NCBI GenBank assembly: GCA_003510435.1 | Contig: DOMK01000018.1 | Location: forward strand, 14,121 to 78,120 | DNA from: Candidatus Magasanikiibacteriota bacterium | Lineage (GTDB): Bacteria > Patescibacteriota > Patescibacteriia > Magasanikbacterales > UBA922 | Direction of reading: 5' to 3' | Length of the DNA: 64,000 nucleotides | Shown: piece after piece, positions 1 to 64,000 of the stretch | Layout of the letters: every line of letters starts with the position of its first letter | How positions within the stretch are numbered: position 1 is the first letter of the stretch | Notes under the pieces: generated by a model | The model's database searches: none | Seen by the model: the letters and a program-made list of their open reading frames with translations, nothing else | What the model was told of the DNA's origin: nothing | Translations under genes and position numbers: made by a program

Positions 1-1
1 T

Positions 2-694
2 AATCTTGATTGGGTACTAATTTTATCAGTAATTCCACTCTTGCTCTCAGCTTTTTTTGCTCTTCTTATCAAAGAAACACCCAAAGTACAGTCCACAGAG
101 GAAGTCCATTATCTTGACCACATAAAATCAGCATACAAGGAAGTAAAACAAAACAAAATCCTCTTATACTTTTTTGCCTTTGCTGTTGGCATAGATATTT
201 TTGGTGGTCTGGAAGAGTTTGACCAATTATATTACCAATTGGCTGGTTTACCTTTATTCGCTTTTGGTATTATAGGGTTTGTGTGGTCAATGCTTAATTC
301 TCTCGGTTCATATTTTGCCCATAAGTTAAAAAATGTACATTGGATTTATTATGGTTTACCTTTTTTTGGTTTTATTCTTTTACTTCTCGTCGGATTTTTT
401 CCGAGCATTCCAATGATTAGTTTATTATTACTATCCTACTTCATAACTTCACCTTTGATTGTCTTAATGGATAGTAAAATTCAACACAATATAAAATCAA
501 TAAGTAGAGCGACAGTAACTTCGGTTAGTCGTCTTCTCATAAACCTTTCTGGAGTCATCATGGCTCCACTCTTTGGACTTATAGCCAAGGTGTGGAATTT
601 ACAAGCAATCTATATTGCGACGGCAGTTTTTTTACTTTTATTTACCATATGGACATTGATAAGACGAAGGGTGTTTAATGAAAATAAAATTTAA
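2..694 (+). CDS. MFS-type transporter, C-terminal half (5' partial; reading frame is open to the window edge)
   Basis: About six hydrophobic TM segments. ORF has no stop between position 2 and the listed Met at 41, so the gene continues upstream of the window. Confidence 0.55.
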   Translation, partial: NLDWVLILSVIPLLLSAFFALLIKETPKVQSTEEVHYLDHIKSAYKEVKQNKILLYFFAFAVGIDIFGGLEEFDQLYYQLAGLPLFAFGIIGFVWSMLNSLGSYFAHKLKNVHWIYYGLPFFGFILLLLVGFFPSIPMISLLLLSYFITSPLIVLMDSKIQHNIKSISRATVTSVSRLLINLSGVIMAPLFGLIAKVWNLQAIYIATAVFLLLFTIWTLIRRRVFNENKI

Positions 695-702
695 TAAATA
701 TT

Positions 703-996
703 TTGACTTCAAAAAAATTCGATACAATTCATCTTACCAATATGAACGACATCAAACGCAAATGGGATCTAATACCTAAAGAAAAAAGAGAATCTTGTCT
801 TAAGGAAATCATTACTTTTTTCAAGACTGAAAGAGATGAAGAAATTGGTGTAATTGCCGCCGAAGATATTTTGAATTTCTTTTTAGAAAATATTGGCACT
901 GATATTTATAATAAGGGCGTGGCCGATGCCAAAGAAACTCTTAAAAAACGTTTTGATGATTTAGAATTAGATTTAGAGCTTTTGTTAAATAAATAA
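703..996 (+). CDS. DUF2164-like small conserved protein
   Basis: 97 aa. Pattern EEIGVIAAEDILNFF..IG..IYNKGV.DA resembles the DUF2164 family. Confidence 0.45.
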   Translation: MTSKKFDTIHLTNMNDIKRKWDLIPKEKRESCLKEIITFFKTERDEEIGVIAAEDILNFFLENIGTDIYNKGVADAKETLKKRFDDLELDLELLLNK

Positions 997-1152
997 TTTT
1001 AGAACCAAACTCCGGGAGTTTGTTATCATCAACATTTAGATTTAATTAAATAAAAGATATTGTTAAAGAAAATATTTTCCACAAACAACAACTCCCGGAG
1101 TCTGTCTGGTGTATAATACCCAAACATTTTAATTGAAAAATAATTTTAATTT

Positions 1153-1401
1153 ATGACCAAAGAAAAAATATTTAATAACCTAACCCAGTTTGCCTTGCCC
1201 TCTCTAACTGTGGGCGCGCAAATCGCCACTTCATTAAAATTTCCTGAATGGGGATTAATTCTAAATTTATCAGTCCAACCTTTTTGGCTTTATTCGGCTT
1301 GGAAAGCTTATAAAAATGCCGGACAAATTGGCATTCTAATCACTTCTATAATCATGAGTATAGTAATCAGTTTGGGAATTATAAATTATTGGCTGTTGTA
1401 A
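1153..1401 (+). CDS. Small hypothetical membrane protein (2 TM)
   Basis: 82 aa, two hydrophobic helices. Preceded by a TATAAT-like -10 (tggtgtataatacc). Confidence 0.4.
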   Translation: MTKEKIFNNLTQFALPSLTVGAQIATSLKFPEWGLILNLSVQPFWLYSAWKAYKNAGQIGILITSIIMSIVISLGIINYWLL

Positions 1402-1481
1402 AACAAAACTAAATTATCAAAACAAAAAACTACCTTACCATAAGATAGTTTTTTAATTCTTCCTAGATTATTTAATTAAAA

Positions 1482-2483
1482 TCATTCACTTAATAAGTTA
1501 GTAATAATTTTGATCATCTTATCTTTTTCTTTTGGATCACTAATAGCAATTAAAAGAGACAATGCAGTCAAAGCATTATCATTAATTTTCTTTTCTCCAG
1601 TCTTTCTATAAAGAAAATTATTCCTGTCCAAAAAATATACAAACAAAAATGCGCCAACCCGCTTATTACCATCAACAAAAGGATGGTCTTTAATCACAAA
1701 ATACAAAAGATGGGCTGCTTTTTCTTCCAAAGAAGTATATAGATCTTTTCCGCCAAAAGTTTGATAAATATTACCCAGAATAGCTTCAAATTTATTAGTA
1801 TTTTCCTGTCCAAACAAATCACTAGCTTCCCTTTTATTAATCAACTCTTTCTTTACACCGGCCACAACTTCTCTGGCCTCTTTATAATATAAAATAAATT
1901 TTGCCTTAGACTTTTTGGCCAAACTTAATTTATTATGATCATAATTTTTGAGTAAAGTGAGTGTCTTGGCATAATTATTTAGCAGAGTCAAAATCTCTTG
2001 TTCCTGCCCGGCCATAAGGTCGTGTCTAGCTTTTGTTTGCAAAAATGAAATAGTTTCTTTTAATTCTTTAAATTTATTCTCAGCCTGAAGCAAATATTTT
2101 TTATTTATAGCATAACCATGTATTAAATATTTATTGAGAATCCCACTCGCCCATTGACGAAAATGAATGGCTCTAGAAGAACTAGTTCTGTAACCCACAG
2201 ACAGAATTACATCAAGACTATAAAATGCCACAGGCTTATCGGATTTTGCAATGTGCAAATAATGCACATTGCTTTCTTTACCCACTTCTTTGTCTTTAAA
2301 AATCTTATTGATATGTTTAGATATAACAGAACGTTCTTTTCCAAACAATTTAGCAATTTCATCCTGCTTCAACCAGACTGTTTCCTGTTCAAAATGTACG
2401 TCCAATTTAGGACCATCCTTAGTCCTGTAAATTACAATCTCATCTTTTTTAATTTTTTTCTCTTTTTTCTTTTTCATACCCAA
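1482..2483 (-). CDS. RhuM-family virulence protein with C-terminal Fic/Doc (Fido) domain
   Basis: N-terminus (IVIYRTKDGPKLDVHFEQETVWLKQDEIAKLFGKERSVISKHINKIF) matches the RhuM N-terminal region. C-terminus carries the HPFVDGNKRVGA Fic/Doc active-site motif. Confidence 0.8.
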   Translation of the reverse strand: MGMKKKKEKKIKKDEIVIYRTKDGPKLDVHFEQETVWLKQDEIAKLFGKERSVISKHINKIFKDKEVGKESNVHYLHIAKSDKPVAFYSLDVILSVGYRTSSSRAIHFRQWASGILNKYLIHGYAINKKYLLQAENKFKELKETISFLQTKARHDLMAGQEQEILTLLNNYAKTLTLLKNYDHNKLSLAKKSKAKFILYYKEAREVVAGVKKELINKREASDLFGQENTNKFEAILGNIYQTFGGKDLYTSLEEKAAHLLYFVIKDHPFVDGNKRVGAFLFVYFLDRNNFLYRKTGEKKINDNALTALSLLIAISDPKEKDKMIKIITNLLSE

Positions 2484-2510
2484 ATATTATACCATAAAAA
2501 TCAAAAACAA

Positions 2511-2552
2511 AAATCCCCCTCCGAAGCTTTATGCGAAGGAGGGGGATTTTTT
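2511..2552 (-). terminator. Rho-independent terminator of rpoC (bidirectional hairpin)
   Basis: ccccctcc (2515-2522) pairs with ggaggggg (2538-2545). A-run on one side and T-run (2547-2552) on the other. Confidence 0.75.
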
Positions 2553-2594
2553 ATTCTTATTTATCTGTAGATCCGGATTATCAGTAATCAGTAG

Positions 2595-5500
2595 CTATTC
2601 GTGATACCCCGTACCCGCTGGAATCCGACGACCGATAATAACATTTTCTTTCAAGCCTTCTAAATAATCTACTTTGCCAGTAATGGCCGCATTGATAAGA
2701 ACACGAGCGGTCTCTTGGAATGAAGCAGCCGACAAGAAGCTCTGAGTAGAAAGAGAAACTTTGGAAATACCAAGGAATAATTCTCTACCAGCTGATTCTT
2801 TTTTACTATCTTTCAAGGCATCAGTATTAGCGTTCATAAATTGCGTTCGTTCCACTGTCTCACCTGGCAATAAATCTGTCTCACCTGGATCTTCAATATA
2901 AATACGAGAGAACATTTGCTTGATAATAATTTCTACATGTTTATCATTCAAACGTTGACCTTGAGAAGCATAGATTTCTTGAATCTCTTTCAAAATATAA
3001 TTTTGTACTGCATACCGGCCTTTTAACTCATACAACTCTTGCAAATTAATTGCTCCTTCAGTCAACTGGTCTCCTTTCTTTACTTCATCACCAGTCTTTG
3101 CCCACAATTTATAACCCATTGGAGTAATATATTCTTTGGTGTGTCTGCCTTCATAAGTCAGGACTAATTGCTTATCATCCATATGCACTGTGCCTTCGTA
3201 CTTGGCTCTAAATTCCTCACCAGAACTACCCCGAACAATCAAAATATCATCTTGATTTACTTTTTGACCATCCACGACTTGCACTTCATCTTCAGATTTT
3301 ACTTTTACTTTTATTTCATCCACGCCTTCAAAATGAACTTTGACAATTTTTTGTCCTCTCCGACCTTCAAAAATCTTACGGCCAGTTGGGCTAGTAATTA
3401 CTTTACCATCAGCATCTTCAATTTCTACCGTACCATCGACTTCAGACAAGACGGCTTTTCTTTTTGGATTGCGCGCTTCAAACAATTCTTCTACTCTTGG
3501 TAAACCCTGAGTAATATCTCCACCACCAGCGACCCCACCAAGGTGGAAGGTTCTCATGGTAAGTTGGGTACCAGGTTCACCAATGGATTGAGCAGCGATA
3601 ATACCAACGGCTGTACCTTTTTTGACCAATTCACGATTGGACAAATCATAACCATAACATTTTACGCACACGCCTTTTGGTAATTTGCATTTCAATACTG
3701 AACGGACATGAACTTCTTCGACTTCAGTTTCTTCAATTTGACGTACATGTTCTGGAGAAATTACTTCACCCGCTTTTACCAAAACTTTACCTTTGACATC
3801 TTTTACATCTGATAGAACAAACCGACCAAGCACGCGTTCAGAAATCTTTTCACCCATATCAATTGATTGTTCTTTGGTAAACACTTCACCACTATTATCA
3901 CCACAATCTTCATCGAGAACAACCACATCTTGGGCTACATCTACCAAACGACGAGTGAGATAACCAGCGTTGGCCGTACGAAGAGCCGTATCAGACAAAC
4001 CTTTTCTGGTACCGTGAGAAGAGATAAAAAATTCTAGTACATCAAAGCCTTCTTTAAAGTTGCCTTTGACTGGCAATTCAATAATTTCTCCGGATGGTGA
4101 AGCTACCAAGCCTTTCATACCAATCACCTGACCCAGCTGACCCCAAGAACCGCGGGCGCCAGAATCAATCATGGCAAAGACTGAACCATCTTTATTCAAA
4201 GCTTCTTTGTTGAAAGACACAACTTTGTCTTTTACTTCAGTCCAAATTTCCAAAATTTTAGAATGTCTTTCACTATCAGTGAGTAAACCATCTTTATATT
4301 GATCCCAAACTTCTTCTACCCGGTCATCACCTTCAATCAAAATATTTTTCTTTTCGGCAATATGACCAAAGTTGTCCATGCCGAGTGAATAACCAGACTT
4401 GGTAACATATTTGAAACCTAATTTTTTAATTCTATCCAAAAATTTAGCTGTTTCTTCTTGACCATAAAATTCGAGCAAGAGCTTGATGATTTGGGCTAAG
4501 TGTTTTTTGGTAATAGTTTCATTATAATAAGCTAATTTTTCTGGCATGACTTCATTAAACAAAATTCTTCCTATTGAGGTTTCAATAATTGGCCCATCAC
4601 CTTCTGGAAATTTTGCTAAATCATCAAATCGAACTTTGATTCTTTCTTTCAAAGTAATCCGACGAACTTTGTAAGCAAAACGTGCTTCTTTTTCATTGGA
4701 GAAAAATTTCTTTACTTCTTTGGTATCATCTTCAGCGTATTTGGTTAGATAATAACAACCCAGAGCAATATCCTGTTGTGGAGTAGTCACTGGCGCACCT
4801 GTGGCCGGCTTCAATAAATTCTTTTCTGCGGCCATCAAATTTTCTGCTTCCCAACGAGCTTCATCAGTTAGAGGTAAATGAACAGCCATTTGGTCACCGT
4901 CAAAGTCAGCGTTGAAAGCTGGACAAACTAATGGGTGTAAGCGAATCGCTTTACCTTCTACCAATTGTGGTTTGAAAGCTTGGATACCAAGACGGTGCAA
5001 GGTTGGAGCACGGTTTAATAAGACACGACTCTTCTTGGTCATTTCTTCCAAAATATCCCAAACTTCTGGCGCATTGGTTTCAATAAACCGAGAAGCACTC
5101 CTTACATTATGAGCCAATTCGCGTTTTATAATTTCGGCCATAACAAATGGTTTGAATAATTCCAAAGCCATTCTTTTTGGGATACCACATTCGCTAATGG
5201 CCAAATTTGGTCCAACCACGATTACCGAACGACCAGAATAATCTACCCGTTTACCAAGTAAGTTTTGACGGAAACGACCTTGCTTACCTTTCAAAATATC
5301 AGCCAAAGAACGTAACTGTCTTTTTTGACCTGTCGAAGCGGTCACAGTCTTAGAAGCGCGAGCATTGTTATCAATCAAAGCATCTACCGCTTCTTGCAAC
5401 ATACGCTTTTCATTACGACAAATAACTTCTGGAGCATTCAGTTCAATCAACCTTTTCAAACGATTATTACGATTGATCACTCGGCGATACAAATCATTCA

Positions 5501-6473
5501 AATCTGAAGTGGCAAATCGACCACCATCAAGCGCTACCATTGGCCGTAAATCTGGTGGTACCACTGGAATCGTAGTCATGATCATCCATTCTGGTCTAAT
5601 CGCATTCTTGTCCAAACTCTTCAAAAGTTTTACGCGACGAACCAAACGATCACGTTTGGCTCCTTTAGATTTTTCAGTTTCTGCTTCCAAATTTTTAATA
5701 GTTTGAGGAAGATTTAATTTTTCAAGCAAACTACGAACAGCACCCGCACCAATCTCCGCGTCAAACAAATGACCAAAACGCACTGACAATTCTTGATAAC
5801 GATTTTCTGAAACAATCTTCAACATCTGAATATCTTTTAGATCCAATTCAGCACTTTTGAAATCTTCATCCAAAGATTCATTTTTTCGATCACGTTCTTT
5901 GGCAATTTCTTCTATCACGTCTCGGCCTTGTTTCTTGGCATTAGCATCAGCCACGCTCATTTCAAATTCTTTTTCAATTTGTTTTTTCTTAGACTTATAT
6001 TCTTGTTTCAACAGTTCATGAGTTTGTTTTTTCACTTCTTCATCAATTTTGGTAATAATGAACGAAGCAAAATAAATCACTTTTTCCAAAGCTTGAATAG
6101 ATAAATCCAAAACTAAACCAACTTTTGATGGAATAGAACGTAAAAACCAAATATGAGAAACTGGTGCAGCCAATTCAATATGCCCCATTCGTTCCCGACG
6201 AACGAGAGAGTGAGTCACTTCAACTCCGCACTTGTCACAAACAATTCCTTTGTAACGAATTTTTTTATACTTGCCACAGTAACATTCCCAATCTTTGGTT
6301 GGTCCAAAAATTTCTTCGGCAAACAAACCACCTTTTTCTGGTTTTTGCGTACGATAATTTATGGTTTCTGGTTTTGACACCTCGCCATAAGACCAGCCCT
6401 TAATAACTTCTGGGCTAGCCACCTTTAGTCTCAAGGCATCAAAATCCATAGAGTGAATAGTATCGCGTATCAT
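2595..6473 (-). CDS. rpoC: DNA-directed RNA polymerase subunit beta'
   Basis: 1292 aa. NADFDGDQMAVH catalytic motif, N-terminal Zn-binding Cys cluster, bridge and trigger-loop regions. Confidence 0.98.
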   Translation of the reverse strand: MIRDTIHSMDFDALRLKVASPEVIKGWSYGEVSKPETINYRTQKPEKGGLFAEEIFGPTKDWECYCGKYKKIRYKGIVCDKCGVEVTHSLVRRERMGHIELAAPVSHIWFLRSIPSKVGLVLDLSIQALEKVIYFASFIITKIDEEVKKQTHELLKQEYKSKKKQIEKEFEMSVADANAKKQGRDVIEEIAKERDRKNESLDEDFKSAELDLKDIQMLKIVSENRYQELSVRFGHLFDAEIGAGAVRSLLEKLNLPQTIKNLEAETEKSKGAKRDRLVRRVKLLKSLDKNAIRPEWMIMTTIPVVPPDLRPMVALDGGRFATSDLNDLYRRVINRNNRLKRLIELNAPEVICRNEKRMLQEAVDALIDNNARASKTVTASTGQKRQLRSLADILKGKQGRFRQNLLGKRVDYSGRSVIVVGPNLAISECGIPKRMALELFKPFVMAEIIKRELAHNVRSASRFIETNAPEVWDILEEMTKKSRVLLNRAPTLHRLGIQAFKPQLVEGKAIRLHPLVCPAFNADFDGDQMAVHLPLTDEARWEAENLMAAEKNLLKPATGAPVTTPQQDIALGCYYLTKYAEDDTKEVKKFFSNEKEARFAYKVRRITLKERIKVRFDDLAKFPEGDGPIIETSIGRILFNEVMPEKLAYYNETITKKHLAQIIKLLLEFYGQEETAKFLDRIKKLGFKYVTKSGYSLGMDNFGHIAEKKNILIEGDDRVEEVWDQYKDGLLTDSERHSKILEIWTEVKDKVVSFNKEALNKDGSVFAMIDSGARGSWGQLGQVIGMKGLVASPSGEIIELPVKGNFKEGFDVLEFFISSHGTRKGLSDTALRTANAGYLTRRLVDVAQDVVVLDEDCGDNSGEVFTKEQSIDMGEKISERVLGRFVLSDVKDVKGKVLVKAGEVISPEHVRQIEETEVEEVHVRSVLKCKLPKGVCVKCYGYDLSNRELVKKGTAVGIIAAQSIGEPGTQLTMRTFHLGGVAGGGDITQGLPRVEELFEARNPKRKAVLSEVDGTVEIEDADGKVITSPTGRKIFEGRRGQKIVKVHFEGVDEIKVKVKSEDEVQVVDGQKVNQDDILIVRGSSGEEFRAKYEGTVHMDDKQLVLTYEGRHTKEYITPMGYKLWAKTGDEVKKGDQLTEGAINLQELYELKGRYAVQNYILKEIQEIYASQGQRLNDKHVEIIIKQMFSRIYIEDPGETDLLPGETVERTQFMNANTDALKDSKKESAGRELFLGISKVSLSTQSFLSAASFQETARVLINAAITGKVDYLEGLKENVIIGRRIPAGTGYHE

Positions 6474-6519
6474 ATTTTTTTAATTAGCTTTTATTTAGGT
6501 AAGTAAGTTAGTAATTAAT

Positions 6520-9500
6520 TTAATCTTCAATTTCAGTTTTTACATCATCACTATTTGATTCAGTAAAATTTCCTTCTTGCAATTCACGTTCTTTTCTTCT
6601 TGTTTCCCTTACTTCCTCAGCTGGCAAATAAACTCCACTATCATCTTTGGATAACAATTCTACATCTAGACCTAGGCCTTTCATTTCTCTAACTAATACA
6701 TTGAATGATTCTGGAATATTTACCTTGCTAATCTTTTCACCTTTAATAATGGCTTCATAAGCTTTTGATCTACCTGGTACATCATCAGATTTGATGGTCA
6801 AAATCTCTTGTAGAGTATGGGAAGCACCATAAGCTTCTAAGGCCCAAACTTCCATTTCTCCAAATCTCTGACCACCCGATTGAGCTTTACCACCCAAAGG
6901 CTGTTGTGTAATCAAACTGTATGGACCAATTGATCTCTGATGAATTTTATCTTCCACCATATGATTCAATTTGAGCATGTAGTTGTAACCTACAGTAGTT
7001 TTGTGATCAAATGGTTCACCAGTTCTACCATCGCATAATTGTAATTGACCATCAACTGGAAAACCAGCCCGTTCCAATTCAGTTTTAATTTGTTCTTCTG
7101 TAATACCATTTAGAACTGGAGTGGCAGATTTGTAGCCCAAAGAATTGGCCGCTAAACCTAGGTGGGTTTCTAACAATTGTCCCAGGTTCATACGAGAGAT
7201 AACGCCAAGTGGAGATAAAATAATATCGACTGGCGTACCATCTTCCAAAAATGGCATGTCTTCGACTGGCACTACGCGAGAAATAACACCTTTGTTACCA
7301 TGACGACCAGCCATCTTATCACCCGGTTGCATTTTTCTCATGTCAGCGACTGTCACCTGGACTTGTTTGCTCACGCCTGGCTGTAATTTGTCACCAACTT
7401 CGGCCGAGAAAACTTTGATATCAATTACTTTACCATGTTCACCATGTTCTAGATAAAGAGAAGAATCACGCACATCACGCGCTTTTTCTCCAAAGATGGC
7501 ACGTAATAATCTTTCTTCAGCTGACAATTCAGTTTCACCTTTTGGGGTAATCTTACCAACCAAAATGTCACCAGACTGGACTTCAGCCCCAATTCGAACG
7601 ACACCTTCAGCATCAAGATTTTTTAATTTTTCTTCACTCACGTTTGGAATATCCGCGGTCACAACTTCTGGTCCTAATTTGGTATCACGGACATCGGTGG
7701 CATAATCTTCAATATGAATAGAAGTGAATTTATCTTTTTGGACTAAACGTTCAGAAATAATTACCGCATCTTCATAGTTGAAACCATCCCAAACCATATA
7801 GGCTACCAAAACGTTTTGACCTAGAGCTAATTCACCACCTTGAGTAGATGGACCATCAGCCAACACATCACCTTTTTTCACCTTATCATGTAGATTGGTA
7901 ATTATTCTTTGATTAATTGAACTGGAAGCATTGGATCTAACAAATTTATTCAAATTATATTTAAAGACTTTACCTTTTTTGGTTGTTAATTCAATTCTTC
8001 CGCCATCAACATAAGTAATTTCGCCATCATCATCAGCCAAAATAACATGTCCACTATTTTCTGCCGCGGCTTTTTCTACCCCCGTACCCACCAATGGTGA
8101 ATCTGGAGTAATACAAGGCACAGCTTGTCTTTGCATGTTTGTACCCATGAGAGCCCGAGTCGCGTCATCATGTTCTAGAAAAGGAATCAAGCTGGTCGCA
8201 ATGCTCAAAATCTGATTGGAAGCCACATCAATGTAGTCAATCTTATGAGTCTTGGACATGCCTGGTTCACCTTTAATACGAGCCGGCACTCTTTCGGCTA
8301 ACAAGAAACCATCTTTATCTACTTCCACAGTCGAAGAAGCAGTCACAGTTCTTTCTTCTTCAAAAGAATTGAGATAAACAATTTCATTGGTCACGCGCGG
8401 TTTGACAGCAATAGTTTTCAAATCCTTTTTACCTTCTAATTTTTTTGCAATCTCTTTGGTAATTTTCTCTCCCGCATCTACCGCCCCTTTTATATCTTCG
8501 CGAGCAATTTCACCTTCAGTAAAACGAGCTTCATTTGGTACATCATGGTTCACTTTACGATATGGTGTTTCCAAGAAACCAAAAGTGTTTACTTTTGAAT
8601 GGCTAGCTAAGTGACCAACCAAACCAATGTTTGGACCTTCTGGCGTAGCAATCGGACAGATTCTACCATAGTGAGTAGTGTGAACGTCACGAACTTCAAA
8701 ACCAGCCCGATCACGAGACAAACCTCCCGGTCCAAGAGCGGAGATTCTACGTTTGTGTTCCAATTCAGCCAAAGGATTTACTTGGTCCATGAATTGAGAC
8801 AATTGTGAGCTCATGAAAAATTCATGCACCGCCCCAATTACCGGACGAGCATTAATAAGCTTATTAGGTGATAGACCTTCTAATTCATATGTACTCATTC
8901 TATCTTTCACAATTCTTTCCATACGAGCCATACCAACGCGGAAACGATTCTGGACCAATTCACCCACGGCGCGAATCCGACGATTACCCAAATGATCAAT
9001 ATCATCTGGCTCTTCTTGAGTGACATTTAATCTCACGACTTCTTTTAAAACTAATAATAATTTTTCTGGACTTAAGATCCGATTTTCTTTTTGATCAAAA
9101 TCTTCCCGTTTCAAATTCAATTGAAATTTGATATTGAATTTGTAAATACCAACCTTGCCTAAATCATAACGATCAAAATTAAAAAACATGGCATGAACCA
9201 AACTCTTGGCATTGTCCGATGTAGCCAAATCTCCTGGACGAATTCTTTTATAAACTTCAATCAAACCTTCATCTTCATTGGCCGCCGCATCTTTCTTGAT
9301 CGTATTTTCTACAAAATCAATATTAGGATGATTGTTAACATCAGTAAATAATTTTTTAATATCATCATCAGTAGAATAACCAAAAGCCCGGAGTAATGAA
9401 GTGGCCGCCACTTTACGTTTGCGATCTACTTTTATCCAGACCACATTGTTTTGGTCAGTTTCAATTTCAATCCAAGCCCCACGGTTAGGAATAATCTTGG

Positions 9501-9978
9501 CGCCATAATACTTTCTACCACGAACATTTTCAGCTGTAAAAAAAGCCCCGGCACTTCTAATCAATTGGGAAACCACACATCGTTCAATCCCATTGATAAT
9601 AAAAGTTCCGCGCTTGGTCATAACGGGCACATCACCCAAATATATTTCTTGACTATTTTCTTCTTTGGTTCTCTTGTTTAATAACCGAGCAATCACGCGC
9701 AATGGAGCATCATAAGAAATATTTTTTTCACGACAATTTACTTCATCAAATTTTGGTTCATCAATAAAATAATCTTCTAGATATAATTCCAAATCACGAC
9801 CAGTAAAATCTGTAATCGGTGAAATTTCTTCAAAAAGTTCTTTAATCCCTTCTTTAAAAAACCAATCATAAGAATCCTTTTGCACTTGAATTAAATCTGG
9901 TAGAGGTTGAGCATCTCTCTTGTCAGTAAAAAACTTGCGGTCTTTTACTGTTGTCACCTGTCGTCTACATGTAGGCAT
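6520..9978 (-). CDS. rpoB: DNA-directed RNA polymerase subunit beta
   Basis: 1152 aa, conserved beta-subunit blocks throughout; directly upstream of rpoC. Confidence 0.98.
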   Translation of the reverse strand: MPTCRRQVTTVKDRKFFTDKRDAQPLPDLIQVQKDSYDWFFKEGIKELFEEISPITDFTGRDLELYLEDYFIDEPKFDEVNCREKNISYDAPLRVIARLLNKRTKEENSQEIYLGDVPVMTKRGTFIINGIERCVVSQLIRSAGAFFTAENVRGRKYYGAKIIPNRGAWIEIETDQNNVVWIKVDRKRKVAATSLLRAFGYSTDDDIKKLFTDVNNHPNIDFVENTIKKDAAANEDEGLIEVYKRIRPGDLATSDNAKSLVHAMFFNFDRYDLGKVGIYKFNIKFQLNLKREDFDQKENRILSPEKLLLVLKEVVRLNVTQEEPDDIDHLGNRRIRAVGELVQNRFRVGMARMERIVKDRMSTYELEGLSPNKLINARPVIGAVHEFFMSSQLSQFMDQVNPLAELEHKRRISALGPGGLSRDRAGFEVRDVHTTHYGRICPIATPEGPNIGLVGHLASHSKVNTFGFLETPYRKVNHDVPNEARFTEGEIAREDIKGAVDAGEKITKEIAKKLEGKKDLKTIAVKPRVTNEIVYLNSFEEERTVTASSTVEVDKDGFLLAERVPARIKGEPGMSKTHKIDYIDVASNQILSIATSLIPFLEHDDATRALMGTNMQRQAVPCITPDSPLVGTGVEKAAAENSGHVILADDDGEITYVDGGRIELTTKKGKVFKYNLNKFVRSNASSSINQRIITNLHDKVKKGDVLADGPSTQGGELALGQNVLVAYMVWDGFNYEDAVIISERLVQKDKFTSIHIEDYATDVRDTKLGPEVVTADIPNVSEEKLKNLDAEGVVRIGAEVQSGDILVGKITPKGETELSAEERLLRAIFGEKARDVRDSSLYLEHGEHGKVIDIKVFSAEVGDKLQPGVSKQVQVTVADMRKMQPGDKMAGRHGNKGVISRVVPVEDMPFLEDGTPVDIILSPLGVISRMNLGQLLETHLGLAANSLGYKSATPVLNGITEEQIKTELERAGFPVDGQLQLCDGRTGEPFDHKTTVGYNYMLKLNHMVEDKIHQRSIGPYSLITQQPLGGKAQSGGQRFGEMEVWALEAYGASHTLQEILTIKSDDVPGRSKAYEAIIKGEKISKVNIPESFNVLVREMKGLGLDVELLSKDDSGVYLPAEEVRETRRKERELQEGNFTESNSDDVKTEIED

Positions 9979-10254
9979 AGATTTTATATTAATTTTTATC
10001 TGAATGAAATTTGGATTTTTCTAAGTAAAACCCCATATCTCACTCCGAAAATTATTATACGAACACAAAAGACAGCCCTCGCTGTTAGCTGGTCATAAAA
10101 ATTAACTTATTTTTTGTCGAAGACTATGAAAGTCATGTGGTCTTAGGTACTTTTACCCTCAACAGGATCCTCGTAAGGTATCCAGAGAGTATATGCACCC
10201 CAGGTTTTCTGTTTCAGACACATTGAAGATCTTTGGGGCATCCCCGGAGAAATT
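9979..10254 (-). other. Long (~275 nt) 5' leader of rpoB containing a GC-rich structured segment (10130-10260)
   Basis: Local GC about 50% in an AT-rich intergenic region. Several imperfect hairpins (ggatcc..ggtatcc; gcacccc..ggggcat). Lies between the consensus promoter and the rpoB ATG. Confidence 0.4.
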
Positions 10255-10261
10255 AGGCTCA

Positions 10262-10290
10262 ATTATATAGGAAAGCTGAGATATTGTCAA
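10262..10290 (-). promoter_or_regulatory. Perfect-consensus sigma70 promoter (TTGACA-17-TATAAT) reading toward rpoB
   Basis: Minus strand: TTGACA (rc of 10285-10290), 17-nt spacer, TATAAT (rc of 10262-10267). Confidence 0.55.
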
Positions 10291-10390
10291 ATATGGAGCT
10301 TTTGTCAATAACTTTGTTTTTTGGCTTATTTTAGCTAAAAAATTAAATTAGTGGATTTTTTATCCACAGGTTGTACCGAATTATTCGTTT

Positions 10391-10681
10391 TTAGACGAAT
10401 TTTATTTCCAAAGTCTTGCCCAAAGCTGAAGCCACTTTGACCAACATATCAGTAGAAAAGTTCTGTTTTCCCGCTTCCATTCTCGCCACATTACTTTGAG
10501 TGGTACCAATTTTCTTGGCCAATTGACTTTGTGATACTTTTTTCTTTTTGCGCAATTGCAAAATTTGGTAAGCAATTTCTAACTGTTTACCATACTCATC
10601 AAACATTAGTTTGAATTCAGGATTTTTAAGTTCTCTTTTTAGATCTTCTTCAAAATCATTTGTTTTATTTTTATTCTTCAT
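10391..10681 (-). CDS. XRE-family HTH antitoxin (HigA-like)
   Basis: 96 aa; C-terminal HTH (SQSQLAKKIGTTQSNVARMEAG). Overlaps the upstream toxin gene by 11 nt. Confidence 0.75.
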   Translation of the reverse strand: MKNKNKTNDFEEDLKRELKNPEFKLMFDEYGKQLEIAYQILQLRKKKKVSQSQLAKKIGTTQSNVARMEAGKQNFSTDMLVKVASALGKTLEIKFV

Positions 10682-11036
10682 ATAAATTTGTGTTATTGAT
10701 TATATCAAAATAATATTGTATGGCTTTTTCAATTTCATTTTCCGGAGTCTTGGTGGTTCTCTTAGTAAATCCATTTAATAAAATAATTTTTTTATTAATG
10801 AAAGTAAAATAAAAAATTCTATGATGTTCTTTGGCAAAGTCAACTCTTAACTCTCTTATTTTATTTTTTATATGCCGTGAATATGGTTCGTCCAAATATC
10901 CATTGTTTAACCTTAAATACTCCAGATACTTAAAAACTTTTGCTCTAACTTTTTTGTCTAAACTAAAAATAAATTCCCTGGCCGGTTGTTTTCCATTTGA
11001 ACTATTTTTGTAATAAAATACTTTATATTCTTCCAT
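10671..11036 (-). CDS. RelE/ParE-superfamily toxin (HigB / Gp49-like)
   Basis: 121 aa. Pattern ..IRELRVDFAKEHHRIFYF...KIILLNGFTKRTTKTP typical of HigB/Gp49-like toxins. Toxin-first order as in higBA. Confidence 0.75.
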   Translation of the reverse strand: MEEYKVFYYKNSSNGKQPAREFIFSLDKKVRAKVFKYLEYLRLNNGYLDEPYSRHIKNKIRELRVDFAKEHHRIFYFTFINKKIILLNGFTKRTTKTPENEIEKAIQYYFDIINNTNLYEE

Positions 11037-11052
11037 ATATATTATATATCAT

Positions 11053-11068
11053 ATATCATATATGATAT
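11053..11068. promoter_or_regulatory. 16-bp perfect palindrome atatcatatatgatat; candidate operator of the toxin-antitoxin operon
   Basis: Perfect inverted repeat 17 nt upstream of the toxin ATG. Overlaps the spacer and -10 of a TTGACA(rc 11072-11077)-17-TATGAT promoter on the minus strand. Confidence 0.5.
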
Positions 11069-11103
11069 GTTGTCAATGGCATTACCCACATAAAAAATAT
11101 ATC

Positions 11104-11880
11104 CTAATTTTTATGAGCTTTTACCCCATTCCAAGACAATTCATAAGCCTGACGCATCGCTTCTGCTAAAGGCGCGCTCTCAATAATTATTGACATTTGT
11201 TCAGCATAATTCAAAAATGCTACTTTATTTTTATATATATTAACTTCAATATGTGGATTGAATTTTTCTTTTGGAGCAACCAAAGTTTCTGATAGTTCTT
11301 CCTTGTCTCTGCTTTTGTGAGACATATCCCACTCAGAACCATAGCTAGCAATCCGTCGCGCTTTGATATTTAATTTTACTCGCTTTTTTATATATTCAGG
11401 ATCCACATCAAAAGTATCAAATTTAAAATAATCATCTGTGTTCCATTCCAAAATTTCTTCTGGTTTTTCTAAAAGAGTATCATCATAGACTTTTTGCATG
11501 GCATCTCTGCCTTCATAAAATAATATTTTGGGTTTTTTATCACTCTTATTATAAACCGCTTCTAGTTCTGGTAAAGCTTTTTCCAAATTATTTTTTAAAT
11601 CTTCCACTCCAGAAATTAATTTACTAGGATGATCAGCGACAAATTTCATATTGCCATTTTCCAATGTCTGACCAACAAACCCTCGACCAACTAATTTTTT
11701 CAAAACTGAATAAACTGTAGTGCGTGGCAATCCAGCTTTGACCGCAATATCTTGCGCTGCCGCCTGACCAGATTCCAAAGAGGCAAGATAAACTTTTATT
11801 TCTCGCTTTGACAAACCAAGTTGTGACAATAATCTTTCTATTTGCATATTAATATTAGATGACGAAATATTCGTCGTCAT
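11104..11880 (-). CDS. TrmB-family HTH transcriptional regulator (paralog 1)
   Basis: LGLSKREIKVYLASLESGQAAAQDIAVKAGLPRTTVYSVLKKLVGRGFV is a TrmB-type winged helix. Start is probably Met at 11880 or 11847 rather than the listed ORF start at 11943. Confidence 0.7.
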   Translation of the reverse strand: MTTNISSSNINMQIERLLSQLGLSKREIKVYLASLESGQAAAQDIAVKAGLPRTTVYSVLKKLVGRGFVGQTLENGNMKFVADHPSKLISGVEDLKNNLEKALPELEAVYNKSDKKPKILFYEGRDAMQKVYDDTLLEKPEEILEWNTDDYFKFDTFDVDPEYIKKRVKLNIKARRIASYGSEWDMSHKSRDKEELSETLVAPKEKFNPHIEVNIYKNKVAFLNYAEQMSIIIESAPLAEAMRQAYELSWNGVKAHKN

Positions 11881-11901
11881 TATATAATTAAAAAATGCCT
11901 T

Positions 11902-11942
11902 TGTCAAGAGACATTTTTGATTATGTCTAAAATATTTAGACA
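11902..11942. promoter_or_regulatory. TGTC-N-GACA palindromic operator-like sites upstream of TrmB paralog 1
   Basis: tgtcaagagaca (11902-11913) and tgtctaaaatatttagaca (11924-11942). A similar palindrome sits upstream of paralog 2 at 58723-58739. Confidence 0.45.
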
Positions 11943-12073
11943 ATGACGACGAAAATACTAGATTATTAAACTATTTTCAAATATAATTCATTGTTCAACC
12001 AGAGAAATGGGTCTGTGGTTGAAAACGTTCCTTACTACCCCGCTACCGAGGGCTGATATCGGAGAAAGGGGAA

Positions 12074-12340
12074 ATGATGAGCGGACGAATTTTAATGAAC
12101 GAATACTACTGCACCAACAAAGGATGTATATGGTATTCAGCAGAATTACACAAGGACAAAAAGTATTGCCCAAAATGTGGTTCTCCGGTTGAGTTTGACG
12201 GGGGAGTTCAGTGCCAGTGTGGTGTTAAGTATGCGAGCGGCGAAGAAGGTTTTTGTTCCAAGTGTGGTCGTCCGTTGTCCGAAGCAACGCCCATCACGTC
12301 GCAGAAAGGTTTTTGGTCCCGCATGTTTCATCGTAAGTAA
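12074..12340 (+). CDS. Double zinc-ribbon protein (GC-rich cassette gene 1)
   Basis: 88 aa with four CxxC/Cx4C pairs (CTNKGC, CPKCG, CQCG, CSKCG). GGAGAAAGGGG Shine-Dalgarno. Local GC about 50%. Confidence 0.55.
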   Translation: MMSGRILMNEYYCTNKGCIWYSAELHKDKKYCPKCGSPVEFDGGVQCQCGVKYASGEEGFCSKCGRPLSEATPITSQKGFWSRMFHRK

Positions 12341-12355
12341 TTGGAGAATAAATAC

Positions 12356-12685
12356 ATGAGCAAAGCCTCCAGACACTACAAAGTAGTACGATTACCTAGA
12401 ACGATGACGCCAAAAGAACTGTCTGAATTTGTAGGGGGAATTAAACCGCCACCAAATTCATCTTCTTACCGCGTAGCTGGCCCAACAGCACTAGCTACTT
12501 GGACAATTTTGGGAGGAGGAAAGCACAATAATACTAAGGTAGTTTTTGGCAGTGGCAATCGCTTTGGTAATCTGAGAGATAGGACAGTAATGTCAAGCAC
12601 TCCATGGAGTGTCCTTCCAACCAGACGAAAGACTGTCAACTGGGCAAAAGGAACGTGTGTCCTTCTTATGTCCTTCATCCATTAG
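12356..12685 (+). CDS. Hypothetical protein (GC-rich cassette gene 2)
   Basis: Met at 12356 preceded by a GGAG Shine-Dalgarno. No recognisable domain. Confidence 0.4.
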   Translation: MSKASRHYKVVRLPRTMTPKELSEFVGGIKPPPNSSSYRVAGPTALATWTILGGGKHNNTKVVFGSGNRFGNLRDRTVMSSTPWSVLPTRRKTVNWAKGTCVLLMSFIH

Positions 12686-12760
12686 CGTCGCCTGACCGCG
12701 TTTCAAATAGTCAGGCACTACATCCCTCCGTATAAATATTTTGTACGGAGAGATACAAAA

Positions 12761-12789
12761 AAACATCCCGATTTAATCGGGATGTTTTT
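12761..12789. terminator. Bidirectional rho-independent terminator; member of the tcccgattaaatcggga palindromic repeat family
   Basis: aaacatcccgatttaatcgggatgttttt: 9-bp stem flanked by an A-run and a T-run. Sits between the cassette and the rpsR 3' end. Confidence 0.6.
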
Positions 12790-12792
12790 ATG

Positions 12793-12810
12793 CCTGCCTG
12801 CGCAGGCAGG
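12793..12810. repeat. 18-bp perfect palindrome cctgcctgcgcaggcagg (GC-rich REP-like element)
   Basis: Perfect inverted repeat. A related cctgcct..ggcaggcagg element occurs at 33948-33968 inside a CDS. Confidence 0.4.
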
Positions 12811-12837
12811 TTTAAGTGTTTAAATGTTTCAATGTCT

Positions 12838-13065
12838 TTATTTTGCTACATAACCCATCAAACTAGAAATTCTAGCTTGCTTGATTGCTCGAGCTACTTT
12901 TCTCTGATGCAAGGCACACAAACCACTTCGACGGCGAGGGGCAATCTTTAGATAAGATGACACGAACCGACGTAAAGTTTGGACATCTTTGTAATCAACT
13001 TCAATTTTGTTATCAGCACAAAAATGACATTGTTTTTCTACGACTTTTTTTGTTGGTATTACCAT
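12838..13065 (-). CDS. rpsR: 30S ribosomal protein S18
   Basis: 75 aa; CHFCADNKIEVDYKDVQTLRRFVS...APRRRSGLCALHQRKVARAIKQAR is a canonical S18 sequence. Confidence 0.9.
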   Translation of the reverse strand: MVIPTKKVVEKQCHFCADNKIEVDYKDVQTLRRFVSSYLKIAPRRRSGLCALHQRKVARAIKQARISSLMGYVAK

Positions 13066-13118
13066 AATTAATATATTATCAGACTCTACCAGTGGCTCTT
13101 GCCACTTGAATCAAGCTT

Positions 13119-13544
13119 CTAAAAGGGTATATCTTCTACTTTAATTTCTTCTTCTATAACTTCCTCGACTGGTGGTGGAACATTGTCATTATTAGAATTT
13201 GAATTAGTTGAACCACGTGGTCCATCAAGCATAATCATATTATCAACAATAATCTCAGTGCGATATTTTTTTACGCCATCTTGACCAACCCAATCGCGAG
13301 TTTCCAATCTTCCTTCCAAATAAACACGACGGCCTTTGCTAAGATATTGAGCAGCAATTTCTGCCAATTTACCCCAGATGACACAGTTGTGATATTCCAC
13401 TTTTTCTTGTTTAGCACCACTTTGGTCAGTCCACACTCGATTAGTGGCCACGCCAAGAGAAGTGACATTTTTCCCAGTGGGAGTAGTCCGCATTTCTGGA
13501 TCGCGGGTTAGACGTCCCAAAATGCTTGCACGATTTAGATCCAT
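13119..13544 (-). CDS. ssb: Single-stranded DNA-binding protein
   Basis: OB-fold N-terminal region (ILGRLTRDPEMRTT..G..V....VA) and acidic C-terminal DIPF tail. Confidence 0.9.
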   Translation of the reverse strand: MDLNRASILGRLTRDPEMRTTPTGKNVTSLGVATNRVWTDQSGAKQEKVEYHNCVIWGKLAEIAAQYLSKGRRVYLEGRLETRDWVGQDGVKKYRTEIIVDNMIMLDGPRGSTNSNSNNDNVPPPVEEVIEEEIKVEDIPF

Positions 13545-13576
13545 AGAAGATATAATTAATAATTAATTTTCAATTT

Positions 13577-13617
13577 ATCCCGATTAAATTCGGGATCCCG
13601 TGCTATGTCGGGACAAT
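13577..13617. repeat. Two adjacent palindromic hairpins between rpsF and ssb
   Basis: atcccgattaaattcgggat plus atcccgtgctatgtcgggacaat. The second hairpin recurs at 33443-33465; the first at 12765-12785 and 34802-34820. Confidence 0.5.
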
Positions 13618-13674
13618 TTTCATTTTATAAATATTTTGAAAATTGAAAATTGGTTTTTATAATTTGTTGTATTA

Positions 13675-14250
13675 TTATACCTTATCCAATTCCATATCCA
13701 AAATTTCATCCAATTTTTTATCAATATCATCCAGTTTGACTCTCTTATCTTCTTTTTTGGCTCTCGGTTTTTTTACTTCTTCTACTTCTTTAACTTTTGG
13801 TGCCACATTGGCAGCAATGTCATCAACTACGGTTGTTTCTTCTTTTTTGACTTCTACTCTTTTTGTATAATGTTCAGTTCTGCCTTCTGATCTTGGTTCA
13901 AAAACCCTATCATCAGAATTAGTCGGCATGTGACCAAAACTAATTTTATTTGAAACTGGTTTATTAGCTTCCAATTTGGTCAGTAAAACGCGTAACAATT
14001 CTGACATCAAACGTAATTTCCCATTAATTATCACTATGGCATTATTTTCTGCTTCAAAATGAGCTAGACTAAAATAACCATAACGAATATGTTTGATCGG
14101 GTAAGCCAAACGGCTCTTGCCCATATCACTGATTGTCAATTTTTCCACACCATTCTCTTCAAGAACAGCTTTTACTTTGTTAACCAAAGCAGGCACTTCG
14201 TCTTCTGAGAGAGTACCAGGTAAAATAAACATTAACTCGTAATTTTGCAT
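13675..14250 (-). CDS. rpsF: 30S ribosomal protein S6 with a long K/E-rich C-terminal extension
   Basis: N-terminus MQNYELMFILPGTLSEDEV....LAYPIK is canonical S6; 191 aa total. Forms an rpsF-ssb-rpsR operon. Confidence 0.9.
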   Translation of the reverse strand: MQNYELMFILPGTLSEDEVPALVNKVKAVLEENGVEKLTISDMGKSRLAYPIKHIRYGYFSLAHFEAENNAIVIINGKLRLMSELLRVLLTKLEANKPVSNKISFGHMPTNSDDRVFEPRSEGRTEHYTKRVEVKKEETTVVDDIAANVAPKVKEVEEVKKPRAKKEDKRVKLDDIDKKLDEILDMELDKV

Positions 14251-14435
14251 AATTTTATATCATTAACCTCTGTATCCTTCCTACCCCTTTCGACCTCGGG
14301 GCATACAAAGTAAGCGCTGATATAATGAAAACAATATACCAGAATAGGGTGAGTTTGTCAAATCCTTTGTCTTTGAAAGATTTTTTGATAATTTAAAACC
14401 AAAAAATGTAAAATTTATTCATTATTCTTTATTCC

Positions 14436-14473
14436 TTGACGATATTCCTTACAACACCTATATATGCTATAAT
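14436..14473 (+). promoter_or_regulatory. Candidate promoter for pilB (TTGACG-17-TATATA, with an overlapping extended -10 TGcTATAAT)
   Basis: TTGACG 14436-14441; TATATA 14459-14464; TGcTATAAT 14465-14473. Confidence 0.4.
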
Positions 14474-14519
14474 ATAAATACTTTATACTTTAAAACTTTA
14501 CAAACTTCAACTCAATTCT

Positions 14520-16247
14520 ATGCTTCCAAATGAAATTCTTCGCACAATCCTAAAAGATGATTTTAATATAAAAAACGAGGATTATAAAAAACATGAAATC
14601 CAAGCCAAAAAGCTAAATAAAACATTGGAACAATATTTATTTGATGAAAATATTGTGGATGAAGTGGAACTATATACCAAAGCTTCCAATCGTTATGAAG
14701 TCCCATTTGTCACTCTCAAAGGGGTAGAGATCAAAAAAGAAATTCTAAATCTAGTTCCGCCACCTCTGGCTCAAACTCACAATGTAGTGGCTTTTGACAA
14801 AGACAAACAAGAAGTAAAATTGGCCATGCTAGATCCAATGGATATCCAAACCATTGAATTTTTGCACAGAAAAATTGGTCTTATTCCCAAAGTATTTTTT
14901 ACTACTCCCAGCGATATTAAAGAAGCTCTCCATCGCTATCATGCTGATTTGGAAAGTGATGTTTCGATCAGACAATTATCTGATGGCGAAGTCGCGAGTG
15001 AAAAAGATCTGAAAAAAGCCGCTGAGGAATTACCCATTATTAATATCGTGAATAGTATTTTGGAACACGCGGTTTATGAAGGCGCGAGTGATATTCACAT
15101 TGAACCAGCTGAAAAAGAAATTGTCGTGCGCTATCGGGTAGATGGAATTTTGAAAAATGTGATGAACCTACCAAAGACTGTCCGGAGTGGGATTGTGGCT
15201 CGTATCAAAGTGTTGTCAAATTTAAAAATTGATGAACACATGAAACCCCAAGATGGCCGATTCAAAATTCAAATTCAAGATGAAAAACTATCTTTCCGTG
15301 TTTCTATTATGCCTGTCTATGATGGAGAAAAAATTGTGATGCGTCTTTTGCACGAAGGCCAAAAACCTCTCAACCTGGATCAACTTGGATTTTTACCTGA
15401 AGCCAGAAAATTAGTAGAAGAAGCAATCAAAAAACCTCATGGTATGATCCTAGTGACTGGGCCAACAGGTTCTGGAAAAACTACCACTCTTTATTCTTTA
15501 CTCGGAATTTTGAATCAGCCTGATGTAAATATTTCTACGATTGAAGACCCGATTGAATACCATGTCAAAGGTATAAATCAAAGTCAGACAAATGCGCAAG
15601 TTGGTTTTACTTTTGCGATTGGTCTACGGGCTTTCTTACGTCAAGATCCAGATATTATTATGGTCGGAGAAATTCGTGATAATGAAACTGCCCAAATCGC
15701 TGTCCATGCGGCTATGACTGGGCACTTGGTACTCTCTACACTTCATACCAATGATGCCCCAACGACTTTACCTCGTTTGTTAGACATGGACATTCCTCCA
15801 TTCTTGATTGCCTTTACCGCCAATATTATTGTGGCCCAAAGATTGGTAAGAAAAATTTGTGAACACTGTAAAAAGGAATATTATTTGGACAAGACCGAAA
15901 TTTCTGAACTAGAAAAATCGACTGACATCAAAAAAATAAAAGAACTATTTAATAAACAAAAAATAAAATTGGCTGACAAAGAAAAAAATGTCGAAACTTT
16001 AATTTTTTATCGTGGTGAAGGTTGTCGACGGTGTAATAATACTGGCTACAAAGGCAGAATTGGTATTTATGAAGTCTTGGATATTGATAAGGATATGGCC
16101 AAAAAAATTAATGAACGCGCCACCGCTGATGTGATAAAAGATTATGCCAGACAAAAAGGTATGACCACAATTATGGAAGATGGAATTGTAAAAGCTAAAC
16201 AAGGCATTACCACGATTGAGGAAATTTTGCGAGTGAGTAAGGACTAA
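14520..16247 (+). CDS. pilB: Type IV pilus assembly ATPase PilB (GspE family)
   Basis: 575 aa. Walker A GPTGSGKTTT, Asp/His boxes, C-terminal CxxC..CxxC tetracysteine motif. Confidence 0.92.
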   Translation: MLPNEILRTILKDDFNIKNEDYKKHEIQAKKLNKTLEQYLFDENIVDEVELYTKASNRYEVPFVTLKGVEIKKEILNLVPPPLAQTHNVVAFDKDKQEVKLAMLDPMDIQTIEFLHRKIGLIPKVFFTTPSDIKEALHRYHADLESDVSIRQLSDGEVASEKDLKKAAEELPIINIVNSILEHAVYEGASDIHIEPAEKEIVVRYRVDGILKNVMNLPKTVRSGIVARIKVLSNLKIDEHMKPQDGRFKIQIQDEKLSFRVSIMPVYDGEKIVMRLLHEGQKPLNLDQLGFLPEARKLVEEAIKKPHGMILVTGPTGSGKTTTLYSLLGILNQPDVNISTIEDPIEYHVKGINQSQTNAQVGFTFAIGLRAFLRQDPDIIMVGEIRDNETAQIAVHAAMTGHLVLSTLHTNDAPTTLPRLLDMDIPPFLIAFTANIIVAQRLVRKICEHCKKEYYLDKTEISELEKSTDIKKIKELFNKQKIKLADKEKNVETLIFYRGEGCRRCNNTGYKGRIGIYEVLDIDKDMAKKINERATADVIKDYARQKGMTTIMEDGIVKAKQGITTIEEILRVSKD

Positions 16248-16323
16248 ACAAATTTATATCTATTTATCTCAATGTATAAAAAATCTTGCTAAAAAATAAA
16301 AACTTCCAAGTTATTACAAGTCT

Positions 16324-17436
16324 ATGAAAAAACCTCGTGAACTTTCGTCACTAGAAATAAAACTAAACGCCTGGGTCACTAAATATCTGACTAGAATTCC
16401 TTTTATCCAAAAGATGTTTTTTATTGACCACTTGAAAACCATGATTCACGCGGGCTTGTCTATTACCGAATCTCTAGATACTTTGAGCAAAGAAATTGAA
16501 AACAAAAAACTAAAAGGCATTATTGCCGAAATTAAGATTGGTATAGAAAAAGGCAATCAACTAAGTGAAGTGCTAGCAAAATATCCCCAAGCTTTTCCCC
16601 CAATTTATGTAAAAATGGTTGAATCGGGCGAAGTCTCTGGTAAACTAGAAGAATCTCTAACTCAAATCGTAGAACAAATGCAAAAAACTCAAGAACTAAA
16701 CTCCAGTATCCGTGGGGCTATGATTTATCCAGCAGTAATCTTAGTCGCTATGGGTGGAATTGGTATTATGATGGTGACTGTAGTCTTGCCAAAATTAATG
16801 ACCTTGTTTGAAGAATTTGATACTGAATTGCCTTTGGCTACCAGAATGTTAATGGCCATCACCAACTTCATGAGCAAACCACTAAACCTAATTATAATGG
16901 TCTTGGTTATTACTGCCATAATTACGGCCTTTGTCATGTCTCTAAAAAGAATTCCTGAATTCAAAAAATTTGTTCATAAATTAAATCTTCACCTGCCTAT
17001 CATTGGCATGGTAGTAAAAAAAATAAACTTAGCCCGTTTTTCGCTTACCTTATCTTCACTTTTAAAAAGTACCATTCCAATCGTGGACGCCACAGATATT
17101 ACGGCCGAGACTTGTGGTAATGTATTATACAAAAATGCTCTGCACGAAGCAGCCGAAAGAATAAAGACTGGCACACCTTTATCAGAAATCTTGGCTGATT
17201 ATCCCAAACTTTTTCCACCGATGGTGACAGAAATGATTATGGTTGGCGAACGTTCCGGAGAAATTGATCACTTGCTCGAAGAACTGGCAAAATTTTATAG
17301 TAGTGAAGTAGACAAAACCATGAAAAATTTCACTCAAGTAATAGAACCTATCATCATTCTTCTCTTGGGTGTAGCGGTTGCCATTATGGCGGTCGCTGTG
17401 ATCACACCCATGTATACATTGGTACAGAATTTTTAA
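16324..17436 (+). CDS. pilC: Type IV pilus inner-membrane platform protein PilC (GspF family)
   Basis: 370 aa, two T2SSF repeats, three TM segments, conserved P..V..M...GE.SG blocks. Confidence 0.88.
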   Translation: MKKPRELSSLEIKLNAWVTKYLTRIPFIQKMFFIDHLKTMIHAGLSITESLDTLSKEIENKKLKGIIAEIKIGIEKGNQLSEVLAKYPQAFPPIYVKMVESGEVSGKLEESLTQIVEQMQKTQELNSSIRGAMIYPAVILVAMGGIGIMMVTVVLPKLMTLFEEFDTELPLATRMLMAITNFMSKPLNLIIMVLVITAIITAFVMSLKRIPEFKKFVHKLNLHLPIIGMVVKKINLARFSLTLSSLLKSTIPIVDATDITAETCGNVLYKNALHEAAERIKTGTPLSEILADYPKLFPPMVTEMIMVGERSGEIDHLLEELAKFYSSEVDKTMKNFTQVIEPIIILLLGVAVAIMAVAVITPMYTLVQNF

Positions 17437-17441
17437 AAATT

Positions 17442-17783
17442 ATGAATCCAATTTTTTACTACATACTACAATTTATTCTCGGTGGGGCTTCAGTAATTAT
17501 TATTACATTAATTGCAAAACATATTGATCCAAAATATACTGGTATTGCCTATGCTTTACCTGTCATTTTGATTTTGGCAGTAATTTTTATTTACTTAAAT
17601 CAAGGTTTGGAAATTGCTCAAAAAACCCTCAAATCAACCTTTGTTTATGAATTCACTTTGGTATATTTTGTACTAGCTTTTTATTTATTTTTACAATGGA
17701 TAAATTTTTGGTGGGCATTAGGAATTGCTTTTATTAGCTGGGCCATTATTGCGACATTAATTCAATTAATTTTTAAACTGTAA
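17442..17783 (+). CDS. Small 4-TM membrane protein, unknown function
   Basis: 113 aa, four hydrophobic helices; tightly linked downstream of pilC. Confidence 0.45.
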   Translation: MNPIFYYILQFILGGASVIIITLIAKHIDPKYTGIAYALPVILILAVIFIYLNQGLEIAQKTLKSTFVYEFTLVYFVLAFYLFLQWINFWWALGIAFISWAIIATLIQLIFKL

Positions 17784-17790
17784 TTATTTT

Positions 17791-18903
17791 ATGAATGAAT
17801 TTAGAACAGACAGAGAAGGACTAGGTATTACAGAAACTGATTTTGTTTTTTCAAAACCAGTTGAATTTAAAAAAGAAAATCCCTACAGAATCATGGGGCT
17901 TTTAAAAAGAGTTCGTGATTTATTTAGAAAAAAAATATCAGAAGAAACCGATGATAAGAAAAGAGAAAAAATAGAAACTGAATTTAAAACAGAATTAGCA
18001 AAAATTGAAGAACAAGATACACGTAATGGTGTTAACTTTTCCCGTTGTCAAATGGTTGACGTCATTAATGACTATCAAAAAGGTAAACCAGTTGAATTTG
18101 AAGCGCTTGGTCCATACATAATGGACTATAATTTAAAGACTGGTGAAATCAAGCCAGAAAATTTAACCAAAACTGATATAGTTGGCCTTGAAATTTCAAG
18201 ACTGCTTAGACAAAAATTTCCCAAAGCGAGATTGATATCCCTGTGTGATGAATACAATACTGGCATATTAGACTCAACAAATTTTCGTGGTATACCAACA
18301 GAAAAAATTATTTCTGATCCCTCTATAAAAGGATTTGTACCAAAGAAAAAAGGCTACGAAGATGATGAACCAAAAGTCACTCCACCAAATGCCACTCAAT
18401 TAACTTTACCAGATGAAACTAAAACAAATTTTAGAAAAAATTATGAACAGCTTTTAAAAAACCAAGGAATTATTAGAGACGACGACAAAGATGGCAAAGA
18501 CTATTTATTAGTTTCAGAAAGTGCAAAAACACAAGAAGCAGATGAATTAGTTAGAAGATTAGAAAAATTAGAAAAAATAAACCGAATAGACCAAGCCATA
18601 TATTTCATAAATCCTAAAGCAGAAAACGCTCTTTATCAAAAAATTAAATTAAAAGACGAAAACGGACAATGGACATGCACCGCTTTAGACGCTGCCTCCT
18701 TTCTAGGAAAAGATAATTCTAAAATAACTCACCTCATTATTTTGCCAAATGATTTTATTAAACAACAAGATCAGGTATGGGAAATTTTAAGGGTACTAGA
18801 CATACAACCAGCTAATTATCATAATATTTTTTATGATGAAAATACCCCGCCAGAACAAGTCGTTGAAACCATTCGCGAAGAAATAGAAAAATATTTAAAA
18901 TAA
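17791..18903 (+). CDS. Hypothetical charged soluble protein (370 aa) in the pilB-pilC operon
   Basis: Long intact ORF, same strand, 8 nt after the preceding gene. No recognisable motif. Confidence 0.5.
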   Translation: MNEFRTDREGLGITETDFVFSKPVEFKKENPYRIMGLLKRVRDLFRKKISEETDDKKREKIETEFKTELAKIEEQDTRNGVNFSRCQMVDVINDYQKGKPVEFEALGPYIMDYNLKTGEIKPENLTKTDIVGLEISRLLRQKFPKARLISLCDEYNTGILDSTNFRGIPTEKIISDPSIKGFVPKKKGYEDDEPKVTPPNATQLTLPDETKTNFRKNYEQLLKNQGIIRDDDKDGKDYLLVSESAKTQEADELVRRLEKLEKINRIDQAIYFINPKAENALYQKIKLKDENGQWTCTALDAASFLGKDNSKITHLIILPNDFIKQQDQVWEILRVLDIQPANYHNIFYDENTPPEQVVETIREEIEKYLK

Positions 18904-18922
18904 AAAATCCAAAAAACCATAC

Positions 18923-18954
18923 AGACTCCCCATAAAGGAGTTTTTTATTTTTTG
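18923..18954. terminator. Terminator hairpin actcc-N7-ggagt followed by a T-run (shared motif actcccca[ct]aaaggagttttt)
   Basis: agactccccataaaggagttttttattttttg. The same motif recurs at 22737-22761. Confidence 0.5.
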
Positions 18955-20396
18955 ATTCTTACAAAATTCTGGTCAGCATTCACTTCTACTACGTCACCAG
19001 TTTGAAATAATTTTGTTGCCAAACCAGTACCAACAATACAAGGCACACCAATTTCACGCGATAATATAGCCGCATGGCACATTATTCCACCTTGATCAGT
19101 CACTACTGCCCCAGCCAATCTCAGAGCAGGGACATATTCCGGGCTCGTCATAGTTGTTATCAAAACTTCGCCTTTTTTAATATTTTTAATTTCACTAGCC
19201 TCGCGAATAATCCGCACTTTACCAATATAACAACCAGCCGAAGCCGTCACACCCAAAAGTAAAGATTTTTTATTTATTACTATTTTTTTGTGTTCCATTA
19301 AAATTTTACTTGCTTCTGCACCCAAAAATATTTTTATGCTATTCTGATTAAATACAAATAAACTGTTGATACTTCTATTTTTTAATTCATCATCTTTTAC
19401 AAAAAGATTATTTAATAAAGCTTTTTCTAATTCTTTTGGCAAATAATATTGCATCAATTCGCGTTGGATATTTAATCTCTTGGCAATTTCTTCTAGTAAA
19501 CCCACAATGTAATAATGAACCAGAGTAAATTTTCCTTTTTTATAATCTTGCAAATAAGTAGCCAAACGTAAATTATTAAACAAATCTTTGTGTACTTTAT
19601 CAATTTTATATTTTTTTTCTAATTCTGTTTGCTGTTTTGGTAATTGATTAAAATATCTTTTGCTACTTAGTAGCCGACTTTCCATATCACCTTGTTTTAA
19701 AATGTGATCCAGCACGATAGAAAAATATTTTTCATTCCACAGATCCAATCCATAATCATAGGGTAACCAAGAATATTTTTGGGCATGTATTTTGATTACT
19801 TTCTCCAAATTAATATTTTTTTTGTTTTTAATTTTTAAAGCAATATTTAACAAATCATCTTCTTCCTGTTTGGCAAAAGATTTTTCTCGTGGGGCTGAAA
19901 GAATTGAATAAGTGGTTGTTAATTCTTCTGAATTATTAATTTTTTTACTTAAATATTCTTTTAAATAGCTACCCAATGACTCTTCTAAACCCAAAACTAT
20001 CGGCTCACTCCAAGGATAAGCTTGCTTATACAACTTTAAATACTTATCAAACATCTGCCAAAGTTCCTGATTGGTTTTTTTATTTAAATTAGTTTTATAA
20101 ATACCAGAAGCCAATTTGGCTAACGGCAACATTTTTTGATTATATTTTTTAATAATTTTATTTAAAAAAATTTTATCTTTTTTAACCAAGACCAAAGCTT
20201 GTTTGGCGACTTTTTTTACTCCAGCTTCCGAAGCATACCAGTACATTACCCCATTCAAATATTCCACCAGAGTAATTCCAAAAGATAGACCCAAAGAATC
20301 TTGCATATTTTTACAATAGGATTGGGCAATAATATATGCATTAGGTATTAAATGAATTCTCTCTTTTTGTTGCATGAAAATATAATCTTTATTCAT
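18945..20396 (-). CDS. PEP-utilizing enzyme mobile (swivel) domain protein
   Basis: C-terminus GGIMCHAAILSREIGVPCIVGTG....GDVVEVNADQNFVRI is the phospho-His swivel domain (PF00391-like). N-terminal ~380 aa unassigned. Confidence 0.7.
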   Translation of the reverse strand: MNKDYIFMQQKERIHLIPNAYIIAQSYCKNMQDSLGLSFGITLVEYLNGVMYWYASEAGVKKVAKQALVLVKKDKIFLNKIIKKYNQKMLPLAKLASGIYKTNLNKKTNQELWQMFDKYLKLYKQAYPWSEPIVLGLEESLGSYLKEYLSKKINNSEELTTTYSILSAPREKSFAKQEEDDLLNIALKIKNKKNINLEKVIKIHAQKYSWLPYDYGLDLWNEKYFSIVLDHILKQGDMESRLLSSKRYFNQLPKQQTELEKKYKIDKVHKDLFNNLRLATYLQDYKKGKFTLVHYYIVGLLEEIAKRLNIQRELMQYYLPKELEKALLNNLFVKDDELKNRSINSLFVFNQNSIKIFLGAEASKILMEHKKIVINKKSLLLGVTASAGCYIGKVRIIREASEIKNIKKGEVLITTMTSPEYVPALRLAGAVVTDQGGIMCHAAILSREIGVPCIVGTGLATKLFQTGDVVEVNADQNFVRIKK

Positions 20397-20401
20397 AAAA
20401 T

Positions 20402-21889
20402 TTAATTATTATTTTGTGGAGTAAGAATCCTTACTGTGCCATGATTAGCTCGCACAGCCACAACATCACCAGTCTTAATTTGGGTAGTGGCGGTGTGAGT
20501 ATCTATTATACATGGTTTACCAGCCAAACGAGCATTAATAGCGGCATGACAAAGCATTCCCCCAGCATTAGTAATTATGGCCCCGGCTTTTTTTATAATT
20601 TCTAACATTTTGTCATCAGTCATCTCGGTAATCAAAATTTCTCCAGCCTGAAACTTTTTTATATCCTCGGCTTTTTCTATCACCCGAGCAACACCTTGGG
20701 CATAGCCCTGTGCCCCCACCTTGCCAGCAATGGCTCGACCCAATTCACTTTGCTGTAAAATTTCTTGCAATTCTTCATAAACTTTTTTAACTTCCACCCC
20801 TTCAATAATTTTGTAATCCTTACCCAATACCGAAAGCAAAAAACCCTGACTAAAACGATTTTTTAGAATTTGTTTTTTTATTAAGCCACGCAACAAATTG
20901 TCCAATTCTTCAAAAGTCAAAAAAAATAAATATTTCTCATCAATGCCTGAAATTTTTGCCAGCAGTTTAAATAGCTTAATCCACAACTCTTGAACTTGCA
21001 AATTAACTCCCTGCCGATATTCGCGCCATTGTCCCAACTCTTTAAAAAACTCCAAAGGATTGGTATCCAATTTATATTTTTTCAAAATTATCATGGTCAA
21101 CTGGCGGTGTTTTTTGGCACGCGCAATCTCCTCTTTGGTATTTTTATTTTTGTCTAAAACTTTTTCACTGGTTAAAAGTTCAGCAATTTCCATTTGCGAA
21201 AAATTATAAATCTTGCCAATTCGTGCTACTTCTTTGTTGTCATAGCCCAAATCAAAACTATCAATAAATATTGCTGTAGACCAAAACTTTTCCAAAATGC
21301 TTTGCCATTGTTTCAAAAATTCTAATAATTCATTTGTATCCCATTCTGCTGGTAAACCAGTCGCATATTCCTGGCAAAACGCTTCTACTTTTTTTCCATA
21401 ATCAAAAAAACTTTCTTTTAGTTCAAAATGTCGCCGGCTTAATTCTCCATATTCTTTATAAACACTTTCTGCCATCTCTGCAAATGCCAAGGTAGTGTGC
21501 CAAAAAACCTCACAAGTGCCATTTTTAAAATACACATCACAAGTCCCCAGACCCTCATCAAAAAATTTGGGGTTAGGATGAACAATACCAGTAATTCTGG
21601 GCCAAAAAATGATCGGGCTTAAAGCCAATATTTGCCGATACATTTTGGGAGCACTCTCTTCGCTTTGTTTTGGTTCAAACTCCACAATATCATTAATTTT
21701 CAGACCATATCTTTCGCACAGCTTGTCCAGGGTGGAAAACCAGACTCCTTCAGCTTTGCCATGAAAAAGTGCAGTAATAGTATTGCGATTTATGCCAGTT
21801 TCTTGGCTAATTTCAGACATATTCTTGCCAAGTTTCTTAGCAATGGTATGGATTTTTAGTTTAATCATACTTTTTTTCAGTGGAATCAT
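20402..21889 (-). CDS. XRE-type HTH fused to a PEP-utilizing enzyme mobile domain
   Basis: N-terminal HTH (IAKKLGKNMSEISQETGINRNTITALFHG). C-terminus AGGMLCHAAINARLAGKPCIIDT...GDVVAVRANHGTVRIL is a swivel domain with the catalytic His context. Confidence 0.7.
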   Translation of the reverse strand: MIPLKKSMIKLKIHTIAKKLGKNMSEISQETGINRNTITALFHGKAEGVWFSTLDKLCERYGLKINDIVEFEPKQSEESAPKMYRQILALSPIIFWPRITGIVHPNPKFFDEGLGTCDVYFKNGTCEVFWHTTLAFAEMAESVYKEYGELSRRHFELKESFFDYGKKVEAFCQEYATGLPAEWDTNELLEFLKQWQSILEKFWSTAIFIDSFDLGYDNKEVARIGKIYNFSQMEIAELLTSEKVLDKNKNTKEEIARAKKHRQLTMIILKKYKLDTNPLEFFKELGQWREYRQGVNLQVQELWIKLFKLLAKISGIDEKYLFFLTFEELDNLLRGLIKKQILKNRFSQGFLLSVLGKDYKIIEGVEVKKVYEELQEILQQSELGRAIAGKVGAQGYAQGVARVIEKAEDIKKFQAGEILITEMTDDKMLEIIKKAGAIITNAGGMLCHAAINARLAGKPCIIDTHTATTQIKTGDVVAVRANHGTVRILTPQNNN

Positions 21890-21997
21890 TAATAATCAGT
21901 GTAATCAATGTTACGCATATTATAGTATATTCAGATAACTTTGTCAATATTTCACAGTTTTTGTAATGGTTTTATTACAAAAATGACCATAATATCA

Positions 21998-22026
21998 TTG
22001 ACAATTAGGGGAAAAATGATTATAAT
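21998..22026 (+). promoter_or_regulatory. Perfect-consensus sigma70 promoter TTGACA-17-TATAAT
   Basis: TTGACA 21998-22003, 17-nt spacer, TATAAT 22021-22026. Drives the leader and ORF at 22155. Confidence 0.55.
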
Positions 22027-22033
22027 ATCCTGT

Positions 22034-22154
22034 TTTACCTAGTGGGTAAGACGCTGATCTTTAAAAACTACTGTTTCCTGGAGGGGAATAGTAGAAAAAA
22101 TATTGTTTTACCCAGTTGGTGAAACAAAACGCTCTTTACAACGGAGGACATAAC
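22034..22154 (+). promoter_or_regulatory. ~120-nt 5' UTR with two direct repeats tgttttaccYagtNggtRa...acgct and a GGAGG Shine-Dalgarno
   Basis: Copy 1: ctgttttacctagtgggtaagacgct (22031-22056). Copy 2: ttgttttacccagttggtgaaacaaaacgct (22103-22133). GGAGG lies 8 nt before the ATG. Confidence 0.35.
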
Positions 22155-22580
22155 ATGAGCGACTGGTTTTTGCCGACAATTCCCGAAATTCTTGTCGGGA
22201 AAAAAATCGCATTCGTGTGGCCAGAAGAAAAGGGCCAGAGTGATTGGGAAAAGATAGAAGGATATGGGGCACCGGAACATTTCGTGGCTCGCGACATTCG
22301 CGAGGGGCTGAGCATTCCTCTCGAGAGAATTGATTATATAGTTCTTTACCAGGGAAAATCTGCAATTTGCACGTACAGAATATTGAGATACCTTAAAGCC
22401 TGTGGGTTCCCCGCGAAAAAAGTATTTGTTGCCCTGTGTGGATGTTCAAGGGAAGACCACGAAATCGTCATGAAAGACATGGGTTTCGAAAGTCTCGCAG
22501 GGGTGATTCCAGTACCCTGCCAAGCTTTCCATCATGTGATTTGTCAGTGGGTTCTCGCACACCACGCTTCTCCTTCTTAG
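22155..22580 (+). CDS. Hypothetical protein (GC-rich island, 141 aa)
   Basis: Strong Shine-Dalgarno; local GC about 50% against a ~33% background. No known domain. Confidence 0.5.
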   Translation: MSDWFLPTIPEILVGKKIAFVWPEEKGQSDWEKIEGYGAPEHFVARDIREGLSIPLERIDYIVLYQGKSAICTYRILRYLKACGFPAKKVFVALCGCSREDHEIVMKDMGFESLAGVIPVPCQAFHHVICQWVLAHHASPS

Positions 22581-22736
22581 ATCACTAGGTGCACAACCTG
22601 GATGATCATCGGGTTTTGCTCGATTACCCTTCAAGTCTGCACAGACAAATCGAGCCTTCCATTGTTTTATTCTTCCCTCCTTCGCTCTACCAAGCTACGG
22701 AGGATAATAAAAGGATAAAATTTAGAAAGAAAAAAA

Positions 22737-22761
22737 CAAAACTCCCCACAAAGGAGTTTTT
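22737..22761 (+). terminator. Terminator hairpin aaaactcc-ccacaaa-ggagtttt
   Basis: 8-bp stem followed by a T-run; same motif as 18923-18954. Confidence 0.5.
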
Positions 22762-22784
22762 GTGATATAATATTACCAACACAT

Positions 22785-22809
22785 AACACGAGACACATAT
22801 CACGTAACA
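22785..22809 (-). repeat. Interspersed repeat; 25-nt exact copy (reverse orientation) of 59763-59787
   Basis: rc of aacacgagacacatatcacgtaaca equals tgttacgtgatatgtgtctcgtgtt, identical to 59763-59787. Diverged copies at 27214-27250 and 32891-32920. Confidence 0.6.
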
Positions 22810-22845
22810 ATTGATATGTGATATGTGTTATATGATACGTGAATT

Positions 22846-23940
22846 ATGTTCAACAACCCTTTCCCCAACGCCTTTGGTCTAGATATTGGGGACCTATCAA
22901 TAAAATTAGTTCAACTTAGAAATGTTTCCTTGATCCGTAGGAAGCCAACTTATCAACTAATAAATTTTCGTTCTATAAGTTTACCACCTGGTTTAATTGT
23001 TAATGGTGAATTGCAAAAACCAGAAGAGGTTAGACTGCGTATTCAACGTTTATTAAAAGGTAATAAAAATCAAAAACCAATTACTGACCCATGGGTCATA
23101 TCAGTCTTACCCGAAATGCAAAGCTTTATAAAATTGATTGATACTGAACAAAATATTGAGGATCTGCTAGATGAGGATATAAAAGAACTAGCCAAAAAAC
23201 ATATTCCTTATGATGATGATGGTAGTTATTATGTGGAATGGCAAATTATGCCAAAAGTTGGTGATAAAAATAGAATCCTCATTGGCGCTGTACCAAAAAC
23301 TATTGCTGATAGTTATACTTATTTATTAGAAAGTTTAGGCTTGGGTGTAGTGGCTTTAGAAATTGAGGCCTTGCCCATTGCCCGGTCTATGATTACCGCG
23401 AGTAAAGAATATGAAAACGAAGCCAGAGCCCTTCTAGATCTCGGCGCAGCCAGGTCTAGTTTTATTGTTTATGATCATGACATTGTCCAATTTAGCACGA
23501 GCATTCCTTTTTCTGGAGAAATTATTACCACAGCTCTATCACAACAATTACATGTTAGCCATGAAGAAGCCGAGGCTTTAAAAATAAAACAGGGTTTGGA
23601 ATATAATAAAGGTAATAAAGTGTGGCGAGTAAATACTAAAATAATTGATGACTTGGTCAAAAATATAAAAGATGCCATTGAATTTTATTATTCTCATTTT
23701 TCCAATCCAAATAAAATAACCAGAATTACCATGTGTGGTGGTACGGCTAATATAAAAAAATTAGACAAAATATTATCTACCAAATTAAAAATCACGACTC
23801 GACCCGGGCACCCTTGGAAAAATCTTTCTTCCAACAAATCTATCCCTATGTCCGAAGAAGAGTCTATTAGTTATTCCACTGCTATTGGCCTAGCCCTAAG
23901 GGCGGCTGATAATCCATTTTTTACTTACGACGCTCTATGA
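22846..23940 (+). CDS. pilM: Type IV pilus assembly protein PilM (actin-like ATPase fold)
   Basis: N-terminus FGLDIGDLSIKLVQL; 364 aa; followed by pilN and pilO with overlapping stops and starts. Confidence 0.8.
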   Translation: MFNNPFPNAFGLDIGDLSIKLVQLRNVSLIRRKPTYQLINFRSISLPPGLIVNGELQKPEEVRLRIQRLLKGNKNQKPITDPWVISVLPEMQSFIKLIDTEQNIEDLLDEDIKELAKKHIPYDDDGSYYVEWQIMPKVGDKNRILIGAVPKTIADSYTYLLESLGLGVVALEIEALPIARSMITASKEYENEARALLDLGAARSSFIVYDHDIVQFSTSIPFSGEIITTALSQQLHVSHEEAEALKIKQGLEYNKGNKVWRVNTKIIDDLVKNIKDAIEFYYSHFSNPNKITRITMCGGTANIKKLDKILSTKLKITTRPGHPWKNLSSNKSIPMSEEESISYSTAIGLALRAADNPFFTYDAL

Positions 23941-24464
23941 TCCCCCACCGCTTAAATTTATTATCACCAGACAAAAGAAAACTATTAAAAAGAATGGTCA
24001 ATTTTCAATTTTTAAAAAGTTTATTAGAAATGATTTTATTTTTCTTGAGTATATTTGGGATTGCCCTCCTGGGTGGACAGTGGGTATTACAAGATCATTT
24101 TTATGCTATTACTGGTCATATTAATTCGGTCAACAATAAATACGCTGATAAAAACTTAGAAATAAAAAGTATAAATAAAACTTTAATTCAAACCGAAAAA
24201 ATCCAAAAAGAATACACGGTTTGGACCGTCAAGATAGTTGAACTGACCAATAATATTCCTGATGATATTACTTTGACTGGATTATCATTTGATAAAAATA
24301 GTAAAAAAATAAATATTACTGGTGAGGCTAACAATCGCAATGACCTACTTTTATTTAAACAAAAATTGGAAAACATCCAATGGATAAATTTGGTAGAAGT
24401 CCCCCCTGATCAATTAATCCAAAAAGATAAAATCCAATTTTCTATTACTCCACTCATGAAATAG
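23937..24464 (+). CDS. pilN: PilN-like bitopic membrane protein
   Basis: Short cytoplasmic N-terminus (RLNLLSPDKRK), one TM, periplasmic domain. Overlaps the pilM stop. Confidence 0.6.
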   Translation: MIPHRLNLLSPDKRKLLKRMVNFQFLKSLLEMILFFLSIFGIALLGGQWVLQDHFYAITGHINSVNNKYADKNLEIKSINKTLIQTEKIQKEYTVWTVKIVELTNNIPDDITLTGLSFDKNSKKINITGEANNRNDLLLFKQKLENIQWINLVEVPPDQLIQKDKIQFSITPLMK

Positions 24465-24465
24465 T

Positions 24466-25056
24466 ATGAACATGTCTCTTAAACAAAAACTTTTGATCTA
24501 TATCCTCGCCATTTTTGTCGTGGTGGTGATTGTGGGCGGATTTATCATTACTCCTACGGTTATAAAAATACTATCTTTGCGCAATGATATTAATAATATT
24601 GAGGGTGAAATGGAATCACGTTATAAAAAAATCCAATCCTTAAAGCTATCTGTTCAGAAATTGCCAATCATAAAATCTGAAACAAATAAATTTTCTGAAA
24701 TCACTATCAAACCTGGTGAAGAATTAAATGTTATTACTGAGTTAGAAAAAATTGCTATTGAAAATAATATCGAGCAAAATACTGATTTAGTTTTTGTGGA
24801 TACCAAAAAAGACAAACCTACAAATGCTACCACAAAAAAAGATAACACAGAAAAACCCTTACCCCAATATTACAAATTTTCATTTTTAAATAATGGTTAT
24901 TTTGCTGATCATATAAAATATTTACAAGCTTTGGAAAAGCTACCATATTATATGGTAATAGATAAATTAAGTTTTGAAAAAAAAAATAATGACGAAAAAC
25001 AACCAAATAAAATTACTCTTCGTTTTGATGCAATTATCTATGTGGACAATAAATAA
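24466..25056 (+). CDS. pilO: PilO-like bitopic membrane protein
   Basis: N-terminal TM followed by a coiled-coil segment; same operon. Confidence 0.5.
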   Translation: MNMSLKQKLLIYILAIFVVVVIVGGFIITPTVIKILSLRNDINNIEGEMESRYKKIQSLKLSVQKLPIIKSETNKFSEITIKPGEELNVITELEKIAIENNIEQNTDLVFVDTKKDKPTNATTKKDNTEKPLPQYYKFSFLNNGYFADHIKYLQALEKLPYYMVIDKLSFEKKNNDEKQPNKITLRFDAIIYVDNK

Positions 25057-25381
25057 AACTCAAAAAAAAGATGCTTACCAATCAAAAGAATATGGCCAAT
25101 TTATACAATTGCGCATTGTTAGTCTTATTTTTATTGGCTTATTATTAATTGGTTCTACCGTTAGTATTCTTTTCATTTATAAAAATATTTTTGATACCAT
25201 TACCCAAGCTGAAGCGATTATTATGGCCAAAAATAGCCCTATGGTAGAAATAATTGATTTTAGTAGATATGAAACAACAAAAAAAGCTTGGGAAGAAAAA
25301 AATAATCGTGAAACAATAAATCTTACCAAAGACCCTTTTAACGTCATTCAGGTGGTGGTGGAAAAAATAAAACCAAAATAA
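25040..25381 (+). CDS. Small single-TM protein downstream of pilO (possible PilP-like component)
   Basis: Met at 25040 overlaps the pilO stop by 17 nt; one TM (IVSLIFIGLLLIGSTVSILFIY). Confidence 0.4.
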   Translation: MWTINKTQKKDAYQSKEYGQFIQLRIVSLIFIGLLLIGSTVSILFIYKNIFDTITQAEAIIMAKNSPMVEIIDFSRYETTKKAWEEKNNRETINLTKDPFNVIQVVVEKIKPK

Positions 25382-25385
25382 TTTT

Positions 25386-26477
25386 ATGTTATATCTTTTT
25401 CAACTTGGTCATCAGCCCCACATCTCTACTGCCGAACTTGAGGCAGTTTTTTCACAAAGAAAAATTTCTTACAAAGAAGTATTTAAAAATAATGAATATT
25501 TAATTTTGGAAATTAAAAAAAAGCTTGATACTGATGAACTAATTAACCAACTAGGTGGTATTATAAAAATTGGTGAACAAATTGAATTGGATTTAATTGA
25601 TTATTTAAAAACCAAATATGGAAAGATAATTTTTTCTATTAATGATCAAAAACTTGGCATTAACACTAAAAAAGAATTGAAATCTGCTGGTCTGTCTGCT
25701 CGCTATGTAGAACCAAAAAATACCGCCACTATTCTCCACAATAATCTAGTCAAAAGACAAACTGATTTAACTGTAATTGATAAAAAACTTTTTTACACGT
25801 CAGCGATCCAGCCTTTTGAAGCTATGGGCGAGCGTGATTTTGATCGGCCTGGGAGTGATGACAAATCTGGCATGCTCCCTCCAAAATTAGCCAAAATAAT
25901 GATTAATTTGTCTTTGGTAGATAAAGCAAAAACTATTTTAGATCCATTCTGCGGTTCTGGAACTGTTTTGACCGAAGCCATGGTAATGGGTTATAAATAT
26001 TTGCTTGGTTCGGATATTTCTCCCAAAGCAATCGATGATACAGAAAAAAATATACTGTGGATAAAAGACAACTATCAAATAACCGATCTGAAATACAAAC
26101 TTCATGAATGCGATGCCACCCAACTTCATCAGATTATAATTCCAAACTCAATAAACACCATCGTCACCGAGCCATATTTGGGTAAACCATTGCGTGGTAA
26201 TGAAAATAAAATCACTTTACAAAAACAAGCTAATGAACTCTCAAAATTATATATAGAAAGTTTCAAATCTTTTTACAAAATTCTCAAAGAGAATGGCACA
26301 GCGGTAATAGTAATTCCCCAGTTTAGATATCAAGACGAATGGATAAAAATTGATTGCATAAAAGAAATTTTAAAATCTGGTTTTGAATTAATGCCATTTG
26401 ACAAAGACGACTGTCTGCTCTATCATCGCCCAAAACAACACGTGGGGCGAACAATTTATAGATTTAAAAAAACCTGA
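25386..26477 (+). CDS. Class I SAM-dependent methyltransferase, UPF0020/Trm11/RlmL-like (putative RNA m2G methylase)
   Basis: Motif I DPFCGSGTVLTEA; motif IV-like VTEPYLG. Confidence 0.7.
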   Translation: MLYLFQLGHQPHISTAELEAVFSQRKISYKEVFKNNEYLILEIKKKLDTDELINQLGGIIKIGEQIELDLIDYLKTKYGKIIFSINDQKLGINTKKELKSAGLSARYVEPKNTATILHNNLVKRQTDLTVIDKKLFYTSAIQPFEAMGERDFDRPGSDDKSGMLPPKLAKIMINLSLVDKAKTILDPFCGSGTVLTEAMVMGYKYLLGSDISPKAIDDTEKNILWIKDNYQITDLKYKLHECDATQLHQIIIPNSINTIVTEPYLGKPLRGNENKITLQKQANELSKLYIESFKSFYKILKENGTAVIVIPQFRYQDEWIKIDCIKEILKSGFELMPFDKDDCLLYHRPKQHVGRTIYRFKKT

Positions 26478-26513
26478 TTTTAATCAGGTTTTTTTAAATC
26501 TAATTACTAACTC

Positions 26514-27113
26514 CTATTCTGTTCTCAATTCACTTAAATCACCTCTCTCTAATTGTGCCTTATAATTATGAACGTAATGCCAAAGATTCCAAAAATTTAT
26601 AACCTCATCTCTATTCTTAGTCATATCAGATAATTTAAAACCTAATTTTTCCAATAATAATTTAAATTCTGGCTCACCTATCCAAGGATATTGTTTGATA
26701 TCAATGTTAAACTCCACACTACTAATGCCACCTTGTTCATCTTTGTATAAAAGATCTCCACTAAAACCAGAGTCAGTTTTTGTAATTTCACCTCCTCTAA
26801 AAAAAGCCGTCTTCGGCGCAAAATCTTCAAAACCATTAATGCCCTCTACCACCAAACCAGAAGCATTTCCACCTAAGGCTGAATCGGTCTGTATCTCGGC
26901 ATCGCTTTGTTGTCCAATCATCCCAAGATTGTGTTCACGAAAAGCCCTGACCCTCTCCCCAGCTTGTCTAATTGTTTCTGCATCAGCAAAAGACTTGGTG
27001 TTCGTTGTGAGATGTTCACCTACTTTATCTAGAACTTCTTGGTGTTTTTCCTCATTTGCCCAAAAAGCCCCGTAGTCATGTGCACCCCATCCACTTTTTC
27101 CAAAGTCATTCAT
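26514..27113 (-). CDS. Hypothetical protein (199 aa), moderately GC-rich
   Basis: Intact ORF with about 45% GC; no recognisable domain. Confidence 0.45.
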   Translation of the reverse strand: MNDFGKSGWGAHDYGAFWANEEKHQEVLDKVGEHLTTNTKSFADAETIRQAGERVRAFREHNLGMIGQQSDAEIQTDSALGGNASGLVVEGINGFEDFAPKTAFFRGGEITKTDSGFSGDLLYKDEQGGISSVEFNIDIKQYPWIGEPEFKLLLEKLGFKLSDMTKNRDEVINFWNLWHYVHNYKAQLERGDLSELRTE

Positions 27114-27213
27114 ATTTTTATTTTTAAAAATTAATATATATAAACATTATCATTTCAACCAAAAATAGTCAAATAGCACACTTTATAAAAATTAAACTCC
27201 AAAAACATATAAT

Positions 27214-27250
27214 TTGTGTTATGTGGTTCGTGATATGTGATCGTGTTATT
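27214..27250 (+). repeat. Diverged copy of the gtgttaYgtg..gatatgtg interspersed repeat
   Basis: tttgtgttatgtggttcgtgatatgtgatcgtgtt; about 85% identical to 59758-59790. Confidence 0.5.
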
Positions 27251-29060
27251 CAAACAACTTTTCCACTTTCACCCCTGTATAATAATGCTTTAATAATTCT
27301 ACAAAATCAGCCCCTTCATTTTTCGCTCGCAAATTGGCATCGCGCTGACTCATACCCACACCATGACCTAGTATCTTTTTACCTTTGTCATATTCTGCTG
27401 TCACTGGCACTAACCACGGCTTATTGGCTCCACCCCAAACGCTAGAAAAGCTCTTAGTTTTGCCATTACTATTACCAAAATATGGTGTAGTCACGACTTC
27501 ATCATTATAAGTCACAAACACTCCTCGTGTAGCTTCCTGAGCCTCTACGACCATTGGTAAGACTTCTTCGGCTTCATAGCCAAGATAGAGTTGATCATAA
27601 GTATTGGCCACCACATCAAAAAATGGATATTTATTTCTTGAAACATAAACATAATTACGTGCGGCTACCAAATTCGCTTTGATAAATTCAATTGAATCAG
27701 CTCTGCCAACTTCGGCCATACCCTTTACATAATCCTCTATTAACAAATCATTAACAATATACATTTTTTTATCAACTATTCCCTGACGGTACTCCACTGC
27801 CCCACGATATTTATTAAACAATTTATTTGGATCCACCCACTTAGCTACTCGAGTATTCAAATTTGGAATATGAAAAACTGCATTGGGCTTCGTAGTTGGT
27901 TCCAGACGAATAAAATTTTCACTACTAAAATCTAAATCCCCACCTTTAAAACTATATTCACCATCATTATATTTAATAACAACAAATTTTCTTTCTAATA
28001 AAATTCCTTTTAATTCATTACCACTAAATACATTATAATCATCTTCATAAGATCGAAATTGAATAAAATTTGTTTCCGGTGCAGTTATGCCTACTCTTAC
28101 TCTTGGCTCATTTTCCAAACGAATATTATTTACTACACCATTATCTTCTACTTCAGTTTCCAATTCTGATACTTCATATTCATCTGGTGCATCAGCTGTC
28201 ACTGTAACTGGGATGTTAACTTCATCAATGAATTTTCCTTCATCAATCTCTAATTTAAATTTGGCAACATAATCACCTTTTTTGGCTGGGGTACGGAAAT
28301 AAAATGTTTCCCGTAAAAACTTAGCTGGTAAAATCTCTTCTTCTTTTTCAAATACTTTACCACTACTATTCCAAGTTCTATCTGAATAAATTTTATCTTC
28401 ATTAGTCAATTTATATTTATTCCAAGTGTTCTGACCTTCATTTTGATAACCAAGAATAATTTTAATTTGTTCTCCCCCGATAGCTGTCACCGACTTCTTA
28501 CTCAAAATTAATCTTTTAGCGCTATAACTAGAATCATTGACACTAGGCGCTATTTCATCTTCTACTGGTACTTCCACCACTATCTTTTTTGGTACAACTT
28601 TTATTTTAAAATAAAAATAGCCACTCTTTACCCAAGAATAATTTTCTGCAGCCAAATAAAATTTTTCTATATATTCTCCAGTCTTTTCTGGCGCTTGCAA
28701 ATCAATGGTCAGTTCGGCCACTCCACCTGGTTTTACTTGAGCGGATATTTTCCCAGTTTGTTTGCCATTCGTCCAATTTTTGCCTTTAAAAACAGATACT
28801 CGATCTCTTGGCTCCATAGTATAGGCAGAAATAAAACGACTACCAGAAGAATTCCAAGTAGCTGTCCCGGTATTTTTAAATTTTATTACCACGGTCTTCG
28901 TACTACCAGCCTCAATTTCAATTGGGTCAGATACTGACTGAGAGACATATTTGGCAGAATAGGCCTCGTCTTTTATCACTACCTCTGGTTCAACGGCTTT
29001 AGCTGAATTCATTAAAAATAAACTAAATATTATAGCGAAAAATATGGTTTTTTTATTCAT
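27246..29060 (-). CDS. SpoIID/LytB-domain protein with N-terminal signal peptide
   Basis: Signal peptide MNKKTIFFAIIFSLFLMNSAKA. C-terminus GHGVGMSQ...HYYTGVKVEKL is a SpoIID/LytB signature. Confidence 0.8.
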   Translation of the reverse strand: MNKKTIFFAIIFSLFLMNSAKAVEPEVVIKDEAYSAKYVSQSVSDPIEIEAGSTKTVVIKFKNTGTATWNSSGSRFISAYTMEPRDRVSVFKGKNWTNGKQTGKISAQVKPGGVAELTIDLQAPEKTGEYIEKFYLAAENYSWVKSGYFYFKIKVVPKKIVVEVPVEDEIAPSVNDSSYSAKRLILSKKSVTAIGGEQIKIILGYQNEGQNTWNKYKLTNEDKIYSDRTWNSSGKVFEKEEEILPAKFLRETFYFRTPAKKGDYVAKFKLEIDEGKFIDEVNIPVTVTADAPDEYEVSELETEVEDNGVVNNIRLENEPRVRVGITAPETNFIQFRSYEDDYNVFSGNELKGILLERKFVVIKYNDGEYSFKGGDLDFSSENFIRLEPTTKPNAVFHIPNLNTRVAKWVDPNKLFNKYRGAVEYRQGIVDKKMYIVNDLLIEDYVKGMAEVGRADSIEFIKANLVAARNYVYVSRNKYPFFDVVANTYDQLYLGYEAEEVLPMVVEAQEATRGVFVTYNDEVVTTPYFGNSNGKTKSFSSVWGGANKPWLVPVTAEYDKGKKILGHGVGMSQRDANLRAKNEGADFVELLKHYYTGVKVEKLFE

Positions 29061-29205
29061 AGATGAATATTATAACAAAATTTTAGTGATTTGAAAACAT
29101 GTCACACAATCAATTGATATTTTAGCCAAAAAATGATAAACATACAACAAAAAACCAAATAACTTTGGTCATTTGGTCTTATTAAAATTAAAATATTTAA
29201 AGCTT

Positions 29206-30180
29206 CTATTCTTTATCAATTTCATCACCAACTGCACCAAGAGTAGGTCTATCTTTACTTTCAATTGCAGGAGTACCACCAACAACCTCAAAACTGTATA
29301 CTCGTTTCAAAATCAATGCGATTACTAATTTAGCATTAATAACGCTGGGTCTTTTTTCAAAAAAATTACTTTTTGGCAAAAAATCTTGCACCAAACGTAA
29401 TATTTCAGGATCTTTGGGTTTTTCTTTTAACAGTTTAGGAATAATATCGCATAACAAATCAATGTTTTCAGTACCTAAATGGCCTAGTTTAAGTGCAAAA
29501 TCGGCTGCTTCTTTTAATCTACCCATATCTTTCAGTGCACGAGTAAAATTTTCATCTTTTCCTTTAAATTTTGTACGTTCTTTAAGTGAATGAATTTCTG
29601 CTAAAAAAAATTCCACAAAATCTTCCTCGCCTAACTTTTGAATCCTAGGCATTATAGCACATAAAAAATCAAATAATTCATCTTCACCATTTGCACCGGA
29701 TAATCTTAATTTTGGACCACCAGTCACAGCTTTTTTCAACCTTTCATAAAAACTTTTAAATTTTTCTAAAGCCTCTATTGTTTTTCCTCCTAATTTTGCA
29801 ATTTCTTCAACTGACATAAATACATCAACAAGACAGACACCCGGTGCCTGCAGATTTAAATTCCCATTTACAAAATTATCTAGAGAAGTCTCAAGAAGCA
29901 TTAAAGCTTGTTCAATTTCTCCAGCATCTTCACAATTACGGGCCATTTGTCGCATGGCTGATGCTTCATTATTAACTCTATATGACCAAGATGTCATATC
30001 TCTAGTATCTAAACCAGCAGTGCCTCCTATTGCTTCACCAAAAATATTTAACGCTTGCTTATCAACAGATAATTTTAAGTCATCACCAGACTCTGGTTTA
30101 ACTAGATCACCAGCTTTATCACCAGATTGTCCAACTACTTCTGCTGGTGGTAATATAAAGGGTTTTCTTTCATCTGTCAT
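29206..30180 (-). CDS. Hypothetical acidic protein (324 aa)
   Basis: Long intact ORF; no known domain. Confidence 0.5.
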   Translation of the reverse strand: MTDERKPFILPPAEVVGQSGDKAGDLVKPESGDDLKLSVDKQALNIFGEAIGGTAGLDTRDMTSWSYRVNNEASAMRQMARNCEDAGEIEQALMLLETSLDNFVNGNLNLQAPGVCLVDVFMSVEEIAKLGGKTIEALEKFKSFYERLKKAVTGGPKLRLSGANGEDELFDFLCAIMPRIQKLGEEDFVEFFLAEIHSLKERTKFKGKDENFTRALKDMGRLKEAADFALKLGHLGTENIDLLCDIIPKLLKEKPKDPEILRLVQDFLPKSNFFEKRPSVINAKLVIALILKRVYSFEVVGGTPAIESKDRPTLGAVGDEIDKE

Positions 30181-30347
30181 ATAAATATTGGTTATAAATT
30201 TATAATTATTACAATAATATTATGGAATATTTTTATATTAACATAATGTATATAAAAAAACAAGATTATTGTAATCTTAGAGAAAAAATGATAAACTGGA
30301 CATACACATACAAAATATAGCGGACAAAATACAACCTGTATGTTGAT

Positions 30348-31799
30348 ATGTGTATTTTGTATATTGTTAATATGACTACAACCAGAACAATCGCCCACAA
30401 TACAATTTACCAAATAATTGGCAAAATATTCTCCACCGCTTTAGGTCTTTTGGCCTTGGGTATGATGACCAGGTACTTGGGCCAAGAAAAATTTGGTTGG
30501 TATATTACGACCATGGCTTTTTTGCAATTTATTGGTATTATGATAGATTTTGGCTTAATTCCAGTCACCTCCCAAATGATGAGTGAACCTGACCATGATA
30601 AAACCAAATTATTCAAAAATTTACTAGGCTTTAGATTTGTAACCGCCATTATTTTCTTAGCATTGGCTCCAGCCATTGCTTTATTTTTCCCCTATAATGC
30701 TGAAATAAAAATCGCGATTGCCATTAGTACTATTACTTTTTTATCAGTCGCCATAAACCAAGTCTTACTGGGTTTTTTTCAAACTAGATTAAAAATGCAT
30801 ATTCAAGCAATTGGCGAAAATATTGGTAGGATCGTTTTGGTGATTGGACTTTGGTTAGTAATCAAACAACAAATGGATTTCATTTCTGTTATGTGGATCG
30901 TAGTTTTAAACAGTGTGGCTTATACCGCTTTTCTATTGTTATCAGCCAAAAAATACACCCCAATATCTTTTGGCTTTGATTGGTCAATTTGGAAAAGTAT
31001 CATGACAAAAATGTGGCCCATTGCCATTTCCATTATTTTCAATGTGATTTATCTCAAGGGCGATACTGTTTTATTATCTATTTTCAAAACTCAAGCTGAA
31101 GTTGGTCTCTATGGTGCGGCTTATCGCGTAATAGATATTTTTTCTCAGACTGCTATGATGATTATGGGTGTTATGCTCCCACTGATGGCATATAATTGGT
31201 CACGCGATATCAAAGACCATTTTAAAAAATATTATCAAATGTCTTTTGACATTCTCATGCTCTTGGCTGTGCCAATTTTGGTAGCTTCTATAATTTTGGC
31301 TGAAAAAATAATTTTATTAGTTGGTGGAATAAAATTTGTAGGTGCCACACCAATTTTACAGATTTTATCTTTAGCTGTTTTTGGTCTTTATCTTGGGGCA
31401 GTCTTTGGTCACACCGCAGTAGCCATTGATAAACAAAAACAAACCATGTGGATTTACATTTCTGATTCTATTATTACTCTTACTGGTTATTTAATATTTA
31501 TTCCCCTCTATGGTATGTACGGCGCGGCCTGGATGACAGTATTTTCCGAACTCTATGCAGGAATTTTATTATGGTTTGTAATAAAAAAACATACAAAAGA
31601 AAAACTAAAATTAAATACTTTTGGAAAGATTATTTTTGCCAGTCTAGTGATGGGAGCCACACTTTTATATTTAAAACAATTAAATATTATTGTGTTAGCC
31701 ATAATTGGTATTGTCGTCTATGGTTTAATATTAATCTTGACCAAGGGAATTTCTAAACAAACGATTTCAGAAATTATTTCTATTAAAAAAGATGTTTAA
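30348..31799 (+). CDS. Polysaccharide biosynthesis protein, MOP/Wzx-type flippase
   Basis: About 12-14 TM segments; the true start is possibly the Met at 30372. Confidence 0.75.
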   Translation: MCILYIVNMTTTRTIAHNTIYQIIGKIFSTALGLLALGMMTRYLGQEKFGWYITTMAFLQFIGIMIDFGLIPVTSQMMSEPDHDKTKLFKNLLGFRFVTAIIFLALAPAIALFFPYNAEIKIAIAISTITFLSVAINQVLLGFFQTRLKMHIQAIGENIGRIVLVIGLWLVIKQQMDFISVMWIVVLNSVAYTAFLLLSAKKYTPISFGFDWSIWKSIMTKMWPIAISIIFNVIYLKGDTVLLSIFKTQAEVGLYGAAYRVIDIFSQTAMMIMGVMLPLMAYNWSRDIKDHFKKYYQMSFDILMLLAVPILVASIILAEKIILLVGGIKFVGATPILQILSLAVFGLYLGAVFGHTAVAIDKQKQTMWIYISDSIITLTGYLIFIPLYGMYGAAWMTVFSELYAGILLWFVIKKHTKEKLKLNTFGKIIFASLVMGATLLYLKQLNIIVLAIIGIVVYGLILILTKGISKQTISEIISIKKDV

Positions 31800-32700
31800 A
31801 TTAAAACCAGAAACAATTGGAACGATTTTTATTTTACTCGGCAACATCTTGTACGGAGCGTTTATTGTAATCGTAAATCAAACCACCAAACAAATTCAGC
31901 CATTATTTTTTGCTTCAATTTCTGTTCTTATCGCCAGTTTGACTACTCTAGTCTATGCTTTTTACAAGGGTAAATTAAAAGAACTCAAAATACGCAAGAG
32001 TTATTATCCAATTTTAATGACCACATTATTTATTGTAATAATTCCTTTCACTTTATTTTTTATTGGGGCTAGCAAAACATCTGGTATCAATTCTTCTTTA
32101 CTCCTCTTATCTGAAATCATTTTTACTGTCATTATCACCCCATTTTTTGGCGAAACAACTTCTCTTTATAAAATTCTTGGCGCGGGTGGAATTTTTTTAG
32201 GAGCAATTTTTATTTTATATAATAATAATTTTAAAATAAATATTGGTGACATTCTTATTATATTAAGCACCTTAACATTCCCCTTAGGAAATTTTTATGC
32301 CAAAAAAGCCCTTAATTTAGTTTCTTCAGAAATAATTCTTTTCATCAGGTTTTTATTAGGTGGTCTAGTTATTGGTACTCTTTCCTTAATGTTTGAACCC
32401 ACAAACTTAATCAAAAATTCAATTGTAAATCATTGGCCAATCATTTTATTAAATGGCATATTACTATTAAGTGTTAGCAAAATGTTTTATTATGAGGCTC
32501 TGAAAAGAATGGACATCTCAAAAACCATTTCACTTGGTATGACCTTTCCCATATATAGTTTGTTAATTCTAACTATATTTTTTAAAGAAGAAATAACTCC
32601 ATACAAATGGATTGGTATAGCTGTAATGCTAATTGGTGTATATTTCACCATAAAAAGAAAATCTGTTGATCCAAAACTAACCAAATATGCTCACAACTAA
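31792..32700 (+). CDS. DMT-superfamily (EamA-like) transporter
   Basis: 10 TM segments, two EamA-like halves. Confidence 0.7.
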   Translation: MFKLKPETIGTIFILLGNILYGAFIVIVNQTTKQIQPLFFASISVLIASLTTLVYAFYKGKLKELKIRKSYYPILMTTLFIVIIPFTLFFIGASKTSGINSSLLLLSEIIFTVIITPFFGETTSLYKILGAGGIFLGAIFILYNNNFKINIGDILIILSTLTFPLGNFYAKKALNLVSSEIILFIRFLLGGLVIGTLSLMFEPTNLIKNSIVNHWPIILLNGILLLSVSKMFYYEALKRMDISKTISLGMTFPIYSLLILTIFFKEEITPYKWIGIAVMLIGVYFTIKRKSVDPKLTKYAHN

Positions 32701-34174
32701 CACAATACTGTTTACTGTTTACTGTTTACTGTTTACTTATCTGGCCTGGAAAAATTTTCCCTGGGGACTTTATCTTTTCTTTTTTCTTTTACCAACCTAT
32801 TTAATTAGATTTAATATTGGCCCATTACCTACTACCTTATTGGAAGTTATGCTGTGGATAATTACCATAATCTGGCTAATAAAATATCATTCACATATCA
32901 TATACCACATAACACATACCACAAAACAAAATAAAATATTATTTATTGGAATCGCCGTATTTCTATTATCCGCGACAGTATCTATCTTTACTTCCACAGA
33001 CGTTCGTTCGGCACTCGGAGAATGGAAAGCCTTTTATATTGAACCAATAATATTATTTTTAATTTTGATAACCACTTTTAACCCTAAAAATTACCCACCG
33101 GAACAGACTCAACTGGATCAAAAGATCAAAAGATCAAAAGATCAATTTTCTGTCCGATCTTCCGATCTTCCGATCTTCCGATCTTCGATTATCAACCACA
33201 TAATCTTCGCTCTAATTCTATCCGGACTAATTACTTCAGTATTAGCAATATATCAACACTTCACCGGCTGGATGGTACCATACGCCTTTTGGCAAAACCA
33301 AAACACATTTCGTGTCACAGCTTGGTATGGTTTTCCCAACGCGGTCGGATTATTTTTGACACCACTTTTTCCGTTAGCAATATATGGTCTGAAAGAAAGC
33401 ATAAAAAATAAATCTTTCAATCTTTTCCCGACAGAGTACGGGATCCCGTATTATATCGGGACAATCTTTCAATCTTTAATAAAAATTATTCTTTATTCCT
33501 TATTCCTTATTTTATCTCCACTAGCAATACTATATTCAAAAGGTACCGGTCCACTCATTGGACTTGTCGCTGGCATTGGCATATTATTACTATTTTACAA
33601 AAAAACTCGCTGGCCAACTGTTATTTTAAGTCTAATTTGCCTTTCAAGCCTTTTTAGCTTTTCCAGCCTTTCAAGCCTGAAGAATGAGGTTCTTCTCCAA
33701 GATCGCTCTGGTCAAATTCGTTTATCTATTTGGAACGAGACTTGGCAATTTCTTAAAGACAACCCTATTACTGGCGCTGGTCTAGCTTCCTATCAAGAAA
33801 AAATCAAACCTTATCACACAACAGTTAATGGTGAAGGCATAGAAATTTTTCATCATCCACACAATATATTTTTGACTATGTGGATTAATCTGGGTCTATT
33901 AGGTTTAGCAAGTTTTATTGGAATTTTAGTTTCCTTATTCCTTATTCCCTGCCTCACCGGCAGGCAGGCTTATTCCTTATTCAAAAAAAATGAAAACATC
34001 CCAATCATACAATACTTTCTAACTGCTTCTTTAACAACGATAATTGTCACTGGCTTAGTCGACAGTCCATATATCAAAAACGATCTCTCAATTTTATTCT
34101 GGCTTTTGCCAGCTTTATTAATCATGAATTCGTCCAAATCACAATCAGTGAAATCTTTAAATAAATCAACGTAA
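32687..34174 (+). CDS. O-antigen ligase / Wzy_C family membrane protein
   Basis: HHPHNIFLTMWINLGLLGL motif (H.HN....E.G..G of O-antigen ligases); many TM segments. Contains several in-frame repeat elements. Confidence 0.7.
   Translation: MLTTNTILFTVYCLLFTYLAWKNFPWGLYLFFFLLPTYLIRFNIGPLPTTLLEVMLWIITIIWLIKYHSHIIYHITHTTKQNKILFIGIAVFLLSATVSIFTSTDVRSALGEWKAFYIEPIILFLILITTFNPKNYPPEQTQLDQKIKRSKDQFSVRSSDLPIFRSSIINHIIFALILSGLITSVLAIYQHFTGWMVPYAFWQNQNTFRVTAWYGFPNAVGLFLTPLFPLAIYGLKESIKNKSFNLFPTEYGIPYYIGTIFQSLIKIILYSLFLILSPLAILYSKGTGPLIGLVAGIGILLLFYKKTRWPTVILSLICLSSLFSFSSLSSLKNEVLLQDRSGQIRLSIWNETWQFLKDNPITGAGLASYQEKIKPYHTTVNGEGIEIFHHPHNIFLTMWINLGLLGLASFIGILVSLFLIPCLTGRQAYSLFKKNENIPIIQYFLTASLTTIIVTGLVDSPYIKNDLSILFWLLPALLIMNSSKSQSVKSLNKST
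32706..32733 (+). repeat. Tandem heptanucleotide repeat (tactgtt) x4 in codons 7-16 of the Wzy ligase gene
   Basis: tactgtttactgtttactgtttactgtt; unit length is not a multiple of 3. Confidence 0.7.
32891..32920 (-). repeat. In-CDS copy of the gtgttatgtgg..gatatgtga interspersed repeat
   Basis: rc is ggtatgtgttatgtggtatatgatatgtga; 22 of 25 positions match 27219-27243. Confidence 0.45.
33116..33186 (+). repeat. Inverted pair of 8-nt tandem repeat arrays, (gatcaaaa)x3.5 then (cgatcttc)x4, inside the Wzy ligase CDS
   Basis: Period-8 arrays that are near reverse complements of each other; eight GATC sites in 71 nt. Confidence 0.7.
33426..33465 (+). repeat. Two REP-like hairpins inserted in frame in the Wzy ligase CDS
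   Basis: tcccgacagagtacggga plus atcccgtattatatcgggacaat; the second is about 88% identical to 13595-13617. Confidence 0.5.
33948..33968 (+). repeat. GC-rich palindrome cctgcctcaccggcaggcagg flanked by direct repeats cttattccttattc
   Basis: Related to the 12793-12810 palindrome; flanks ttccttattccttattc / cttattccttattc. Confidence 0.4.
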
Positions 34175-34235
34175 TCAACGTTAAACCAATAATACAATTC
34201 CGTATAATCCTTTAATTCCTTTTAATCCGTGTCTT

Positions 34236-34520
34236 ATGTCAACCTGGAAAACCCCTCAACTTAAAAGTTTGTCCCAAGCAATAGCCCTACTAGACAATGA
34301 AAAAGATGTTACAAATTTTTTACGTGATCTCTGCACTTTGGAAGAATTAACCGAGATATCACATCGTTGGGAAGCAGTCAAAATGATAAGTAATAAAAAA
34401 ACTTATCGGGACATTGCCACCAAAACTGGTATGAGTACAGCCACTATCACCCGCATTGCTCGCTGGTTAAAACATGGTGAGGGCGGTTATAAAAAAACTT
34501 TAGAAAAACTGGCCAAATAA
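34236..34520 (+). CDS. TrpR-like YerC/YecD family protein
   Basis: KTYRDIATKTGMSTATITRIARWLKHGEGGYKKTLEKL matches the YerC family signature. Confidence 0.75.
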   Translation: MSTWKTPQLKSLSQAIALLDNEKDVTNFLRDLCTLEELTEISHRWEAVKMISNKKTYRDIATKTGMSTATITRIARWLKHGEGGYKKTLEKLAK

Positions 34521-34801
34521 GCCAGTTTTTTAGTATAAATTAATTTAAAGATTAGTGCCGATTCGTGTTAAGATTAGTGTTTATCCACAGACCTACTTGA
34601 CAAATCATTTTATTTGTATTAATATGTTAATACAAAGATATGAATAAAAAAACCCAACAAAATTCAAACCATCACAAAATAGACCTCAGATAAAATTTTG
34701 AAGAAGTTTTATTTTGAGGTCACCTAGAATCGCCAAACAAGCGGTTCTTTTATTTAACCTGAGTGAGTCCGAATGGACGATTTAAAGGGTTTACTCTCCG
34801 C

Positions 34802-34820
34802 CTCCCGATTAAATCGGGAT
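34802..34820. repeat. Palindromic repeat ctcccgattaaatcgggat upstream of hisG
   Basis: Same family as 12765-12785 and 13577-13596. Confidence 0.5.
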
Positions 34821-34859
34821 TGCGGGCAGACTTATTCCTCACTCCTTATTCCTTATACT

Positions 34860-35480
34860 ATGACTAATCTAAAAATAGCAATTCAAAAAAAAGGCCACCT
34901 TAGAGACGAGAGTATATTATTTCTTAATTCTTTAGGTATAAGTTGTCAACAAAAAAACAACCAACTGATTACCAAATGCCCTAATACCAATATAGAAATT
35001 ATATTTCTTCGTGATGATGATATTCCAAATTATGTAAATAAAAATCTAATTGATTTTGGTATTATTGGCGAAGATGTGATTAAAGAAAATAATAATCAGA
35101 CTAAACTAGTAAAAAAACTTGGCTTTAGCAAATGTCAACTAGTCATGGCTAGTCCTAAAGATAGTGACATAAACAGTATAAATGATCTACAAGGTAAAAG
35201 AATTGCCACTTCTTATCCCAATATTCTAAAAAAATTTCTTGATTTAAACAAAATTCAGAGCAGTATAGTACAAGTCTCTGGTTCAGTTGAAGTGGCACCA
35301 TGCTTAAACCTGGCTGACGCAGTCTGTGATCTTACTCAAACTGGTAATACTCTGAGACAATGTGGTTTAGAACAATTTACTACTGTCTTAAAATCAGAAG
35401 CAGTACTAATTGAAAACAAATTAATAAAACCAGAAAAACAGAAACTTTTAGATCTTATAAAACAATATGCAAATAGTTAA
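34860..35480 (+). CDS. hisG: ATP phosphoribosyltransferase (short form)
   Basis: MTNLKIAIQKKGHLRDESILFL...; about 206 aa. Start at 34860 rather than the listed ORF start at 34773. Confidence 0.85.
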   Translation: MTNLKIAIQKKGHLRDESILFLNSLGISCQQKNNQLITKCPNTNIEIIFLRDDDIPNYVNKNLIDFGIIGEDVIKENNNQTKLVKKLGFSKCQLVMASPKDSDINSINDLQGKRIATSYPNILKKFLDLNKIQSSIVQVSGSVEVAPCLNLADAVCDLTQTGNTLRQCGLEQFTTVLKSEAVLIENKLIKPEKQKLLDLIKQYANS

Positions 35481-36765
35481 ATTAGCACAATTTAAAACCA
35501 CAAAACGCTACAAAATTATAATGAAACGTAGTTGTCAAAATTATGATGCACTTTTTCCTATGGTAAAAAAAATTATGAATGATATTGAAAAAAATGGCGA
35601 TACCGCTATAAAAAAATACACCAAAAAATTTGATGGGATAAATATTGATAACCCAAAAGTTAGCACAAATGAAATTAAAACTGCTTACAAAAAAGTTAGT
35701 AAACAATTTCTAACAGCACTAAATCAAGCCATATCAAACATCACTGCCGTACACCAAACACAATTACCAAGTTCTGCCGAAAAAATAGTTAAACCTACAC
35801 CTGGTATAAAAATCTGGAAAAAATGGCAATCAATAGAACGAGTTGGTCTTTATGTCCCCGGTGGAAAAGCCCTTTATCCTTCTTCGGTTCTAATGAATGG
35901 TATACCAGCTAAAATTGCCGGCTGTAAAAATATTTCTATTATTACTCCACCCCGAAAAGATGGCACGATTGCACCGGAAATATTAGTAACAGCTAACATG
36001 ATTGGTATAAAAAATATTTATAAAATTGGCGGGATTCAGGCAATTGGTGCTCTCACTTATGGAACCGAAACCATACCAAAAGTAGATAAAATAGTGGGTC
36101 CTGGCAATGCTTATGTAACTGTAGCCAAAATGATTGGTCTCATGAGTGGTAAAATTGCTATTGACTCTCCAGCTGGACCATCGGAAAATTTAATTATTGC
36201 TGATAATATTGCTAATCCAAAATTTGTCACCGCTGATCTAATGTGTGATATAGAGCATGGTGGTGATTCGGCTGCCATTCTTGCTACCACTTCAAATAAA
36301 TTAGCCGAGGAAGTGAGGCGACTAATTAAAAAAGAAATCAATAAATTTAGTACTAAAAATTATATCAAACAATCAATAAAAAAATACAGTCAAATTATAA
36401 TTGCAAATTCTATCAAAGATTGTATTACTTTTGCCAATGACTACGCCCCAGAGCACATTCAGATTATGACAACCAATTCTAAAGCAATAGCAAAACAAAT
36501 CACTAATGCTGGATCAATCTTTATTGGCAGTTATACTTGTAAATCAGCTGGCGACTATGCTACTGGTGCAAACCATGTACTACCAACAGGTGGCTCAGCC
36601 AAAATGTTTTCTGGATTATCAGTCTTGGACTTTGTCCGTCTGGTAGAATATCAAACTTGTACTAAACAAGGCTTAAAAAATATTAAAAAAACCATTGAAA
36701 CTTTTGCTGAGGTAGAAAATCTACCAGCTCACAAATATTCTTGTTCAATTCGATTCAATCAATAA
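35467..36765 (+). CDS. hisD: Histidinol dehydrogenase
   Basis: 432 aa; GDTAIKKYTKKFD and conserved Zn/NAD motifs (HGGDS, DYA.G.NHVLPT). Confidence 0.9.
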   Translation: MQIVKLAQFKTTKRYKIIMKRSCQNYDALFPMVKKIMNDIEKNGDTAIKKYTKKFDGINIDNPKVSTNEIKTAYKKVSKQFLTALNQAISNITAVHQTQLPSSAEKIVKPTPGIKIWKKWQSIERVGLYVPGGKALYPSSVLMNGIPAKIAGCKNISIITPPRKDGTIAPEILVTANMIGIKNIYKIGGIQAIGALTYGTETIPKVDKIVGPGNAYVTVAKMIGLMSGKIAIDSPAGPSENLIIADNIANPKFVTADLMCDIEHGGDSAAILATTSNKLAEEVRRLIKKEINKFSTKNYIKQSIKKYSQIIIANSIKDCITFANDYAPEHIQIMTTNSKAIAKQITNAGSIFIGSYTCKSAGDYATGANHVLPTGGSAKMFSGLSVLDFVRLVEYQTCTKQGLKNIKKTIETFAEVENLPAHKYSCSIRFNQ

Positions 36766-36790
36766 TTACTTGTAGTGAGTTTATCGAACT

Positions 36791-37855
36791 ATGAAAAACT
36801 TAGTTAACAACAACATACTAAAGATGCAACCCTACAACCCGCCCATCGAAGGCCGGGCGGGTTTGGGTTATCTTTTATTAGATTTTAATGAAAGAACTGA
36901 ACCTTATGACAAATATATTAACCAATATCTAAAAAAATGCTTAAACAATAATACTCTAAATATTTACCCAGCTTATAAAAATATTTATGAAAAAATTGCC
37001 AAATATGCTGGTGTTAAAAAAGACAATATTTTAATCACAAATGGTTCTGGCCAAGCCATTGAAATAATTTTTAAAACTTTTACCCAAAAAAATGATCAAG
37101 TTATTATCCCCTCACCCAGTTTTGCTAGATTTTATCAAAATGCAAACATAAGTAATAATATTATCATCACACCACAATACAATAAAAGTGATCTTTCTTT
37201 TCCATTAAATAAAGTACTTAAAAATATAACTTCTAAAACAAAAATGATTATTATTTGTAATCCCAATAATCCCACTGGCACCAGTCTATCACTAATAGAA
37301 ATTGAGCAAATATTACAAAAAACTAAAAATTCTCTTGTCTATATTGATGAAGCATATTTTGAATTTTCAAATATTACGGCGGTGCCATTATTGAAAAAAT
37401 ATCCAAACTTAGTAATTAGTCGAACATTTTCCAAAGCCTTTGGCTTAGCTTCATTACGGATTGGTTATATTATCGCCAACGAAAAACTAATAAAAGAAAT
37501 GCAAAAAGTTCGTGGGCCTTATGATATTAATACTCTGGGTATCAAAGCAGTTGAATATGTATTAAAAAATATTTCTGGATTAAAAAATTATGTAGATGAA
37601 GTGATGACAAAATCCAAACCAATTTTAGAAAAATATTTAACACAAAAAAATATTAAATATTATAATAGCAATGCTAATTTTGTTTTGATCAAACCCACAA
37701 ATCCTAAAAAAGTTTTTAATCATCTCAAAACTAATAACATTCTAACCCGTCCTCGTATTGACTCAGTTATTGAAGGCACAATTCGGATAACTATTGGTAC
37801 AATCAAACAAACTAAAAAACTAATAGCTATACTAGATAAATTAAATATATGTTAA
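36791..37855 (+). CDS. hisC: Histidinol-phosphate aminotransferase
   Basis: Class II aminotransferase; PLP lysine context SRTFSKAFGLASLRIGY. Confidence 0.85.
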   Translation: MKNLVNNNILKMQPYNPPIEGRAGLGYLLLDFNERTEPYDKYINQYLKKCLNNNTLNIYPAYKNIYEKIAKYAGVKKDNILITNGSGQAIEIIFKTFTQKNDQVIIPSPSFARFYQNANISNNIIITPQYNKSDLSFPLNKVLKNITSKTKMIIICNPNNPTGTSLSLIEIEQILQKTKNSLVYIDEAYFEFSNITAVPLLKKYPNLVISRTFSKAFGLASLRIGYIIANEKLIKEMQKVRGPYDINTLGIKAVEYVLKNISGLKNYVDEVMTKSKPILEKYLTQKNIKYYNSNANFVLIKPTNPKKVFNHLKTNNILTRPRIDSVIEGTIRITIGTIKQTKKLIAILDKLNIC

Positions 37856-38895
37856 ACAAATACGCTTTTATAGACAGGGATGGTGTACTAATCTTTGAAC
37901 CTGAGGATACCAAACAAATTGATTCTCTAAATAAACTAAAGATATTAGACGGCGTTATTCCTGTTTTAAAACAATTAATAGTTGATGATTATAAATTAAT
38001 TATGGTTTCTAACCAAGATGGTTTGGGTACAACCAGTTTTCCCCGAACTAATTTTGATATTGTCCAAGATAAATTATTAGATAATTTGAAAAAAAAAGGG
38101 ATAAAATTTTATAGAATATTTATCTGTCCACATCTGCCAAGTAATAATTGTTCTTGTCGAAAACCAGAGACTGGTTTAATTAAAGAATTTTTATTAGTAA
38201 AACCAATGGATAAAGCCAGATCTTTTATGATTGGTGATAGGGATTCTGATAAACAATTTGCCAAAAATCTTGGTATAAAATTTTATCAAACCAATACTAA
38301 TTCAAGTTTTCCTCGTTTAGCAGAACTAGAACGTAATACAAATGAAACCAAAATTTTTACTCAACTAAATCTAGATGGAATCGGTAATTATAATATTGAT
38401 ACTGGTATAAAATTTTTTGATCACATGCTAGAACAAATTGCTAAAAATTCTTTAATTGATATAGACATAAAATGCACTGGTGATTTGTCTGTAGATGAAC
38501 ACCACACCGTAGAAGACGTAGGTTTAGCTTTGGGAGCTACAATAAACAAAGCTCTAACCAATAAAAAAGGTATAAACCGTTATGGGTTTTTGTTACCCAT
38601 GGATGAAGCCTTGGCAGAAGTGGCCATTGATTTAAGTGGACGACCATTTCTAGTCTGGAATGCAAAATTCAAACGCGAAAAAATTGGGGACATACCAACT
38701 GAATTATTTGAAGATTTTTTTCGTGCTCTTAGCAACAATCTACAAGCTAACATTCACATCAACATCCGTTATGGTCGAAATGAACACCACATGGCTGAAG
38801 CTATTTTCAAGGCTATTGGCAGAACCTTGCGCCAAGCAATTGAAAATGACCCTAGACAAAAAAACTTAATCACTAGTACCAAAGGAATCTTATGA
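37849..38895 (+). CDS. hisB: Bifunctional histidinol-phosphatase / imidazoleglycerol-phosphate dehydratase
   Basis: N-terminal HAD motif FIDRDGVL..MVSNQDGLG..GDRDSD; C-terminal IGPD motifs (DEHHTVEDVG, GRNEHHMAEAIFKA). Confidence 0.9.
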   Translation: MLNKYAFIDRDGVLIFEPEDTKQIDSLNKLKILDGVIPVLKQLIVDDYKLIMVSNQDGLGTTSFPRTNFDIVQDKLLDNLKKKGIKFYRIFICPHLPSNNCSCRKPETGLIKEFLLVKPMDKARSFMIGDRDSDKQFAKNLGIKFYQTNTNSSFPRLAELERNTNETKIFTQLNLDGIGNYNIDTGIKFFDHMLEQIAKNSLIDIDIKCTGDLSVDEHHTVEDVGLALGATINKALTNKKGINRYGFLLPMDEALAEVAIDLSGRPFLVWNAKFKREKIGDIPTELFEDFFRALSNNLQANIHINIRYGRNEHHMAEAIFKAIGRTLRQAIENDPRQKNLITSTKGIL

Positions 38896-39479
38896 TCGCT
38901 ATTATAAATTATCAAGCTGGAAATATTACCTCAGTGGCCAATGCTCTTAATAAATTAGGCGTAGATTATGTTATCACCGCTGACAAAGAAATAATTAGAA
39001 AAGCTGACAAAATAATTTTTCCAGGCCAAGGCAGAGCGGGCCAGGCTATTAAGGAACTTAAAAAAGCGGGACTGATTGATCTGATTAAAAACACTTCAGT
39101 CCCCTTTCTTGGTATTTGTTTGGGATTACAAATCTTAGCCACGTCTTCTGATGAAGACAATACCAGATGCTTAGGTATAATTCCTGGCACAGTAAAAAAA
39201 TTCTCTTCAGAATTGAAAATACCACAAATTGGTTGGAATAAAGTAAACCTAACCAAACGATCGTTCCTAACGCAAGATATACCAGACAGTACTTATTTTT
39301 ATTTTGTCCACTCTTATTATCTCATAACTGAAAACAAATATATTATTGGTAAAACCAACTATGATATTGAATATCCAACCATTATAAATAAAAATAATTT
39401 TTATGCCACTCAATTTCACCCAGAAAAATCTGGTGACGTTGGTTTAAAATTATTAAATAATTTCTGCAAGTTATGTTAG
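38892..39479 (+). CDS. hisH: Imidazole glycerol phosphate synthase, glutaminase subunit
   Basis: Class I glutamine amidotransferase; GICLGLQ catalytic Cys, QFHPEKS. Confidence 0.85.
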   Translation: MIAIINYQAGNITSVANALNKLGVDYVITADKEIIRKADKIIFPGQGRAGQAIKELKKAGLIDLIKNTSVPFLGICLGLQILATSSDEDNTRCLGIIPGTVKKFSSELKIPQIGWNKVNLTKRSFLTQDIPDSTYFYFVHSYYLITENKYIIGKTNYDIEYPTIINKNNFYATQFHPEKSGDVGLKLLNNFCKLC

Positions 39480-40948
39480 TTATTCCCGCAATTGATATTC
39501 TAAATGGTAAATGTGTCCGTTTGACCCAGGGTAATTTTAGTTTGGCTAAAAAATATTCTAATAATCCCGTACAAATGGCTAAAAGGTTTACCCAAGCTGG
39601 TGCCACTCGTATACACATTGTAGACCTAGACGGCGCTAAATCTGGTAAACCAATAAACTTTACTCTTATTAAAAAAACTAGACAATCAACTCCGGCTATT
39701 CTTGAAATTGGTGGCGGAATAAGAAATTTAAAAACTGCCAAAACTTACTTAGATCTTGGTATTGATAAAATTATTATTGGCACCAGTGTAATTAAAAATT
39801 TAAAATTAATAAAAAATCTTATTGATAAATACGGCAGTCAAAGAATAATTATCGGCTTGGACTTAAATAAAGATAAAATTGTCATTAACGGCTGGAAAAA
39901 AACTAGTCAACAAAATTATTTATCACTGGCAAAAAAACTAAAGAAAATTGGCACTAGAGAAATAATTTGCACTGATATTTCCCGTGACGGAATGCTTTCC
40001 AATCCAAATTTAGAACCAATTAAAAAATTACAGGCTCTAGGCTTCTGGGTAATAATCTCTGGTGGTATAGCTAATATAAATACAATAAAAAAACTACAAA
40101 CCCAAAAATTCTATGGTGCAATTTTAGGTAAAGCCTTGTATGAAAATAAAATCAACTTTAAACAAGCAATTAAATTAACCAAAACAACCAATAATTTAAC
40201 CAAACGAATTATTCCTTGTTTAGATGTTAAAAATAATCAAGTGGTAAAAGGTATAAAATTCAAAAAACTTACTTTTGCTGGTGATCCAGCTGAACTTGGC
40301 AAAAAATATGCCGAGGCTGGCGCGGATGAATTGGTTTTTTTAGACATCACGGCCACCTTAGAAAAAAGAAAAACCCTATGCTCTATGGTACAAAAAATCG
40401 CTAACAATATTTTTATTCCTTTTACCGTGGGTGGTGGAATTAAATCAGTCAAAGATATTAGCGCAGTATTAAAAGCCGGAGCTGACAAAATTGCTATAAA
40501 TACGGCTGGAGTTTTAAATCCCAAATTGATTAAACAAGCGAGTAAAAAATTTGGTTCACAATGCATTGTCGTAGCGATTGATACTAAAAAAGTTAATAAT
40601 GATTATTTTGTCTATATTAATAGTGGTAAAACAAAAACCAAACTAAAAGTTCTGGATTGGGTAAGGCAAGTAGAAAAACTGGGGGCAGGAGAAATATTAT
40701 TAACTGCCATTGACCGCGATGGTACCAAATCTGGCTTTGATAACAATCTACTCCGACAAATTTGCTCAACTGTTAATATTCCAATAATTGCTTCTGGTGG
40801 CGCTGGTAAATTGGCTGACTTTAAAAATGCCATAATAAAAGGTGGAGCTGACGCTGTCTTAGCTGCCAGTATTTTTCACTACAATAAAAAAACCATAAAT
40901 ACTCTAAAAAAATATTTAAAGAAAAATAATATTAATGTCAGAATATGA
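39473..40948 (+). CDS. hisAF: HisA::HisF fusion (ProFAR isomerase fused to imidazole glycerol phosphate synthase cyclase subunit)
   Basis: Residues 1-240: HisA ([15 protein letters not shown]...[10 protein letters not shown]). Residues 245-491: HisF ([33 protein letters not shown]...[15 protein letters not shown]). One 491-aa ORF. Confidence 0.9.
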
Positions 40949-41550
40949 AACTAATTCCTACAATTATCCAAGATGAAAGTACTGACGTGGTGCTGATGTT
41001 AGGTTATATGAATGATGAGTCACTCAAAAAAACTAAAAAGACAAAAAAAGTCTGGTTTTATAGTCGCTCAAAAAAACGTCTCTGGCTTAAAGGTGAAACC
41101 AGTAAAAATTATTTATTTGTAAAAAGCATAGACTTTGATTGTGACAAAGATACCATTCTTATTAAAGTAAAACCCGCTGGACCAACCTGCCACACTGGTA
41201 ATTATTCTTGTTTTAAAAAAAAGCCTGAGATAAATCCCTTGGTTGAATTGTTTTCCACAATAGAAGATAGAAAAAAGAATCTACCTAAAAATTCTTACAC
41301 CACCAGTTTATTTAAAGGTGGTATAAATAAAATTATTGGTAAAGTAATGGAAGAAACTACTGAGGTAATTAATGCCTCTATCCGAGAAACAAAAAAACGT
41401 TTAATAGAAGAAACGGTCGATTTACTTTACCACCTTTTTGTTTTATTAAGTAAAAAAAATATTAAATTGGAAGATGTTTTTAAGGAGATTGAAAAACGCA
41501 GAAACAAAAAATCCCGGGCTTCATCTGCGACTACGCCCGGCAAGCCCTAA
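40945..41550 (+). CDS. hisI: Bifunctional phosphoribosyl-AMP cyclohydrolase / phosphoribosyl-ATP pyrophosphatase
   Basis: HisI motif CHTGNYSCF followed by a HisE-like C-terminus. The last ~13 codons are supplied by repeat element R1. Confidence 0.85.
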
Positions 41551-41607
41551 CATCTTTTCTAAAAAAAGACTGACCTGCCCAGCGTAGCTTTAGCGAAGCC
41601 TGGGTTT
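41507..41607 (+). repeat. ~100-nt structured repeat element R1 (second copy R2 at 53926-54035)
   Basis: Conserved blocks gactacgcccggcaagc and tgcccagcgtagctttagcgaRgcYgggtt around a variable loop; outer stem cccgggcttc/gaagcctggg. Overlaps the hisI 3' end. Confidence 0.6.
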
Positions 41608-41705
41608 CTTGCCTTGTGTTTGCGCGCAAGCTTGGGTGCTGGAGTTGGTCCGCGGCTCCAGCACCGCGGGTGACATTCCTATGCCACCATACCCCCTTCT
41701 TGTTG

Positions 41706-42329
41706 TTAGATTGCCAGACACTCTGCGACGATATAGCGATTCATCACCGCCATACCATCGACCATCTCACCCTCCTCAATTCTGTGTGTCTCTACAATCT
41801 TAAAACTACCCCAAAGAACATAATCACGCAAAGAATTCTCTGAAAAGTAGAAATCTTCACGCTTACCCCCGTTACCATTCCCATTTAAGATTTTCACGGG
41901 AAATGGCTCATCACCTTCGGCCACTCTAACAGCCAAAAGCAATGGAGCTCCAAGACACATAACTCTACGCAATTCTCGTACAGATGCCATAATCTCTTGT
42001 ACACTATGCATGTTATGCAATACTCTCCAAGAGAGTACTGCACTAAAATAATCATCTGGAAAAGGAAGCTGAGAAAATCTTTGTACCTCAACAAAATTTT
42101 CCAAACCAATAGTAGCTTGACGAGCCCATGGTCCGTCTACTGCGACAACTTCTCTACCGAGAGATCGCAGAACTGATAGATTTCGCCCTCTCCATGCTCC
42201 CCAGTCCAGAACTGGGTTGCGTTCTGAACTCGTAAGGTGGTGGAGCAGGAATTCTTGACCGGAACCAGCCACGAACCCACTAGGTTCATAGCCGATTTCA
42301 TACTTACTCCCTCCGTGCCACTTATCCAT
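41706..42329 (-). CDS. Class I SAM-dependent methyltransferase-like protein (GC-rich island)
   Basis: Degenerate motif I VLDWGAWRGRN, acidic post-I VAVD, motif II-like region. About 48% GC. Strong Shine-Dalgarno AAGGGAGGAAAAAG. Confidence 0.5.
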   Translation of the reverse strand: MDKWHGGSKYEIGYEPSGFVAGSGQEFLLHHLTSSERNPVLDWGAWRGRNLSVLRSLGREVVAVDGPWARQATIGLENFVEVQRFSQLPFPDDYFSAVLSWRVLHNMHSVQEIMASVRELRRVMCLGAPLLLAVRVAEGDEPFPVKILNGNGNGGKREDFYFSENSLRDYVLWGSFKIVETHRIEEGEMVDGMAVMNRYIVAECLAI

Positions 42330-42414
42330 CTTTTTCCTCCCTTTGTTGGGTTGTAGACTCTACCACAATATCGACTTTACAAATCAATATTATGGTAAAG
42401 TCTATTACATAATT

Positions 42415-44199
42415 CTAACTATATTTTTTTCGCAAAATTTTTCCTGCGCCTACTTCATTTTTTAATTTTAAGTAAGCTTCATCCAACGGCACATTAGCTT
42501 GCGAACCAGGAGCAAAACCACAATCCGGATTTAAAATAATTCTGTTCGGTGCCACATACTGCAAAGCTTTTTCTACTCGTGTCACAATTTCTTCTGGTGT
42601 ATCAATGTGTTCAAATCTGCACTCCACACAACCAAGACCTACTTTAAATTTTTCTGGTAAATTTTTTAAGGCGCTAAAATCACCGGCAACTGGGATGCTA
42701 TATTCCAACACAAATTGATCTACATCAATGGCGCTAATGGCAGAAATAATAGCCTCATAGCCACCTTTACCAATCCAACCTTGTCTACCTTTATTGCGCC
42801 GACATAAATGTAATGCTGTTTCTATTCCGTCAATTCCTTTCACAACTTCATTAACTACTTGACAGGCATAATTTAACTCTTTTTTCGGGTCAGAAAATTG
42901 AGTTCGTAATTCTTTATCAACAAATAGACAAATATGAGGATCATCAATTTGCACAATATTAGCACCAGCCTCCCGTAATAAAATAATTTCATTGCGAAGT
43001 ATAGGAATAAGGGCTTCCACAAAAGCCTCACGAGTTGGATAGGCTTTTATAGATTTTTTTTCATCCCACAATCGTTGACCAAGAAGATAAGGCGACGGCA
43101 GGCACACTTTAATTTTTTTAATAGTATGTAATTTCAAAAATTTTGCTTCACGTGCAAAAAACCCAGGTTTATCATAAACCAATTTTTCTTCCACCGTATG
43201 CCATGAACGGCCATCACTTGAATTAAAATAATGTTTAAAACCAGAAGCTATATTGGCTATTACTCCCACATAAGATTTGCGTCGCCATTCTCCATCAGAA
43301 ATTACATCCAAACCAGCCTGCTCTTGCAGTGCTATGGCATAAGCCACTGCCTTATCCAAAATAGGAGAAAAAGGATCACCCTCATTTAGAATAACATCTT
43401 GAACAAATTGTGGTCGCGGCAAACTACCTACAACACTTGCTGGAAATAGCTGTGAGGCAGGTTTCCAAAATTTTTGAGCATAAGCATAATCTTCCAGAGT
43501 ATCAATTTCAATATAGTCACCATGAGTAGTAACAAAATTAATTTTTACACCTTGCTGAACCAAATAATTTAAATAATGTAAAAGATAAGCACGATTTAGC
43601 GGAATGTTTTTTTCAAACTGAAAATTTTTTGGAAGGTTACAAAAATATTCTTTAAATATTTTAGCACCGGCTCGAGAAAATTTAGCCAAGCCAATAAATT
43701 CTCCTGTTGCCAAATCATCTGGAATTGTGCGGCTAAGAGTAGTAATTAGTTCGCCATCCGCTGTTACTTTTTCTGCATCAATGGAGGGGTGAAGACTACG
43801 ATGTACATACCGAGCACGCCAATCAGTATCTACTGCTATGGTAATATCCGCCGGGCTAGCCAATAGTTTTTTAACAATCTCTGGTTTATACAGAATATCC
43901 GAATATGAGCAGATAAAACCATCGCCCATATCATTTATCGCGTAAAAGAGCGATTTTAAAATATTATTATTTTCCCAATTAGTATTATGTCGAAAAGTAA
44001 AATAAGGATATTGTTTTCTTACAACGTCAATTAAATAACCCCCAATAAAAACAATATCCCGTAGTTCTTTTGCTTGATGCGCTTCCAAAATCCAATCTAA
44101 TATCCTTTTATTGTGAACACGAGTAAAAGTTTTTGGTTCAGTATTAGTTAGATGCTCCAACCGCTTACCACGGCCAGCACCTATAATAATTGTTTTCAT
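42415..44199 (-). CDS. Fusion protein: N-terminal sugar-phosphate nucleotidyltransferase plus C-terminal MetE-like (cobalamin-independent methionine synthase family) Zn-dependent domain
   Basis: N-terminus MKTIIIGAGRGKRLEHLT (G-rich NTP-transferase loop). C-terminus VGSLPRP, VQIDDPHI, LHLCRRN, LEYSIP, NPDCGF align with the MetE C-terminal IGSFPQT, IQIDE, HMCY, ENS, NPDCGL Zn-site motifs. Confidence 0.75.
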   Translation of the reverse strand: MKTIIIGAGRGKRLEHLTNTEPKTFTRVHNKRILDWILEAHQAKELRDIVFIGGYLIDVVRKQYPYFTFRHNTNWENNNILKSLFYAINDMGDGFICSYSDILYKPEIVKKLLASPADITIAVDTDWRARYVHRSLHPSIDAEKVTADGELITTLSRTIPDDLATGEFIGLAKFSRAGAKIFKEYFCNLPKNFQFEKNIPLNRAYLLHYLNYLVQQGVKINFVTTHGDYIEIDTLEDYAYAQKFWKPASQLFPASVVGSLPRPQFVQDVILNEGDPFSPILDKAVAYAIALQEQAGLDVISDGEWRRKSYVGVIANIASGFKHYFNSSDGRSWHTVEEKLVYDKPGFFAREAKFLKLHTIKKIKVCLPSPYLLGQRLWDEKKSIKAYPTREAFVEALIPILRNEIILLREAGANIVQIDDPHICLFVDKELRTQFSDPKKELNYACQVVNEVVKGIDGIETALHLCRRNKGRQGWIGKGGYEAIISAISAIDVDQFVLEYSIPVAGDFSALKNLPEKFKVGLGCVECRFEHIDTPEEIVTRVEKALQYVAPNRIILNPDCGFAPGSQANVPLDEAYLKLKNEVGAGKILRKKYS

Positions 44200-44216
44200 A
44201 GTATAATATTAATAAA

Positions 44217-44311
44217 TAAAAAACCTTCGCTCTGTTAAGCGAAGGTGGATAAAATTAAGAATAAACTTAATCAGGCCTTCGCTTAAAAGACATCATCATC
44301 GCCATCATCAT
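44217..44311 (-). promoter_or_regulatory. Candidate leader-peptide transcription attenuator (antiterminator/terminator alternative)
   Basis: Segment A AAGCGAAGG (44284-44276, inside the leader ORF) and segment C AGCGAAGG (44231-44224) are both perfectly complementary to segment B CCTTCGCTT (44245-44237). B:C is an 8-bp stem with a 6-nt loop followed by 6-7 U, ending about 20 nt before the downstream ATG. Confidence 0.5.
44267..44311 (-). CDS. Candidate leader peptide MMMAMMMSFKRRPD (6 Met in the first 7 codons)
   Basis: ATG ATG ATG GCG ATG ATG ATG TCT TTT AAG CGA AGG CCT GAT TAA on the minus strand. Confidence 0.35.
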   Translation of the reverse strand: MMMAMMMSFKRRPD

Positions 44312-44535
44312 ATTTAGTTTGCAATAAAATTCCATAAAAAAACTTCTAACCATAGGTAGAAGTAGTATATAAAACATCTTCCCCTTATGGGTTGGAATTA
44401 CCACCTTGTCTTAAAGATAGGTTGGTAGAGAGTCATTGGGCCAATTCCCTCGTCTCTTCTTGATATAAATTAATTGTCTGTATTTAGATTATCACCACAT
44501 CATTAAATCGTCAAACAACGACTGTGGATAACTAA

Positions 44536-44958
44536 CTACTTTATTTTTAACATCTCAATCACCTGCCAATGATCAAACGCCATATCATCTGATTTAAGTT
44601 CATCTATATTTTTTATTATTAATTCTTTAGCATCACTATCTGCTTTACAATCTTTGAGCATCTCTTCTGAAGGCAAATTTATTTTATAAACAATAGAAAT
44701 TCTTCTTCCTGGTCTTGGATCACGATTCAACCCATCTAAAATAATTAAAAAAACTAAATCTTTAGGATCGATAATTAATCCAGTTTCTTCTTGCAGTTCC
44801 CGAGCACAAGCATGTCTGATATCAATATCATCTAGATCAACATGTCCACCAGGAAAAGCAAATTTCTCCATGAACGGTTCTTTGGCACGCTTAATTAATA
44901 ATATTTTTTCATTATTGATTGTCACTACCGGATCTACTGTAAGTAATATTTCATTCAT
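44536..44958 (-). CDS. Nudix hydrolase
   Basis: Nudix box GGHVDLDDIDIRHACARELQEETGL. Confidence 0.85.
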   Translation of the reverse strand: MNEILLTVDPVVTINNEKILLIKRAKEPFMEKFAFPGGHVDLDDIDIRHACARELQEETGLIIDPKDLVFLIILDGLNRDPRPGRRISIVYKINLPSEEMLKDCKADSDAKELIIKNIDELKSDDMAFDHWQVIEMLKIK

Positions 44959-45032
44959 ATAAATTTATAAAAAATCAATCAAAATTATTTACTATCAGTG
45001 AAATCATTTTGTAAATCTGTATAATCAGTGTT

Positions 45033-47870
45033 TTACTTTAAAAATTTCTTAAGATAAAATCCAGTCAAACTTTTCTTCACTTTAACAATATCTTTTGGCG
45101 TACCCTGAGCCACTACTTCTCCACCCTTCTTACCACCCTCTGGTCCCAAGTCAATTATCCAATCAGCACATTTAATCACATCAAGATTGTGTTCAATGAT
45201 AAGTACAGAATTACCTTTTTCAACCAATTGATTCAAAACATGTAATAATTTTTTTATATCTTCAAAATGCAAACCAGTCGTTGGTTCGTCCAATATATAC
45301 AATGTTTTACCAGTAGCCCGACGCGCCAATTCGGTGGCCAATTTCACTCGCTGTGCCTCACCACCAGACAAGGTCGTGGCTGGTTGACCTAGGTGAACAT
45401 AACTCAAACCCACATCGCGCAAAATTTGTAGTTTATCCGCAATGGCTGGCGTATCCCGGAAAAATCTATATGATTCTTCTACCGTCATATCTAGTACATC
45501 AGCAATATCTTTTTGACGATAATGAATTTCCAAAGCTTCTTGATTATATCTTTTACCTTTACATTCTGGACACTCTACAAATACATCTGATAAAAATTGC
45601 ATGGGAATCCGAACATAACCTTCACCCGCACAAGCTTCGCATCTGCCCCCACCTTTAACATTAAAACTAAATTTACCCGCATCATAACCGCGCATCTTGG
45701 CTTCTGGTACAGCCGTAAACAAATCTCTAATCGCACTAAACACGCCGGTATAAGTCGCTGGATTGGAACGTGGCGTTCGGCCAATTGGTGTTTGGTCAAT
45801 TACAATGACTTTATCAATATTACTTAGGCCTTTTATTTTTTTGTGCTCAGCTGGTTCTGCTTTGGCGCGGTAAAAATGTTGATTCAAAGCTTTGCCTAAA
45901 ATCTCAGTAATCAAAGTTGATTTGCCCGAGCCAGATACGCCAGTCACACAGAGCAATTGACCTAAAGGAATTTTGACATCAATATTTTTCAAATTAAAAG
46001 CTTTAGCCCCAATAATTTCTATACTCTTACCATTACCTTTATGTAATTTTTTTGGTATGTCAATTTTTTCTTTGCCAGTCAAATATCTACCCGTCAAAGA
46101 TTTTGGGCTCTTTTTTATTTGCGCCGCTGTCCCAGTAGCCATTATTTCTCCACCATATTCACCCGCTCCTGGACCGACATCCACCACAAAATCAGCCGCT
46201 TCCATCATGGCACTATCATGTTCTACCACAATCACAGTATTTCCCTGGTCGCGTAAAGTTTTTAGAGTGGTAATTAATTTATCATTATCTCTGGGGTGCA
46301 AACCAATTGAGGGTTCATCCAAAATATAAATTACCCCAGTCAAACCAGTTGAAAGTTGAGTGGATAGACGAACCCGTTGACCTTCACCACCAGACAGAGT
46401 CGCGACTGATCTGTCTAGAGTTAAATAATACAGCCCAACTCTTAATAAATCTTCCAATCGTTTACTAATTTCCTTGGCAATTGGCAAAGCAATCAACAAA
46501 TCAGTCTTAGAAAATAGACTTTGCATTTTACCTTTAACATTTTGCAATTCTTTAAAAAATTCATTAGCTTCTTCTACACTCATCTCTACCATGTCAGCAA
46601 TAGAATGGTCACCTACTTTTACAAACAAAGATTCATTTTTTAATCTTTTTCCATTACAAGACGGACAAATTTTTTCTTTCATATACTGTTCAATTTCTTT
46701 TCTAATATAATCAGAATCTGTCTCGGCATGACGTTGGGTAAGATTTGGAACTATACCTTCAAAATGAAATTTTTTATTATCAACACTATAGACTGTACCA
46801 TCAGTTCCAAAAAACAAAATATCCATCACCTCTTTTGGCAAATCTTTGACTGGAGTATCAATGGAAAAACCTTGAGTCTTGGCCACTTCTACTAATAATT
46901 TTTGATAAAAAGTTTGATTACCTACAATTCTTGTCCAGGGCTGAATTGCCCCTTCGGCCAAAGTAAGGCGAGGATTAGGAATAACTAATTCTGGATCAAC
47001 ATCTAGAGTTCGACCCAAACCAGTACAACGTGGACAAGCGCCATAGGGACTATTAAAACTAAAACTCCGTGGCTCGACTGGATTAAATTGACGATTACAC
47101 CCCCGACAAACTGGCTGAGTAGAATAATAATATTCATCGCCACTGTCTTCATCCAAAACTACAATCTCACCATTTGATAAATCAATGGCCTTATCAACCA
47201 ATACCACGACATCTTGCTTTTTTATGTCAGTTATTTTTCCAATTAATAATTCTACGGTATAATTTTTTTCTGCATCAAATTTATATTTGGCCAATTCCAA
47301 CATTTTCATGATTATGCCATTTAGACGTACACTCTCATAACCAGTTTGTTCTAAGTGAGATAATAAATCTTTGGCTTTGATGGTTTTACCTTTTACTATT
47401 GGAGCCAAAATAATTAATTCTGAACTCTTGCGTGCCAAACTTCTCACGGCTTCAGAAATTTCTCCAATAGAAAAACTTTTTACTGGCAAATTGCAATCAG
47501 GACAATATTGTACACCCATGCGAGAAAATAAAAGACGCAAGTGGTCATAAATCTCGGTCACGGTTCCCACAGTTGAACGTGGATTTTGGGAAACACTTTT
47601 TTGATCAATCGCAATCGTTGGTGACAAACCCTTTATTTCATCCACATTTGGTCTATCTTGTACGTCCATAAATTGCCGAGCATAAGATGACAAACTCTCA
47701 GCATAACGTCTTTGCCCTTCAGCGTAGATAGTGTCAAAGGCTAAAGAAGACTTTCCTGATCCGGAAAGTCCTGTAATCACTGTTAATTTGTTTTTTGGTA
47801 TTTCTAGTGAAACGCCCTTCAAATTATGAACCTTGGCGTTCTTGATAATTATTTTATTTTGTTCACTCAT
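45033..47870 (-). CDS. uvrA: Excinuclease ABC subunit A
   Basis: 945 aa; two ABC ATPase modules ([20 protein letters not shown]), LSGGE signatures, Zn-finger Cys clusters. Confidence 0.97.
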
Positions 47871-47964
47871 AATAAAATTACTTGCCCCGTACCCCCATTT
47901 GTTGGGATAAAATAAATATATTTTAAAGTTAAAATATAATATTAAAAATAATTAATAACTGATT

Positions 47965-49401
47965 TTAATTATAAAATTTAATTTCACCAACATAAATATC
48001 AAGTTGCTGACTTTCCCCATCCAAAATACTAGGTGACAATAAAAATTCTTTTGGTTTTCCACCTCCGCCACCGTCATAAGAATCTTTTACAAAACTATTA
48101 AAAAATCCCGTAGAAACACTACTATTACCCAAATCAAACGATCTTGTTTTATTTCCCGAATCTACACCAATAAAATGGGCTTCATCCACAGGCCAATAAG
48201 TTTCATCAAGGTCCACATTTAAAACAAAACCTGCAACATTTTCCTTGTTACCACAGTCATTAGCTCCTTCTTCCAAATCTTTTGTCGATGCACTAGTAAT
48301 ATAACTCATATTTGTCCCATCAAAAAAAATACTATCTACAAAATTTGGTATTGGAAAATAACGACCAGAGTCACATACAACATACAAATCAAAATCATTA
48401 ACTAAAGTAGGAGAATCAAAATCCCAACTCCAATCAAAAGCTGCTAAAAGTGGTTTAACTACATGTCCCCAAATTATGGCTTTCTTACAACCATATTTTG
48501 GCTTATCAGAAGAAAAATCTTTCAAACAAGTATAAGTCGAGGTTTTATTAGTATTTTCATTTTCTGTACAATAATCTCCGCGACACACGTCAGCCCCACC
48601 TGAAACATATACTAACTGATTACCACAACTAAAATTAGTTTTTAAGGCTACTTTATCTTTTGTGTCATATATAATTGTATATGATTCTGCTTTTTTTGCT
48701 CCACCCGAAGGATCTTTTAATTTTTCCTTTATTGAATCTTCGGTCAAGACTGTATCTTTATTTCCCACAATCAAAAATTTTTCATTGTCTCGTCCACTCA
48801 AATCTTTACAAAATTCTTGTGGGGCCAAGCGTTTATTAATCAACCAAATCTGGGGCATACGAAGATTAACCAAATTAGGATTTAAAACATTTAAAAGGCT
48901 GTAGGACAACAAAGCAATGATCAAACCAATTATCGAGCCAGAAATTAATTTCTGTGCTTCTTTAATTTTTTCTGCACTACCACCCGATGTCACCCATACC
49001 AGACCAGATCGAATAATCATAAAAACTGCTAAAAGACCAACTACTACTACGCCATATCGATAAATATACTGAATAAAATCACCAAGATGAGCAAAATTAT
49101 TTTTACCACCAAATTTAATTGAGGTATTAGTTTGCCCAACTGGTAAACAAAAACCCATTGTTTTATCTTTACCTGTATTTATTTCTTTTCCACACACTTC
49201 AGCCGCGTCAGCTCCAGAATAAAAACCATTTTCAGCTTCCTTTTGTGGTAAATTTAATTCTTGCCGACGAAATTCCCAACAATCCTTTTCTGTCCAACAG
49301 CGAGCATCTACGGCCTGAACTGATTTAAGAGGTAAAAAAGCCAAAAAACCAATTATTATAATAAAAAAAGACAAGACTTTTTTTTGTTTAATAAAATACA
49401 T
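47965..49401 (-). CDS. Hypothetical secreted/membrane Cys-rich protein with an internal 2-TM hairpin
   Basis: Signal/TM MYFIKQKKVLSFFIIIIGFLAFLPLKSVQA; hydrophobic hairpin GVVVVGLLAVFMIIRSGLVWVTSGG...IIGLIIALLSYSLL; at least 14 Cys in the extracytoplasmic part. Confidence 0.5.
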   Translation of the reverse strand: MYFIKQKKVLSFFIIIIGFLAFLPLKSVQAVDARCWTEKDCWEFRRQELNLPQKEAENGFYSGADAAEVCGKEINTGKDKTMGFCLPVGQTNTSIKFGGKNNFAHLGDFIQYIYRYGVVVVGLLAVFMIIRSGLVWVTSGGSAEKIKEAQKLISGSIIGLIIALLSYSLLNVLNPNLVNLRMPQIWLINKRLAPQEFCKDLSGRDNEKFLIVGNKDTVLTEDSIKEKLKDPSGGAKKAESYTIIYDTKDKVALKTNFSCGNQLVYVSGGADVCRGDYCTENENTNKTSTYTCLKDFSSDKPKYGCKKAIIWGHVVKPLLAAFDWSWDFDSPTLVNDFDLYVVCDSGRYFPIPNFVDSIFFDGTNMSYITSASTKDLEEGANDCGNKENVAGFVLNVDLDETYWPVDEAHFIGVDSGNKTRSFDLGNSSVSTGFFNSFVKDSYDGGGGGKPKEFLLSPSILDGESQQLDIYVGEIKFYN

Positions 49402-49406
49402 AATTT

Positions 49407-50195
49407 TTAATTATTTTTTAAAAAATTTAAAATAACTTTATCCCATTCCTCCAAAGTTAAAACCCCTTCAATCTTAACATTATTTACAAAATATGTTGGT
49501 GAGCCAATCACCCCAAGTTTAACGGCATCAGACAAATCAGTCTCCAGTTCTGTTTGAATTTTTTCGCTAGTTATACAACTTTGAAACTTATCTTTATTCA
49601 AATTTAAATTTTGAGCATAAAGCAACAAAGAATCTTGATCTAATTTTTTTTGAGTAAACAATAAATTATAATAAGACCAAAATTTATTTTGGGCTAAGGC
49701 GCACATAGCCGAAGCATGGGCCGATGTGGCATTAGGATGAATTTCTTGTAAAGGTAAATTTTTAAATACTACTTTTACTATTGGTTCATATTTATTTAAA
49801 AATTTAGAAAAATCACTATAGGCTTGCTGGCTATAAGGACATTCAAAATCCAAAAAAGCTAGAACTGTAATCTTGGCTTCTAGATTACCAAAAACTGGAT
49901 TATAATCCCTGACATAATCAGCCAAATTAGAAATTGATGGATCAGTTGTACTTTTATTTTGGGTCAACTTTGTACCCACAGTAAATTTGCTAGAAGTAAA
50001 ACTCTGGTTTATTTTTTCTACAGTAGCCAAACTGCCATATTTTATTTGCCAAGCATAATAACTAAAAAGAGCCATAAAACCAACGGCTCCTAAAATTATT
50101 AGACTAATAAAAAATAAAAATATTATTCCTCCAGCCGTATGATGCCATGGTTTTTTATTTTCTGGTAAAAAATTTTCCGAAAGATTATCAGACAT
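49407..50195 (-). CDS. DsbA-like thioredoxin-fold protein with N-terminal TM anchor (CPYS motif)
   Basis: N-terminal TM plus thioredoxin fold with FECPYSQ (CxxS variant). Confidence 0.65.
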   Translation of the reverse strand: MSDNLSENFLPENKKPWHHTAGGIIFLFFISLIILGAVGFMALFSYYAWQIKYGSLATVEKINQSFTSSKFTVGTKLTQNKSTTDPSISNLADYVRDYNPVFGNLEAKITVLAFLDFECPYSQQAYSDFSKFLNKYEPIVKVVFKNLPLQEIHPNATSAHASAMCALAQNKFWSYYNLLFTQKKLDQDSLLLYAQNLNLNKDKFQSCITSEKIQTELETDLSDAVKLGVIGSPTYFVNNVKIEGVLTLEEWDKVILNFLKNN

Positions 50196-50263
50196 AAATT
50201 GATTTTATCAAGCTGATATATTATACCATATTTTATGATTTGTCAACAGTTTTCTGTAAACAA

Positions 50264-51025
50264 CTAAACAATGGATTCTTTTCTCACAAACCGCCATCTT
50301 CCTACCGGTAATGTCCCAAGTGATAATCTTCCAATTCTCATCCTTTTCAAACTAATAATATGATAACCAAGATTACCAAACATTTTTCTAATTTGGCGAT
50401 TTTTTCCTTCTTCCAAAATTACTGTCACTACCACCCGCCGACCAAGATTTAATTCTTTTATAATTCTAATTCCTTTTACCCACTCGTCCTCGCCAATATC
50501 CATGCCACTGGCCAAAACTTTTTTTGCATCTTTTGAAAGAGTTTTATCAATCATTACTTCATATTCTTTTTCATGTTCAAACTTGGGATGAGTTAGTTGG
50601 TTAGTTAATTCACCATCATTAGTAAGCAGAACTAACCCTTCGGAATCTTTGTCTAAGCGACCAACTGGATAAACCCGTGTTTGAATTTCTTGTTTTTCAT
50701 TTTTCCAAAAATTTGCTGGTGTCAATAAATCCAAAACTGTTTGCCCTTGTTCATTATCAGCACTACAAATATAATCCACTGGTTTGTTTATAGCAATGTA
50801 AACCTTGTCTTGAAAAAATTTTTTGTTCTCTATCTTTTCACCAACCAAAGCATCAACTTCAACCTTATCTTTTTCACCATCTATCTTTATTCCCATTTCT
50901 CTTACTACCTCCCCATTAACTCTTACTTTTCCGTCAGCAATCAAAACTTCAGCTTTGCGTCTAGAACAAATCCCTTGGTCAGCTATATATTTTTGTAAAC
51001 GAATATCTTTCATAGTAAAACCCAT
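50264..51025 (-). CDS. Pseudouridine synthase, RsuA/RluB family
   Basis: S4 domain (LQKYIADQGICSRRKAEVLIADGKVRVNG) and catalytic VGRLDKDSEGLVLLTNDG. Confidence 0.85.
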   Translation of the reverse strand: MGFTMKDIRLQKYIADQGICSRRKAEVLIADGKVRVNGEVVREMGIKIDGEKDKVEVDALVGEKIENKKFFQDKVYIAINKPVDYICSADNEQGQTVLDLLTPANFWKNEKQEIQTRVYPVGRLDKDSEGLVLLTNDGELTNQLTHPKFEHEKEYEVMIDKTLSKDAKKVLASGMDIGEDEWVKGIRIIKELNLGRRVVVTVILEEGKNRQIRKMFGNLGYHIISLKRMRIGRLSLGTLPVGRWRFVRKESIV

Positions 51026-51126
51026 TATAGCAAAAATAATTTATATTTTCAAGATTAGAAATAAAAAAACACCCAGTCTATAAAGAGGGGGTGTTTTGTA
51101 ATTTTGTATATTCTGTATTTTGTATA

Positions 51127-51774
51127 TTATGCTAATTGTTCAGCGACTTCAGCCGCAAAATCAGACACTTTCTTTTCAATGCCTTCTCCCAATTCATAAC
51201 GAGTAAACCGACGTAAAGTAGTTTTTTCTCCCATTTCACCAGTCTTTTGGGTTAACAATTGTTCAATAGTCTTGTCTTCATCTTTAATAAAAGGCTGTTC
51301 CAATACACATACTTCACTATAATAACGACCCATCTTACCTTCAAGAATTTTTTCAATCATTTCAACTGGTTTACCTTCATTTTTCAATTGCTCGCGATAA
51401 ATATTTTTCTCTTTTTCCATGTCTTCTGCCTTGACTTCTTCCCGAGATAAATATTTTGGATTGGCTGCGGCAATATGCATAGCAATATCATGAGCCAAAG
51501 CTTTGAAGCCATCGGTCTTAGCCACAAAATCAGTCTCACAATTTAATTCCAAAAGTACACCAATTTTACCTTCACCGTGAATATATGAATAAACTAAACC
51601 TTCGGCCGCAATCTTACCAGCGCGCTTAGCTGCTTTGGCAATTCCTTTGGTTCGTAAAATTTCTCCCGCTTTTTCTGCATCACCATCAGCCTCAACTAAA
51701 GCATTTTTACAATCAAGCATCCCTGCTCCTGTTTGGGCTCGGAGCTCAGCAATCATTTTAGCATTTATTTCCAT
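51127..51774 (-). CDS. tsf: Elongation factor Ts (short form)
   Basis: MEINAKMIAELRAQTGAGMLDCKNAL UBA-like N-terminus; 215 aa; downstream of rpsB. Confidence 0.9.
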   Translation of the reverse strand: MEINAKMIAELRAQTGAGMLDCKNALVEADGDAEKAGEILRTKGIAKAAKRAGKIAAEGLVYSYIHGEGKIGVLLELNCETDFVAKTDGFKALAHDIAMHIAAANPKYLSREEVKAEDMEKEKNIYREQLKNEGKPVEMIEKILEGKMGRYYSEVCVLEQPFIKDEDKTIEQLLTQKTGEMGEKTTLRRFTRYELGEGIEKKVSDFAAEVAEQLA

Positions 51775-51805
51775 ATTTTTGTTTTAAAAAATTTATTATT
51801 AACTA

Positions 51806-52522
51806 CTATTTTGTAGCTTCTTGTCCAGCAACTTTAGCCTTTTCTGCCAAACCTTCTTTAATTGCTTCGGCTACTAAGTTGGTAATCATATTTATAGAAT
51901 TTACTGCATCATCATTGGCTGGAATAATATAATCAGCATTGTCTGGATTCGCATTAGTATCACAAACACCAATTATTTCAATTCCCATTCTCTTGGCTTC
52001 GAGCATGGCAGTTTTTTCTTTTTGTAAAGCAGGAATAAACAAAACATCTGGTTTCTTTTCCAATTTGGCCAAACCACCTAAAGATTTATCCATTTTTTCT
52101 AGTTCTCTGGCAATATCCAATTGTTCTTTTTTGGTATATTTTTCCAATTCTCCGCTAGCTTGTTCTTCTTTAAGACGATTATATTTTTTGATCAAACGTT
52201 TGATCTCTGTAAAATTCGTTAACAAACCACCAATCCAACGATCTAATAAAAATGGCATGTCACAACTTAGAGCGGCTGCTTTAACTATTTCTCTGGCTTG
52301 TGGCTTAGTTGTCACAAACAAAATAACCTTGCCGTCTTTAGCAAGATTTTTTACTGACTCCAAAGTGGTCTTCAATATTTCTTGGGTTTTTTCCAAATCA
52401 ATGACATGAATGCCATTTCTTTGACCAAAAATGTATTGCTTCATCTTTGGGTGCCAGCGGGAAATCTGATGGCCAAAGTGAACACCGGCCTTCAACATTT
52501 CCATAATACTAGGAATTTTCAT
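51806..52522 (-). CDS. rpsB: 30S ribosomal protein S2
   Basis: GVHFGHQ..WNPKM-like N-terminus (AGVHFGHQISRWHPKM); 238 aa. Confidence 0.95.
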   Translation of the reverse strand: MKIPSIMEMLKAGVHFGHQISRWHPKMKQYIFGQRNGIHVIDLEKTQEILKTTLESVKNLAKDGKVILFVTTKPQAREIVKAAALSCDMPFLLDRWIGGLLTNFTEIKRLIKKYNRLKEEQASGELEKYTKKEQLDIARELEKMDKSLGGLAKLEKKPDVLFIPALQKEKTAMLEAKRMGIEIIGVCDTNANPDNADYIIPANDDAVNSINMITNLVAEAIKEGLAEKAKVAGQEATK

Positions 52523-52816
52523 AATTTTTCCTTTGTCCTCCCAATCGCGGCTCTAACAAGTGGTTGTTAAAGAGGAAAAAATGCGAAAGGTGAGGGATAA
52601 ATTAGTGCCAATATAATACTAAATCTAACCTTATTTGTCAATGGCATATATAATATAAGTGTTAATAACATAATTTTAAAATACAATATACACACAACAA
52701 AATACAAAATTGTATATTGTTCCATGTATTTTGTATGTTATTAATCTACACAAACATGGTATTTACACCCAAACTTTGATATAATATAAACACTTTTATA
52801 ATTAAACATAAATTAT

Positions 52817-53881
52817 ATGCCAAAAATATCAGATAACTTTGCTAGAATAAGAACAATTTTCTTTTTTAGCCTCATTATAATTTTGGGAATTGCCCTCCTC
52901 TATGTTATTAGTCCATTTATTTATCCAATTTTTTGGGCAGCGGTAATAGCGGTTTTAGCTCACCCAACTTACAAAAAACTATTAAAATTCTTTAGATCAG
53001 CCACTCTAAGTTCAATAATTACCATTGTCCTAGTCGTTGCTATAATATTTTTACCTTTAGCTGGTTTGTCTACTTTACTTGTCAATGAATCTATTAGTTT
53101 ATACCAAAAAGTCACAAACACAGGCATAACAAACACTGTCGATAATGTCAGTAATTGGTTAAGCCATAATCAACTACTGGCTCCTTATATAAAGACTATC
53201 CAAAATAGCTGGGCACAATATGCGTCCAACTTTACAAAAACAATTAGTATATTTTTATTTGACAATATAAAAAGTGTCACCCAAAATTCACTCTGGTTTT
53301 TGTTAAGATTCTTCTTAATGCTCTATGCCTTATTTTTCTTTTTAAAAGATGGGCCAAGAATGTTAAAATGTTTAATGCATTTATCTCCTCTGGGGGACAA
53401 ATATGAAACCATGTTGTACGAAAAATTTTCTTCTACCACCAGAGCAACTTTAAAAAGTACTTTATTAGTCGGTGGTATCCAAGGTACCTTGGGTGGAATA
53501 TTGTTTTGGGTCACTGGAGTCGAAGGCGCTCTTGTCTGGTGTGTCATCATGATTGCCTTATCTGTTATACCAGCTGTTGGTTCTTCCATAGTCTGGTTTC
53601 CAGCTGGTATTATAATGCTCGCTACTGGCAACATCTGGCAAGGTATCTTGATTCTATTTTTTGGTCTAACAGTTATCAGTTTAATTGATAATTTCCTTCG
53701 TCCAATTTTTGTTGGCCGAGACACCCAAATGCATCCCATGCTGGCTCTATTTTCTACTTTAGGTGGAATTATAATTTTTGGCATTTCTGGTTTTATTATT
53801 GGACCAGTCTTAGCTTCACTGTTCTTGGCAATCATGAGTATATATGAACACCATTATAATAGTGAGTTGAGTGAAAATTAA
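52817..53881 (+). CDS. AI-2E family transporter (PerM/YhhT-like, UPF0118)
   Basis: 8 TM segments; conserved NFLRPIFVGRD block. Confidence 0.85.
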   Translation: MPKISDNFARIRTIFFFSLIIILGIALLYVISPFIYPIFWAAVIAVLAHPTYKKLLKFFRSATLSSIITIVLVVAIIFLPLAGLSTLLVNESISLYQKVTNTGITNTVDNVSNWLSHNQLLAPYIKTIQNSWAQYASNFTKTISIFLFDNIKSVTQNSLWFLLRFFLMLYALFFFLKDGPRMLKCLMHLSPLGDKYETMLYEKFSSTTRATLKSTLLVGGIQGTLGGILFWVTGVEGALVWCVIMIALSVIPAVGSSIVWFPAGIIMLATGNIWQGILILFFGLTVISLIDNFLRPIFVGRDTQMHPMLALFSTLGGIIIFGISGFIIGPVLASLFLAIMSIYEHHYNSELSEN

Positions 53882-53925
53882 CATTGATTACACTGATTGT
53901 GAGTTGAGATTACACAGATTAAAAC

Positions 53926-54035
53926 AAAAAACCCCGGTCTTTGTCTATGACTACGCCCGGCAAGCTAGATAATCTTTATATCAAAGAATTCAGCTTGCCC
54001 AGCGTAGCTTTAGCGAGGCTGGGGTTTTATTTTTG
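53926..54035 (+). repeat. ~100-nt structured repeat element R2 (copy of R1); also a terminator with T-run
   Basis: accccggtctttgtctatgactacgcccggcaagc...ttgcccagcgtagctttagcgaggctggggttttatttttg. Stem positions maintained relative to R1 by compensatory and wobble changes. Confidence 0.6.
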
Positions 54036-54084
54036 TTAAATATTTGTAAAATTTCTATTAAATTTATTTTAATTTTTTGTTCAA

Positions 54085-54621
54085 TTACCCTTTCACACTA
54101 TCAATCAACTGCTGTACCATTTCTTCTGCCTTTTTCTGTAATTGCGCGCTCGTCATACCCACCCCAATACCATTCTTAAGTTCCTCCATCTGTTCACGAA
54201 CCAACTCACCACGCATTTTTTCTAGTTCTTCTAAATAACCACCAATTTTCTTTTTTAATTCCTCAACTTTTTTCTTATCTTGTTTTAAAGACGAAACATC
54301 ATCATCAGTCTGAGCTAGTTGCAGTTGAGCCCGAAGTTGTCTAATCGCTGTCTGCACCTCTTGCATATGGCGGACAATATTTTGCATTTGTTTCTGGCTA
54401 TTTTTTACTTCACGAATCATAACATCCGCTCGCTCCATGGCCACGGCTGCTTGTAATTCTTTATTCGCTTCACCTTCTTTATTTTCTCTTTGCTCAGCCG
54501 AACTTTCTCTACCTTCCCTAGATCGACGAAGATTATTTTGTTCTGATTCAAATGACATAAAATTACTGTTGCTTATCGACATTATTTTTTTGATCAATTT
54601 CCCAAATCTCTTTTTGCGCAT
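54085..54621 (-). CDS. Hypothetical coiled-coil protein
   Basis: Charged, heptad-rich sequence. Start uncertain: overlaps the upstream gene unless Met 54582 or 54555 is used. Confidence 0.45.
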   Translation of the reverse strand: MRKKRFGKLIKKIMSISNSNFMSFESEQNNLRRSREGRESSAEQRENKEGEANKELQAAVAMERADVMIREVKNSQKQMQNIVRHMQEVQTAIRQLRAQLQLAQTDDDVSSLKQDKKKVEELKKKIGGYLEELEKMRGELVREQMEELKNGIGVGMTSAQLQKKAEEMVQQLIDSVKG

Positions 54622-55234
54622 TATAAACCACCCAACACAGACCTAAGAAAGAAAATACTAAAACATAAGGTAAAAATTGAACTAAATATGTTTTGTGAAA
54701 AAACACTAATAAAGTATTTATAATAATAAAAAGCAATCTCACTTCTGTCGGACCAATACCTAGATATGATATTTTAAATTTATTGGTCGCAGAAAAATAC
54801 AAATAAGAATTCACAATATAAGCACCAAAGATAGCTAGGATAAAAAATAAGGAATTGAATTTATCATTAAACAAAAAAGAATAACCAATTAAAATGGAAC
54901 ACAAAAACATGTAATCTAAAAAATGATCCATATAATGCCCCCAGCGCAAAAGCCCAGCCTGACGGTATCGGCCTAAAGCACCATCCAGTGAATCTGTTAT
55001 ATACTGTGCTATGATTGATAATGATACTAGCCAAATCCAATGGATATTATATTGGGCCAAATAACTAAAGACTATAATCAACACACACCAAATAATTGTC
55101 GTTAGTGTCAGATGGTTACCACCTAACCAAGCAGGTAAGCGTGGCACTGCCCAATTAATCCATTTTTTTTCTAAACTGGCAAAAAACCATTTACCAACTT
55201 TTTTATCCGCGGCTAACTTTTCTGTTTCTGACAT
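54563..55234 (-). CDS. CDP-alcohol phosphatidyltransferase family protein
   Basis: DSLDGALGRYRQAG....DHFLDY matches D(x)2DG(x)2AR...G(x)3D(x)3D; multi-TM. Confidence 0.8.
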   Translation of the reverse strand: MSETEKLAADKKVGKWFFASLEKKWINWAVPRLPAWLGGNHLTLTTIIWCVLIIVFSYLAQYNIHWIWLVSLSIIAQYITDSLDGALGRYRQAGLLRWGHYMDHFLDYMFLCSILIGYSFLFNDKFNSLFFILAIFGAYIVNSYLYFSATNKFKISYLGIGPTEVRLLFIIINTLLVFFHKTYLVQFLPYVLVFSFLGLCWVVYNAQKEIWEIDQKNNVDKQQ

Positions 55235-55328
55235 AAAATATTTATTAATATTATGGAAGTATCATAACAAATTAAATAAAAAAACTCAATCTTATACAGA
55301 CTGAGCCTTAAAATAAAAAGTAGAGAAA

Positions 55329-56348
55329 TTATGGATTATTTTTTAATGCTCTAACTGCAAACTCATCGGCATATTGTTCTTTTGGTAAAGACCGATAAGC
55401 AATATTTTGATCATCCACCAATCTAGCCACATCCACCACACCATCTACTACATATTTTTCCCGTAATACGTCACTGTCTTTAACTGCTTGCTCAATTAAG
55501 CCATTCTCAATCATATTATTCAGTGTTGCTGGATTCACATTTGGTAAAGGCAGACTGGCCATTTCCACTCGATTTTTTTGTTTCCAAGCTTCACTTGGAG
55601 ATAATTCAAGATCATTATTATTTTTAAAATTTATTATATAATCATGAGCATGACCAAGTTCGTGTGCAAAAATAAAAGATTGTAATATTTCGGCCGTGAC
55701 CTCTTCTGCTTTCAAACCCAATAATCCAGCTACAATTTCTACTGATTTTTTTCTAGAAACTAATAACTTTCTATAATGTTCTTCATTACCGGGTACAACA
55801 TAAATAGTCGGAGCAGAATCAAACCCTGAAGGATCAGCAAAATAACCACCAGTATGTGACAAAGTTTCTCCAGACTTGGGTTTACCTAATCTTACTTCCA
55901 CTTGACGTAATTCTGGATTGGCTTGTAATATTGTAGCCCACATATTTCCCAAATGTTCTCCTCCTTCTTCAACAATTTTCCTATCAGAAATATCTTTGAT
56001 TTCTTGTTTTCGTTTTTCAATATTTAATAATAAATTTGAAAAATTAATATCATCACCACATAATGTTGAAAATTCCGACATTTGTATATCCAAAACACGA
56101 ATAATATCCTTTACTTTTTCAATTGCAAAACTATCCATTGAATCAACGTGAGTAAACAAATCATCTAATTTTTGTGAAACTAAAATAAACTTGCGTTCTC
56201 GGGTAAGCGCATTGACAATTTCTTTCCTAAACAAATCCAAATCAGTCTCTCTTTTTTTGAGGTCGCCTCCAGTACTACTAGCATCTAAAATTTTTCCATC
56301 TCCTACTGTTAATGACATATAATTTAATAGACATAACATCAATATCAT
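55329..56348 (-). CDS. Hypothetical protein with HExxH zinc-metallopeptidase-like motif
   Basis: FIFAHELGHAHDYI; no further family assignment. Confidence 0.5.
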   Translation of the reverse strand: MILMLCLLNYMSLTVGDGKILDASSTGGDLKKRETDLDLFRKEIVNALTRERKFILVSQKLDDLFTHVDSMDSFAIEKVKDIIRVLDIQMSEFSTLCGDDINFSNLLLNIEKRKQEIKDISDRKIVEEGGEHLGNMWATILQANPELRQVEVRLGKPKSGETLSHTGGYFADPSGFDSAPTIYVVPGNEEHYRKLLVSRKKSVEIVAGLLGLKAEEVTAEILQSFIFAHELGHAHDYIINFKNNNDLELSPSEAWKQKNRVEMASLPLPNVNPATLNNMIENGLIEQAVKDSDVLREKYVVDGVVDVARLVDDQNIAYRSLPKEQYADEFAVRALKNNP

Positions 56349-56394
56349 AACAAATTAAATAAAAAAACTCAATCTGATATAAATTGAGCTTCTG

Positions 56395-56478
56395 TGCCCG
56401 AGGCGGGAATCGAACCCGCACTCTATTGCTAGAACAGGATTTTAAGTCCTGCGCGTCTACCAATTTCGCCACCCGGGC
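56395..56478 (-). tRNA. tRNA-Leu (anticodon UAA), 84 nt, long variable arm, no encoded CCA
   Basis: rc is GCCCGGGTGGCGAAATTGGTAGACGCGCAGGACTTAAAATCCTGTTCTAGCAATAGAGTGCGGGTTCGATTCCCGCCTCGGGCA. 7-bp acceptor stem, GGTTCGATTCC T-arm, anticodon loop CUUAAAA. Confidence 0.9.
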
Positions 56479-56637
56479 TTATTTGTTTGAACATTATAGC
56501 ACAAACAAAAAATATTTCAAGAGCCAAGCTAAATCCATTTTCGCCATTACAGTACTTAATTATTTTATATCCTAACAATAAAAAACGACTCAATTTCAAT
56601 CACTAATTTTTAAATCTTTCAATCTTAAATTTTTAAA

Positions 56638-57282
56638 TTATTTTCTCCACTTCACTTCCTTTACTCCACTTTTCAAATTTAACCATCGACCCAAAACAAA
56701 TAACAAATCACTCAAACGATTTAGATATTTCATTATATTCTGGTCAACCCCAGAAGTAGAACTTCGTTCACTACGGGGCAAGCTCTTGTATTTCAAACTC
56801 AAATCAATTACCCGTCTTTCTGCTCGCCGACAAATCGCCCGCACATAAAAACTCTTGGCTGATTCTTCACTTCCACCTGGTAAAATAAAATTAGTCAGCT
56901 TGGGTAAATCTTTTTCCATTTTATCAATCCACTTCTCAAGTTTTTTAACTTCTGCACTTTTTAATTTTGGTATAGTTTTTATTTTAGCTTGGACAGACGC
57001 TAGGTTTGCACCGATAACAAATAGACAATGTTGAATATTAATCAATTTCTTTTTTACTTCCGTGTAATCCTTTCCTTCCGTACCCTCCCGGCCTGCAACG
57101 CTATCGCTTGCATTGCGGGCAGGCGTGTCACCGTCAATCTCTTCAATCAAAATTCCCAAAAAAGCATTGAGTTCATCCACTTCGCCGATTGCTTCCATCT
57201 CCAAACACGACTTGGAAACTCGTTTCCCGCCAAGCATACTGGTTTGTCCTGAGTCGCCGGTTTTTGTATAGATTTTTGGCAT
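56638..57282 (-). CDS. ATP:cob(I)alamin adenosyltransferase, PduO type, with an in-frame GC-rich insertion
   Basis: MPKIYTKTGDSGQTSMLGGKRVSKSCLEMEAIGEVDELNAFLG matches the PduO-type N-terminus. Extra segment EIDGDTPARNASDSVAGREGTEGK is encoded by a GC-rich imperfect palindrome (57086-57125). Confidence 0.85.
   Translation of the reverse strand: MPKIYTKTGDSGQTSMLGGKRVSKSCLEMEAIGEVDELNAFLGILIEEIDGDTPARNASDSVAGREGTEGKDYTEVKKKLINIQHCLFVIGANLASVQAKIKTIPKLKSAEVKKLEKWIDKMEKDLPKLTNFILPGGSEESAKSFYVRAICRRAERRVIDLSLKYKSLPRSERSSTSGVDQNIMKYLNRLSDLLFVLGRWLNLKSGVKEVKWRK
57086..57125. repeat. GC-rich imperfect palindrome inserted in frame in the PduO gene
   Basis: tcccggcctgcaacgctatcgcttgcattgcgggcaggcg; shares attgcgggcag with 34819-34829. 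Confidence 0.4.
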
Positions 57283-57284
57283 AA

Positions 57285-57836
57285 TTAAAATAATGAAGTA
57301 AATTCAAATTTTTTCAAATCACTCACTGTAAGAAGACGTGATCTATTTACATACTTTTGCATACCCAAACTAGGATTGTGAGAAAAACCAATATATTCTA
57401 TTTCTTTATCAAGATGACGAATTTTACTTATAGCTGGAATTAAATCTGTATCAGAAGAAATTAGAATAGCAGTATCATACAAATCATCATAAGCGCCTAC
57501 TAATAAATCTACTGCCAATTTTACATCAACACCTTTTTCATGATAAACACCACCACTTTTCATCATATAACCATTCTTTACAACAAAATTTTGATTTGAA
57601 GATTGCAAGTGCGATAATAATCTTTGTTGATTTTTTCTTAATTCTTGACCTTTTTCATTACCTTCTTCTGCCCTAATAATACCAATATAATAACGACAGG
57701 AAATGATTTCTCTTCCTCCAGCCAACCATTTTGATAAACTACGATAATCAAATTTAACTAAATTGGACAAACCCAATTCTTTTACTTTGTGATAAAAATT
57801 ACTTCCATCTATATAAATTGCAACTCTATTATTCAT
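57285..57836 (-). CDS. NYN-domain (LabA-like) protein
   Basis: VAIYIDGSNFYH and a D-rich core typical of NYN/PIN-like nucleases. Confidence 0.8.
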   Translation of the reverse strand: MNNRVAIYIDGSNFYHKVKELGLSNLVKFDYRSLSKWLAGGREIISCRYYIGIIRAEEGNEKGQELRKNQQRLLSHLQSSNQNFVVKNGYMMKSGGVYHEKGVDVKLAVDLLVGAYDDLYDTAILISSDTDLIPAISKIRHLDKEIEYIGFSHNPSLGMQKYVNRSRLLTVSDLKKFEFTSLF

Positions 57837-57842
57837 AAAATA

Positions 57843-57893
57843 AAAAACCCACCGTGTGTCTTCTCAAGGAAGACTCCAGAGCGGGTGTTTTTA
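57843..57893 (-). terminator. Rho-independent terminator of TrmB paralog 2 (bidirectional)
   Basis: Minus strand reads aaaaacacccgctctggagtcttccttgagaagacacacggtgggttttttatt: nested hairpin followed by a U-run. Confidence 0.55.
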
Positions 57894-57985
57894 GCTAAAG
57901 TAATTATACGATAGTCTGTAGTTTTTGTCAATAGCTATAGTGGACAGACTAAAACCGCTCCTGGATATATTAAACCACAAAATTT

Positions 57986-58714
57986 TTACTCTGGCAATGT
58001 ATCCCAAAGCATTTCAAAAACCGACCGAAAAACATCCACCATAGCTGGCACAGCAATCACTACGGCCAAAGATGATAACTCTGGACTAACCACCAAAATT
58101 TTATCTTTAAAAATATCAATTGAGCTTTTGAATTTATATTTTGCTGGTAGATATTTATAACTGCGCAGTAATTTTATATCAGGAGGATTTATCTTCTTTG
58201 ATTCAGCAGTAATTAAAAGCTTGGTATGAATGCCGGCTTGCGCGCGATCTTTACGATACCGCACAAACCACTCAGCATCTAACTTTTCCCAATTGGGCAC
58301 ACTACCAATAACATAATAAGATTTATTTTTAAAATCATTCAAAACGCCGGTATAAAATTTTTTTAATTCATGCACGGTCTCAATAAAACGCAAACCTCCC
58401 ATTTGTAATTTCTTTTTTTCCATGGATTCAAGCACGGGCACTAAATTATTAAAAGCGTCTAATTTTTTTTCAAAATAATCTGCCACGCGCTGTGGTTTTT
58501 CCGCATAAAAAAATTGTTTGCTTTTGCGGTAATAAGTTGTCACAAAACCTTTTTCTGCCAATGATTTTAAAAGAGCATAAACCGTAGTGCGTTTTATGCC
58601 AACACTTTTGGCAACCGCACTGGCAATTGAGCCACCAATCTTCAGCAAACCTAAGTACACTTCTGCTTCGTGTTCATTTAATCCTAATTCTTTTAAGGCT
58701 GTTTTTTCTTGCAT
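57986..58714 (-). CDS. TrmB-family HTH transcriptional regulator (paralog 2)
   Basis: LGLNEHEAEVYLGLLKIGGSIASAVAKSVGIKRTTVYALLKSLAEKGFV; paralogous to 11104-11880. Confidence 0.7.
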   Translation of the reverse strand: MQEKTALKELGLNEHEAEVYLGLLKIGGSIASAVAKSVGIKRTTVYALLKSLAEKGFVTTYYRKSKQFFYAEKPQRVADYFEKKLDAFNNLVPVLESMEKKKLQMGGLRFIETVHELKKFYTGVLNDFKNKSYYVIGSVPNWEKLDAEWFVRYRKDRAQAGIHTKLLITAESKKINPPDIKLLRSYKYLPAKYKFKSSIDIFKDKILVVSPELSSLAVVIAVPAMVDVFRSVFEMLWDTLPE

Positions 58715-58722
58715 ATTTTGTT

Positions 58723-58739
58723 GTCAAAATTATTAGACA
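58723..58739. promoter_or_regulatory. Palindrome tgtcaaaattattagaca (TGTC-N10-GACA) 9 nt upstream of the TrmB paralog 2 start
   Basis: Same architecture as tgtctaaaatatttagaca upstream of paralog 1. Confidence 0.45.
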
Positions 58740-58886
58740 CTTTTTACTGTTAATAATATTATAGCTTATTTTAGCTATTTTGTCAAATATAGCTGTTTAA
58801 AATGGTTGACGATAAAGCCAAATAACATTAAAATAACTAGTCAAACTATAGTGGTTTGATAACGATCTTTACAAGGAGAAACGAAA

Positions 58887-59237
58887 ATGATCTCAAACGC
58901 GGTTCATACAGATGACCTGAGCGGAGTCGACTGGACGCTTCTTCACCAGGTTCAATTTGGTTTTGACCCCTTTTTCCCCCATGGCGCTTCACTTTTTTTT
59001 GACTACCCAGGAGTACAATGCAACGGGCAATGGACAACCAACATAGTCATTGAAAAATATAGACTAGGTTGGACTGCTGGAATGCTCCAAGGGAAAGAAA
59101 AACCAGATTTCATTCAAGGACTAGAGAAGCTGTCTGGTAAAACTTCTTCAAGCAGAGGAGAACTTAAAAGGCTCAACATAGATCGTGCCTGGCGTGTTTG
59201 GACGTTTCATGTTTTCTACGAACCAGGAAGGGGATAG
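58887..59237 (+). CDS. Hypothetical protein (GC-rich cassette gene 1, 116 aa)
   Basis: AAGGAGA Shine-Dalgarno; about 50% GC; no known domain. Confidence 0.5.
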   Translation: MISNAVHTDDLSGVDWTLLHQVQFGFDPFFPHGASLFFDYPGVQCNGQWTTNIVIEKYRLGWTAGMLQGKEKPDFIQGLEKLSGKTSSSRGELKRLNIDRAWRVWTFHVFYEPGRG

Positions 59238-59238
59238 T

Positions 59239-59625
59239 ATGAAGAAGAACACTGTTCTCGATCCTGAACAGGTCAAAGCCGTCTTTATAGACTGTCTCTT
59301 TCAAGATGGCGAGGATACCACCGACCACATCGGAATCAAAGGCATCACCAAGGACGTCTGGTTTCACTCCAAACGTCTCCAAAGCCACAAGGCCGAGATC
59401 GAAGTGATGCTGGGAGAACTCCCTGACGAATTCAAAAAGTCCGGTGGTGGCTGGTCATTCCTCAAGGCGGACAAAGACAGACACGGCCACCAGTGGACCA
59501 TGCTCCACCAACGTGTAGAACAGCTCTTTATGCTCGGCATGGGAATTGGTAAGGTTCAGTACCAGATGCCGAAAGAAGTATGGCCAGCTCTGCCAGGTGG
59601 CATGCCATACTACATCATCAATTAG
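59239..59625 (+). CDS. Hypothetical protein (GC-rich cassette gene 2, 128 aa)
   Basis: GGAAGGGGA Shine-Dalgarno, start 2 nt after the upstream stop; about 52% GC. Confidence 0.5.
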   Translation: MKKNTVLDPEQVKAVFIDCLFQDGEDTTDHIGIKGITKDVWFHSKRLQSHKAEIEVMLGELPDEFKKSGGGWSFLKADKDRHGHQWTMLHQRVEQLFMLGMGIGKVQYQMPKEVWPALPGGMPYYIIN

Positions 59626-59723
59626 TTTGTCTTTCCATCCTAAACGCTCTTTCATCGTGTGCCGGACACTTCAAACCGGCACTCCCTCAAAGTATTTTAC
59701 TTTATTGAATATTTTGAGAAAAA

Positions 59724-59756
59724 CAAAATCCGCTGATCAGGCAGATTTTATTTTTT
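59724..59756 (+). terminator. Terminator of the GC-rich cassette
   Basis: aaaatccgctgatcaggcagattttattttttg; imperfect palindrome around tgatca plus T-run. An additional 7-bp hairpin gtgccgg/ccggcac lies at 59659-59682. Confidence 0.5.
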
Positions 59757-59760
59757 GTTA

Positions 59761-59790
59761 TGTGTTACGTGATATGTGTCTCGTGTTTTA
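59761..59790 (+). repeat. Interspersed repeat copy (tgttacgtgatatgtgtctcgtgtt)
   Basis: Exact 25-nt reverse-complement match to 22785-22809. Confidence 0.6.
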
Positions 59791-62700
59791 TGAACACCCA
59801 AGCGACTCCCCACAATTCAAACACTTATAACACGCCCCATTCCTCACAGTCACATGCCCACAAGTAGGACAAGCCGGCGCATCCCCCATCATATTTTTCA
59901 AAGCTTCATCAGAGGCATTGAGTGGTTTATTTCCCAAACTTGGTAAAACTTCTTGTTTTTCTGCGAGCATAACTTCTTCACCATCTTCCATTTCTATTTT
60001 GGTCTCAACCTCTACTTTGGTTTCTAGTGTCATGGTTTCTTGGGCTGGACTATGTTCGGCTAGTTTGGCCAAATTTTCAAATTTATTTTTTTGAATTCCT
60101 TTTGGTGGCACTTGGACAAAATCTGTTCTACCCAGATATTCCATACCCAACACACGGAAAACAAAATCAATAATAGAATTGCAAGACTTGATATTGGGAT
60201 GATCAGTAAATCCGGCCGGAGCAAAATTGGTAAACAAGAAATTTTCTACATATTTTTCTAATGGCACACCGTATTGCAAACCCATAGAGACTGATATCGC
60301 AAACATGTTGAGAAGGGATCTAACTGTTGCACCCTCCTTATACATATCAATAAAAATCTCAGCTACTTTTCCATCTGGATATTCTCCAGTACGGAGCCAA
60401 ATTTGTTGATTACCAACTTTGGCCGCTACTGTAATACCACTCCGTTTGGCTGGAAGTCTTCTTTTTTCACCATGCAGATAAACCCGGCGTTCAGCCACCT
60501 GACCATCACGAGTATATGATTCCATTGGCGTATGAATACCAACATGATTAGAAAGAATTTCACTCGCTTGTCTTACCGCATCTTCTACATTATCAGTGTT
60601 AATCATTTTTGAGACTTGCAATACTTCTTCTTCTGTAATGACTGGCTTTCTCTCTTCAGCCATTACTTTCACCTCAATCTCCGTGTCCTCCTTACTTTCC
60701 GTGTCCTCCGTGTTTTTCTTATCACCTTTATTTTTGGAACTGGTTGAAAGTGGTTGACTTAGTTTGGATCCATCACGATATAGAGCCACCGCTTTTAGAC
60801 CAAGACGCCAGGATTCTTCATAAGCAAATTTTACATCTTCCAATGTGGCATCATTGGGCATGTTGATAGTTTTGGAAATTGCCCCTGATAAAAATGGCTG
60901 TACCGCCGACATCATTCTTACATGACCCATATAATGGATATATCGTTTACCTTTCTTGCCATTTTTATTGGCCGTATCAAACACGGGATAATCTTCTATT
61001 TTCAAATGTGGCGCGCCTTCAATTGTCATGGTACCGCACACATATTGGTTAGCCTCTTCAATTTCACTTTCAGAAAAACCAAGGGCAATAAGCATACTAA
61101 AATTTGGATCATTGTATTGACTTGGGGCAAATCCAACTCGCTTCATACAATCTTCACCGAGTGTCCAAACATTAAAAGCAAATTTAATTTCAAATGCACC
61201 TTTGAGAGCTTTGTTAACCGCTTCAATATCTTCATCATTAAAACCTTTGGCCTTTAAACTAGCTTCGTTAACATGGGGAGCATTTTTAATATCAGCTGTT
61301 CCACGCATGTAGTTAATAACATCAATTACTTCTTGTTCATTATATTTTAGATTTTTTAAAGCCAAAGGTACGGCTTCATTGGCAATGCGGAAATATCCCC
61401 CACCAGCCAATTTTTTAAATTTCACCAAAGCAAAATCTGGTTCTACACCAGTTGTGGCACAGTCCATAAGCAAACCAATTGTACCAGTTGGTGCCAGCAA
61501 TGTAGTTTGGGCATTTCTATAACCATATTTTTCTCCCATAGCCAAAGCCTCATTCCAACTTTCCCTGGCTGCAGCGACTAAATAGGCGGGAGCAAATTCT
61601 GGATTAATGCCTTTTGGTTTAATTACCATTTTTTCATATTCACTTTCTTCAGCATTGAAAGCTGCTCGGCGATGATTACGAATTACGCGCAACATTTCAG
61701 ACCGATTAAATTCAAATTTTGGAAATGTTCCCAAGAGTCTAGCCAATTCTGCGCTAGTCTTATAACTCTCGGCTGTCATAAGAGCAGTCACTGAAGCCGT
61801 AAAAGCATAAGCATCTTCTGATTCATAAGGAATGCCACTCATCATTAATACTGAACCAACATTGGCATAACCCAAACCAAGAGTACGAAAATCATAACTA
61901 CCTTGGGCAATTTCTTTGCTTGGGAATTGAGCCATGAGAATACTAATTTCCAAAACTGTTGTCACTACTCTGGTCGCATGTCTAAAATCTTCTACTAAAA
62001 ATTCTTTGGTATCAGTATTAAAAAATTTTACAAGGTTGAATGATGCCAAATTGCAAGCTGTGTTATCAATAAACATGTATTCACTGCAAGGATTGGAAGC
62101 ATTAATACGACCAGACTCTGGACAAGTATGCCAGTCATTGATTGTCCCATCATACTGTACACCTGGATCAGCACACGCCCAAGCCGCAAAAGCAATTTGA
62201 TCCCACAGAGCTTGCGCTTTCAAAATCTTGCAAGTACTACCATCTACGCGCCAAGTCAAATTCCATGAACCATCATTTTTTACGGCTTCCATAAACTTAT
62301 GAGCCACGCGCACGGAATTATTAGAATTTTGTCCAGACACAGTACCATAGGCTTCACCTTCATAATCAGCGGAATAGCCAGCCGCAATCAAAGCGGCGAC
62401 TTTCTTTTCTTCATTCACTTTCCAATTTATAAATTGTTCAATATCTGGGTGATCAATATCCAATGTCACCATCTTGGCTGCGCGCCGAGTCGTACCACCG
62501 GACTTTATTGCCCCAGCGGCTCGGTCGCCAATTCTAAGCCAGCTCATGAGACCAGAAGATTTGCCACCACCAGACAATGGTTCACCGTTTCCCCGCAGTC
62601 CAGAAAAATTAGTCCCTGTCCCAGAACCATATTTAAATAATCTGGCTTCCCGTACCCAGAGATCCATAATACCACCTTCATTTACCAAGTCATCGGAAAC

Positions 62701-63348
62701 TGATTGGATAAAACAAGCATGTGGCTGAGGATGAGTATAAGCATCTTTTGATCTAGTCATCACCCCAGTATCTGGATCAACGTAATAATGACCTTGGGAA
62801 CTACTATTAATACCATAAGCCCAATTCAAACCTGTGTTGAACCATTGGGGTGAGTTTGGTGCCATCATTTGTTTTAGAAGCATGACCACGAGCTCATCAT
62901 AAAAAATCTCTGCATCTTCCTGGCTAGCAAAATAGCCATACTTTTCTCCCCAATAACGCCAAGTACCAGCCAGGCGATGCATGGTTTGTTTGACGCTGGT
63001 TTCGGGCCCAAGCACGGGCGACCCATCAGCGTTCAACTTTGACATACCATTGTTATCATATTGAGGTACGCCAGTTTTACGAAAATATTTTTGCGCAATA
63101 ATATCAGTCGCCACTTGTGACCAACCAGCCGGAATTTCAATATCCTTCATTTCAAACACGACTGTACCATCTGGTTCGCGAATTACTGATTGGCGTTTTT
63201 CATAAACTACACTATCAAACGGACTCTCATTGTCTTTACTAAAAACCCGCTTAAAACGCAAACCAAATTCAGGATTATATTTGAATGCCACATCAAGTTC
63301 TTGCCCAAAGTGGATACCTTGGATCAATTTGGAATCAGTTGGTCCCAT
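59788..63348 (-). CDS. nrdJ: Class II (adenosylcobalamin-dependent) ribonucleotide reductase
   Basis: 1186 aa; conserved RNR barrel blocks (NPCSE, ISKTINMP); C-terminal Zn-ribbon tail CPTCG...CYKCLNCG typical of NrdJ. Confidence 0.9.
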   Translation of the reverse strand: MGPTDSKLIQGIHFGQELDVAFKYNPEFGLRFKRVFSKDNESPFDSVVYEKRQSVIREPDGTVVFEMKDIEIPAGWSQVATDIIAQKYFRKTGVPQYDNNGMSKLNADGSPVLGPETSVKQTMHRLAGTWRYWGEKYGYFASQEDAEIFYDELVVMLLKQMMAPNSPQWFNTGLNWAYGINSSSQGHYYVDPDTGVMTRSKDAYTHPQPHACFIQSVSDDLVNEGGIMDLWVREARLFKYGSGTGTNFSGLRGNGEPLSGGGKSSGLMSWLRIGDRAAGAIKSGGTTRRAAKMVTLDIDHPDIEQFINWKVNEEKKVAALIAAGYSADYEGEAYGTVSGQNSNNSVRVAHKFMEAVKNDGSWNLTWRVDGSTCKILKAQALWDQIAFAAWACADPGVQYDGTINDWHTCPESGRINASNPCSEYMFIDNTACNLASFNLVKFFNTDTKEFLVEDFRHATRVVTTVLEISILMAQFPSKEIAQGSYDFRTLGLGYANVGSVLMMSGIPYESEDAYAFTASVTALMTAESYKTSAELARLLGTFPKFEFNRSEMLRVIRNHRRAAFNAEESEYEKMVIKPKGINPEFAPAYLVAAARESWNEALAMGEKYGYRNAQTTLLAPTGTIGLLMDCATTGVEPDFALVKFKKLAGGGYFRIANEAVPLALKNLKYNEQEVIDVINYMRGTADIKNAPHVNEASLKAKGFNDEDIEAVNKALKGAFEIKFAFNVWTLGEDCMKRVGFAPSQYNDPNFSMLIALGFSESEIEEANQYVCGTMTIEGAPHLKIEDYPVFDTANKNGKKGKRYIHYMGHVRMMSAVQPFLSGAISKTINMPNDATLEDVKFAYEESWRLGLKAVALYRDGSKLSQPLSTSSKNKGDKKNTEDTESKEDTEIEVKVMAEERKPVITEEEVLQVSKMINTDNVEDAVRQASEILSNHVGIHTPMESYTRDGQVAERRVYLHGEKRRLPAKRSGITVAAKVGNQQIWLRTGEYPDGKVAEIFIDMYKEGATVRSLLNMFAISVSMGLQYGVPLEKYVENFLFTNFAPAGFTDHPNIKSCNSIIDFVFRVLGMEYLGRTDFVQVPPKGIQKNKFENLAKLAEHSPAQETMTLETKVEVETKIEMEDGEEVMLAEKQEVLPSLGNKPLNASDEALKNMMGDAPACPTCGHVTVRNGACYKCLNCGESLGCS

Positions 63349-63549
63349 AAATAAAGAGATTAGAAGTTAGTGGCTAGTAAGATAAATTACCAGTTATTAA
63401 TTTCCAATTTTTACAGATTAGCGAGCTACCATTTTATCACTATTTTCTCAAACCTGCAAAGGAATTTTATCCCCTTATAATCAACAGGTGATGGGGATAA
63501 AAAAACGCCCTAATTTACTTCAATGGCGCTTGTACCCCTAGCAATCAAA

Positions 63550-63598
63550 CTACTATATATAGTGTTTCAAATTAGTTTCAAACCACAATAGGTTGTGT
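63550..63598. promoter_or_regulatory. Two candidate NrdR boxes upstream of nrdJ
   Basis: ctactatatatagtgt (63550-63565, 14/16 to acaCwAtATaTwGtgt) and ccacaataggttgtgt (63583-63598, about 12/16); centres about 33 bp apart. Confidence 0.35.
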
Positions 63599-63875
63599 TT
63601 ATGACAAGCATTAACAATTATACCACATTAAAAATACCTCGCCAAATATGACTACAAAATTTAAATTTTGGCTAGACTTAGTTAAGAATTGAAATTGTAC
63701 TGGAGTAGTATGAGTTAGTTATCCACATGTCTCACATAATCACTAAAACACCTAAACACTTAAACACAAAAATATAACAAAAAAAACACCAATTTTAATC
63801 CACCCAAACCTATTGACAAAAGTGTCAAAATATGATAAAGTGCCTTAACTTTAATATTAAACTAATCAATAAGCT

Positions 63876-64000
63876 ATGAAAAACACTAATTTAAAAATCG
63901 TAATCTTATCTGGTCTCTCTGTTTTAATTATTGGCGCTACAGCTGTTAGTGCTGGTGGCTCAATAAAATGGACCAAAAATATTGTCTCCGTGACCAAGTG
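63876..64000 (+). CDS. Start of a secreted/membrane protein (3' partial)
   Basis: MKNTNLKIVILSGLSVLIIGATAVSA signal-like N-terminus; ORF runs off the window. Confidence 0.4.
   Translation, partial: MKNTNLKIVILSGLSVLIIGATAVSAGGSIKWTKNIVSVTK

What the first reader, a model, noticed from the sequence alone, without database searches (positions are those of the whole stretch)
22785..22809. Interspersed short repeat family gtgttaYgtg..cgtgatatgtg (4 copies, one 25-nt exact inverted match, one copy inside a CDS)
- 59763-59787 (plus strand) is identical to the reverse complement of 22785-22809.
- 27214-27250 is about 85% identical.
- 32891-32920 lies in frame inside the Wzy ligase gene and is about 88% identical to the 27214 copy.
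Three of the four copies abut GC-rich or compositionally atypical genes. The family is possibly a MITE-like element or a recombination/attachment site that marks cassette junctions. Related motifs (gatatgtgtattttgtatatt) occur in the leaders at 30335-30365, 51095-51125 and 52700-52750.
Basis: seen in the sequence. Interest (0 to 1): 0.6.

Follow-up and report, generated by a model that had tools for sequence, protein, structure and literature searches.

The report
Polar heptad-repeat spacers after stop codons
The four "copies" are sets of a tandem 7-base repeat (CAC-R-T-A-W, usually four units) found in many Patescibacteria, placed directly after stop codons on the sense strand, alone or as inverted pairs; it is a new, phylum-wide relative of known intergenic heptamer repeats and its function is unproven.

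Summary
The match 22785-22809 / 59763-59787 is an exact inverted 25-mer, and the 27.2 kb and 32.9 kb copies are 88-89% identical over 26-27 nt. The unit is not a 25-37 nt element. It is an array of tandem heptamers with consensus CACRTAW.

- **Polarity.** The C/A-rich strand is the sense strand of the upstream gene, and the array starts 0-7 nt after that gene's stop codon, or supplies it.
- **Pairing.** Arrays occur singly or as CAC-arm/GTG-arm inverted pairs, never the reverse order. Pairs can fold into imperfect hairpins that end a few nt before an SD-less ATG.
- **Turnover.** Close relatives lack the arrays at orthologous sites, while copies within a lineage share the private heptad CACGAGA. 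This is copy-and-spread, REP/MITE-like behaviour.
- **Cargo.** In other genomes the two arms enclose a small 23S-rRNA-IVP/Avd-like gene.

In this window the arrays do not mark the island junctions; a duplicated terminator does.

Best reading: a transcribed extragenic repeat family, a new variant of the TAACTGA/STRR kind. The mechanism is inferred, not shown.

The parts
22776..22810 (+). Left (CAC) arm of an inverted heptad pair: CACATAA CACGAGA CACATAT CACGTAA, running into the palindromic centre CAATTG. It contains the reported 25-mer.
   Evidence: It lies 8 nt downstream of an extended -10 box (TGATATAAT, 22763-22771) and a bidirectional terminator (22738-22760).
22811..22845 (-). Right (GTG) arm of the same pair. 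The + strand reads TTGATAT GTGATAT GTGTTAT ATGATAC GTGAATT. It ends 0-4 nt before the pilM ATG at 22846, and there is no SD.
   Evidence: TRF period 7, 4.4 copies; the hairpin 22776-22848 folds at -22.2 kcal/mol, z = -4.2. The PilM 69% relative L184 has the same terminator and -10 box but only 'ACACATAAT' before its ATG.
27212..27245 (-). Single array read on the - strand: CACGAT CACATAT CACGAAC CACATAA CACAAAT. It starts directly after the TAA stop (27246-27248) of the SpoIID-domain gene 27246-29060(-).
   Evidence: It is unstructured as RNA. It is absent from the orthologous SpoIID 3' ends in L183-L185.
32891..32928 (+). Heptad-like run in the sense orientation inside the Wzy_C gene: CACATAT CATATAC CACATAA CACATAC CACAAAA. 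It encodes the loop SHIIYHITHTTKQ, and every TAA is out of frame.
   Evidence: 23/26 identity to the 27.2 kb copy. It is not an indel relative to 7 homologues.
59751..59787 (-). Single array read on the - strand: AA CACGAGA CACATAT CACGTAA CACATAA CAAAAAA. It starts 2 nt after the stop (59788-59790) of the class II ribonucleotide reductase gene and is followed by a terminator hairpin at 59725-59749.
   Evidence: It is unstructured as RNA. It is absent from the RNR 3' flanks of relatives at 96%, 84% and 80% identity.
30296..30370 (+). Looser second family: a C/A-rich arm followed by a G/T-rich arm (TGTATGT TGATATG TGTATTT TGTATAT). It ends 2 nt before the likely ATG (30373) of the Polysacc_synt gene.
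   Evidence: The fold is weak (z = -1.0).
52676..52745 (+). Looser second family: an inverted pair (AAATACAATATACACACAACAAAATACAAAA / TTGTATATTGTTCCATGTATTTTGTATGTTATT) upstream of the promoter of the AI-2E transporter gene.
   Evidence: D18; -15.8 kcal/mol, z = -3.4.
51094..51126 (-). Looser second family: a single C/A-rich array read on the - strand, directly after the EF-Ts stop (51127) and followed by a terminator hairpin.
   Evidence: It is unstructured as RNA.

Best explanation
The finding is a family of extragenic tandem heptanucleotide repeats. The consensus is 5'-CAC-R-T-A-W-3', typically 4 units (range 3-6). The family is shared by many Patescibacteria; the window comes from a Candidatus Magasanikbacteria genome.

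**Shown**
- The arrays are polar. The C/A-rich strand is the sense strand of the upstream gene, and the array begins 0-7 nt after that gene's stop codon or supplies the stop.
- An array is followed by one of three things: an ordinary terminator, the next gene, or a second array in inverted orientation.
- Pairs always read CAC arm first, then GTG arm.
- Arrays are gained and lost between close relatives.
- Copies within a lineage share private variant heptads.

**Inferred**
- The arrays spread by copying, through slippage plus gene conversion or an unidentified mobilisation, as REP, STRR and TAACTGA-type repeats are thought to do.
- They are transcribed as part of the upstream gene's mRNA, and they are tolerated or used only in the orientation that is translationally inert. 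The CAC strand has 0.04 start codons and 2.5 stop codons per array and is G-poor and unstructured. The GTG strand has 6.6 start codons per array.
- A single array would be an unstructured 3'-UTR or intercistronic spacer, and possibly a platform for a single-strand RNA-binding protein.
- An inverted pair would fold into an imperfect 17-32 bp stem. That stem would cap the 3' end of the upstream message or the 5' end of the downstream SD-less message, or would be an RNase III site, as the stems of rRNA intervening sequences are.
For: **Periodicity and consensus**
-. Across 109 heptads, position 4 is A 57 / G 51, position 5 is T 97, position 6 is A 106, and position 7 is A 53 / T 38.

**Breadth**
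- A 38-bit pattern found 16 GTDB loci, 15 of them labelled Patescibacteria (Magasanikbacteria, Moranbacteria, Paceibacterota).

**Polarity**
- 38 of 138 arrays have a same-strand ORF whose stop lies within -10..+7 nt of the array start. Only 6 arrays have a convergent stop at the other edge.
- Among 83 single arrays, 32 sense-strand ORF ends lie within -12..+21 nt, against 3 antisense ends. A second count gave 23 stop-adjacent against 3 start-adjacent.
- The stop codon is in register with the heptads in 17 of 38 cases.
- Orientation follows the gene strand, not the replichore: the window's GC skew is uniform, yet arrays lie on both strands.

**Pair geometry**
- 37 CAC..GTG pairs were found. 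No GTG..CAC pair lies within 450 nt.

**Constraint**
- At the rplU 3' end, the array is 41/41 identical between two species, while the adjacent coding sequence is 62/89 identical.

**Turnover and copying**
-.

**Coding properties and downstream genes**
- Start and stop codon content of the two strands.
- Downstream ATGs lie 2-25 nt after the GTG arm, and none has an SD-like motif.

**Folds**
- Pairs fold at -16 to -39 kcal/mol. Single arrays fold at about 0 kcal/mol.

**Published analogue**
- TAACTGA repeats in Beggiatoaceae are a polar intergenic heptamer family of the same kind (PMC4679880).
Against: - No transcript data exist, so transcription of the arrays with the upstream gene is inferred from position only.
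- The G-U asymmetry test for an RNA stem was inconclusive: the sense strand was more stable in 7 pairs and the antisense strand in 6.
- The two arms match each other at the variable positions less well than random heptads do (0.51 against 0.63 +/- 0.035). Base pairing is therefore not what is conserved, and the heptad consensus itself must be read by something still unidentified.
- Arrays are absent from orthologous sites in close relatives, so no gene depends on them.
- The locus sample was ascertained with heptad patterns and ORFs were called crudely.
- A DNA-level reader cannot be excluded.
Confidence: 0.5

Rival explanations
1. DNA-level protein-binding arrays. Each heptad would be bound by one dimer of a ribbon-helix-helix protein, as the omega repressor/ParB of inc18 plasmids binds unspaced 5'-WATCACW-3' heptads. 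The arrays would then act as operators or centromere-like sites.
For: - Re-registered, the consensus reads T-A-W-C-A-C-R, and about half the heptads contain ATCAC.
- Omega sites are unspaced 7-bp heptads in direct or inverted order. The preferred minimal sites are ->-> and -><-, which is the arrangement seen here (PMC2441792).
- At least four contiguous heptads are needed for ParA activation in that system (PMC9499535), and here four is the modal number.
- The two arms are constrained to the heptad consensus, not to complement each other.
- At pilM the pair lies between the -10 box and the ATG.
Against: - The strong polarity of single arrays relative to the upstream gene's stop codon has no reason under a symmetric DNA reader.
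- Many arrays lie between convergent genes, or between a stop codon and a terminator, where there is no promoter.
- The flanking genes are unrelated housekeeping genes.
- No RHH family appears among the 25 of 35 Pfam families that one search lists for the window's 30 small ORFs. None appears among the families listed for 120 array neighbours.
- Arrays are dispensable at orthologous sites.
Confidence: 0.12
2. The arms are the terminal inverted repeats of a small mobile or IVS-like cassette. The loaded form would carry a 23S-rRNA-IVP/Avd-like gene. Empty pairs would be its MITE-like derivatives and single arrays would be solo ends.
For: - All four pairs with a 384-416 nt gap enclose a PF05635 gene (L019, L077, L119, L154), and L090 does so with a variant right arm.
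- PF05635/bAvd is the only family recurring more than twice among 120 array-adjacent ORFs.
- Only the CAC-outside geometry occurs.
- Presence or absence differs between relatives, and private variants are shared within a lineage.
Against: - No transposase or integrase appears among the families listed, and I saw no target-site duplication.
- IVP genes of similar sequence are flanked by quite different 7-8 nt arrays (L174, L179, L181, L146). The IVP ORF may therefore simply colonise hairpin loops.
- Single arrays are polar and far more common than pairs (83 singles).
- The window contains no IVP gene.
- The island junctions in the window are a duplicated terminator, not arrays.
Confidence: 0.15
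3. A compact factor-loading or fail-safe signal at gene ends. It would be either a Rho-utilisation-like C-rich, G-poor, unstructured tract exposed once the ribosome stops, or a set of back-up stop codons covering all three frames.
For: - The CAC strand is 30% C and 10% G and is unstructured.
- The array starts right after the stop codon.
- There are 2.5 stops per array, and 33 of 96 arrays close all three frames.
- The polarity fits both ideas.
Against: - The arrays are only 21-42 nt long and only about a third of heptad junctions give a YC dimer. From my own knowledge, rut sites are about 60-80 nt.
- Many arrays are immediately followed by an intrinsic terminator, which makes Rho loading redundant.
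- The commonest heptad, CACATAT, carries no stop, and 13 of 96 arrays close no frame.
- A published survey found no selection for additional stops in bacteria (title of PMC6764699, seen; the paper was not read).
- Arrays are dispensable in relatives.
Confidence: 0.08
4. Function-less microsatellites. Heptamer repeats arise by replication slippage, and heptamers are the commonest long simple repeat class in many bacteria. They would persist only where they are harmless.
For: - Heptanucleotide repeats are the most abundant long simple-repeat class in most genomes (Mrazek 2007, as summarised in PMC4679880).
- Occasional expansions to 9-22 units occur (L099, L137).
- Perfect (CACATAA)n runs occur in virus contigs.
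- This window is generally rich in period-7 and period-8 repeats.
Against: - Typical arrays are not perfect repeats. They are mixtures of CACGTAA and CACATAT with a fixed consensus shared across classes of Patescibacteria.
- The array length is narrowly distributed around four units.
- The array is 100% conserved next to 70% conserved coding sequence.
- The inverted-pair geometry is strict.
Confidence: 0.1

Closest known systems
TAACTGA intergenic heptamer direct repeats of marine Beggiatoaceae, some Cyanobacteria and Bacteroidetes (MacGregor 2015, PMC4679880)
   Same: - Sets of 2-6 tandem 7-nt units, almost all intergenic.
- Strongly polar relative to flanking genes.
- The forward strand carries stop codons, so the sets can only abut or barely overlap ORF ends.
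- Downstream genes usually lack a canonical RBS.
- Flanking genes have no common function.
- Phylogenetic distribution is sporadic and no mobilisation mechanism is known.
   Different: - The heptamer is different (CACRTAW, with two alternating variants).
- The lineage is different (Patescibacteria).
- The arrays are anchored to the upstream stop codon, not 1 nt before the downstream start.
- Inverted pairs are frequent (37 found here; the paper reports one inverted repeat in 170 sets).
- The arms sometimes enclose an IVP/Avd-like gene.
REP / BIME elements of Enterobacteria and Pseudomonas (from my own knowledge)
   Same: - Short extragenic repeats in transcribed 3' and intercistronic regions, often within a few nt of the stop codon.
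- Single, or in inverted pairs.
- Variable between strains.
- Thought to affect mRNA ends.
   Different: - A single REP is itself an imperfect palindrome. A single heptad array has no self-complementarity (about 0 kcal/mol) and has an internal 7-nt period.
- No RAYT-type transposase was seen near the arrays.
Omega (RHH) heptad operators / parS of inc18 plasmid pSM19035
   Same: - Unspaced 7-bp units with an ATCAC-like core, in direct and head-to-head order.
- About four or more units are needed for activity.
   Different: - Omega sites have 7-10 units and lie in three promoters beside the omega gene.
- Here the arrays have 3-6 units, lie after stop codons of unrelated chromosomal genes, and are polar.
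- No RHH gene was detected nearby.
Intervening sequences (IVS) of 23S rRNA carrying a PF05635 ORF (from my own knowledge)
   Same: An inverted-repeat stem that may be empty or may enclose a 23S_rRNA_IVP gene of about 120 aa. Distribution is sporadic.
   Different: The elements here lie between protein-coding genes, not in rRNA helices. The arms are built from tandem heptads. RNase III processing has not been tested.
HutP and TRAP RNA targets (from my own knowledge)
   Same: Triplets repeated with a fixed spacer (HutP: UAG-N4, period 7) on the 5' side of a hairpin, read by a ring-shaped protein.
   Different: No such protein is identified here. The arrays occur at many unrelated genes and are not conserved at orthologous sites.

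Membership tests
Intergenic polar heptanucleotide direct-repeat sets (TAACTGA / STRR kind) | Tandem direct repeats of a 7-nt unit, a few copies per set | tested here: met
   Period 7 with 3-6 units.
Intergenic polar heptanucleotide direct-repeat sets (TAACTGA / STRR kind) | Predominantly intergenic and oriented with respect to flanking genes | tested here: met
   38 against 6; 32 against 3. Three of the four window copies are intergenic.
Intergenic polar heptanucleotide direct-repeat sets (TAACTGA / STRR kind) | Same heptamer sequence as a described family (TAACTGA, CCCCAGT and so on) | tested here: not met
   The consensus is CACRTAW. No paper containing these sequences describes such repeats.
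REP / BIME | Each unit is an imperfect palindrome of 20-40 nt | tested here: not met
   Single arrays fold at 0 to -1.1 kcal/mol with z > 0.
REP / BIME | Associated RAYT (Y1 transposase) genes | tested here: inconclusive
   None appears among the 25 of 110 families listed for 120 neighbouring ORFs. Whole genomes were not searched.
MITE | Terminal inverted repeats plus a target-site duplication, and a related autonomous element with a transposase | tested here: not met
   Inverted arms exist. However, the flanks are T-rich/A-rich palindromic extensions and not direct repeats (by eye). The only cargo is a PF05635 gene.
Omega-type RHH heptad operator / type Ib parS | Unspaced 5'-WATCACW-3' heptads | tested here: inconclusive
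   Re-registered, the consensus is TAWCACR. Only heptads with T at the W position match ATCAC (definition).
Omega-type RHH heptad operator / type Ib parS | Sites lie in promoters next to a cognate RHH gene and ParA | tested here: not met
   The arrays follow stop codons. No RHH family appears among those listed for the window's small ORFs.
Intrinsic terminator | G+C-rich hairpin followed by a U tract | tested here: not met
   The arrays themselves lack it. Of 38 stop-adjacent arrays, only 5 are followed by such a hairpin under a strict test, and most GTG arms have no T run after them.
rRNA-type intervening sequence with IVP ORF | Inverted-repeat stem enclosing a PF05635 ORF | tested here: met
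   Met in L019, L077, L090, L119 and L154, but not in the window itself.
rRNA-type intervening sequence with IVP ORF | Inserted in a 23S rRNA helix and excised by RNase III | tested here: not met
   The elements lie between protein-coding genes. Excision cannot be tested with these tools.
Rho utilisation site | About 60-80 nt C-rich, G-poor unstructured RNA that loads Rho | not testable with these tools
   The composition fits (C 30%, G 10%), but the length is only 21-42 nt. The presence of rho was not examined.

The most novel reading that the evidence does not exclude
The CACRUAW arrays could be RNA binding sites for a ring-shaped protein, read one heptad per subunit as TRAP and HutP read spaced triplets. 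A candidate reader is the Avd-like 23S-rRNA-IVP four-helix-bundle protein; Avd is a pentamer, and the arrays have 4-5 units. Its gene is repeatedly found enclosed between a CAC arm and a GTG arm. Binding to the CAC arm would keep the GTG arm free and so control processing, read-through or translation of the next SD-less gene. This would give a Patescibacteria-wide post-transcriptional system, and a function for a large orphan protein family.
Probability: 0.06. Interest if true: 0.8.

Novelty: new variant of a known kind. Interest (0 to 1): 0.55.

Why it matters
Patescibacteria have tiny genomes, mostly lack Shine-Dalgarno-led initiation in this lineage, and almost nothing is known about how their transcripts are delimited.

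- **A handle on gene-boundary signals.** This is a sequence-conserved, strand-polar element placed exactly at the stop codon in many species. It can be followed experimentally in uncultured bacteria.
- **A second polar heptamer family.** It extends the poorly understood class of polar intergenic heptamer repeats (TAACTGA, STRR) to another phylum, with clearer positional rules.
- **A link to an orphan protein family.** It ties such repeats to the widespread 23S-rRNA-IVP/Avd-like family, whose function is unknown.
- **Annotation.** GTG arms are full of false start codons that extend ORF calls. CAC arms often supply the real stop codon.

Tried and rejected
- **Rfam.** Searches at gathering and at E-value thresholds found no family on any array. 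The only overlap was RF03532 at E = 1.
- **tRNA or tmRNA.** None found near the arrays.
- **G-U asymmetry test.** Comparing sense and antisense fold energies to separate an RNA stem from a DNA palindrome was inconclusive, 7 against 6.
- **Arm-arm covariation.** The arms match less well than random heptads. I therefore dropped the idea that the hairpin itself is the conserved feature.
- **Generic heptad pattern on viral contigs.** This mostly returned perfect (CACATAA)n, (CACATAT)n and (CACATAG)n microsatellites in giant-virus and phage bins, which is a different thing.
- **Literature by sequence strings and by Patescibacteria terms.** Nothing relevant.
- **Arrays as junctions of the GC-rich cassettes.** Rejected; the junctions are a duplicated terminator.
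- **Wzy copy as an in-frame insertion.** Rejected by alignment with homologues.
- **Cognate small DNA- or RNA-binding gene in the window** (RHH, CSD, S1, KH, IVP). None appears among the families listed.
- **Ideas considered from memory and dropped.** NrdR boxes (real ones lie upstream of RNR at about 63550-63600), parS, DnaA boxes and -10-like promoter elements. In each case spacing or position does not fit.

Full report
**1. The observation**

The reported 25-mer is exact. TGTTACGTGATATGTGTCTCGTGTT occurs at 59763-59787(+) and 22785-22809(-), and nowhere else at up to 3 mismatches. There were no matches in 100 shuffles. The match extends to 28/30 (I9).

The other two copies are real:
- 27213-27239 matches 59752-59778 at 24/27.
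- 27215-27240 matches the reverse complement of 32891-32916 at 23/26.

The 32.9 kb copy lies in frame in a Wzy_C gene.

**2. What the repeat really is**

The copies resemble each other because each is a run of tandem heptamers. The window holds four runs of at least 3 GTG at period 7, against 0.08 expected. TRF reports period 7 or 14 at each site.

Read on the C/A-rich strand, the units are:
- 22.8 kb: CACATAA CACGAGA CACATAT CACGTAA
- 59.8 kb: CACGAGA CACATAT CACGTAA CACATAA
- 27.2 kb: CACGAT CACATAT CACGAAC CACATAA CACAAAT
- Wzy: CACATAT CATATAC CACATAA CACATAC CACAAAA

At 22.8 kb a second array in inverted orientation follows directly across a CAATTG centre (22811-22845). The pair folds at -22.2 kcal/mol with z = -4.2. 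The single arrays have no structure.

The 'related motifs' at 30.3, 51.1 and 52.7 kb are a looser set of 7-9 nt C/A- or G/T-rich arrays with the same layouts.

**3. Distribution**

The window is a groundwater Candidatus Magasanikbacteria contig.

A degenerate pattern covering the three intergenic copies was scanned over one genome per GTDB species. It returned 16 loci:
- 8 Magasanikbacteria
- 5 'Patescibacteria group'
- 1 Moranbacteria
- 1 Paceibacterota
- 1 labelled Gammaproteobacteria

My own estimate is about 9 chance hits over the whole 596 Gb. Every hit shows further heptads beyond the pattern.

From these loci the consensus is CAC-R-T-A-W. CACATAT and CACGTAA are the commonest units and often alternate.

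A generic pattern on viral contigs gave mostly perfect microsatellites, which are a different thing. Some high-GC contigs carry (CACGTAG)n arrays; I did not pursue these.

**4. Anatomy and rules**

These counts use loci with GC below 0.48.

*(a) Polarity*
- 38 of 138 unique arrays start within -10..+7 nt of the stop of an ORF of at least 80 aa on the same strand. Only 6 have a convergent stop at the other edge.
- Among 83 single arrays, 32 sense-strand ORF ends lie within -12..+21 nt of the array start. Only 3 antisense ends lie in the equivalent range.
- In 17 of 38 cases the stop codon is in register with the TAA or TAG of a heptad.
- In the window, orientation follows the neighbouring gene although GC skew is uniform.

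*(b) What follows an array*
- Stop-adjacent arrays are followed by an inverted arm (13 cases), by a canonical terminator (at least 5 cases), or by the next gene.

*(c) Pair geometry*
- There are 37 CAC-arm/GTG-arm pairs. 31 have gaps of 0-150 nt.
- No pair in the opposite order lies within 450 nt.

*(d) Downstream starts*
- After GTG arms, the next long ORF's ATG lies 2-25 nt away. None has an SD-like motif.

*(e) What is conserved*
- The arms are not selected to complement each other. The match at the variable positions is 0.51, against 0.63 +/- 0.035 for random heptads.
- Fold energies show no sense or antisense preference.
- The conserved thing is therefore the heptad, not the helix.

*(f) Coding properties of the two strands*
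- The CAC strand is 30% C and 10% G, with 2.5 stop codons and 0.04 start codons per array.
- The GTG strand has 6.6 start codons per array.

*(g) Neighbouring genes*
- The flanking genes are unrelated housekeeping genes: L21, S18, GrpE, SucD, an aaRS, MraZ/RsmH, ParB, LemA, PEP carboxylase, MgsA, DnaG and QueH. In the window they are RNR, SpoIID and PilM.

**5. Evolution**

Arrays can be strongly conserved. At the rplU 3' end of two species the array plus A-tract is 41/41 identical, next to coding sequence that is 62/89 identical. The mraZ-rsmH spacer carries a pair in two species.

They are also dispensable:
- The RNR 3' flank has no array in relatives with 96%, 84% and 80% identical RNR.
- The SpoIID 3' end has none in three relatives.
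- About 99 kb of unselected sequence from relatives holds one array, against five arms in the 64 kb window.

That one array in the relatives follows the AI-2E transporter stop in the 96% relative. It carries the same odd heptad, CACGAGA, as the window's exact 25-mer. Copies are therefore propagated within a lineage.

Upstream of pilM the layout differs between relatives:
- L184 has terminator, TGATATAAT, ACACATAAT, then ATG.
- The window has the same terminator and -10 box with the 66-nt heptad hairpin added.
- L183 has an unrelated CAAGG-type array hairpin at the same place.
- L185 has a plain 26-nt hairpin.

**6. The cassette idea**

In relatives, pilC and pilM are adjacent. In the window they are separated by about 5.3 kb. 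This stretch holds a DUF3147 gene, a 370-aa ORF, two PEP-utilizer genes and the GC-rich ORF 22155-22580.

The terminator hairpin ACTCCCCAnAAAGGAGTTTT is present twice, at 18923-18943 and 22738-22760. The island is bounded by that duplication, not by the heptads.

The GC-rich ORFs have their own consensus promoters and SD sequences. One of them matches phrog_26039. Their proximity to arrays looks incidental.

The Wzy copy is not an insertion. Seven homologues have a loop of the same length, for example KSVIRYQITKIIKENK against HSHIIYHITHTTKQNK. Even so, 23/26 identity to another copy cannot be chance. A conversion-like event is my inference.

**7. A recurrent partner**

All four pairs with a 384-416 nt gap enclose a PF05635 23S_rRNA_IVP/bAvd gene, and a fifth does so with a variant right arm. 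Among 120 ORFs within 250 nt of arrays, this is the only family found more than twice (5 members). No transposase is listed.

IVP genes elsewhere are enclosed by inverted arrays of other 7-8 nt units: TCTGCAW, AATTTTC and ACATAAAA. The layout recalls rRNA intervening sequences, which have an inverted-repeat stem with or without this ORF (my own knowledge). The window has no IVP gene.

**8. Interpretation**

The polarity, the strict pair geometry, the housekeeping context and the dispensability argue against a specific operator or centromere. This is despite the striking formal likeness to omega/RHH heptads: WATCACW, unspaced, ->-> and -><- preferred, at least 4 units.

They fit a transcribed extragenic repeat family that spreads by copying and survives only in the translationally inert orientation. 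In a lineage that starts translation without SD sequences, a GTG-strand array would present six to seven start codons unless it is paired with a CAC arm.

Whether the arrays also do something remains untested. Possibilities are an unstructured spacer, a platform for a single-strand RNA-binding protein, a hairpin that protects an mRNA end, or an RNase III site. The fixed consensus across classes implies a reader or copier that I could not identify.

**9. Comparison with what is known**

The closest published case is the TAACTGA heptamer sets of Beggiatoaceae. There are 2-6 copies per set. They are intergenic and polar, with stops on the forward strand and no RBS on downstream genes. Their distribution is sporadic and their mechanism is unknown. 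S1, Csp and CsrA were suggested as readers (PMC4679880).

The present family differs in four ways:
- the heptamer sequence
- the phylum
- anchoring to the stop codon
- frequent inverted pairs and the IVP cargo

I found no description of it by sequence or by topic, and Rfam has nothing. I therefore rate it a new variant of a known kind, of moderate interest.

**10. Caveats**

- Loci were found with heptad patterns. The search is strand-symmetric, so it should not create the polarity.
- ORFs were called mechanically.
- No expression data exist.
- Several comparisons (REP, IVS, HutP/TRAP, rut) rest on my own knowledge.

Noticed in passing
window 32687-34174 (32706-32737, 33116-33145, 33153-33186): The Wzy/O-antigen-ligase gene carries perfect tandem repeats with units that are not multiples of three: TACTGTT x4.6, GATCAAAA x3.8 and TCCGATCT x4.2. 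The two 8-mers lie in an insertion of about 32 aa that is absent from 7 homologues. This may be a slippage-prone (phase-variable) surface gene.
   Followed up: partly
window 13575-13620 and 33423-33468: A 42-46 nt palindromic element (TTxTCCCGA...GGGATCCCG...TCGGGACAA, 78-83% identical) occurs once between genes and once in frame inside the Wzy gene. In Wzy it corresponds to an insertion of about 15 aa relative to homologues. This is a separate small repeat family.
   Followed up: partly
window 17437-22760: About 5.3 kb is inserted between pilC and pilM compared with relatives L184 and L185. It holds a DUF3147 gene, a 370-aa ORF, two PEP-utilizer genes (one with an HTH domain) and a GC-rich ORF. 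A terminator hairpin, ACTCCCCAnAAAGGAGTTTT, is duplicated at 18923-18943 and 22738-22760.
   Followed up: partly
window 22155-22580, 58887-59237, 59239-59625: Three small ORFs with atypically high G+C have consensus TTGACA/TATAAT-type promoters, clear SD sequences (rare in this genome) and a shared leader, ACGMTCTTTACAAGGAG. ORF 59239-59625 matches phrog_26039 (E = 1e-29). The others match nothing in Pfam, PHROGs or NCBIfam.
   Followed up: partly
window 41502-41607 and 53922-54027: A GC-rich repeat pair (56 nt at 80% and 32 nt at 91% identity) lies downstream of two + strand genes. It could be a shared terminator or a small structured RNA.
   Followed up: no
window 63540-63600: Two NrdR-box-like palindromes (ACTACTATATATAGTGT and ACCACAATAGGTTGTGTT) lie upstream of the class II ribonucleotide reductase gene. 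They were recognised from memory of the consensus and were not tested.
   Followed up: no
window 12810-12835, 63724-63772, 11037-11068: Further short-period arrays: a period-8 C/A-rich run right after the S18 stop; five CAC-N5 units (period 8) upstream of the gene starting at 63868; and ATATATC x4.6 between a TTGACA box and the ATG of the 121-aa ORF 10671-11036.
   Followed up: no
window 55260-55306 and 56343-56389: A 47-nt direct repeat at 91% identity (TATCATAACAAATTAAATAAAAAAACTCAATCT...). Each copy ends in a terminator-like hairpin. One copy lies next to tRNA-Leu (56394-56478).
   Followed up: no
L019:1029-1466, L077, L090, L119, L154; L146, L174, L179:1006-1389, L181:5672-6037: In other Patescibacteria, 23S_rRNA_IVP/bAvd (PF05635) genes are enclosed by inverted arrays of 7-8 nt tandem units. 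Several unrelated unit sequences occur: CACRTAW, TCTGCAW, AATTTTC, ACATAAAA and an AGCTA type. The layout resembles an rRNA intervening sequence but lies between protein-coding genes.
   Followed up: partly
L074, L139, L148, L157, L160, L171, L172 (metagenome contigs, GC 0.63-0.67): High-GC bacteria of unknown identity carry several (CACGTAG)n arrays per few kb, often ending in CACGTGA. Their relation to the Patescibacteria arrays is unknown.
   Followed up: no
L183:4880-5000: In a PilM 76% relative, an unrelated array hairpin built from CAAGG/CCTTG-type units of 8-9 nt lies between the -10 box and the ATG of pilM. This is the same spot where the window has the heptad hairpin, so it looks like a hotspot for different hairpin repeats.
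   Followed up: partly
window 44371-44469 (-): A SAM (S-box) riboswitch (64.5 bits, above the gathering score) lies upstream of the - strand ORF 42415-44199.
   Followed up: no

Follow-up and report, generated by a model that had tools for sequence, protein, structure and literature searches.

A putative membrane glycan ligase gene in the genome of an uncultivated Candidatus Magasanikbacteria (CPR) bacterium from groundwater carries, within an intact reading frame, short tandem arrays with units of 7 or 8 nt, and across its orthologues such arrays are 18–36 times as dense as in the flanking DNA (95 orthologues). Judged by this comparison, the trait evidently belongs to the gene family, and not only to the gene in the window, by which we mean the whole stretch of 64,000 nucleotides that was analyzed. 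The best-supported reading, still tentative and unproven, is that the ligase gene is a slipped-strand phase-variable ON/OFF switch. Comparative support that is strong but indirect suggests that the arrays are live repeats of the slippage type, retained to an unusual degree.

Phase variation is understood in detail from pathogens that can be cultured. For bacteria of the Candidate Phyla Radiation, no report of it was found in the literature on CPR phase variation and tandem repeats and on the Magasanikbacteria O-antigen ligase. If the tracts switch, they would form a contingency locus built in an unusual way, from numerous very short heptamer tracts in transmembrane (TM) helices and cytoplasmic loops, a design conserved throughout the clade, and would suggest that selection on a surface glycan fluctuates, plausibly through phage or host attachment. 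If they do not, the period- and gene-specific enrichment of 18–36-fold still wants a mechanism, and the gene would offer a clear natural case of protein segments repeatedly rewritten by frame-breaking repeats and in-frame REP-like palindromes.

The Gene and Its Predicted Product

The intact ORF of 495 aa was as first described (Table 1), and its protein is 100% identical to one Candidatus Magasanikbacteria MAG protein. The product matches PF04932 (Wzy_C) in Pfam with E 3e-24 and 85.8 bits against a cut-off of 31.7, the domain spanning residues 273–411, and has the polytopic architecture of the WaaL/Wzy_C family, with about 12–13 hydrophobic segments by hydropathy and a large extracytoplasmic loop (aa 332–392) in which an HHPHN motif is conserved. 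WaaL (7tpg) was the sole match among PDB sequences, at a very distant level of similarity (phmmer E 0.094), and 7tpg_B was the top and only significant Foldseek match, with a TM-score of 0.40–0.47 for a model of mediocre confidence (pLDDT 61.6, pTM 0.62). We propose that the product works as a membrane glycan ligase or polymerase of the WaaL/Wzy_C type. The original prediction had named it an O-antigen ligase (Wzy), of which the family membership is upheld by Pfam and the fold match; O-antigen as the substrate derives from the family name only, and an LPS O-antigen is not expected in a CPR bacterium.

The ligase gene comes last in a run of flippase, EamA and ligase genes, its start overlapping the EamA stop by 14 nt. 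Its family, together with the close Polysacc_synt flippase gene (Pfam), probably marks it as the kind of surface-structure gene expected of a phase-variable locus. Because ATG 32687 overlaps the EamA stop and homologues conserve the peptide that the heptamer tract encodes (TM1, ..TVYCLLFT..), the start codon is placed upstream of that tract, which lies inside the translated ORF; a true start downstream of it, raised at the outset as an objection to the switch, falls away.

Table 1. Ligase gene, repeat arrays and palindromic inserts, in window coordinates.
Feature	Position	Strand	Description
WaaL/Wzy_C-family polytopic membrane protein gene	32687–34174	+	intact ORF, 495 aa; ATG 32687, stop at 34174
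(TACTGTT)x4.6	32706–32737	+	TRF, 100% matches; encodes TM1 residues 7–17 (ILFTVYCLLFT)
Imperfect CACATAA/CACATAC period-7 array	32892–32928	+	x5.3, 76%; as period 14, 86%; predicted cytoplasmic loop aa 69–80
(GATCAAAA)x3.8	33116–33145	+	TRF, 100%; left arm of inverted pair, predicted cytoplasmic loop aa 135–162
(TCCGATCT)x4.2	33153–33186	+	TRF, 100%; right arm of inverted pair, predicted cytoplasmic loop aa 135–162
(AATCTTTC)x3.9 array, palindrome-split	33411–33477	+	33411–33425 plus 33462–33477; predicted cytoplasmic loop aa 236–258
GC-rich palindrome, 36 nt (TCCCGACAGAGTACGGGATCCCGTATTATATCGGGA)	33426–33461	+	in frame, splits AATCTTTC array
(TTATTCC)x3.7	33486–33511	+	TRF, 94% matches; encodes TM8 core (ILYSLFLIL)
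Imperfect period-9 array (GCCTTTCAA)x4.4	33639–33678	+	TRF; in TM10; unit length frame-preserving
(TTCCTTA)x4.4 array, palindrome-split	33931–33982	+	33931–33947 plus 33969–33982; predicted cytoplasmic loop aa 421–439
GC-rich palindrome, 21 nt (CCTGCCTCACCGGCAGGCAGG)	33948–33968	+	in frame, splits TTCCTTA array

Repeat Arrays within the Reading Frame

Arrays were detected with Tandem Repeats Finder (TRF). The heptamer tract in the first codons is confirmed in perfect form, and the three further repeat families that had been noted in the ORF (the CACATAA-type array, the 36-nt palindrome and the split TTCCTTA array) are all real. Over the whole 64-kb window, perfect repeats of three or more copies and period 5 or longer are confined to the TACTGTT, GATCAAAA and TCCGATCT arrays, all in the ligase gene, which bears out its description as a repeat hotspot; under a third-order Markov model 0.23 such repeats are expected per 64 kb, and the highest count in any of 100 simulations was 2. 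The units of these in-ORF tracts (7 nt x4.6, 8 nt x3.8 and 8 nt x4.2) are not multiples of three and, as foreseen, a one-unit change frameshifts the ligase, with gain or loss at the heptamer tract giving a 36- or 42-aa product and at the octamer tracts products of 174–238 aa.

Midway through the gene, the two period-8 arrays and their eight GATC sites (between 33116 and 33183, within 68 nt) are present as claimed; as an inverted pair they hold less well, being complementary at only 6/8 positions per unit and having a weak predicted hairpin over 33116–33186 (DNA fold -12.3 kcal/mol, z = -1.76; 12/200 shuffles fold as well), and a hairpin function was rejected on account of this weak fold. GATC is of ordinary frequency in the window (153 observed vs. 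163 expected) and the site is not conserved in the orthologue L132, which has GATT in its place, so GATC avoidance and Dam-type biology were set aside. Inverted array pairs also occur in intergenic DNA of the window (22770–22842, 30297–30371 and 52678–52745), and the CACATAA-type array has intergenic family relatives at 22770–22842 and 59756–59785. The array-bearing loops are predicted to be cytoplasmic and, as the arrays lie there or in TM cores, the array sequence itself is probably not surface-exposed. Surface-loop antigenic variation was rejected as the main driver, since hydropathy, the positive-inside rule and the WaaL match put the variable loops in the cytoplasm.

Enrichment and Turnover among Orthologues

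The family comparison applied TRF to 95 unique orthologues, covering 127 kb of gene and 606 kb of flank. Period-7 arrays numbered 104 in genes and 14 in flanks (82 vs. 2.3 per 100 kb), and period-8 arrays 23 and 6, respectively; periods 6, 10, 12 and 15 showed no enrichment in the orthologues, frame-keeping period-9 arrays were enriched about 9-fold, and the flanks had no bias towards period 7. Arrays were borne by 46/95 orthologues, with a maximum of 6 per gene, while the upstream flippase and EamA genes, which encode multi-pass membrane proteins in the same operon, were without arrays. A first scan of the genome collection, comprising 68 orthologous loci with a few identical duplicates included, gave 40 perfect arrays of at least 3 copies in genes vs. 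1 in flanks. The arrays recur in assemblies from different assemblers and different samples.

Mostly single and unpaired, the orthologue arrays measure 2.9–5.9 units (20–41 nt) and fall at about six recurrent permissive sites, every array being in frame. These sites are length-variable and poorly conserved, are predicted to be cytoplasmic or to lie in TM1/TM8, and include loops that tolerate 20–45 extra residues. At the TM8 site, about 40/95 orthologues have heptamer-periodic DNA with lineage-specific units, with a self-identity of 0.48 at lag 7 vs. 0.29–0.34 at other lags. The TM8 units vary by species and are uniform within a gene (CTTATTC, CTTGTAT, CTTATAT, CTTGTTA, CTAGTTT and others); within-gene identity at lag 7 is 0.83 vs. 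a between-gene positional identity of 0.65, and one orthologue (L025) has been caught half-way between two unit variants. Units that are uniform within a gene and different between species require continuing unit gain and loss, or to repeated rebirth, and their uniformity within genes seems to imply appreciable slippage.

The nearest relative, L003, has a different heptamer, (ATCACTG)x3, of equal place and length at the CACATAA site, and its N-terminal tract is equal in length and already imperfect through substitutions. The octamer inverted pair is homologous and of the same length but degenerate in L131 and L132, and is absent from L003. Inverted-pair architecture is also found in L035 (GAAGATTA with a TAATCTTC-like arm) and in L044 (GAAACTG with TAGTTTC), and L035 carries (AATCTTTC)x3.8 at the loop equivalent to window 33411–33477. 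Proteins at least 90% identical swap variable segments wholesale. Synonymous-position conservation at array sites, binned by protein identity, is no higher than in the rest of the gene; an apparent conservation of array DNA across species (0.75 vs. 0.45 codon identity) came from circular grouping by unit and was discarded when binning by protein identity left no excess. On these comparisons, the arrays appear to turn over and are not conserved.

Palindromes That Interrupt the Arrays

Small GC-rich palindromes interrupt arrays at two places in the window and at others in L065 and L127. Taking out the 36-nt palindrome leaves a perfect 31-nt AATCTTTC array, and alignment with L003 gives an uninterrupted 31-nt TTCCTTA array missing exactly the 21 nt of the smaller palindrome; both inserts are absent from this orthologue. 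The two represent separate families, each present twice in the window and also found in other species, the 36-nt family recurring at 13579–13616 and in L034, L065 and L127, and relatives of the 21-nt element at 12793–12810 and in L004, L033, L041, L058 and L073. L127 carries a palindrome at a site that is empty in its near-identical counterparts L044 and L126. To judge by this distribution, both palindromes are members of small mobile families. Palindromic inserts in frame in protein-coding genes are known as Rickettsia RPEs (PMC10969869), and the window inserts likewise are palindromes of dispersed families, in frame at permissive sites and both in predicted cytoplasmic loops; at 21 and 36 nt, they lie outside the RPE size class (about 100–150 bp, with a conserved peptide).

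Relatives of the window have a RAYT-like gene just downstream of the ligase gene (12 unique loci), with 26.7–34.1 bits for Pfam Y1_Tnp against a cut-off of 23 and E 3e-18 for NCBIfam REP_Tyr_transpos; tblastn over the whole window found no RAYT gene. A third palindrome (GTAGAGACGCATTGCAATGCGTCTCTAC) occurs near RAYT genes, mostly inside the RAYT ORF. The idea that arrays are target-site duplications or footprints, with palindrome insertion and excision adding a unit, was not supported by the comparison of L127 with L044 and L126, in which the array pre-exists at the empty site and there is no new duplication; no HUH Y1 transposase is known to duplicate its target.

Search for Switched Alleles and Copy-Number Variants

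All of the 123 related loci gave single-frame tblastn matches over the region that corresponds to the window protein; no allele was frameshifted at an array, and OFF alleles were not found beside the ON alleles. The only frameshifted allele, L096, has a 22-nt non-repeat deletion adjoining the N-terminal array, which suggests that loss of ligase function can be tolerated. Three short proteins (P0021, P0032 and P0120) considered as OFF alleles were gene callers' start choices, and their genes are intact. The comparison of repeat counts in related strains, proposed at the outset as a check, gave one unit-number difference, the near-identical pair L035/L067 being exactly three octamer units apart; one- or two-unit differences between close relatives, and with them the copy-number variation of a contingency locus, were not seen in the assemblies compared (L044, L126 and L127, of identical tract lengths, and others).

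Two other assemblies of the population (L001 and L002), which may share one sample, are identical to the window over 7.5 kb. An array-bearing orthologue (P0010) has an identical protein in 18 contigs, and the contig L064 begins within a heptamer array of its ligase gene. A metagenome scan for strain-level variants of the host species gave only relatives of at most 61% identity. A 457-aa strain cluster (P0042–P0058) shows point substitutions only, an observation at the protein level that has no bearing on tract stability.

Proposed Slipped-Strand Switching and Competing Explanations

The permissive parts of the gene (TM1, TM8 and four loops predicted to be cytoplasmic) are written in arrays of roughly four 7- or 8-nt units; under the switch reading, replication slippage would create these arrays and keep them uniform. 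A single-unit slip would truncate the ligase (to 36–42 aa at the N-terminal tract and 174–238 aa mid-gene) and a reverse slip would restore it; in the inverted octamer pair, the frame would also be regained if the other arm slipped in a compensatory way. Through its several tracts the gene would then turn a cell-surface glycan function ON and OFF at low frequency, and ON would prevail in each of the sampled populations. We infer that slippage is frequent, that OFF variants occur in populations and that switching is selected, and a bias towards frame-breaking units in an ORF that nonetheless remains intact is the outcome to be expected of selection for mutability. The contingency locus of the original prediction is favored by the frame-breaking tracts in the ORF, by the family enrichment, by the turnover of units that are uniform within each gene, by the early truncation on a one-unit change and by the pglE precedent, as well as by the contig L064 that begins in an array, the three-unit difference of L035/L067 and the frameshifting deletion of L096; it is opposed by the finding of no frameshifted or copy-number variant at an array in any assembly, the three-unit difference apart, and by tracts of only 2.9–5.9 units, shorter than is usual in known loci, in loops that have room for 20–45 more residues. 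Tracts under selection for mutability usually grow longer, and genomes that have been sampled often carry canonical contingency loci in the OFF state. The roughly 9-fold enrichment of period 9 also argues for a general duplication tendency.

Nearly as likely as slipped-strand switching is a non-adaptive turnover, in which a lineage-specific mutational or selfish process (REP/RAYT-type hairpins, slippage or template switching) fills permissive segments and only in-frame outcomes survive, no useful switching being involved. Such turnover is consistent with alleles that are all in frame at the arrays and that showed no one- or two-unit polymorphism, with the restriction of arrays to length-variable, poorly conserved sites that lack extra synonymous conservation, with the enrichment of frame-neutral period-9 arrays, and with the wholesale swapping of segments between proteins at least 90% identical. 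It also agrees with the palindromes that interrupt arrays in the window, L065 and L127 (the L127 copy being absent from L044 and L126), for which the Rickettsia RPEs are a precedent (PMC10969869), and with the RAYT-like gene just downstream of the ligase gene in relatives. However, it leaves unexplained the excess of frame-breaking 7/8-nt units over those of 6, 9 and 12 nt in an ORF under purifying selection, the array-free neighboring flippase and EamA membrane genes, and the rise of arrays of about four units without out-of-frame intermediates. The window, moreover, has no RAYT gene, and target duplications are not made by known HUH Y1 transposases. We hold it improbable that a gene-targeted "repeat-writing" process in Magasanikbacteria keeps introducing arrays of some four 7–9-nt units, and inverted pairs of them, into permissive ligase segments, perhaps in connection with the neighboring RAYT-like HUH nuclease and the palindromes that insert into arrays; if true, this would be a kind of site-restricted mutagenesis not described before, acting in CPR bacteria in place of ordinary slippage plus selection.

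It is likewise unlikely that the arrays, above all the inverted pairs, act through DNA or mRNA structure or by binding proteins (for pausing, mRNA stability or a GATC methylation cluster) that the coding sequence accommodates. Inverted pairs do recur in the family (window 33116–33186, L035 and L044) and in intergenic DNA of the window, and eight GATC sites fall within 68 nt, but the predicted 33116–33186 hairpin is weak (z = -1.76, equaled by 12/200 shuffles), the units, GATC included, are not conserved between species (GATT in L132), most arrays are single, and GATC occurs in the window at an ordinary rate; the locus has no match in Rfam, on which ground a known RNA family was also rejected. 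Chance or the composition of an AT-rich, TM-rich gene, or an assembly artefact, is very improbable and is already effectively refuted by the Markov simulations and the flank comparison. Although the genome is 30–40% GC and TM helices use T-rich codons, the Markov model expects 0.23 repeats per 64 kb, and the 18–36-fold enrichment is over flanks of the same genomes that include TM-rich genes; the arrays were found by different assemblers in different samples and, at 20–41 nt, are well below typical assembler k-mer sizes.

Comparison with Known Systems

The ligase shares with WaaL (PDB 7TPG) and the Wzy_C superfamily the Wzy_C domain, the top fold match and the conserved HHPHN loop, whereas the likeness is very distant and the host here is a CPR bacterium. 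The inserts at 33426–33461 and 33948–33968 are, like Rickettsia RPEs (PMC10969869), small palindromes of dispersed families, in frame at function-compatible positions; RPEs, however, are about 150 bp, whereas the elements here are 21–36 nt and lie within tandem arrays, and RPEs give no account of the 7/8-nt arrays themselves. REP/REPIN and RAYT systems (PMC3116915, PMC3337134) resemble the present case in their short GC-rich palindromes with few dispersed copies, in a presence/absence difference between near-identical loci, of which there is one here, and in the single-copy RAYT-like HUH gene that adjoins the ligase gene in relatives. REPs are extragenic by definition, whereas the palindromes here are in frame in genes, even within the RAYT-like gene, and the window has no RAYT gene, the link between palindromes and RAYT being a candidate one. 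Tandem arrays of 7–8 nt are not known from REP systems.

With the contingency loci of Neisseria (pglE) and Haemophilus (lic/lgt), the ligase gene has in common perfect repeats of a unit that is not a multiple of three in the ORF of a predicted surface-glycan gene, truncation by a one-unit change, uniformity of units within an array and gene-specificity of the repeats. In the Haemophilus lic/lgt genes, these repeats are tetranucleotides. A heptanucleotide repeat controls the phase variation of the Neisseria pilin-glycosylation gene pglE (PMC7157529). Unlike these loci, which have one long 5' tract, the ligase family has up to six very short tracts (3–6 units) spread over TM helices and cytoplasmic loops; no ON/OFF polymorphism and, the three-unit difference of L035/L067 apart, no copy-number polymorphism has so far been observed in its assemblies, and from species to species its tracts keep their position and length but have other unit sequences.

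Repeat Arrays within the Ligase Gene

The 7-nt and 8-nt tracts of the original prediction are present as described in an intact ORF, and Tandem Repeats Finder (TRF) also returns four weaker arrays in it. In a perfect-repeat scan of the entire 64 kb, only the three perfect arrays had at least three copies with a period of at least 5, where third-order Markov simulations give an expectation of 0.23 such repeats per 64 kb. The eight GATC sites lie within 33116-33183, though GATC frequency across the window is as expected. The two octamer arrays are mutually inverted, as had been reported, but complementarity reaches just 6/8 positions per unit, making for a weak hairpin (DNA fold -12.3 kcal/mol, z = -1.76).

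The ligase ATG overlaps the EamA stop (ATGCTCACAACTAA), as it does in the syntenic related locus L003, and the TM1 peptide from the heptamer tract (..TVYCLLFT..) is conserved in the nearest homologues. It follows that the tract is translated, as claimed, and that the start does not lie downstream of it. Alignment with 15 homologues, and codon alignment with L003 and two further loci, L131 and L132, identify this tract as TM1. In the same alignments the inverted octamer pair shows up as 27-28 codons inserted into loop 135-162, equally long but degenerate in L131 and L132 (~60% amino acid identity) and missing in L003. Segments 33426-33461 and 33948-33968 are surplus sequence relative to L003; deleting the first (36 nt) leaves a perfect (AATCTTTC)x3.9, the equivalent loop in locus L035 carrying (AATCTTTC)x3.8, while deleting the second (21 nt) leaves a perfect (TTCCTTA)x4.4, the same as the L003 array. 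Since the split arrays are restored when the inserts are removed, the number of arrays in the gene comes to about eight, and in two of them an in-frame GC-rich palindrome interrupts the repeats. The further repeat families attributed to the ORF are real, both palindromes having other copies in the window and the period 7/14 array being genuine.

Coordinates of repeat arrays, RAYT-like genes and other features (window unless a related locus is named)
Feature	Locus	Position	Detail
Ligase ORF	window	32687-34174	ATG 32687; 495 codons
(TACTGTT)x4.6	window	32706-32737	TRF, 100% matches
(GATCAAAA)x3.8	window	33116-33145	TRF, 100% matches
(TCCGATCT)x4.2	window	33153-33186	TRF, 100% matches
Weaker array, period 7/14	window	32892-32928	TRF
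Weaker array, TTATTCC x3.7	window	33486-33511	TRF
Weaker array, period 9	window	33639-33678	TRF
Weaker array	window	33931-33948	TRF
Intergenic inverted pair	window	11037-11068	
Intergenic inverted pair	window	22770-22842	
Intergenic inverted pair	window	30297-30371	
Intergenic inverted pair	window	52678-52745	
Intergenic inverted pair	window	59756-59785	
GC-rich ~105-nt element	window	41502-41607	
GC-rich ~105-nt element	window	53922-54027	
SAM riboswitch	window	44371-44469	(-); 64.5 bits; Rfam/ARAGORN
tRNA-Leu(TAA)	window	56394-56478	(-); Rfam/ARAGORN
RAYT-like gene	L044	5700-6395	
RAYT-like gene	L126	3206-3904	
RAYT-like gene	L128	2783-3364	
RAYT-like gene	L012	5358-5969	
RAYT-like gene	L005	5280-5840	
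RAYT-like gene	L021	5543-6106	
RAYT-like gene	L034	5241-5918	
RAYT-ORF palindrome	L044	6066-6105	
RAYT-ORF palindrome	L012	5679-5706	
RAYT-ORF palindrome	L128	3095-3122	
RAYT-ORF palindrome	L005	5556-5585	
RAYT-ORF palindrome	L021	5830-5859 and 6122-6149	
RAYT-ORF palindrome	L034	5518-5700	four copies

The Gene Product and Its Neighbors

Candidatus Magasanikbacteria belong to the CPR/Patescibacteria. The ligase protein is 100% identical to a protein of a MAG from this group, which also supplies several hundred homologues. Its naming as an O-antigen ligase (Wzy) stands as regards the Wzy_C domain (Pfam PF04932, E 3e-24, residues 273-411) and the matches to WaaL (7TPG), but the latter similarity is distant: the sole PDB sequence match has E 0.094 over loop 341-427, and the sole meaningful Foldseek match has E 3e-3 and a TM-score of 0.40/0.47, the query being a middling AlphaFold model (pLDDT 61.6, pTM 0.62). 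Hydropathy indicates ~12-13 membrane segments. On the assumption that the conserved loop 332-392 (RSGQIRL...HHPHN), like its WaaL counterpart, is extracytoplasmic, loops 69-80, 135-162, 236-258 and 421-439, which are rich in K/R and poorly conserved, are predicted to be cytoplasmic.

A Polysacc_synt flippase and the EamA transporter are encoded upstream, and a small TrpR-like protein, then hisG and hisD, downstream. The conserved trpR-like/hisG spacer (34521-34859; L003:4631-4985) is a possible his attenuator. It has a motif of sigma-70 type (TTGACA-17-TATTAAT), a short ORF in which two His codons are adjacent (MNKKTQQNSNHHKI), two hairpins, one terminator-like and one CCCGATTAAATCGGG, and, right before the hisG ATG, an array of the CTTATTC type. 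Near it, Rfam matched only a sub-threshold Thr_leader (27.6 bits vs 55; 34411-34534), mostly in the TrpR-like ORF and not in the spacer; the SAM riboswitch and tRNA-Leu(TAA) are the window's only Rfam/ARAGORN features.

Distribution of Arrays across the Family

Orthologous loci came from species-representative genomes (67), metagenomes (55) and, for a few, exact protein look-ups. Perfect period-7 repeats of at least three copies numbered 40 in the ligase gene (96 kb) against 1 in the flanks (444 kb) of the first locus set. When 95 unique ligase genes (127 kb) were compared by TRF with 606 kb of flanks, there were 104 versus 14 arrays of period 7 (82 vs 2.3 per 100 kb), 23 versus 6 of period 8, 32 versus 12 of period 14 and 18 versus 10 of period 9, with no enrichment for periods 6, 10, 12 or 15. 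The few flank arrays are mostly intergenic, it appears, and several adjoin the ligase gene. At least one array of 7/8 nt occurs in 46 of the 95 genes, and six in some; arrays have 2.9-5.9 copies (median 4.1) and a maximum length of ~41 nt.

Array sites recur across lineages at TM1, loops 69-80, 127-165 and 237-258, TM8 (259-277) and loop 415-437. About 40 orthologues carry heptamer-periodic DNA in the same register at TM8, its units (CTTATTC, CTTGTAT, CTTATAT, CTTGTTA, CTAGTTT, CTATTTG) being 1-2 substitutions apart between lineages and uniform inside each gene, and two unit variants are adjacent in locus L025. Self-identity at lag 7 is 0.48 over all 95 genes, versus 0.29-0.34 at lags 5, 6, 8, 9 and 10, and in the clearest cases identity is higher within a gene (0.83) than position by position between genes (0.65). 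Arrays have been gained, lost or replaced between loci L004 and L073 (86% nucleotide identity), and array sites can differ wholesale between homologues at least 90% identical (P0031 vs P0130; P0039 vs P0132). Comparison between species shows no extra conservation of synonymous positions at array sites relative to other sites, so the arrays are renewed, not preserved. The repeat-rich design is a clade-wide property of the ligase gene, which makes the confirmed observation much stronger than could be known from the window.

Tests of Phase Variation

As anticipated, a one-unit change would frameshift the ligase, cutting the product to 36-42 aa if it falls in the N-terminal tract or to 174-238 aa if it falls in the octamer tracts; with a change of three units the reading frame is kept. 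No allele out of frame at an array was found, a single in-frame tblastn match being obtained in 123/123 related loci; apparent short protein calls were gene-caller start-codon choices. Comparison of repeat counts in related strains, suggested at the outset, yielded no one-unit differences: loci L001 and L002 do not differ from the window over 7.5 kb, tract lengths are all the same in L044, L126 and L127 (>97% identical), and the array-bearing orthologue P0010 recurs unchanged as a protein in 18 contigs, its top matches including no length variants. The sole unit-number difference found is of exactly three octamer units (L035 vs L067). A frameshifting 22-nt deletion in L096 (vs L094/L037) lies just 3' of, not within, the N-terminal (TTCTACA) array, and the L064 contig starts within a heptamer array.

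Two other length changes or arrays were observed, namely a 16-nt tandem duplication across the start codon in L114 (vs L115/L116) and a (TAATGG)x10.2 hexamer array (L009:5552-5612) between two parts of a split RAYT-like gene.

Palindromes and the RAYT-Like Gene

CCCG..CGGGATCCCG..CGGG is the form of the family to which the 36-nt insert belongs. This family has another window copy at 13579-13616, in the ssb-rpsF intergenic region, and further copies in L034, L065 and L127; those of L065 and L127 are also inside ligase-gene heptamer arrays, and the L127 copy is missing from the near-identical L044 and L126. The 21-nt insert family, CCTGCC..GGCAGG, has a window copy at 12793-12810 beside an octamer array, and six further unique loci also carry copies. 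Two intergenic clusters bring together elements also seen in the ligase gene: 12759-12835 has the palindrome CCTGCCTGCGCAGGCAGG along with a CCCGATTTAATCGGG hairpin and a (GTTTAAAT)x3.2 array, and in 13552-13652 the CCCG..CGGGATCCCG..CGGG palindrome is flanked by CAATTT-type short repeats.

In 12 unique loci of relatives, the next gene downstream of the ligase or TrpR-like gene resembles REP-associated tyrosine transposases (RAYTs) (Pfam Y1_Tnp, 26.7-34.1 bits vs cut-off 23; NCBIfam RAYT model, E 3e-18, under that model's cut-off). The window has none, the corresponding gap being the trpR-like/hisG spacer, 34521-34859. Perfect 20-40-nt palindromes (core GTAGAGACGCATTGCAATGCGTCTCTAC; 1-4 copies per locus) lie in frame inside the RAYT-like ORFs and encode ..VETHCNA... 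Loci with a RAYT-like gene have more than their share of array-bearing ligase genes, a comparison confounded by phylogeny.

Elsewhere in the window, intergenic inverted pairs of heptamer arrays (~4 units; CACATAA/TGATATG and AAAATAC/GTATTTT types) lie mostly just upstream of operons, one of them upstream of the flippase-EamA-ligase run, and could be promoter/operator or REPIN-like elements. The two copies of the ~105-nt GC-rich element, 80-91% identical and 12.4 kb apart, each lie between convergent gene ends with no Rfam or tRNA match, and may represent a REP-like element or a bidirectional terminator.

Possible Roles of the Arrays

Chance or assembly artefact is excluded as the origin of the arrays by the Markov expectation and the gene-versus-flank enrichment over 95 genes, and diversification of exposed loops is unlikely, since a cytoplasmic location is predicted for the variable loops. 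We tentatively favor, at somewhat under an even chance, a contingency locus of unusual design, in which live replication slippage tracts would be retained in the ligase gene because reversible frameshifting is useful. Such a locus would account for the gene specificity of the arrays, the frame-breaking 7/8-nt bias inside an ORF under purifying selection and the uniformity of units within a gene, and would explain ~4-unit arrays that can arise only via out-of-frame states or repeated rebirth. Alternatively, arrays and palindromes could be non-adaptive, the output of a mutational or selfish process that acts locally, and be tolerated only where a segment is permissive. This reading, only slightly less probable, fits the assemblies, in which neither OFF nor one-unit variants occur, as well as the shortness of the tracts, the fact that frame-neutral 9-mers are enriched too, and the association of the arrays with REP-like palindromes and the RAYT-like gene. 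That the arrays act at the nucleic-acid level is improbable, and so, to the same degree, is a targeted mechanism of repeat writing that would be truly new.

The contingency-locus interpretation originally put forward therefore stands as plausible and partly supported, but phase variation of the ligase gene is not demonstrated, and two of its defining features were sought in the assemblies examined without being found. Targeted literature searches on CPR phase variation or tandem repeats, and on O-antigen ligase in Magasanikbacteria, gave no description of such a locus. RAYTs are single-copy HUH enzymes thought to mobilize REP/REPIN palindromes (PMC3337134). The ligase-gene palindromes resemble the Rickettsia RPEs, known palindromic inserts that are likewise in frame (PMC10969869), and for the contingency-locus reading there is a precedent in Neisseria pglE, which also carries a heptanucleotide repeat (PMC7157529).

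Follow-up and report, generated by a model that had tools for sequence, protein, structure and literature searches.

The window, as we term the whole 64 kb stretch of DNA analysed, contains at positions 34860-41550 (+) a complete, tightly packed histidine-biosynthesis operon comprised of the following genes:

34860-35480 (+): hisG, ATP phosphoribosyltransferase, 206 aa, a catalytic core of apparent long-form ancestry without the regulatory domain (TIGR00070, 199.6 bits, cut-off 75.75)
35467-36765 (+): hisD, histidinol dehydrogenase (510.9 bits, cut-off 243.8)
36791-37855 (+): hisC, histidinol-phosphate aminotransferase (TIGR01141, 280.4 bits, cut-off 276.55)
37849-38895 (+): hisNB, bifunctional histidinol-phosphatase / IGP dehydratase (NF003937, 456.4 bits, cut-off 443)
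38892-39479 (+): hisH, glutaminase subunit of IGP synthase (TIGR01855, 217.8 bits, cut-off 105.4)
39473-40948 (+): hisA::hisF, 491 aa in a single frame without interruption
40945-41550 (+): hisIE, bifunctional PR-AMP cyclohydrolase / PR-ATP pyrophosphatase (NF002747, 252.1 bits, cut-off 187)

Gene identities were assigned using Pfam and NCBIfam profiles with curated cut-offs, which all seven His proteins exceed, and ten His enzymatic functions are therefore accommodated in seven genes. The open reading frames and profile scores bear out the complete operon claimed for this interval in a preliminary description of the DNA. Profile search resolved hisNB into a HAD-type N-terminal domain and an IGPD domain, and the active-site motifs GICLG and HPE are present in the hisH translation. 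The start of hisG, M30 of the 34773 ORF, matches the JGI call and the relatives. The genes follow the enterobacterial-type order hisG-D-C-[NB]-H-A-F-[IE], with overlaps of 14, 7, 4, 7, and 4 nt.

Control region upstream of hisG

The segment preceding the operon is composed of a regulatory gene and a series of shorter elements:

34236-34520 (+): hisR, YerC/YecD-type histidine repressor of the TrpR family, as assigned by profile, 94 aa (PF01371, 88.4 bits; TIGR02531, 75.6 bits, cut-off 42.2)
34504-34530 (+): hairpin and T-run ending hisR, a 10-bp perfect stem across the stop codon (inverted repeat AAAAACTGGC/GCCAGTTTTT)
34581-34589 (+): TTATCCACA box identical to the DnaA-box consensus, with the -35 hexamer 7 nt further downstream
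34597-34625 (+): his promoter, TTGACA-17-TAATAT, consensus match 10/12
34615-34634 (no strand assigned): predicted HisR operator, a perfect 20-bp palindrome TGTATTAATATGTTAATACA overlapping the -10
34640-34693 (+): leader ORF of 17 codons (MNKKTQQNSNHHKIDLR), His-His at codons 11-12
34682-34721 (+): leader hairpin, spanning the final leader codons and the stop codon
34726-34756 (+): intrinsic terminator of the his leader, an 8-bp stem and TTTTATTT

Both profiles confirm the YerC/TrpR-like gene noted earlier ahead of the operon. The best PDB matches of its product are 3frw and 3g1c, the latter an E. eligens protein identified as HisR (PMC9413887). Judged by its sequence, the YerC-like gene encodes HisR, the histidine repressor, for which a predicted operator can be recognised. 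The operator palindrome extends to 34613-34636, and positions 34615-34634 alone in the 64 kb match TGTAnTA-N6-TAnTACA without a mismatch, fitting the proteobacterial-type HisR/TrpR motif given in PMC9413887. The same motif was found in the his promoters of related loci L089, L091, L094, L096, and L174, and upstream of hisR in L084, L085, and L173; in some relatives, tandem operator sites are offset by 8 bp. The -35 hexamer is invariant in five aligned loci. The TTATCCACA box, present in 6 copies in the 64-kb window versus 0.8 expected, is placed likewise at a SAM-riboswitch promoter, and the his promoters of L089, L091, L096, and L174 retain it.

The length and frame of the leader ORF and the position of its two His codons are constant in six independent loci, while other residues vary. 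The leader hairpin is retained across loci despite differing sequence, and its segments gave z-scores of -5.2 to -6.5 in the three loci folded. The terminator is conserved as AATCGC...GCGATTTTTTATTT. In L089, L096, and L174 it ends ~ 20 nt upstream of the hisG ATG, so close that read-through is required there. The his leader matched no Rfam His-leader or T-box, and folding it with a ribosome placed at either the His codons or the stop codon revealed no antiterminator. The conserved leader probably adds termination control in the form of putative attenuation.

Structure and distribution of the HisA-HisF fusion

HisA and HisF are sister (paralogous) enzymes that catalyse consecutive pathway steps. 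In the window, they are joined as follows:

39473-40186 (+): HisA domain, residues 1-238 (TIGR00007)
40187-40195 (+): junction, a 3-residue low-confidence linker, residues 239-241
40196-40948 (+): HisF domain and stop codon, residues 242-491 (TIGR00735)

TIGR00007 (HisA) covers residues 3-231 with 389.7 bits (cut-off 228.95), and TIGR00735 (HisF) residues 242-490 with 437.1 bits (cut-off 294.55). By alignment, D8, D130, and D172 of the fusion correspond to D7, D129, and D176 of S. enterica HisA. Among 24 aligned fusions, D8 and D172 are invariant, and position 130, Asp in the window, is Asp or Glu in the others. The HisF half aligns collinearly with T. maritima HisF (offset +240), and R245, D251, K259, E286, K339, Q363, D370, and E407, invariant or nearly so in the same 24 fusions, align to what we take to be its catalytic and ammonia-gate positions. 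AlphaFold2 predicted two confident barrels (mean pLDDT 90.3), the HisA half being a (beta/alpha)8 barrel. Only residues 239-241 have pLDDT < 50, and they fall in a variable stretch of ~ 10 residues (alignment columns ~ 230-241). With pTM of 0.64, the relative orientation of the predicted barrels is not defined.

Fused full-length homologues from other samples, 48-81% identical to the window protein, make up 120 or more clusters when grouped at 90% identity. The best 120 database matches to the 491-aa protein are all fused, nearly all 480-503 aa long, and those examined keep the H-AF-IE neighbourhood. The earlier suggestion of a phylogeny was followed with a neighbour-joining tree (480 columns, no bootstrap), in which 121 fused proteins make up a pure, coherent clade with no unfused members when compared with 63 unfused HisA+HisF pairs drawn from the matches listed. 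This topology suggests one main origin of the fusion. The fusion is the hallmark of a large uncultured clade, mostly Patescibacteria by the taxon labels that a handful of its carriers have. It is not universal in the lineage because hisA and hisF are unfused in L174, a syntenic Patescibacteria relative; a his operon in Patescibacteria thus need not carry it. The rarity ascribed to the fusion holds across taxa (~ 20 of 3,646 strong representative clusters; 1 of the 80 best genome loci) and in the literature, but not within its own clade. No HisA-HisF fusion was found in the histidine-pathway literature searched, though the word "HisAF" occurs once in each of two papers, and the reviews consulted do not name HisA among his genes with inter-gene fusion. 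Fusions named "HisA/F-HisIE" are mentioned for four archaeal MAGs (PMC11237513).

A join of separate hisA and hisF created in silico, by a stop lost or a frame shifted in sequencing or assembly, might be suspected, since the two genes are adjacent and unfused in 79 of the 80 best genome loci, where short spacers or overlaps between them are the norm, and since one gene caller truncated the fused ORF of L173. Against this, ENA/MEGAHIT, JGI, and Logan assemblies, made by three assemblers, hold an identical fused ORF, and the fused homologues, diverged in sequence and obtained in other samples and studies, share a conserved junction and form a coherent clade. The artefact is effectively refuted, and the fusion, proposed earlier on condition of an intact frame, is real. 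It is also very improbable that the second barrel is a WbuZ/AglZ-type paralogue for glycan amidation and that the fusion serves a different pathway. Models for WbuZ (TIGR03572, 382.2 bits, cut-off 299.7) and AglZ/HisF2 (NF038364, 339.5 bits, cut-off 310) do exceed their cut-offs; the HisF model nevertheless scores on top, the presumed catalytic and ammonia-gate residues are conserved, and the gene lies between hisH and hisIE in a complete his operon that has no other HisF.

Form of HisG and heritage of the operon

The best PDB matches of HisG are long forms from C. jejuni (147 bits) and E. coli (134 bits), versus 70-91 bits for canonical short forms. Identity amounts to 38-45% with Bacteroidota HisG (285-aa long forms) and 26-32% with Firmicutes HisG_S encoded immediately downstream of hisZ. 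Alignment with long-form HisG is free of gaps and ends at the regulatory-domain boundary. The nearest homologues (200-215 aa) are labelled Magasanik-, Falkow-, Peregrinibacteria or Patescibacteria, and the next-nearest are long forms with PF08029. By these comparisons, the window HisG belongs with the long forms and consists of their catalytic core, the C-terminal domain that senses histidine having been lost. The label "short form" thus fits its length of 206 aa and not its affinity, which requires the question of a hisZ partner to be reframed.

The named matches of RpoB from the same contig are exclusively Magasanikbacteria/Patescibacteria, in agreement with the host lineage presumed earlier. 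The source organism is a groundwater Candidatus Magasanikbacteria (Patescibacteria) with a tiny genome (~ 1 Mb), of which the window represents 64 kb. L089, 71% identical to the window in HisAF and 86% in RpoB, shares its flanks, SpoIID...Wzy_C-hisR and NUDIX-UvrA-DsbA, and both flanks are syntenic in L174 as well. The operon is therefore native to the subclade. Annotated his operons with short HisG exist already for several groups of Patescibacteria, so the present genome, whose full operon was reported correctly, is not unique.

Two further readings concern these results. HisG could be a normal HisG_S that is activated, and made responsive to histidine feedback, by a HisZ from another part of the genome. 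We regard this as unlikely, although it is the most serious of the alternatives: hisZ is expected wherever hisG is short (PMC8305728), HisG_S alone catalyses poorly (PMC10795190), and in L084 and L172 a HisRS-like gene lies between hisR and hisG, directly upstream of the latter, with two more HisRS paralogues in L084, so that a HisZ-like partner may exist. These neighbours, however, are of HisRS size (430-433 aa) and retain the anticodon-binding domain, no HisZ/HisRS homologue was detected in the 64-kb window (tblastn, best E-value 0.13) or in the his operons of L085, L089, L173, and L174, and the window HisG groups with long forms instead of HisZ-partnered HisG_S. Were the contig foreign, or the operon acquired horizontally in recent times, the operon would fall outside the heritage of a reduced-genome organism; this reading is improbable. 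It is in line with the gene order and the hisNB and hisIE fusions, which resemble a horizontally spreading compact operon type (PMC1963479), with HisG and HisA affinities (best PDB matches in C. jejuni, E. coli, and Salmonella), with the proteobacterial type of the HisR motif, and with a seemingly patchy presence in Magasanikbacteria (more than 100 RpoB clusters at least 77% identical, and four other HisAF clusters listed at 70% or above). Yet rpoBC, rpsB, tsf, and rpsF are on the same contig, L089 and L174 are syntenic at both flanks, and the unremarkable GC content of the operon equals that of its surroundings; any transfer is therefore ancient relative to the subclade.

Proposed function and comparison with known systems

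We favour, with a probability of roughly 80%, a functional Magasanikbacteria his operon, native to the chromosome, with a HisA-HisF fusion, a HisG core without the sensing domain, and control by HisR and the leader. The hisA stop codon and hisF start would have been lost on the line of descent to this organism, giving a single 491-aa polypeptide with ProFAR isomerase and IGP synthase cyclase. Its two complete (beta/alpha)8 barrels would be separated by a few-residue linker, and HisH, a separate protein, would dock on the HisF barrel. If so, two consecutive enzymes would be present at 1:1 stoichiometry, and labile PRFAR would be released beside its consuming site, possibly allowing channelling. 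The enzymes are presumed to be active, and HisG to be independent of HisZ. With HisG devoid of its sensing domain, end-product control would be mainly transcriptional: HisR with histidine would bind the 20-bp palindrome that overlaps the his promoter at its -10, and the leader, composed of the 17-codon ORF and its two His codons, the hairpin, and the terminator, would probably provide further termination control.

As in His-leader attenuators (RF00514; Bacillus cereus-group), hisG is immediately preceded by a short ORF in which His codons follow one another, by hairpins, and by an intrinsic terminator, but the His codons of the window leader number only two, Rfam gives no match, and antiterminator pairing was not detected. 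With the HisR regulon (Ashniev et al. 2022, PMC9413887) the window shares a YerC-type TrpR-family protein (TIGR02531) beside the his operon and a 20-bp palindromic promoter operator of the proteobacterial type TGTAnTA...TAnTACA; it differs in that a cassette of leader ORF and terminator accompanies HisR, and in its phylum, Patescibacteria being absent from those that the study lists.

The window HisG equals HisG_S in length (206 aa), with domains I-II intact. Lacking the PF08029 regulatory domain, it is not HisG_L (the hexamer form); falling outside the HisG_S clade and having no adjacent hisZ, it is not canonical HisG_S either. In the PDB it matches best the C. jejuni enzyme and the engineered truncated core of that enzyme (PDB 5ub9); in sequence terms, it is a natural counterpart of this core. 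Mittelstadt et al. reportedly found in 2018 that this engineered core is active and histidine-insensitive.

The compact hisGDC[NB]HAF[IE] operon is known from E. coli and Salmonella and has spread to Campylobacter and Bacteroidota (PMC1963479, PMC8305728). Gene order, hisNB and hisIE fusions, and gene overlaps are the same in the window, whose HisG and HisA are nearest to that group in PDB and homologue searches. The differences are the fused hisA-hisF, HisG without the C-terminal regulatory domain, HisR and a two-His-codon leader instead of the classical seven-His attenuator, and the Patescibacteria host. In HIS7/HisHF (eukaryotic IGP synthase), hisIE, hisNB, and HIS4, functionally linked His enzymes of neighbouring genes are likewise covalently fused. 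HIS7/HisHF also has its partner attached at the N-terminus of the HisF barrel; that partner is the glutaminase HisH, whereas in the window it is the preceding enzyme HisA, a paralogue of HisF itself.

Gene content, host and genomic setting of the his operon

Eight ORFs follow one another on the plus strand between 34236 and 41550, and all eight products score above the curated Pfam and NCBIfam cut-offs. The preliminary description of a complete his operon at this place is correct in its account of the sequence. The genes are as follows.

34236-34520 (+), TrpR/YerC-like protein, 94 aa
34860 (+), start of hisG, 206 aa
35467-36765 (+), hisD
36791-37855 (+), hisC
37849-38895 (+), hisNB, bifunctional
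38892-39479 (+), hisH (TIGR01855, 217.8 bits)
39473-40948 (+), HisA-HisF fusion, single ORF, 491 aa
40945-41550 (+), hisIE

Gene order and the hisNB and hisIE fusions match the compact hisGDC[NB]HAF[IE] arrangement, and five of the six his gene junctions overlap by 4-14 nt. The start of hisG corresponds to M30 of the longest reading frame, in accordance with the family model, the JGI gene call and all relatives; a 235-aa version beginning at 34773 was rejected on these grounds and because its ATG lies within the structured leader. In two related loci, L085 (7328-8824) and L174 (6766-8337), hisC is fused to a HAD-type histidinol-phosphatase (498-523 aa) and hisB encodes a stand-alone IGP dehydratase, an alternative to the hisNB fusion of the window.

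The contig that carries the operon also harbours rpoB, rpoC, rpsB, tsf and rpsF. Named best matches of RpoB belong only to Ca. Magasanikbacteria, Magasanikiibacteriota, Patescibacteria, Parcubacteria or Nomurabacteria, which supports the proposed Patescibacteria host; the longest contigs of relatives measure 0.87-1.23 Mb. The NCBI label on the fusion protein is likewise Ca. Magasanikbacteria. In the syntenic relative L089 (HisAF 71% and RpoB 86% identical to those of the window), the operon has the same left flank, comprised of SpoIID, Polysacc_synt, EamA, Wzy_C and hisR, and the same right flank of NUDIX, UvrA and DsbA. The Patescibacteria locus L174 has Polysacc_synt, Wzy_C and hisR in one flank and UvrA in the other in common with the window. 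Since the flanks are shared and the GC content of the operon (0.30-0.33) is like that of its surroundings, the operon is taken to be resident in this subclade.

Downstream of hisIE, the block 41560-44530 contains a SAM riboswitch and two genes on the minus strand.

41706-42329 (-), gene of the SAM-riboswitch block
42415-44199 (-), gene of the SAM-riboswitch block
44371-44469, SAM riboswitch (RF00162, 64.5 bits)

The riboswitch precedes a 594-aa protein composed of a nucleotidyltransferase domain and a MetE-like catalytic domain (Meth_synt_2), followed by a small methyltransferase. The block is missing in L089, where hisIE adjoins NUDIX-UvrA, and this absence together with its higher GC content (0.378) makes it look like an insertion. 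Elsewhere in the window, at 18945-21889 (-), a tandem pair of paralogues, each about 490 aa long, shows a C-terminal PEP-utilizer mobile domain and no other recognisable domain, except for an N-terminal HTH in one of them.

In the close relative L090 (4568-13800), whose HisAF is 75% identical to that of the window, five amino-acid biosynthesis genes adjoin the his operon: asd, a bifunctional aspartokinase/homoserine dehydrogenase, a Cys/Met PLP enzyme, B12-dependent metH and MTHFR. This set exceeds the amino-acid biosynthesis usually credited to Patescibacteria.

The HisA-HisF fusion: structure, integrity and distribution

Both halves of the 491-aa protein are recognised by equivalog models. 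TIGR00007 (HisA) covers residues 3-231 with 389.7 bits (cut-off 228.95), and TIGR00735 (HisF) covers residues 242-490 with 437.1 bits (cut-off 294.55), outscoring the paralogue models WbuZ (382.2) and AglZ/HisF2 (339.5) on the second barrel. A PriA-type bifunctional HisA/TrpF was rejected, as TIGR01919 reaches only 204 bits against a cut-off of 306. Residues D8, D130 and D172 align to the catalytic aspartates D7, D129 and D176 of S. enterica HisA. Across 24 aligned fusions D8 and D172 never vary, while position 130, Asp in the window protein, is Asp or Glu in the others. The first barrel is predicted to act as HisA, the ProFAR to PRFAR isomerase.

The second half is collinear with T. maritima HisF at an offset of +240; in the latter D11 and D130 are catalytic, and R5, E46, K99 and E167 are ammonia-gate residues. 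All 24 fusions have D251, D370, R245, E286 and E407, and K339 is almost always present. The glutaminase partner for HisF is provided by hisH, located directly 5' of the fusion gene with a 7-nt overlap. The junction is a short variable stretch leading from the last HisA helix to the HisF N-terminal motif KRIIPCLDV in the same alignment. AlphaFold2 models both (beta/alpha)8 barrels as complete, at a mean pLDDT of 90.3 and with low confidence at residues 239-241 only; the pTM of 0.64 leaves the mutual orientation of the barrels undefined.

The fusion is real. Three assemblies made independently from the source sample, a groundwater metagenome, contain an identical ORF (ENA/MEGAHIT, 97 kb; JGI, 113.7 kb; Logan, 14.7 kb). 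In addition, the best 120 database matches, originating from many other samples, are all fused, nearly all 480-503 aa long and 48-81% identical; two of them are A-F-IE triple fusions. With one ORF in three assemblies and at least 120 fused homologues elsewhere, a frameshift or misassembly, the concern attached to the fusion when it was first described, is dismissed. The hisH-hisAF-hisIE arrangement recurs in relatives whose genomic context was retrieved.

Larger fusions were also observed in metagenomes (proteins P0123, P0134, P0137, P0036, P0091 and P0157). They include HisH-HisA-HisF proteins of 707-784 aa, one of which (710 aa) lies in operon context in the related locus L172 (11993-14125), and, further in operon order, HisH-A-F-IE of 933 aa and A-F-IE of 687-773 aa.

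The fusion had been called rare. An exhaustive HMMER pass through 1.84 billion cluster representatives (50% identity) yielded 3,646 matches at E <= 1e-30, and among the best 150 of these about 20 are full-length A-to-F fusions, besides a few junction-crossing fragments. In species-representative genomes hisA and hisF are separate in 79 of the 80 best loci, the sole fused one being L004, a Ca. Peribacteria MAG; this GTDB scan used generic HisF motifs and therefore yields an estimate of rarity, not a taxonomic census. Taxon labels attached to the fusion or to its type of HisG include Magasanikbacteria, Falkowbacteria, Peregrinibacteria/Peribacteria and 'Patescibacteria group'; a few are dubious ('Actinobacteria' on a 3-kb contig, 'Proteobacteria bacterium').

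The phylogeny proposed as a check on the fusion was built by neighbour joining from the concatenated halves of 137 fused and 63 unfused pairs (480 columns, no bootstrap). One clade of this tree consists of 121 fused proteins, that of the window among them, and contains no unfused member. The remaining 16 divergent fused representatives are scattered among unfused sequences of other phyla, probably as independent events, since for seven of them the nearest neighbour is unfused. Reviews of his gene fusions name hisIE, hisNB, hisHF and hisIED, with hisA not among the fused genes, and 'HisA/F-HisIE' fusions are mentioned for four archaeal MAGs (PMC11237513, 2024). Match counts, loci, tree and reviews together indicate a fusion that is taxonomically narrow and undescribed in the his-pathway literature examined. 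Rarity therefore stands in the taxonomic sense, and the fusion also occurs in other genomes.

The fusion is not universal in the lineage, as hisA and hisF are separate and 17 nt apart in L174 (9515-11043). The HisF of this locus nests among the fused HisF halves (65-68% identical), but no HisA compared is more than 31% identical to its highly divergent HisA. The history of the family thus includes fission or replacement, and the sequences of L174 suggest fission with replacement.

HisG and the control region

At 206 aa HisG fits the size of short forms (about 214 aa, no regulatory domain), and it contains only PF01634; PF08029, the regulatory domain by which the long form HisG_L is recognised, gives no match. 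Its nearest database relatives are Patescibacteria proteins of 200-215 aa, also with PF01634 only, followed at 48-55% identity by proteins of 283-310 aa with PF08029. The best PDB relatives are long forms: C. jejuni HisG scores 146-148 bits (4yb5 and the engineered core 5ub9) and E. coli HisG 134 bits, in comparison with 70-91 bits for the HisZ-dependent short forms of L. lactis, T. maritima, P. arcticus and B. subtilis. Among named genome loci, HisG is 38-45% identical to the 285-aa HisG of Bacteroidota and 26-32% identical to HisG_S of 206-219 aa from Firmicutes and Negativicutes. A metagenome scan with HisG found few close relatives, and supplied the short-versus-long series as well as the loci L094 and L096 used for leader comparison.

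The alignment to long forms has no gaps, and its end coincides with the start of the regulatory domain of about 79 residues. Within the 64-kb window no homologue of this domain was found (best E-value 0.1), nor any homologue of HisZ or HisRS. According to the rule in the field, a short hisG implies hisZ (PMC8305728), and hisZ of 394-407 aa lies directly upstream in all four Firmicutes HisG_S loci inspected. On the basis of long-form affinity, the gap-free core and the absence of HisZ from the window, we read this HisG as a natural 'core-only' derivative of the long-form enzyme. The preliminary designation as a short form thus holds for length and for the missing regulatory domain, but the sequence affinity is to long forms and not to canonical HisG_S.

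HisRS-like genes occur in some related loci. In L084 (4120-5412) and L172 (7728-9029) one is located between hisR and hisG and encodes 430-433 aa with the anticodon-binding domain present, while hutH and two more HisRS paralogues lie downstream of the L084 his operon (12267-16887).

The YerC/TrpR-like gene noted ahead of the operon can be identified as hisR, because its product matches TIGR02531 (75.6 bits, cut-off 42.2) and the solved E. eligens HisR 3g1c (E = 1.2e-18). HisR is a histidine-dependent repressor binding 20-bp palindromes; histidine-dependent DNA binding is shown only for R. gnavus HisR, and the phyla catalogued in the text of that study do not include Patescibacteria (PMC9413887). 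The control elements between hisR and the leader are the following.

34504-34530, hairpin and T-run ending hisR
34597-34625, his promoter TTGACA-17-TAATAT
34615-34634, putative HisR operator, perfect palindrome TGTATTAATATGTTAATACA, over the -10 of the his promoter

Apart from the palindrome TGTATTAATATGTTAATACA, no site in the 64 kb matches TGTAnTA-N6-TAnTACA exactly. The motif occupies the equivalent place in L089, L091, L094, L096 and L174, in some of them as tandem sites with an 8-bp offset, and in L084, L085 and L173, which are loci of Peregrinibacteria type, it stands ahead of hisR, so that the predicted operator is kept in at least eight related loci. Autoregulation of hisR in the window is not claimed, only a half-site being present upstream of the gene. 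The 9-mer TTATCCACA, the DnaA-box consensus, occurs six times in the window (10360, 26056(-), 32853(-), 34581, 44523(-) and 63719; 0.8 expected). It lies 7-8 nt upstream of the -35 at both the his and the SAM-riboswitch promoters, and is kept at the his promoter of relatives.

Three leader elements are common to six independent loci: an ORF of 16-17 codons with His-His at codons 10-12, a strong hairpin taking in its stop codon (z-scores -5 to -6.5 in three loci folded), and a terminator AATCGC...GCGATTTTTTATTT. Although the ORF has only two His codons, all six loci conserve both its length and the placement of these codons. In L089, L096 and L174 about 20 nt separate the end of the terminator from the hisG ATG, making read-through obligatory there. 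No T-box or His-leader (RF00514) was matched at the Rfam gathering threshold over the whole window, and at E-values up to 10 the segment 34480-34900 gave only noise. Constrained RNA folds, with the ribosome placed at either the His codons or the stop codon, revealed no antiterminator. With five leaders RNAalifold reached only a weak consensus, since the variable hairpin is misaligned by MAFFT. The leader resembles a histidine attenuator, and we consider regulated termination plausible, at slightly below even odds.

The segment between leader terminator and hisG varies in content. In the window it holds a GC-rich nested hairpin (34793-34830) absent from L089 and L091, and in L094, a relative with 68% HisG identity, it holds a gene for tRNA-His(GTG) at 2905-2977.

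Combined reading and relation to known his operons

The pathway encoded here is a known one and its host is uncommon; two structural variants, the HisA-HisF fusion and the long-form-derived core-only HisG, are undescribed, and the HisR operator and leader cassette accompany them. Taken jointly, these features could mean that a Patescibacteria-centred lineage rebuilt the regulation and architecture of its his pathway, a reading to which, as a whole, we give a probability of roughly 0.3. In this case the truncated HisG core would be active with neither HisZ nor allosteric feedback by histidine. Control by the end product would have shifted entirely to transcription, through HisR and a two-His-codon leader and terminator lacking an antiterminator. 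The covalent HisA-HisF would pass PRFAR from barrel to barrel, and the trend to fusion would extend in relatives to HisH-A-F and HisH-A-F-IE megaenzymes. If so, the fused protein would serve as a natural 'Rosetta stone' pointing to a physical interaction of HisA and HisF, so far only hypothesised.

HisA and HisF are the textbook case of enzyme evolution through duplication of a (beta/alpha)8 barrel, and they catalyse consecutive steps joined by a labile intermediate. A diversified natural HisA-HisF family, to which the H-A-F and H-A-F-IE forms add, is a ready test object for protein evolution and metabolic channelling, and it supports the idea of the hisBHAF 'core' enzymes acting as a complex. 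A long-form-derived HisG without the regulatory domain would challenge the two-class rule in use for annotating his pathways, by which HisG_L acts alone and HisG_S with HisZ. Some Magasanikbacteria retain a ten-step pathway to an amino acid, which is costly and is under dedicated and conserved control at transcription, and this locus, together with the methionine and threonine pathway genes of relatives, qualifies the picture of uniform auxotrophy in Patescibacteria.

The compact his operon has been described as gamma-proteobacterial in origin and spread horizontally to Campylobacter and Bacteroidota (PMC1963479). For the operon studied here, a reasonable scenario would be that an ancestor within the Patescibacteria acquired it long ago, after which HisG lost its regulatory domain and hisA was fused to hisF. 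The operon resembles the compact type in gene order and in its hisNB and hisIE fusions, in having the best structural relatives of HisG and HisA in C. jejuni, E. coli and Salmonella, and in a HisR motif of the proteobacterial type.
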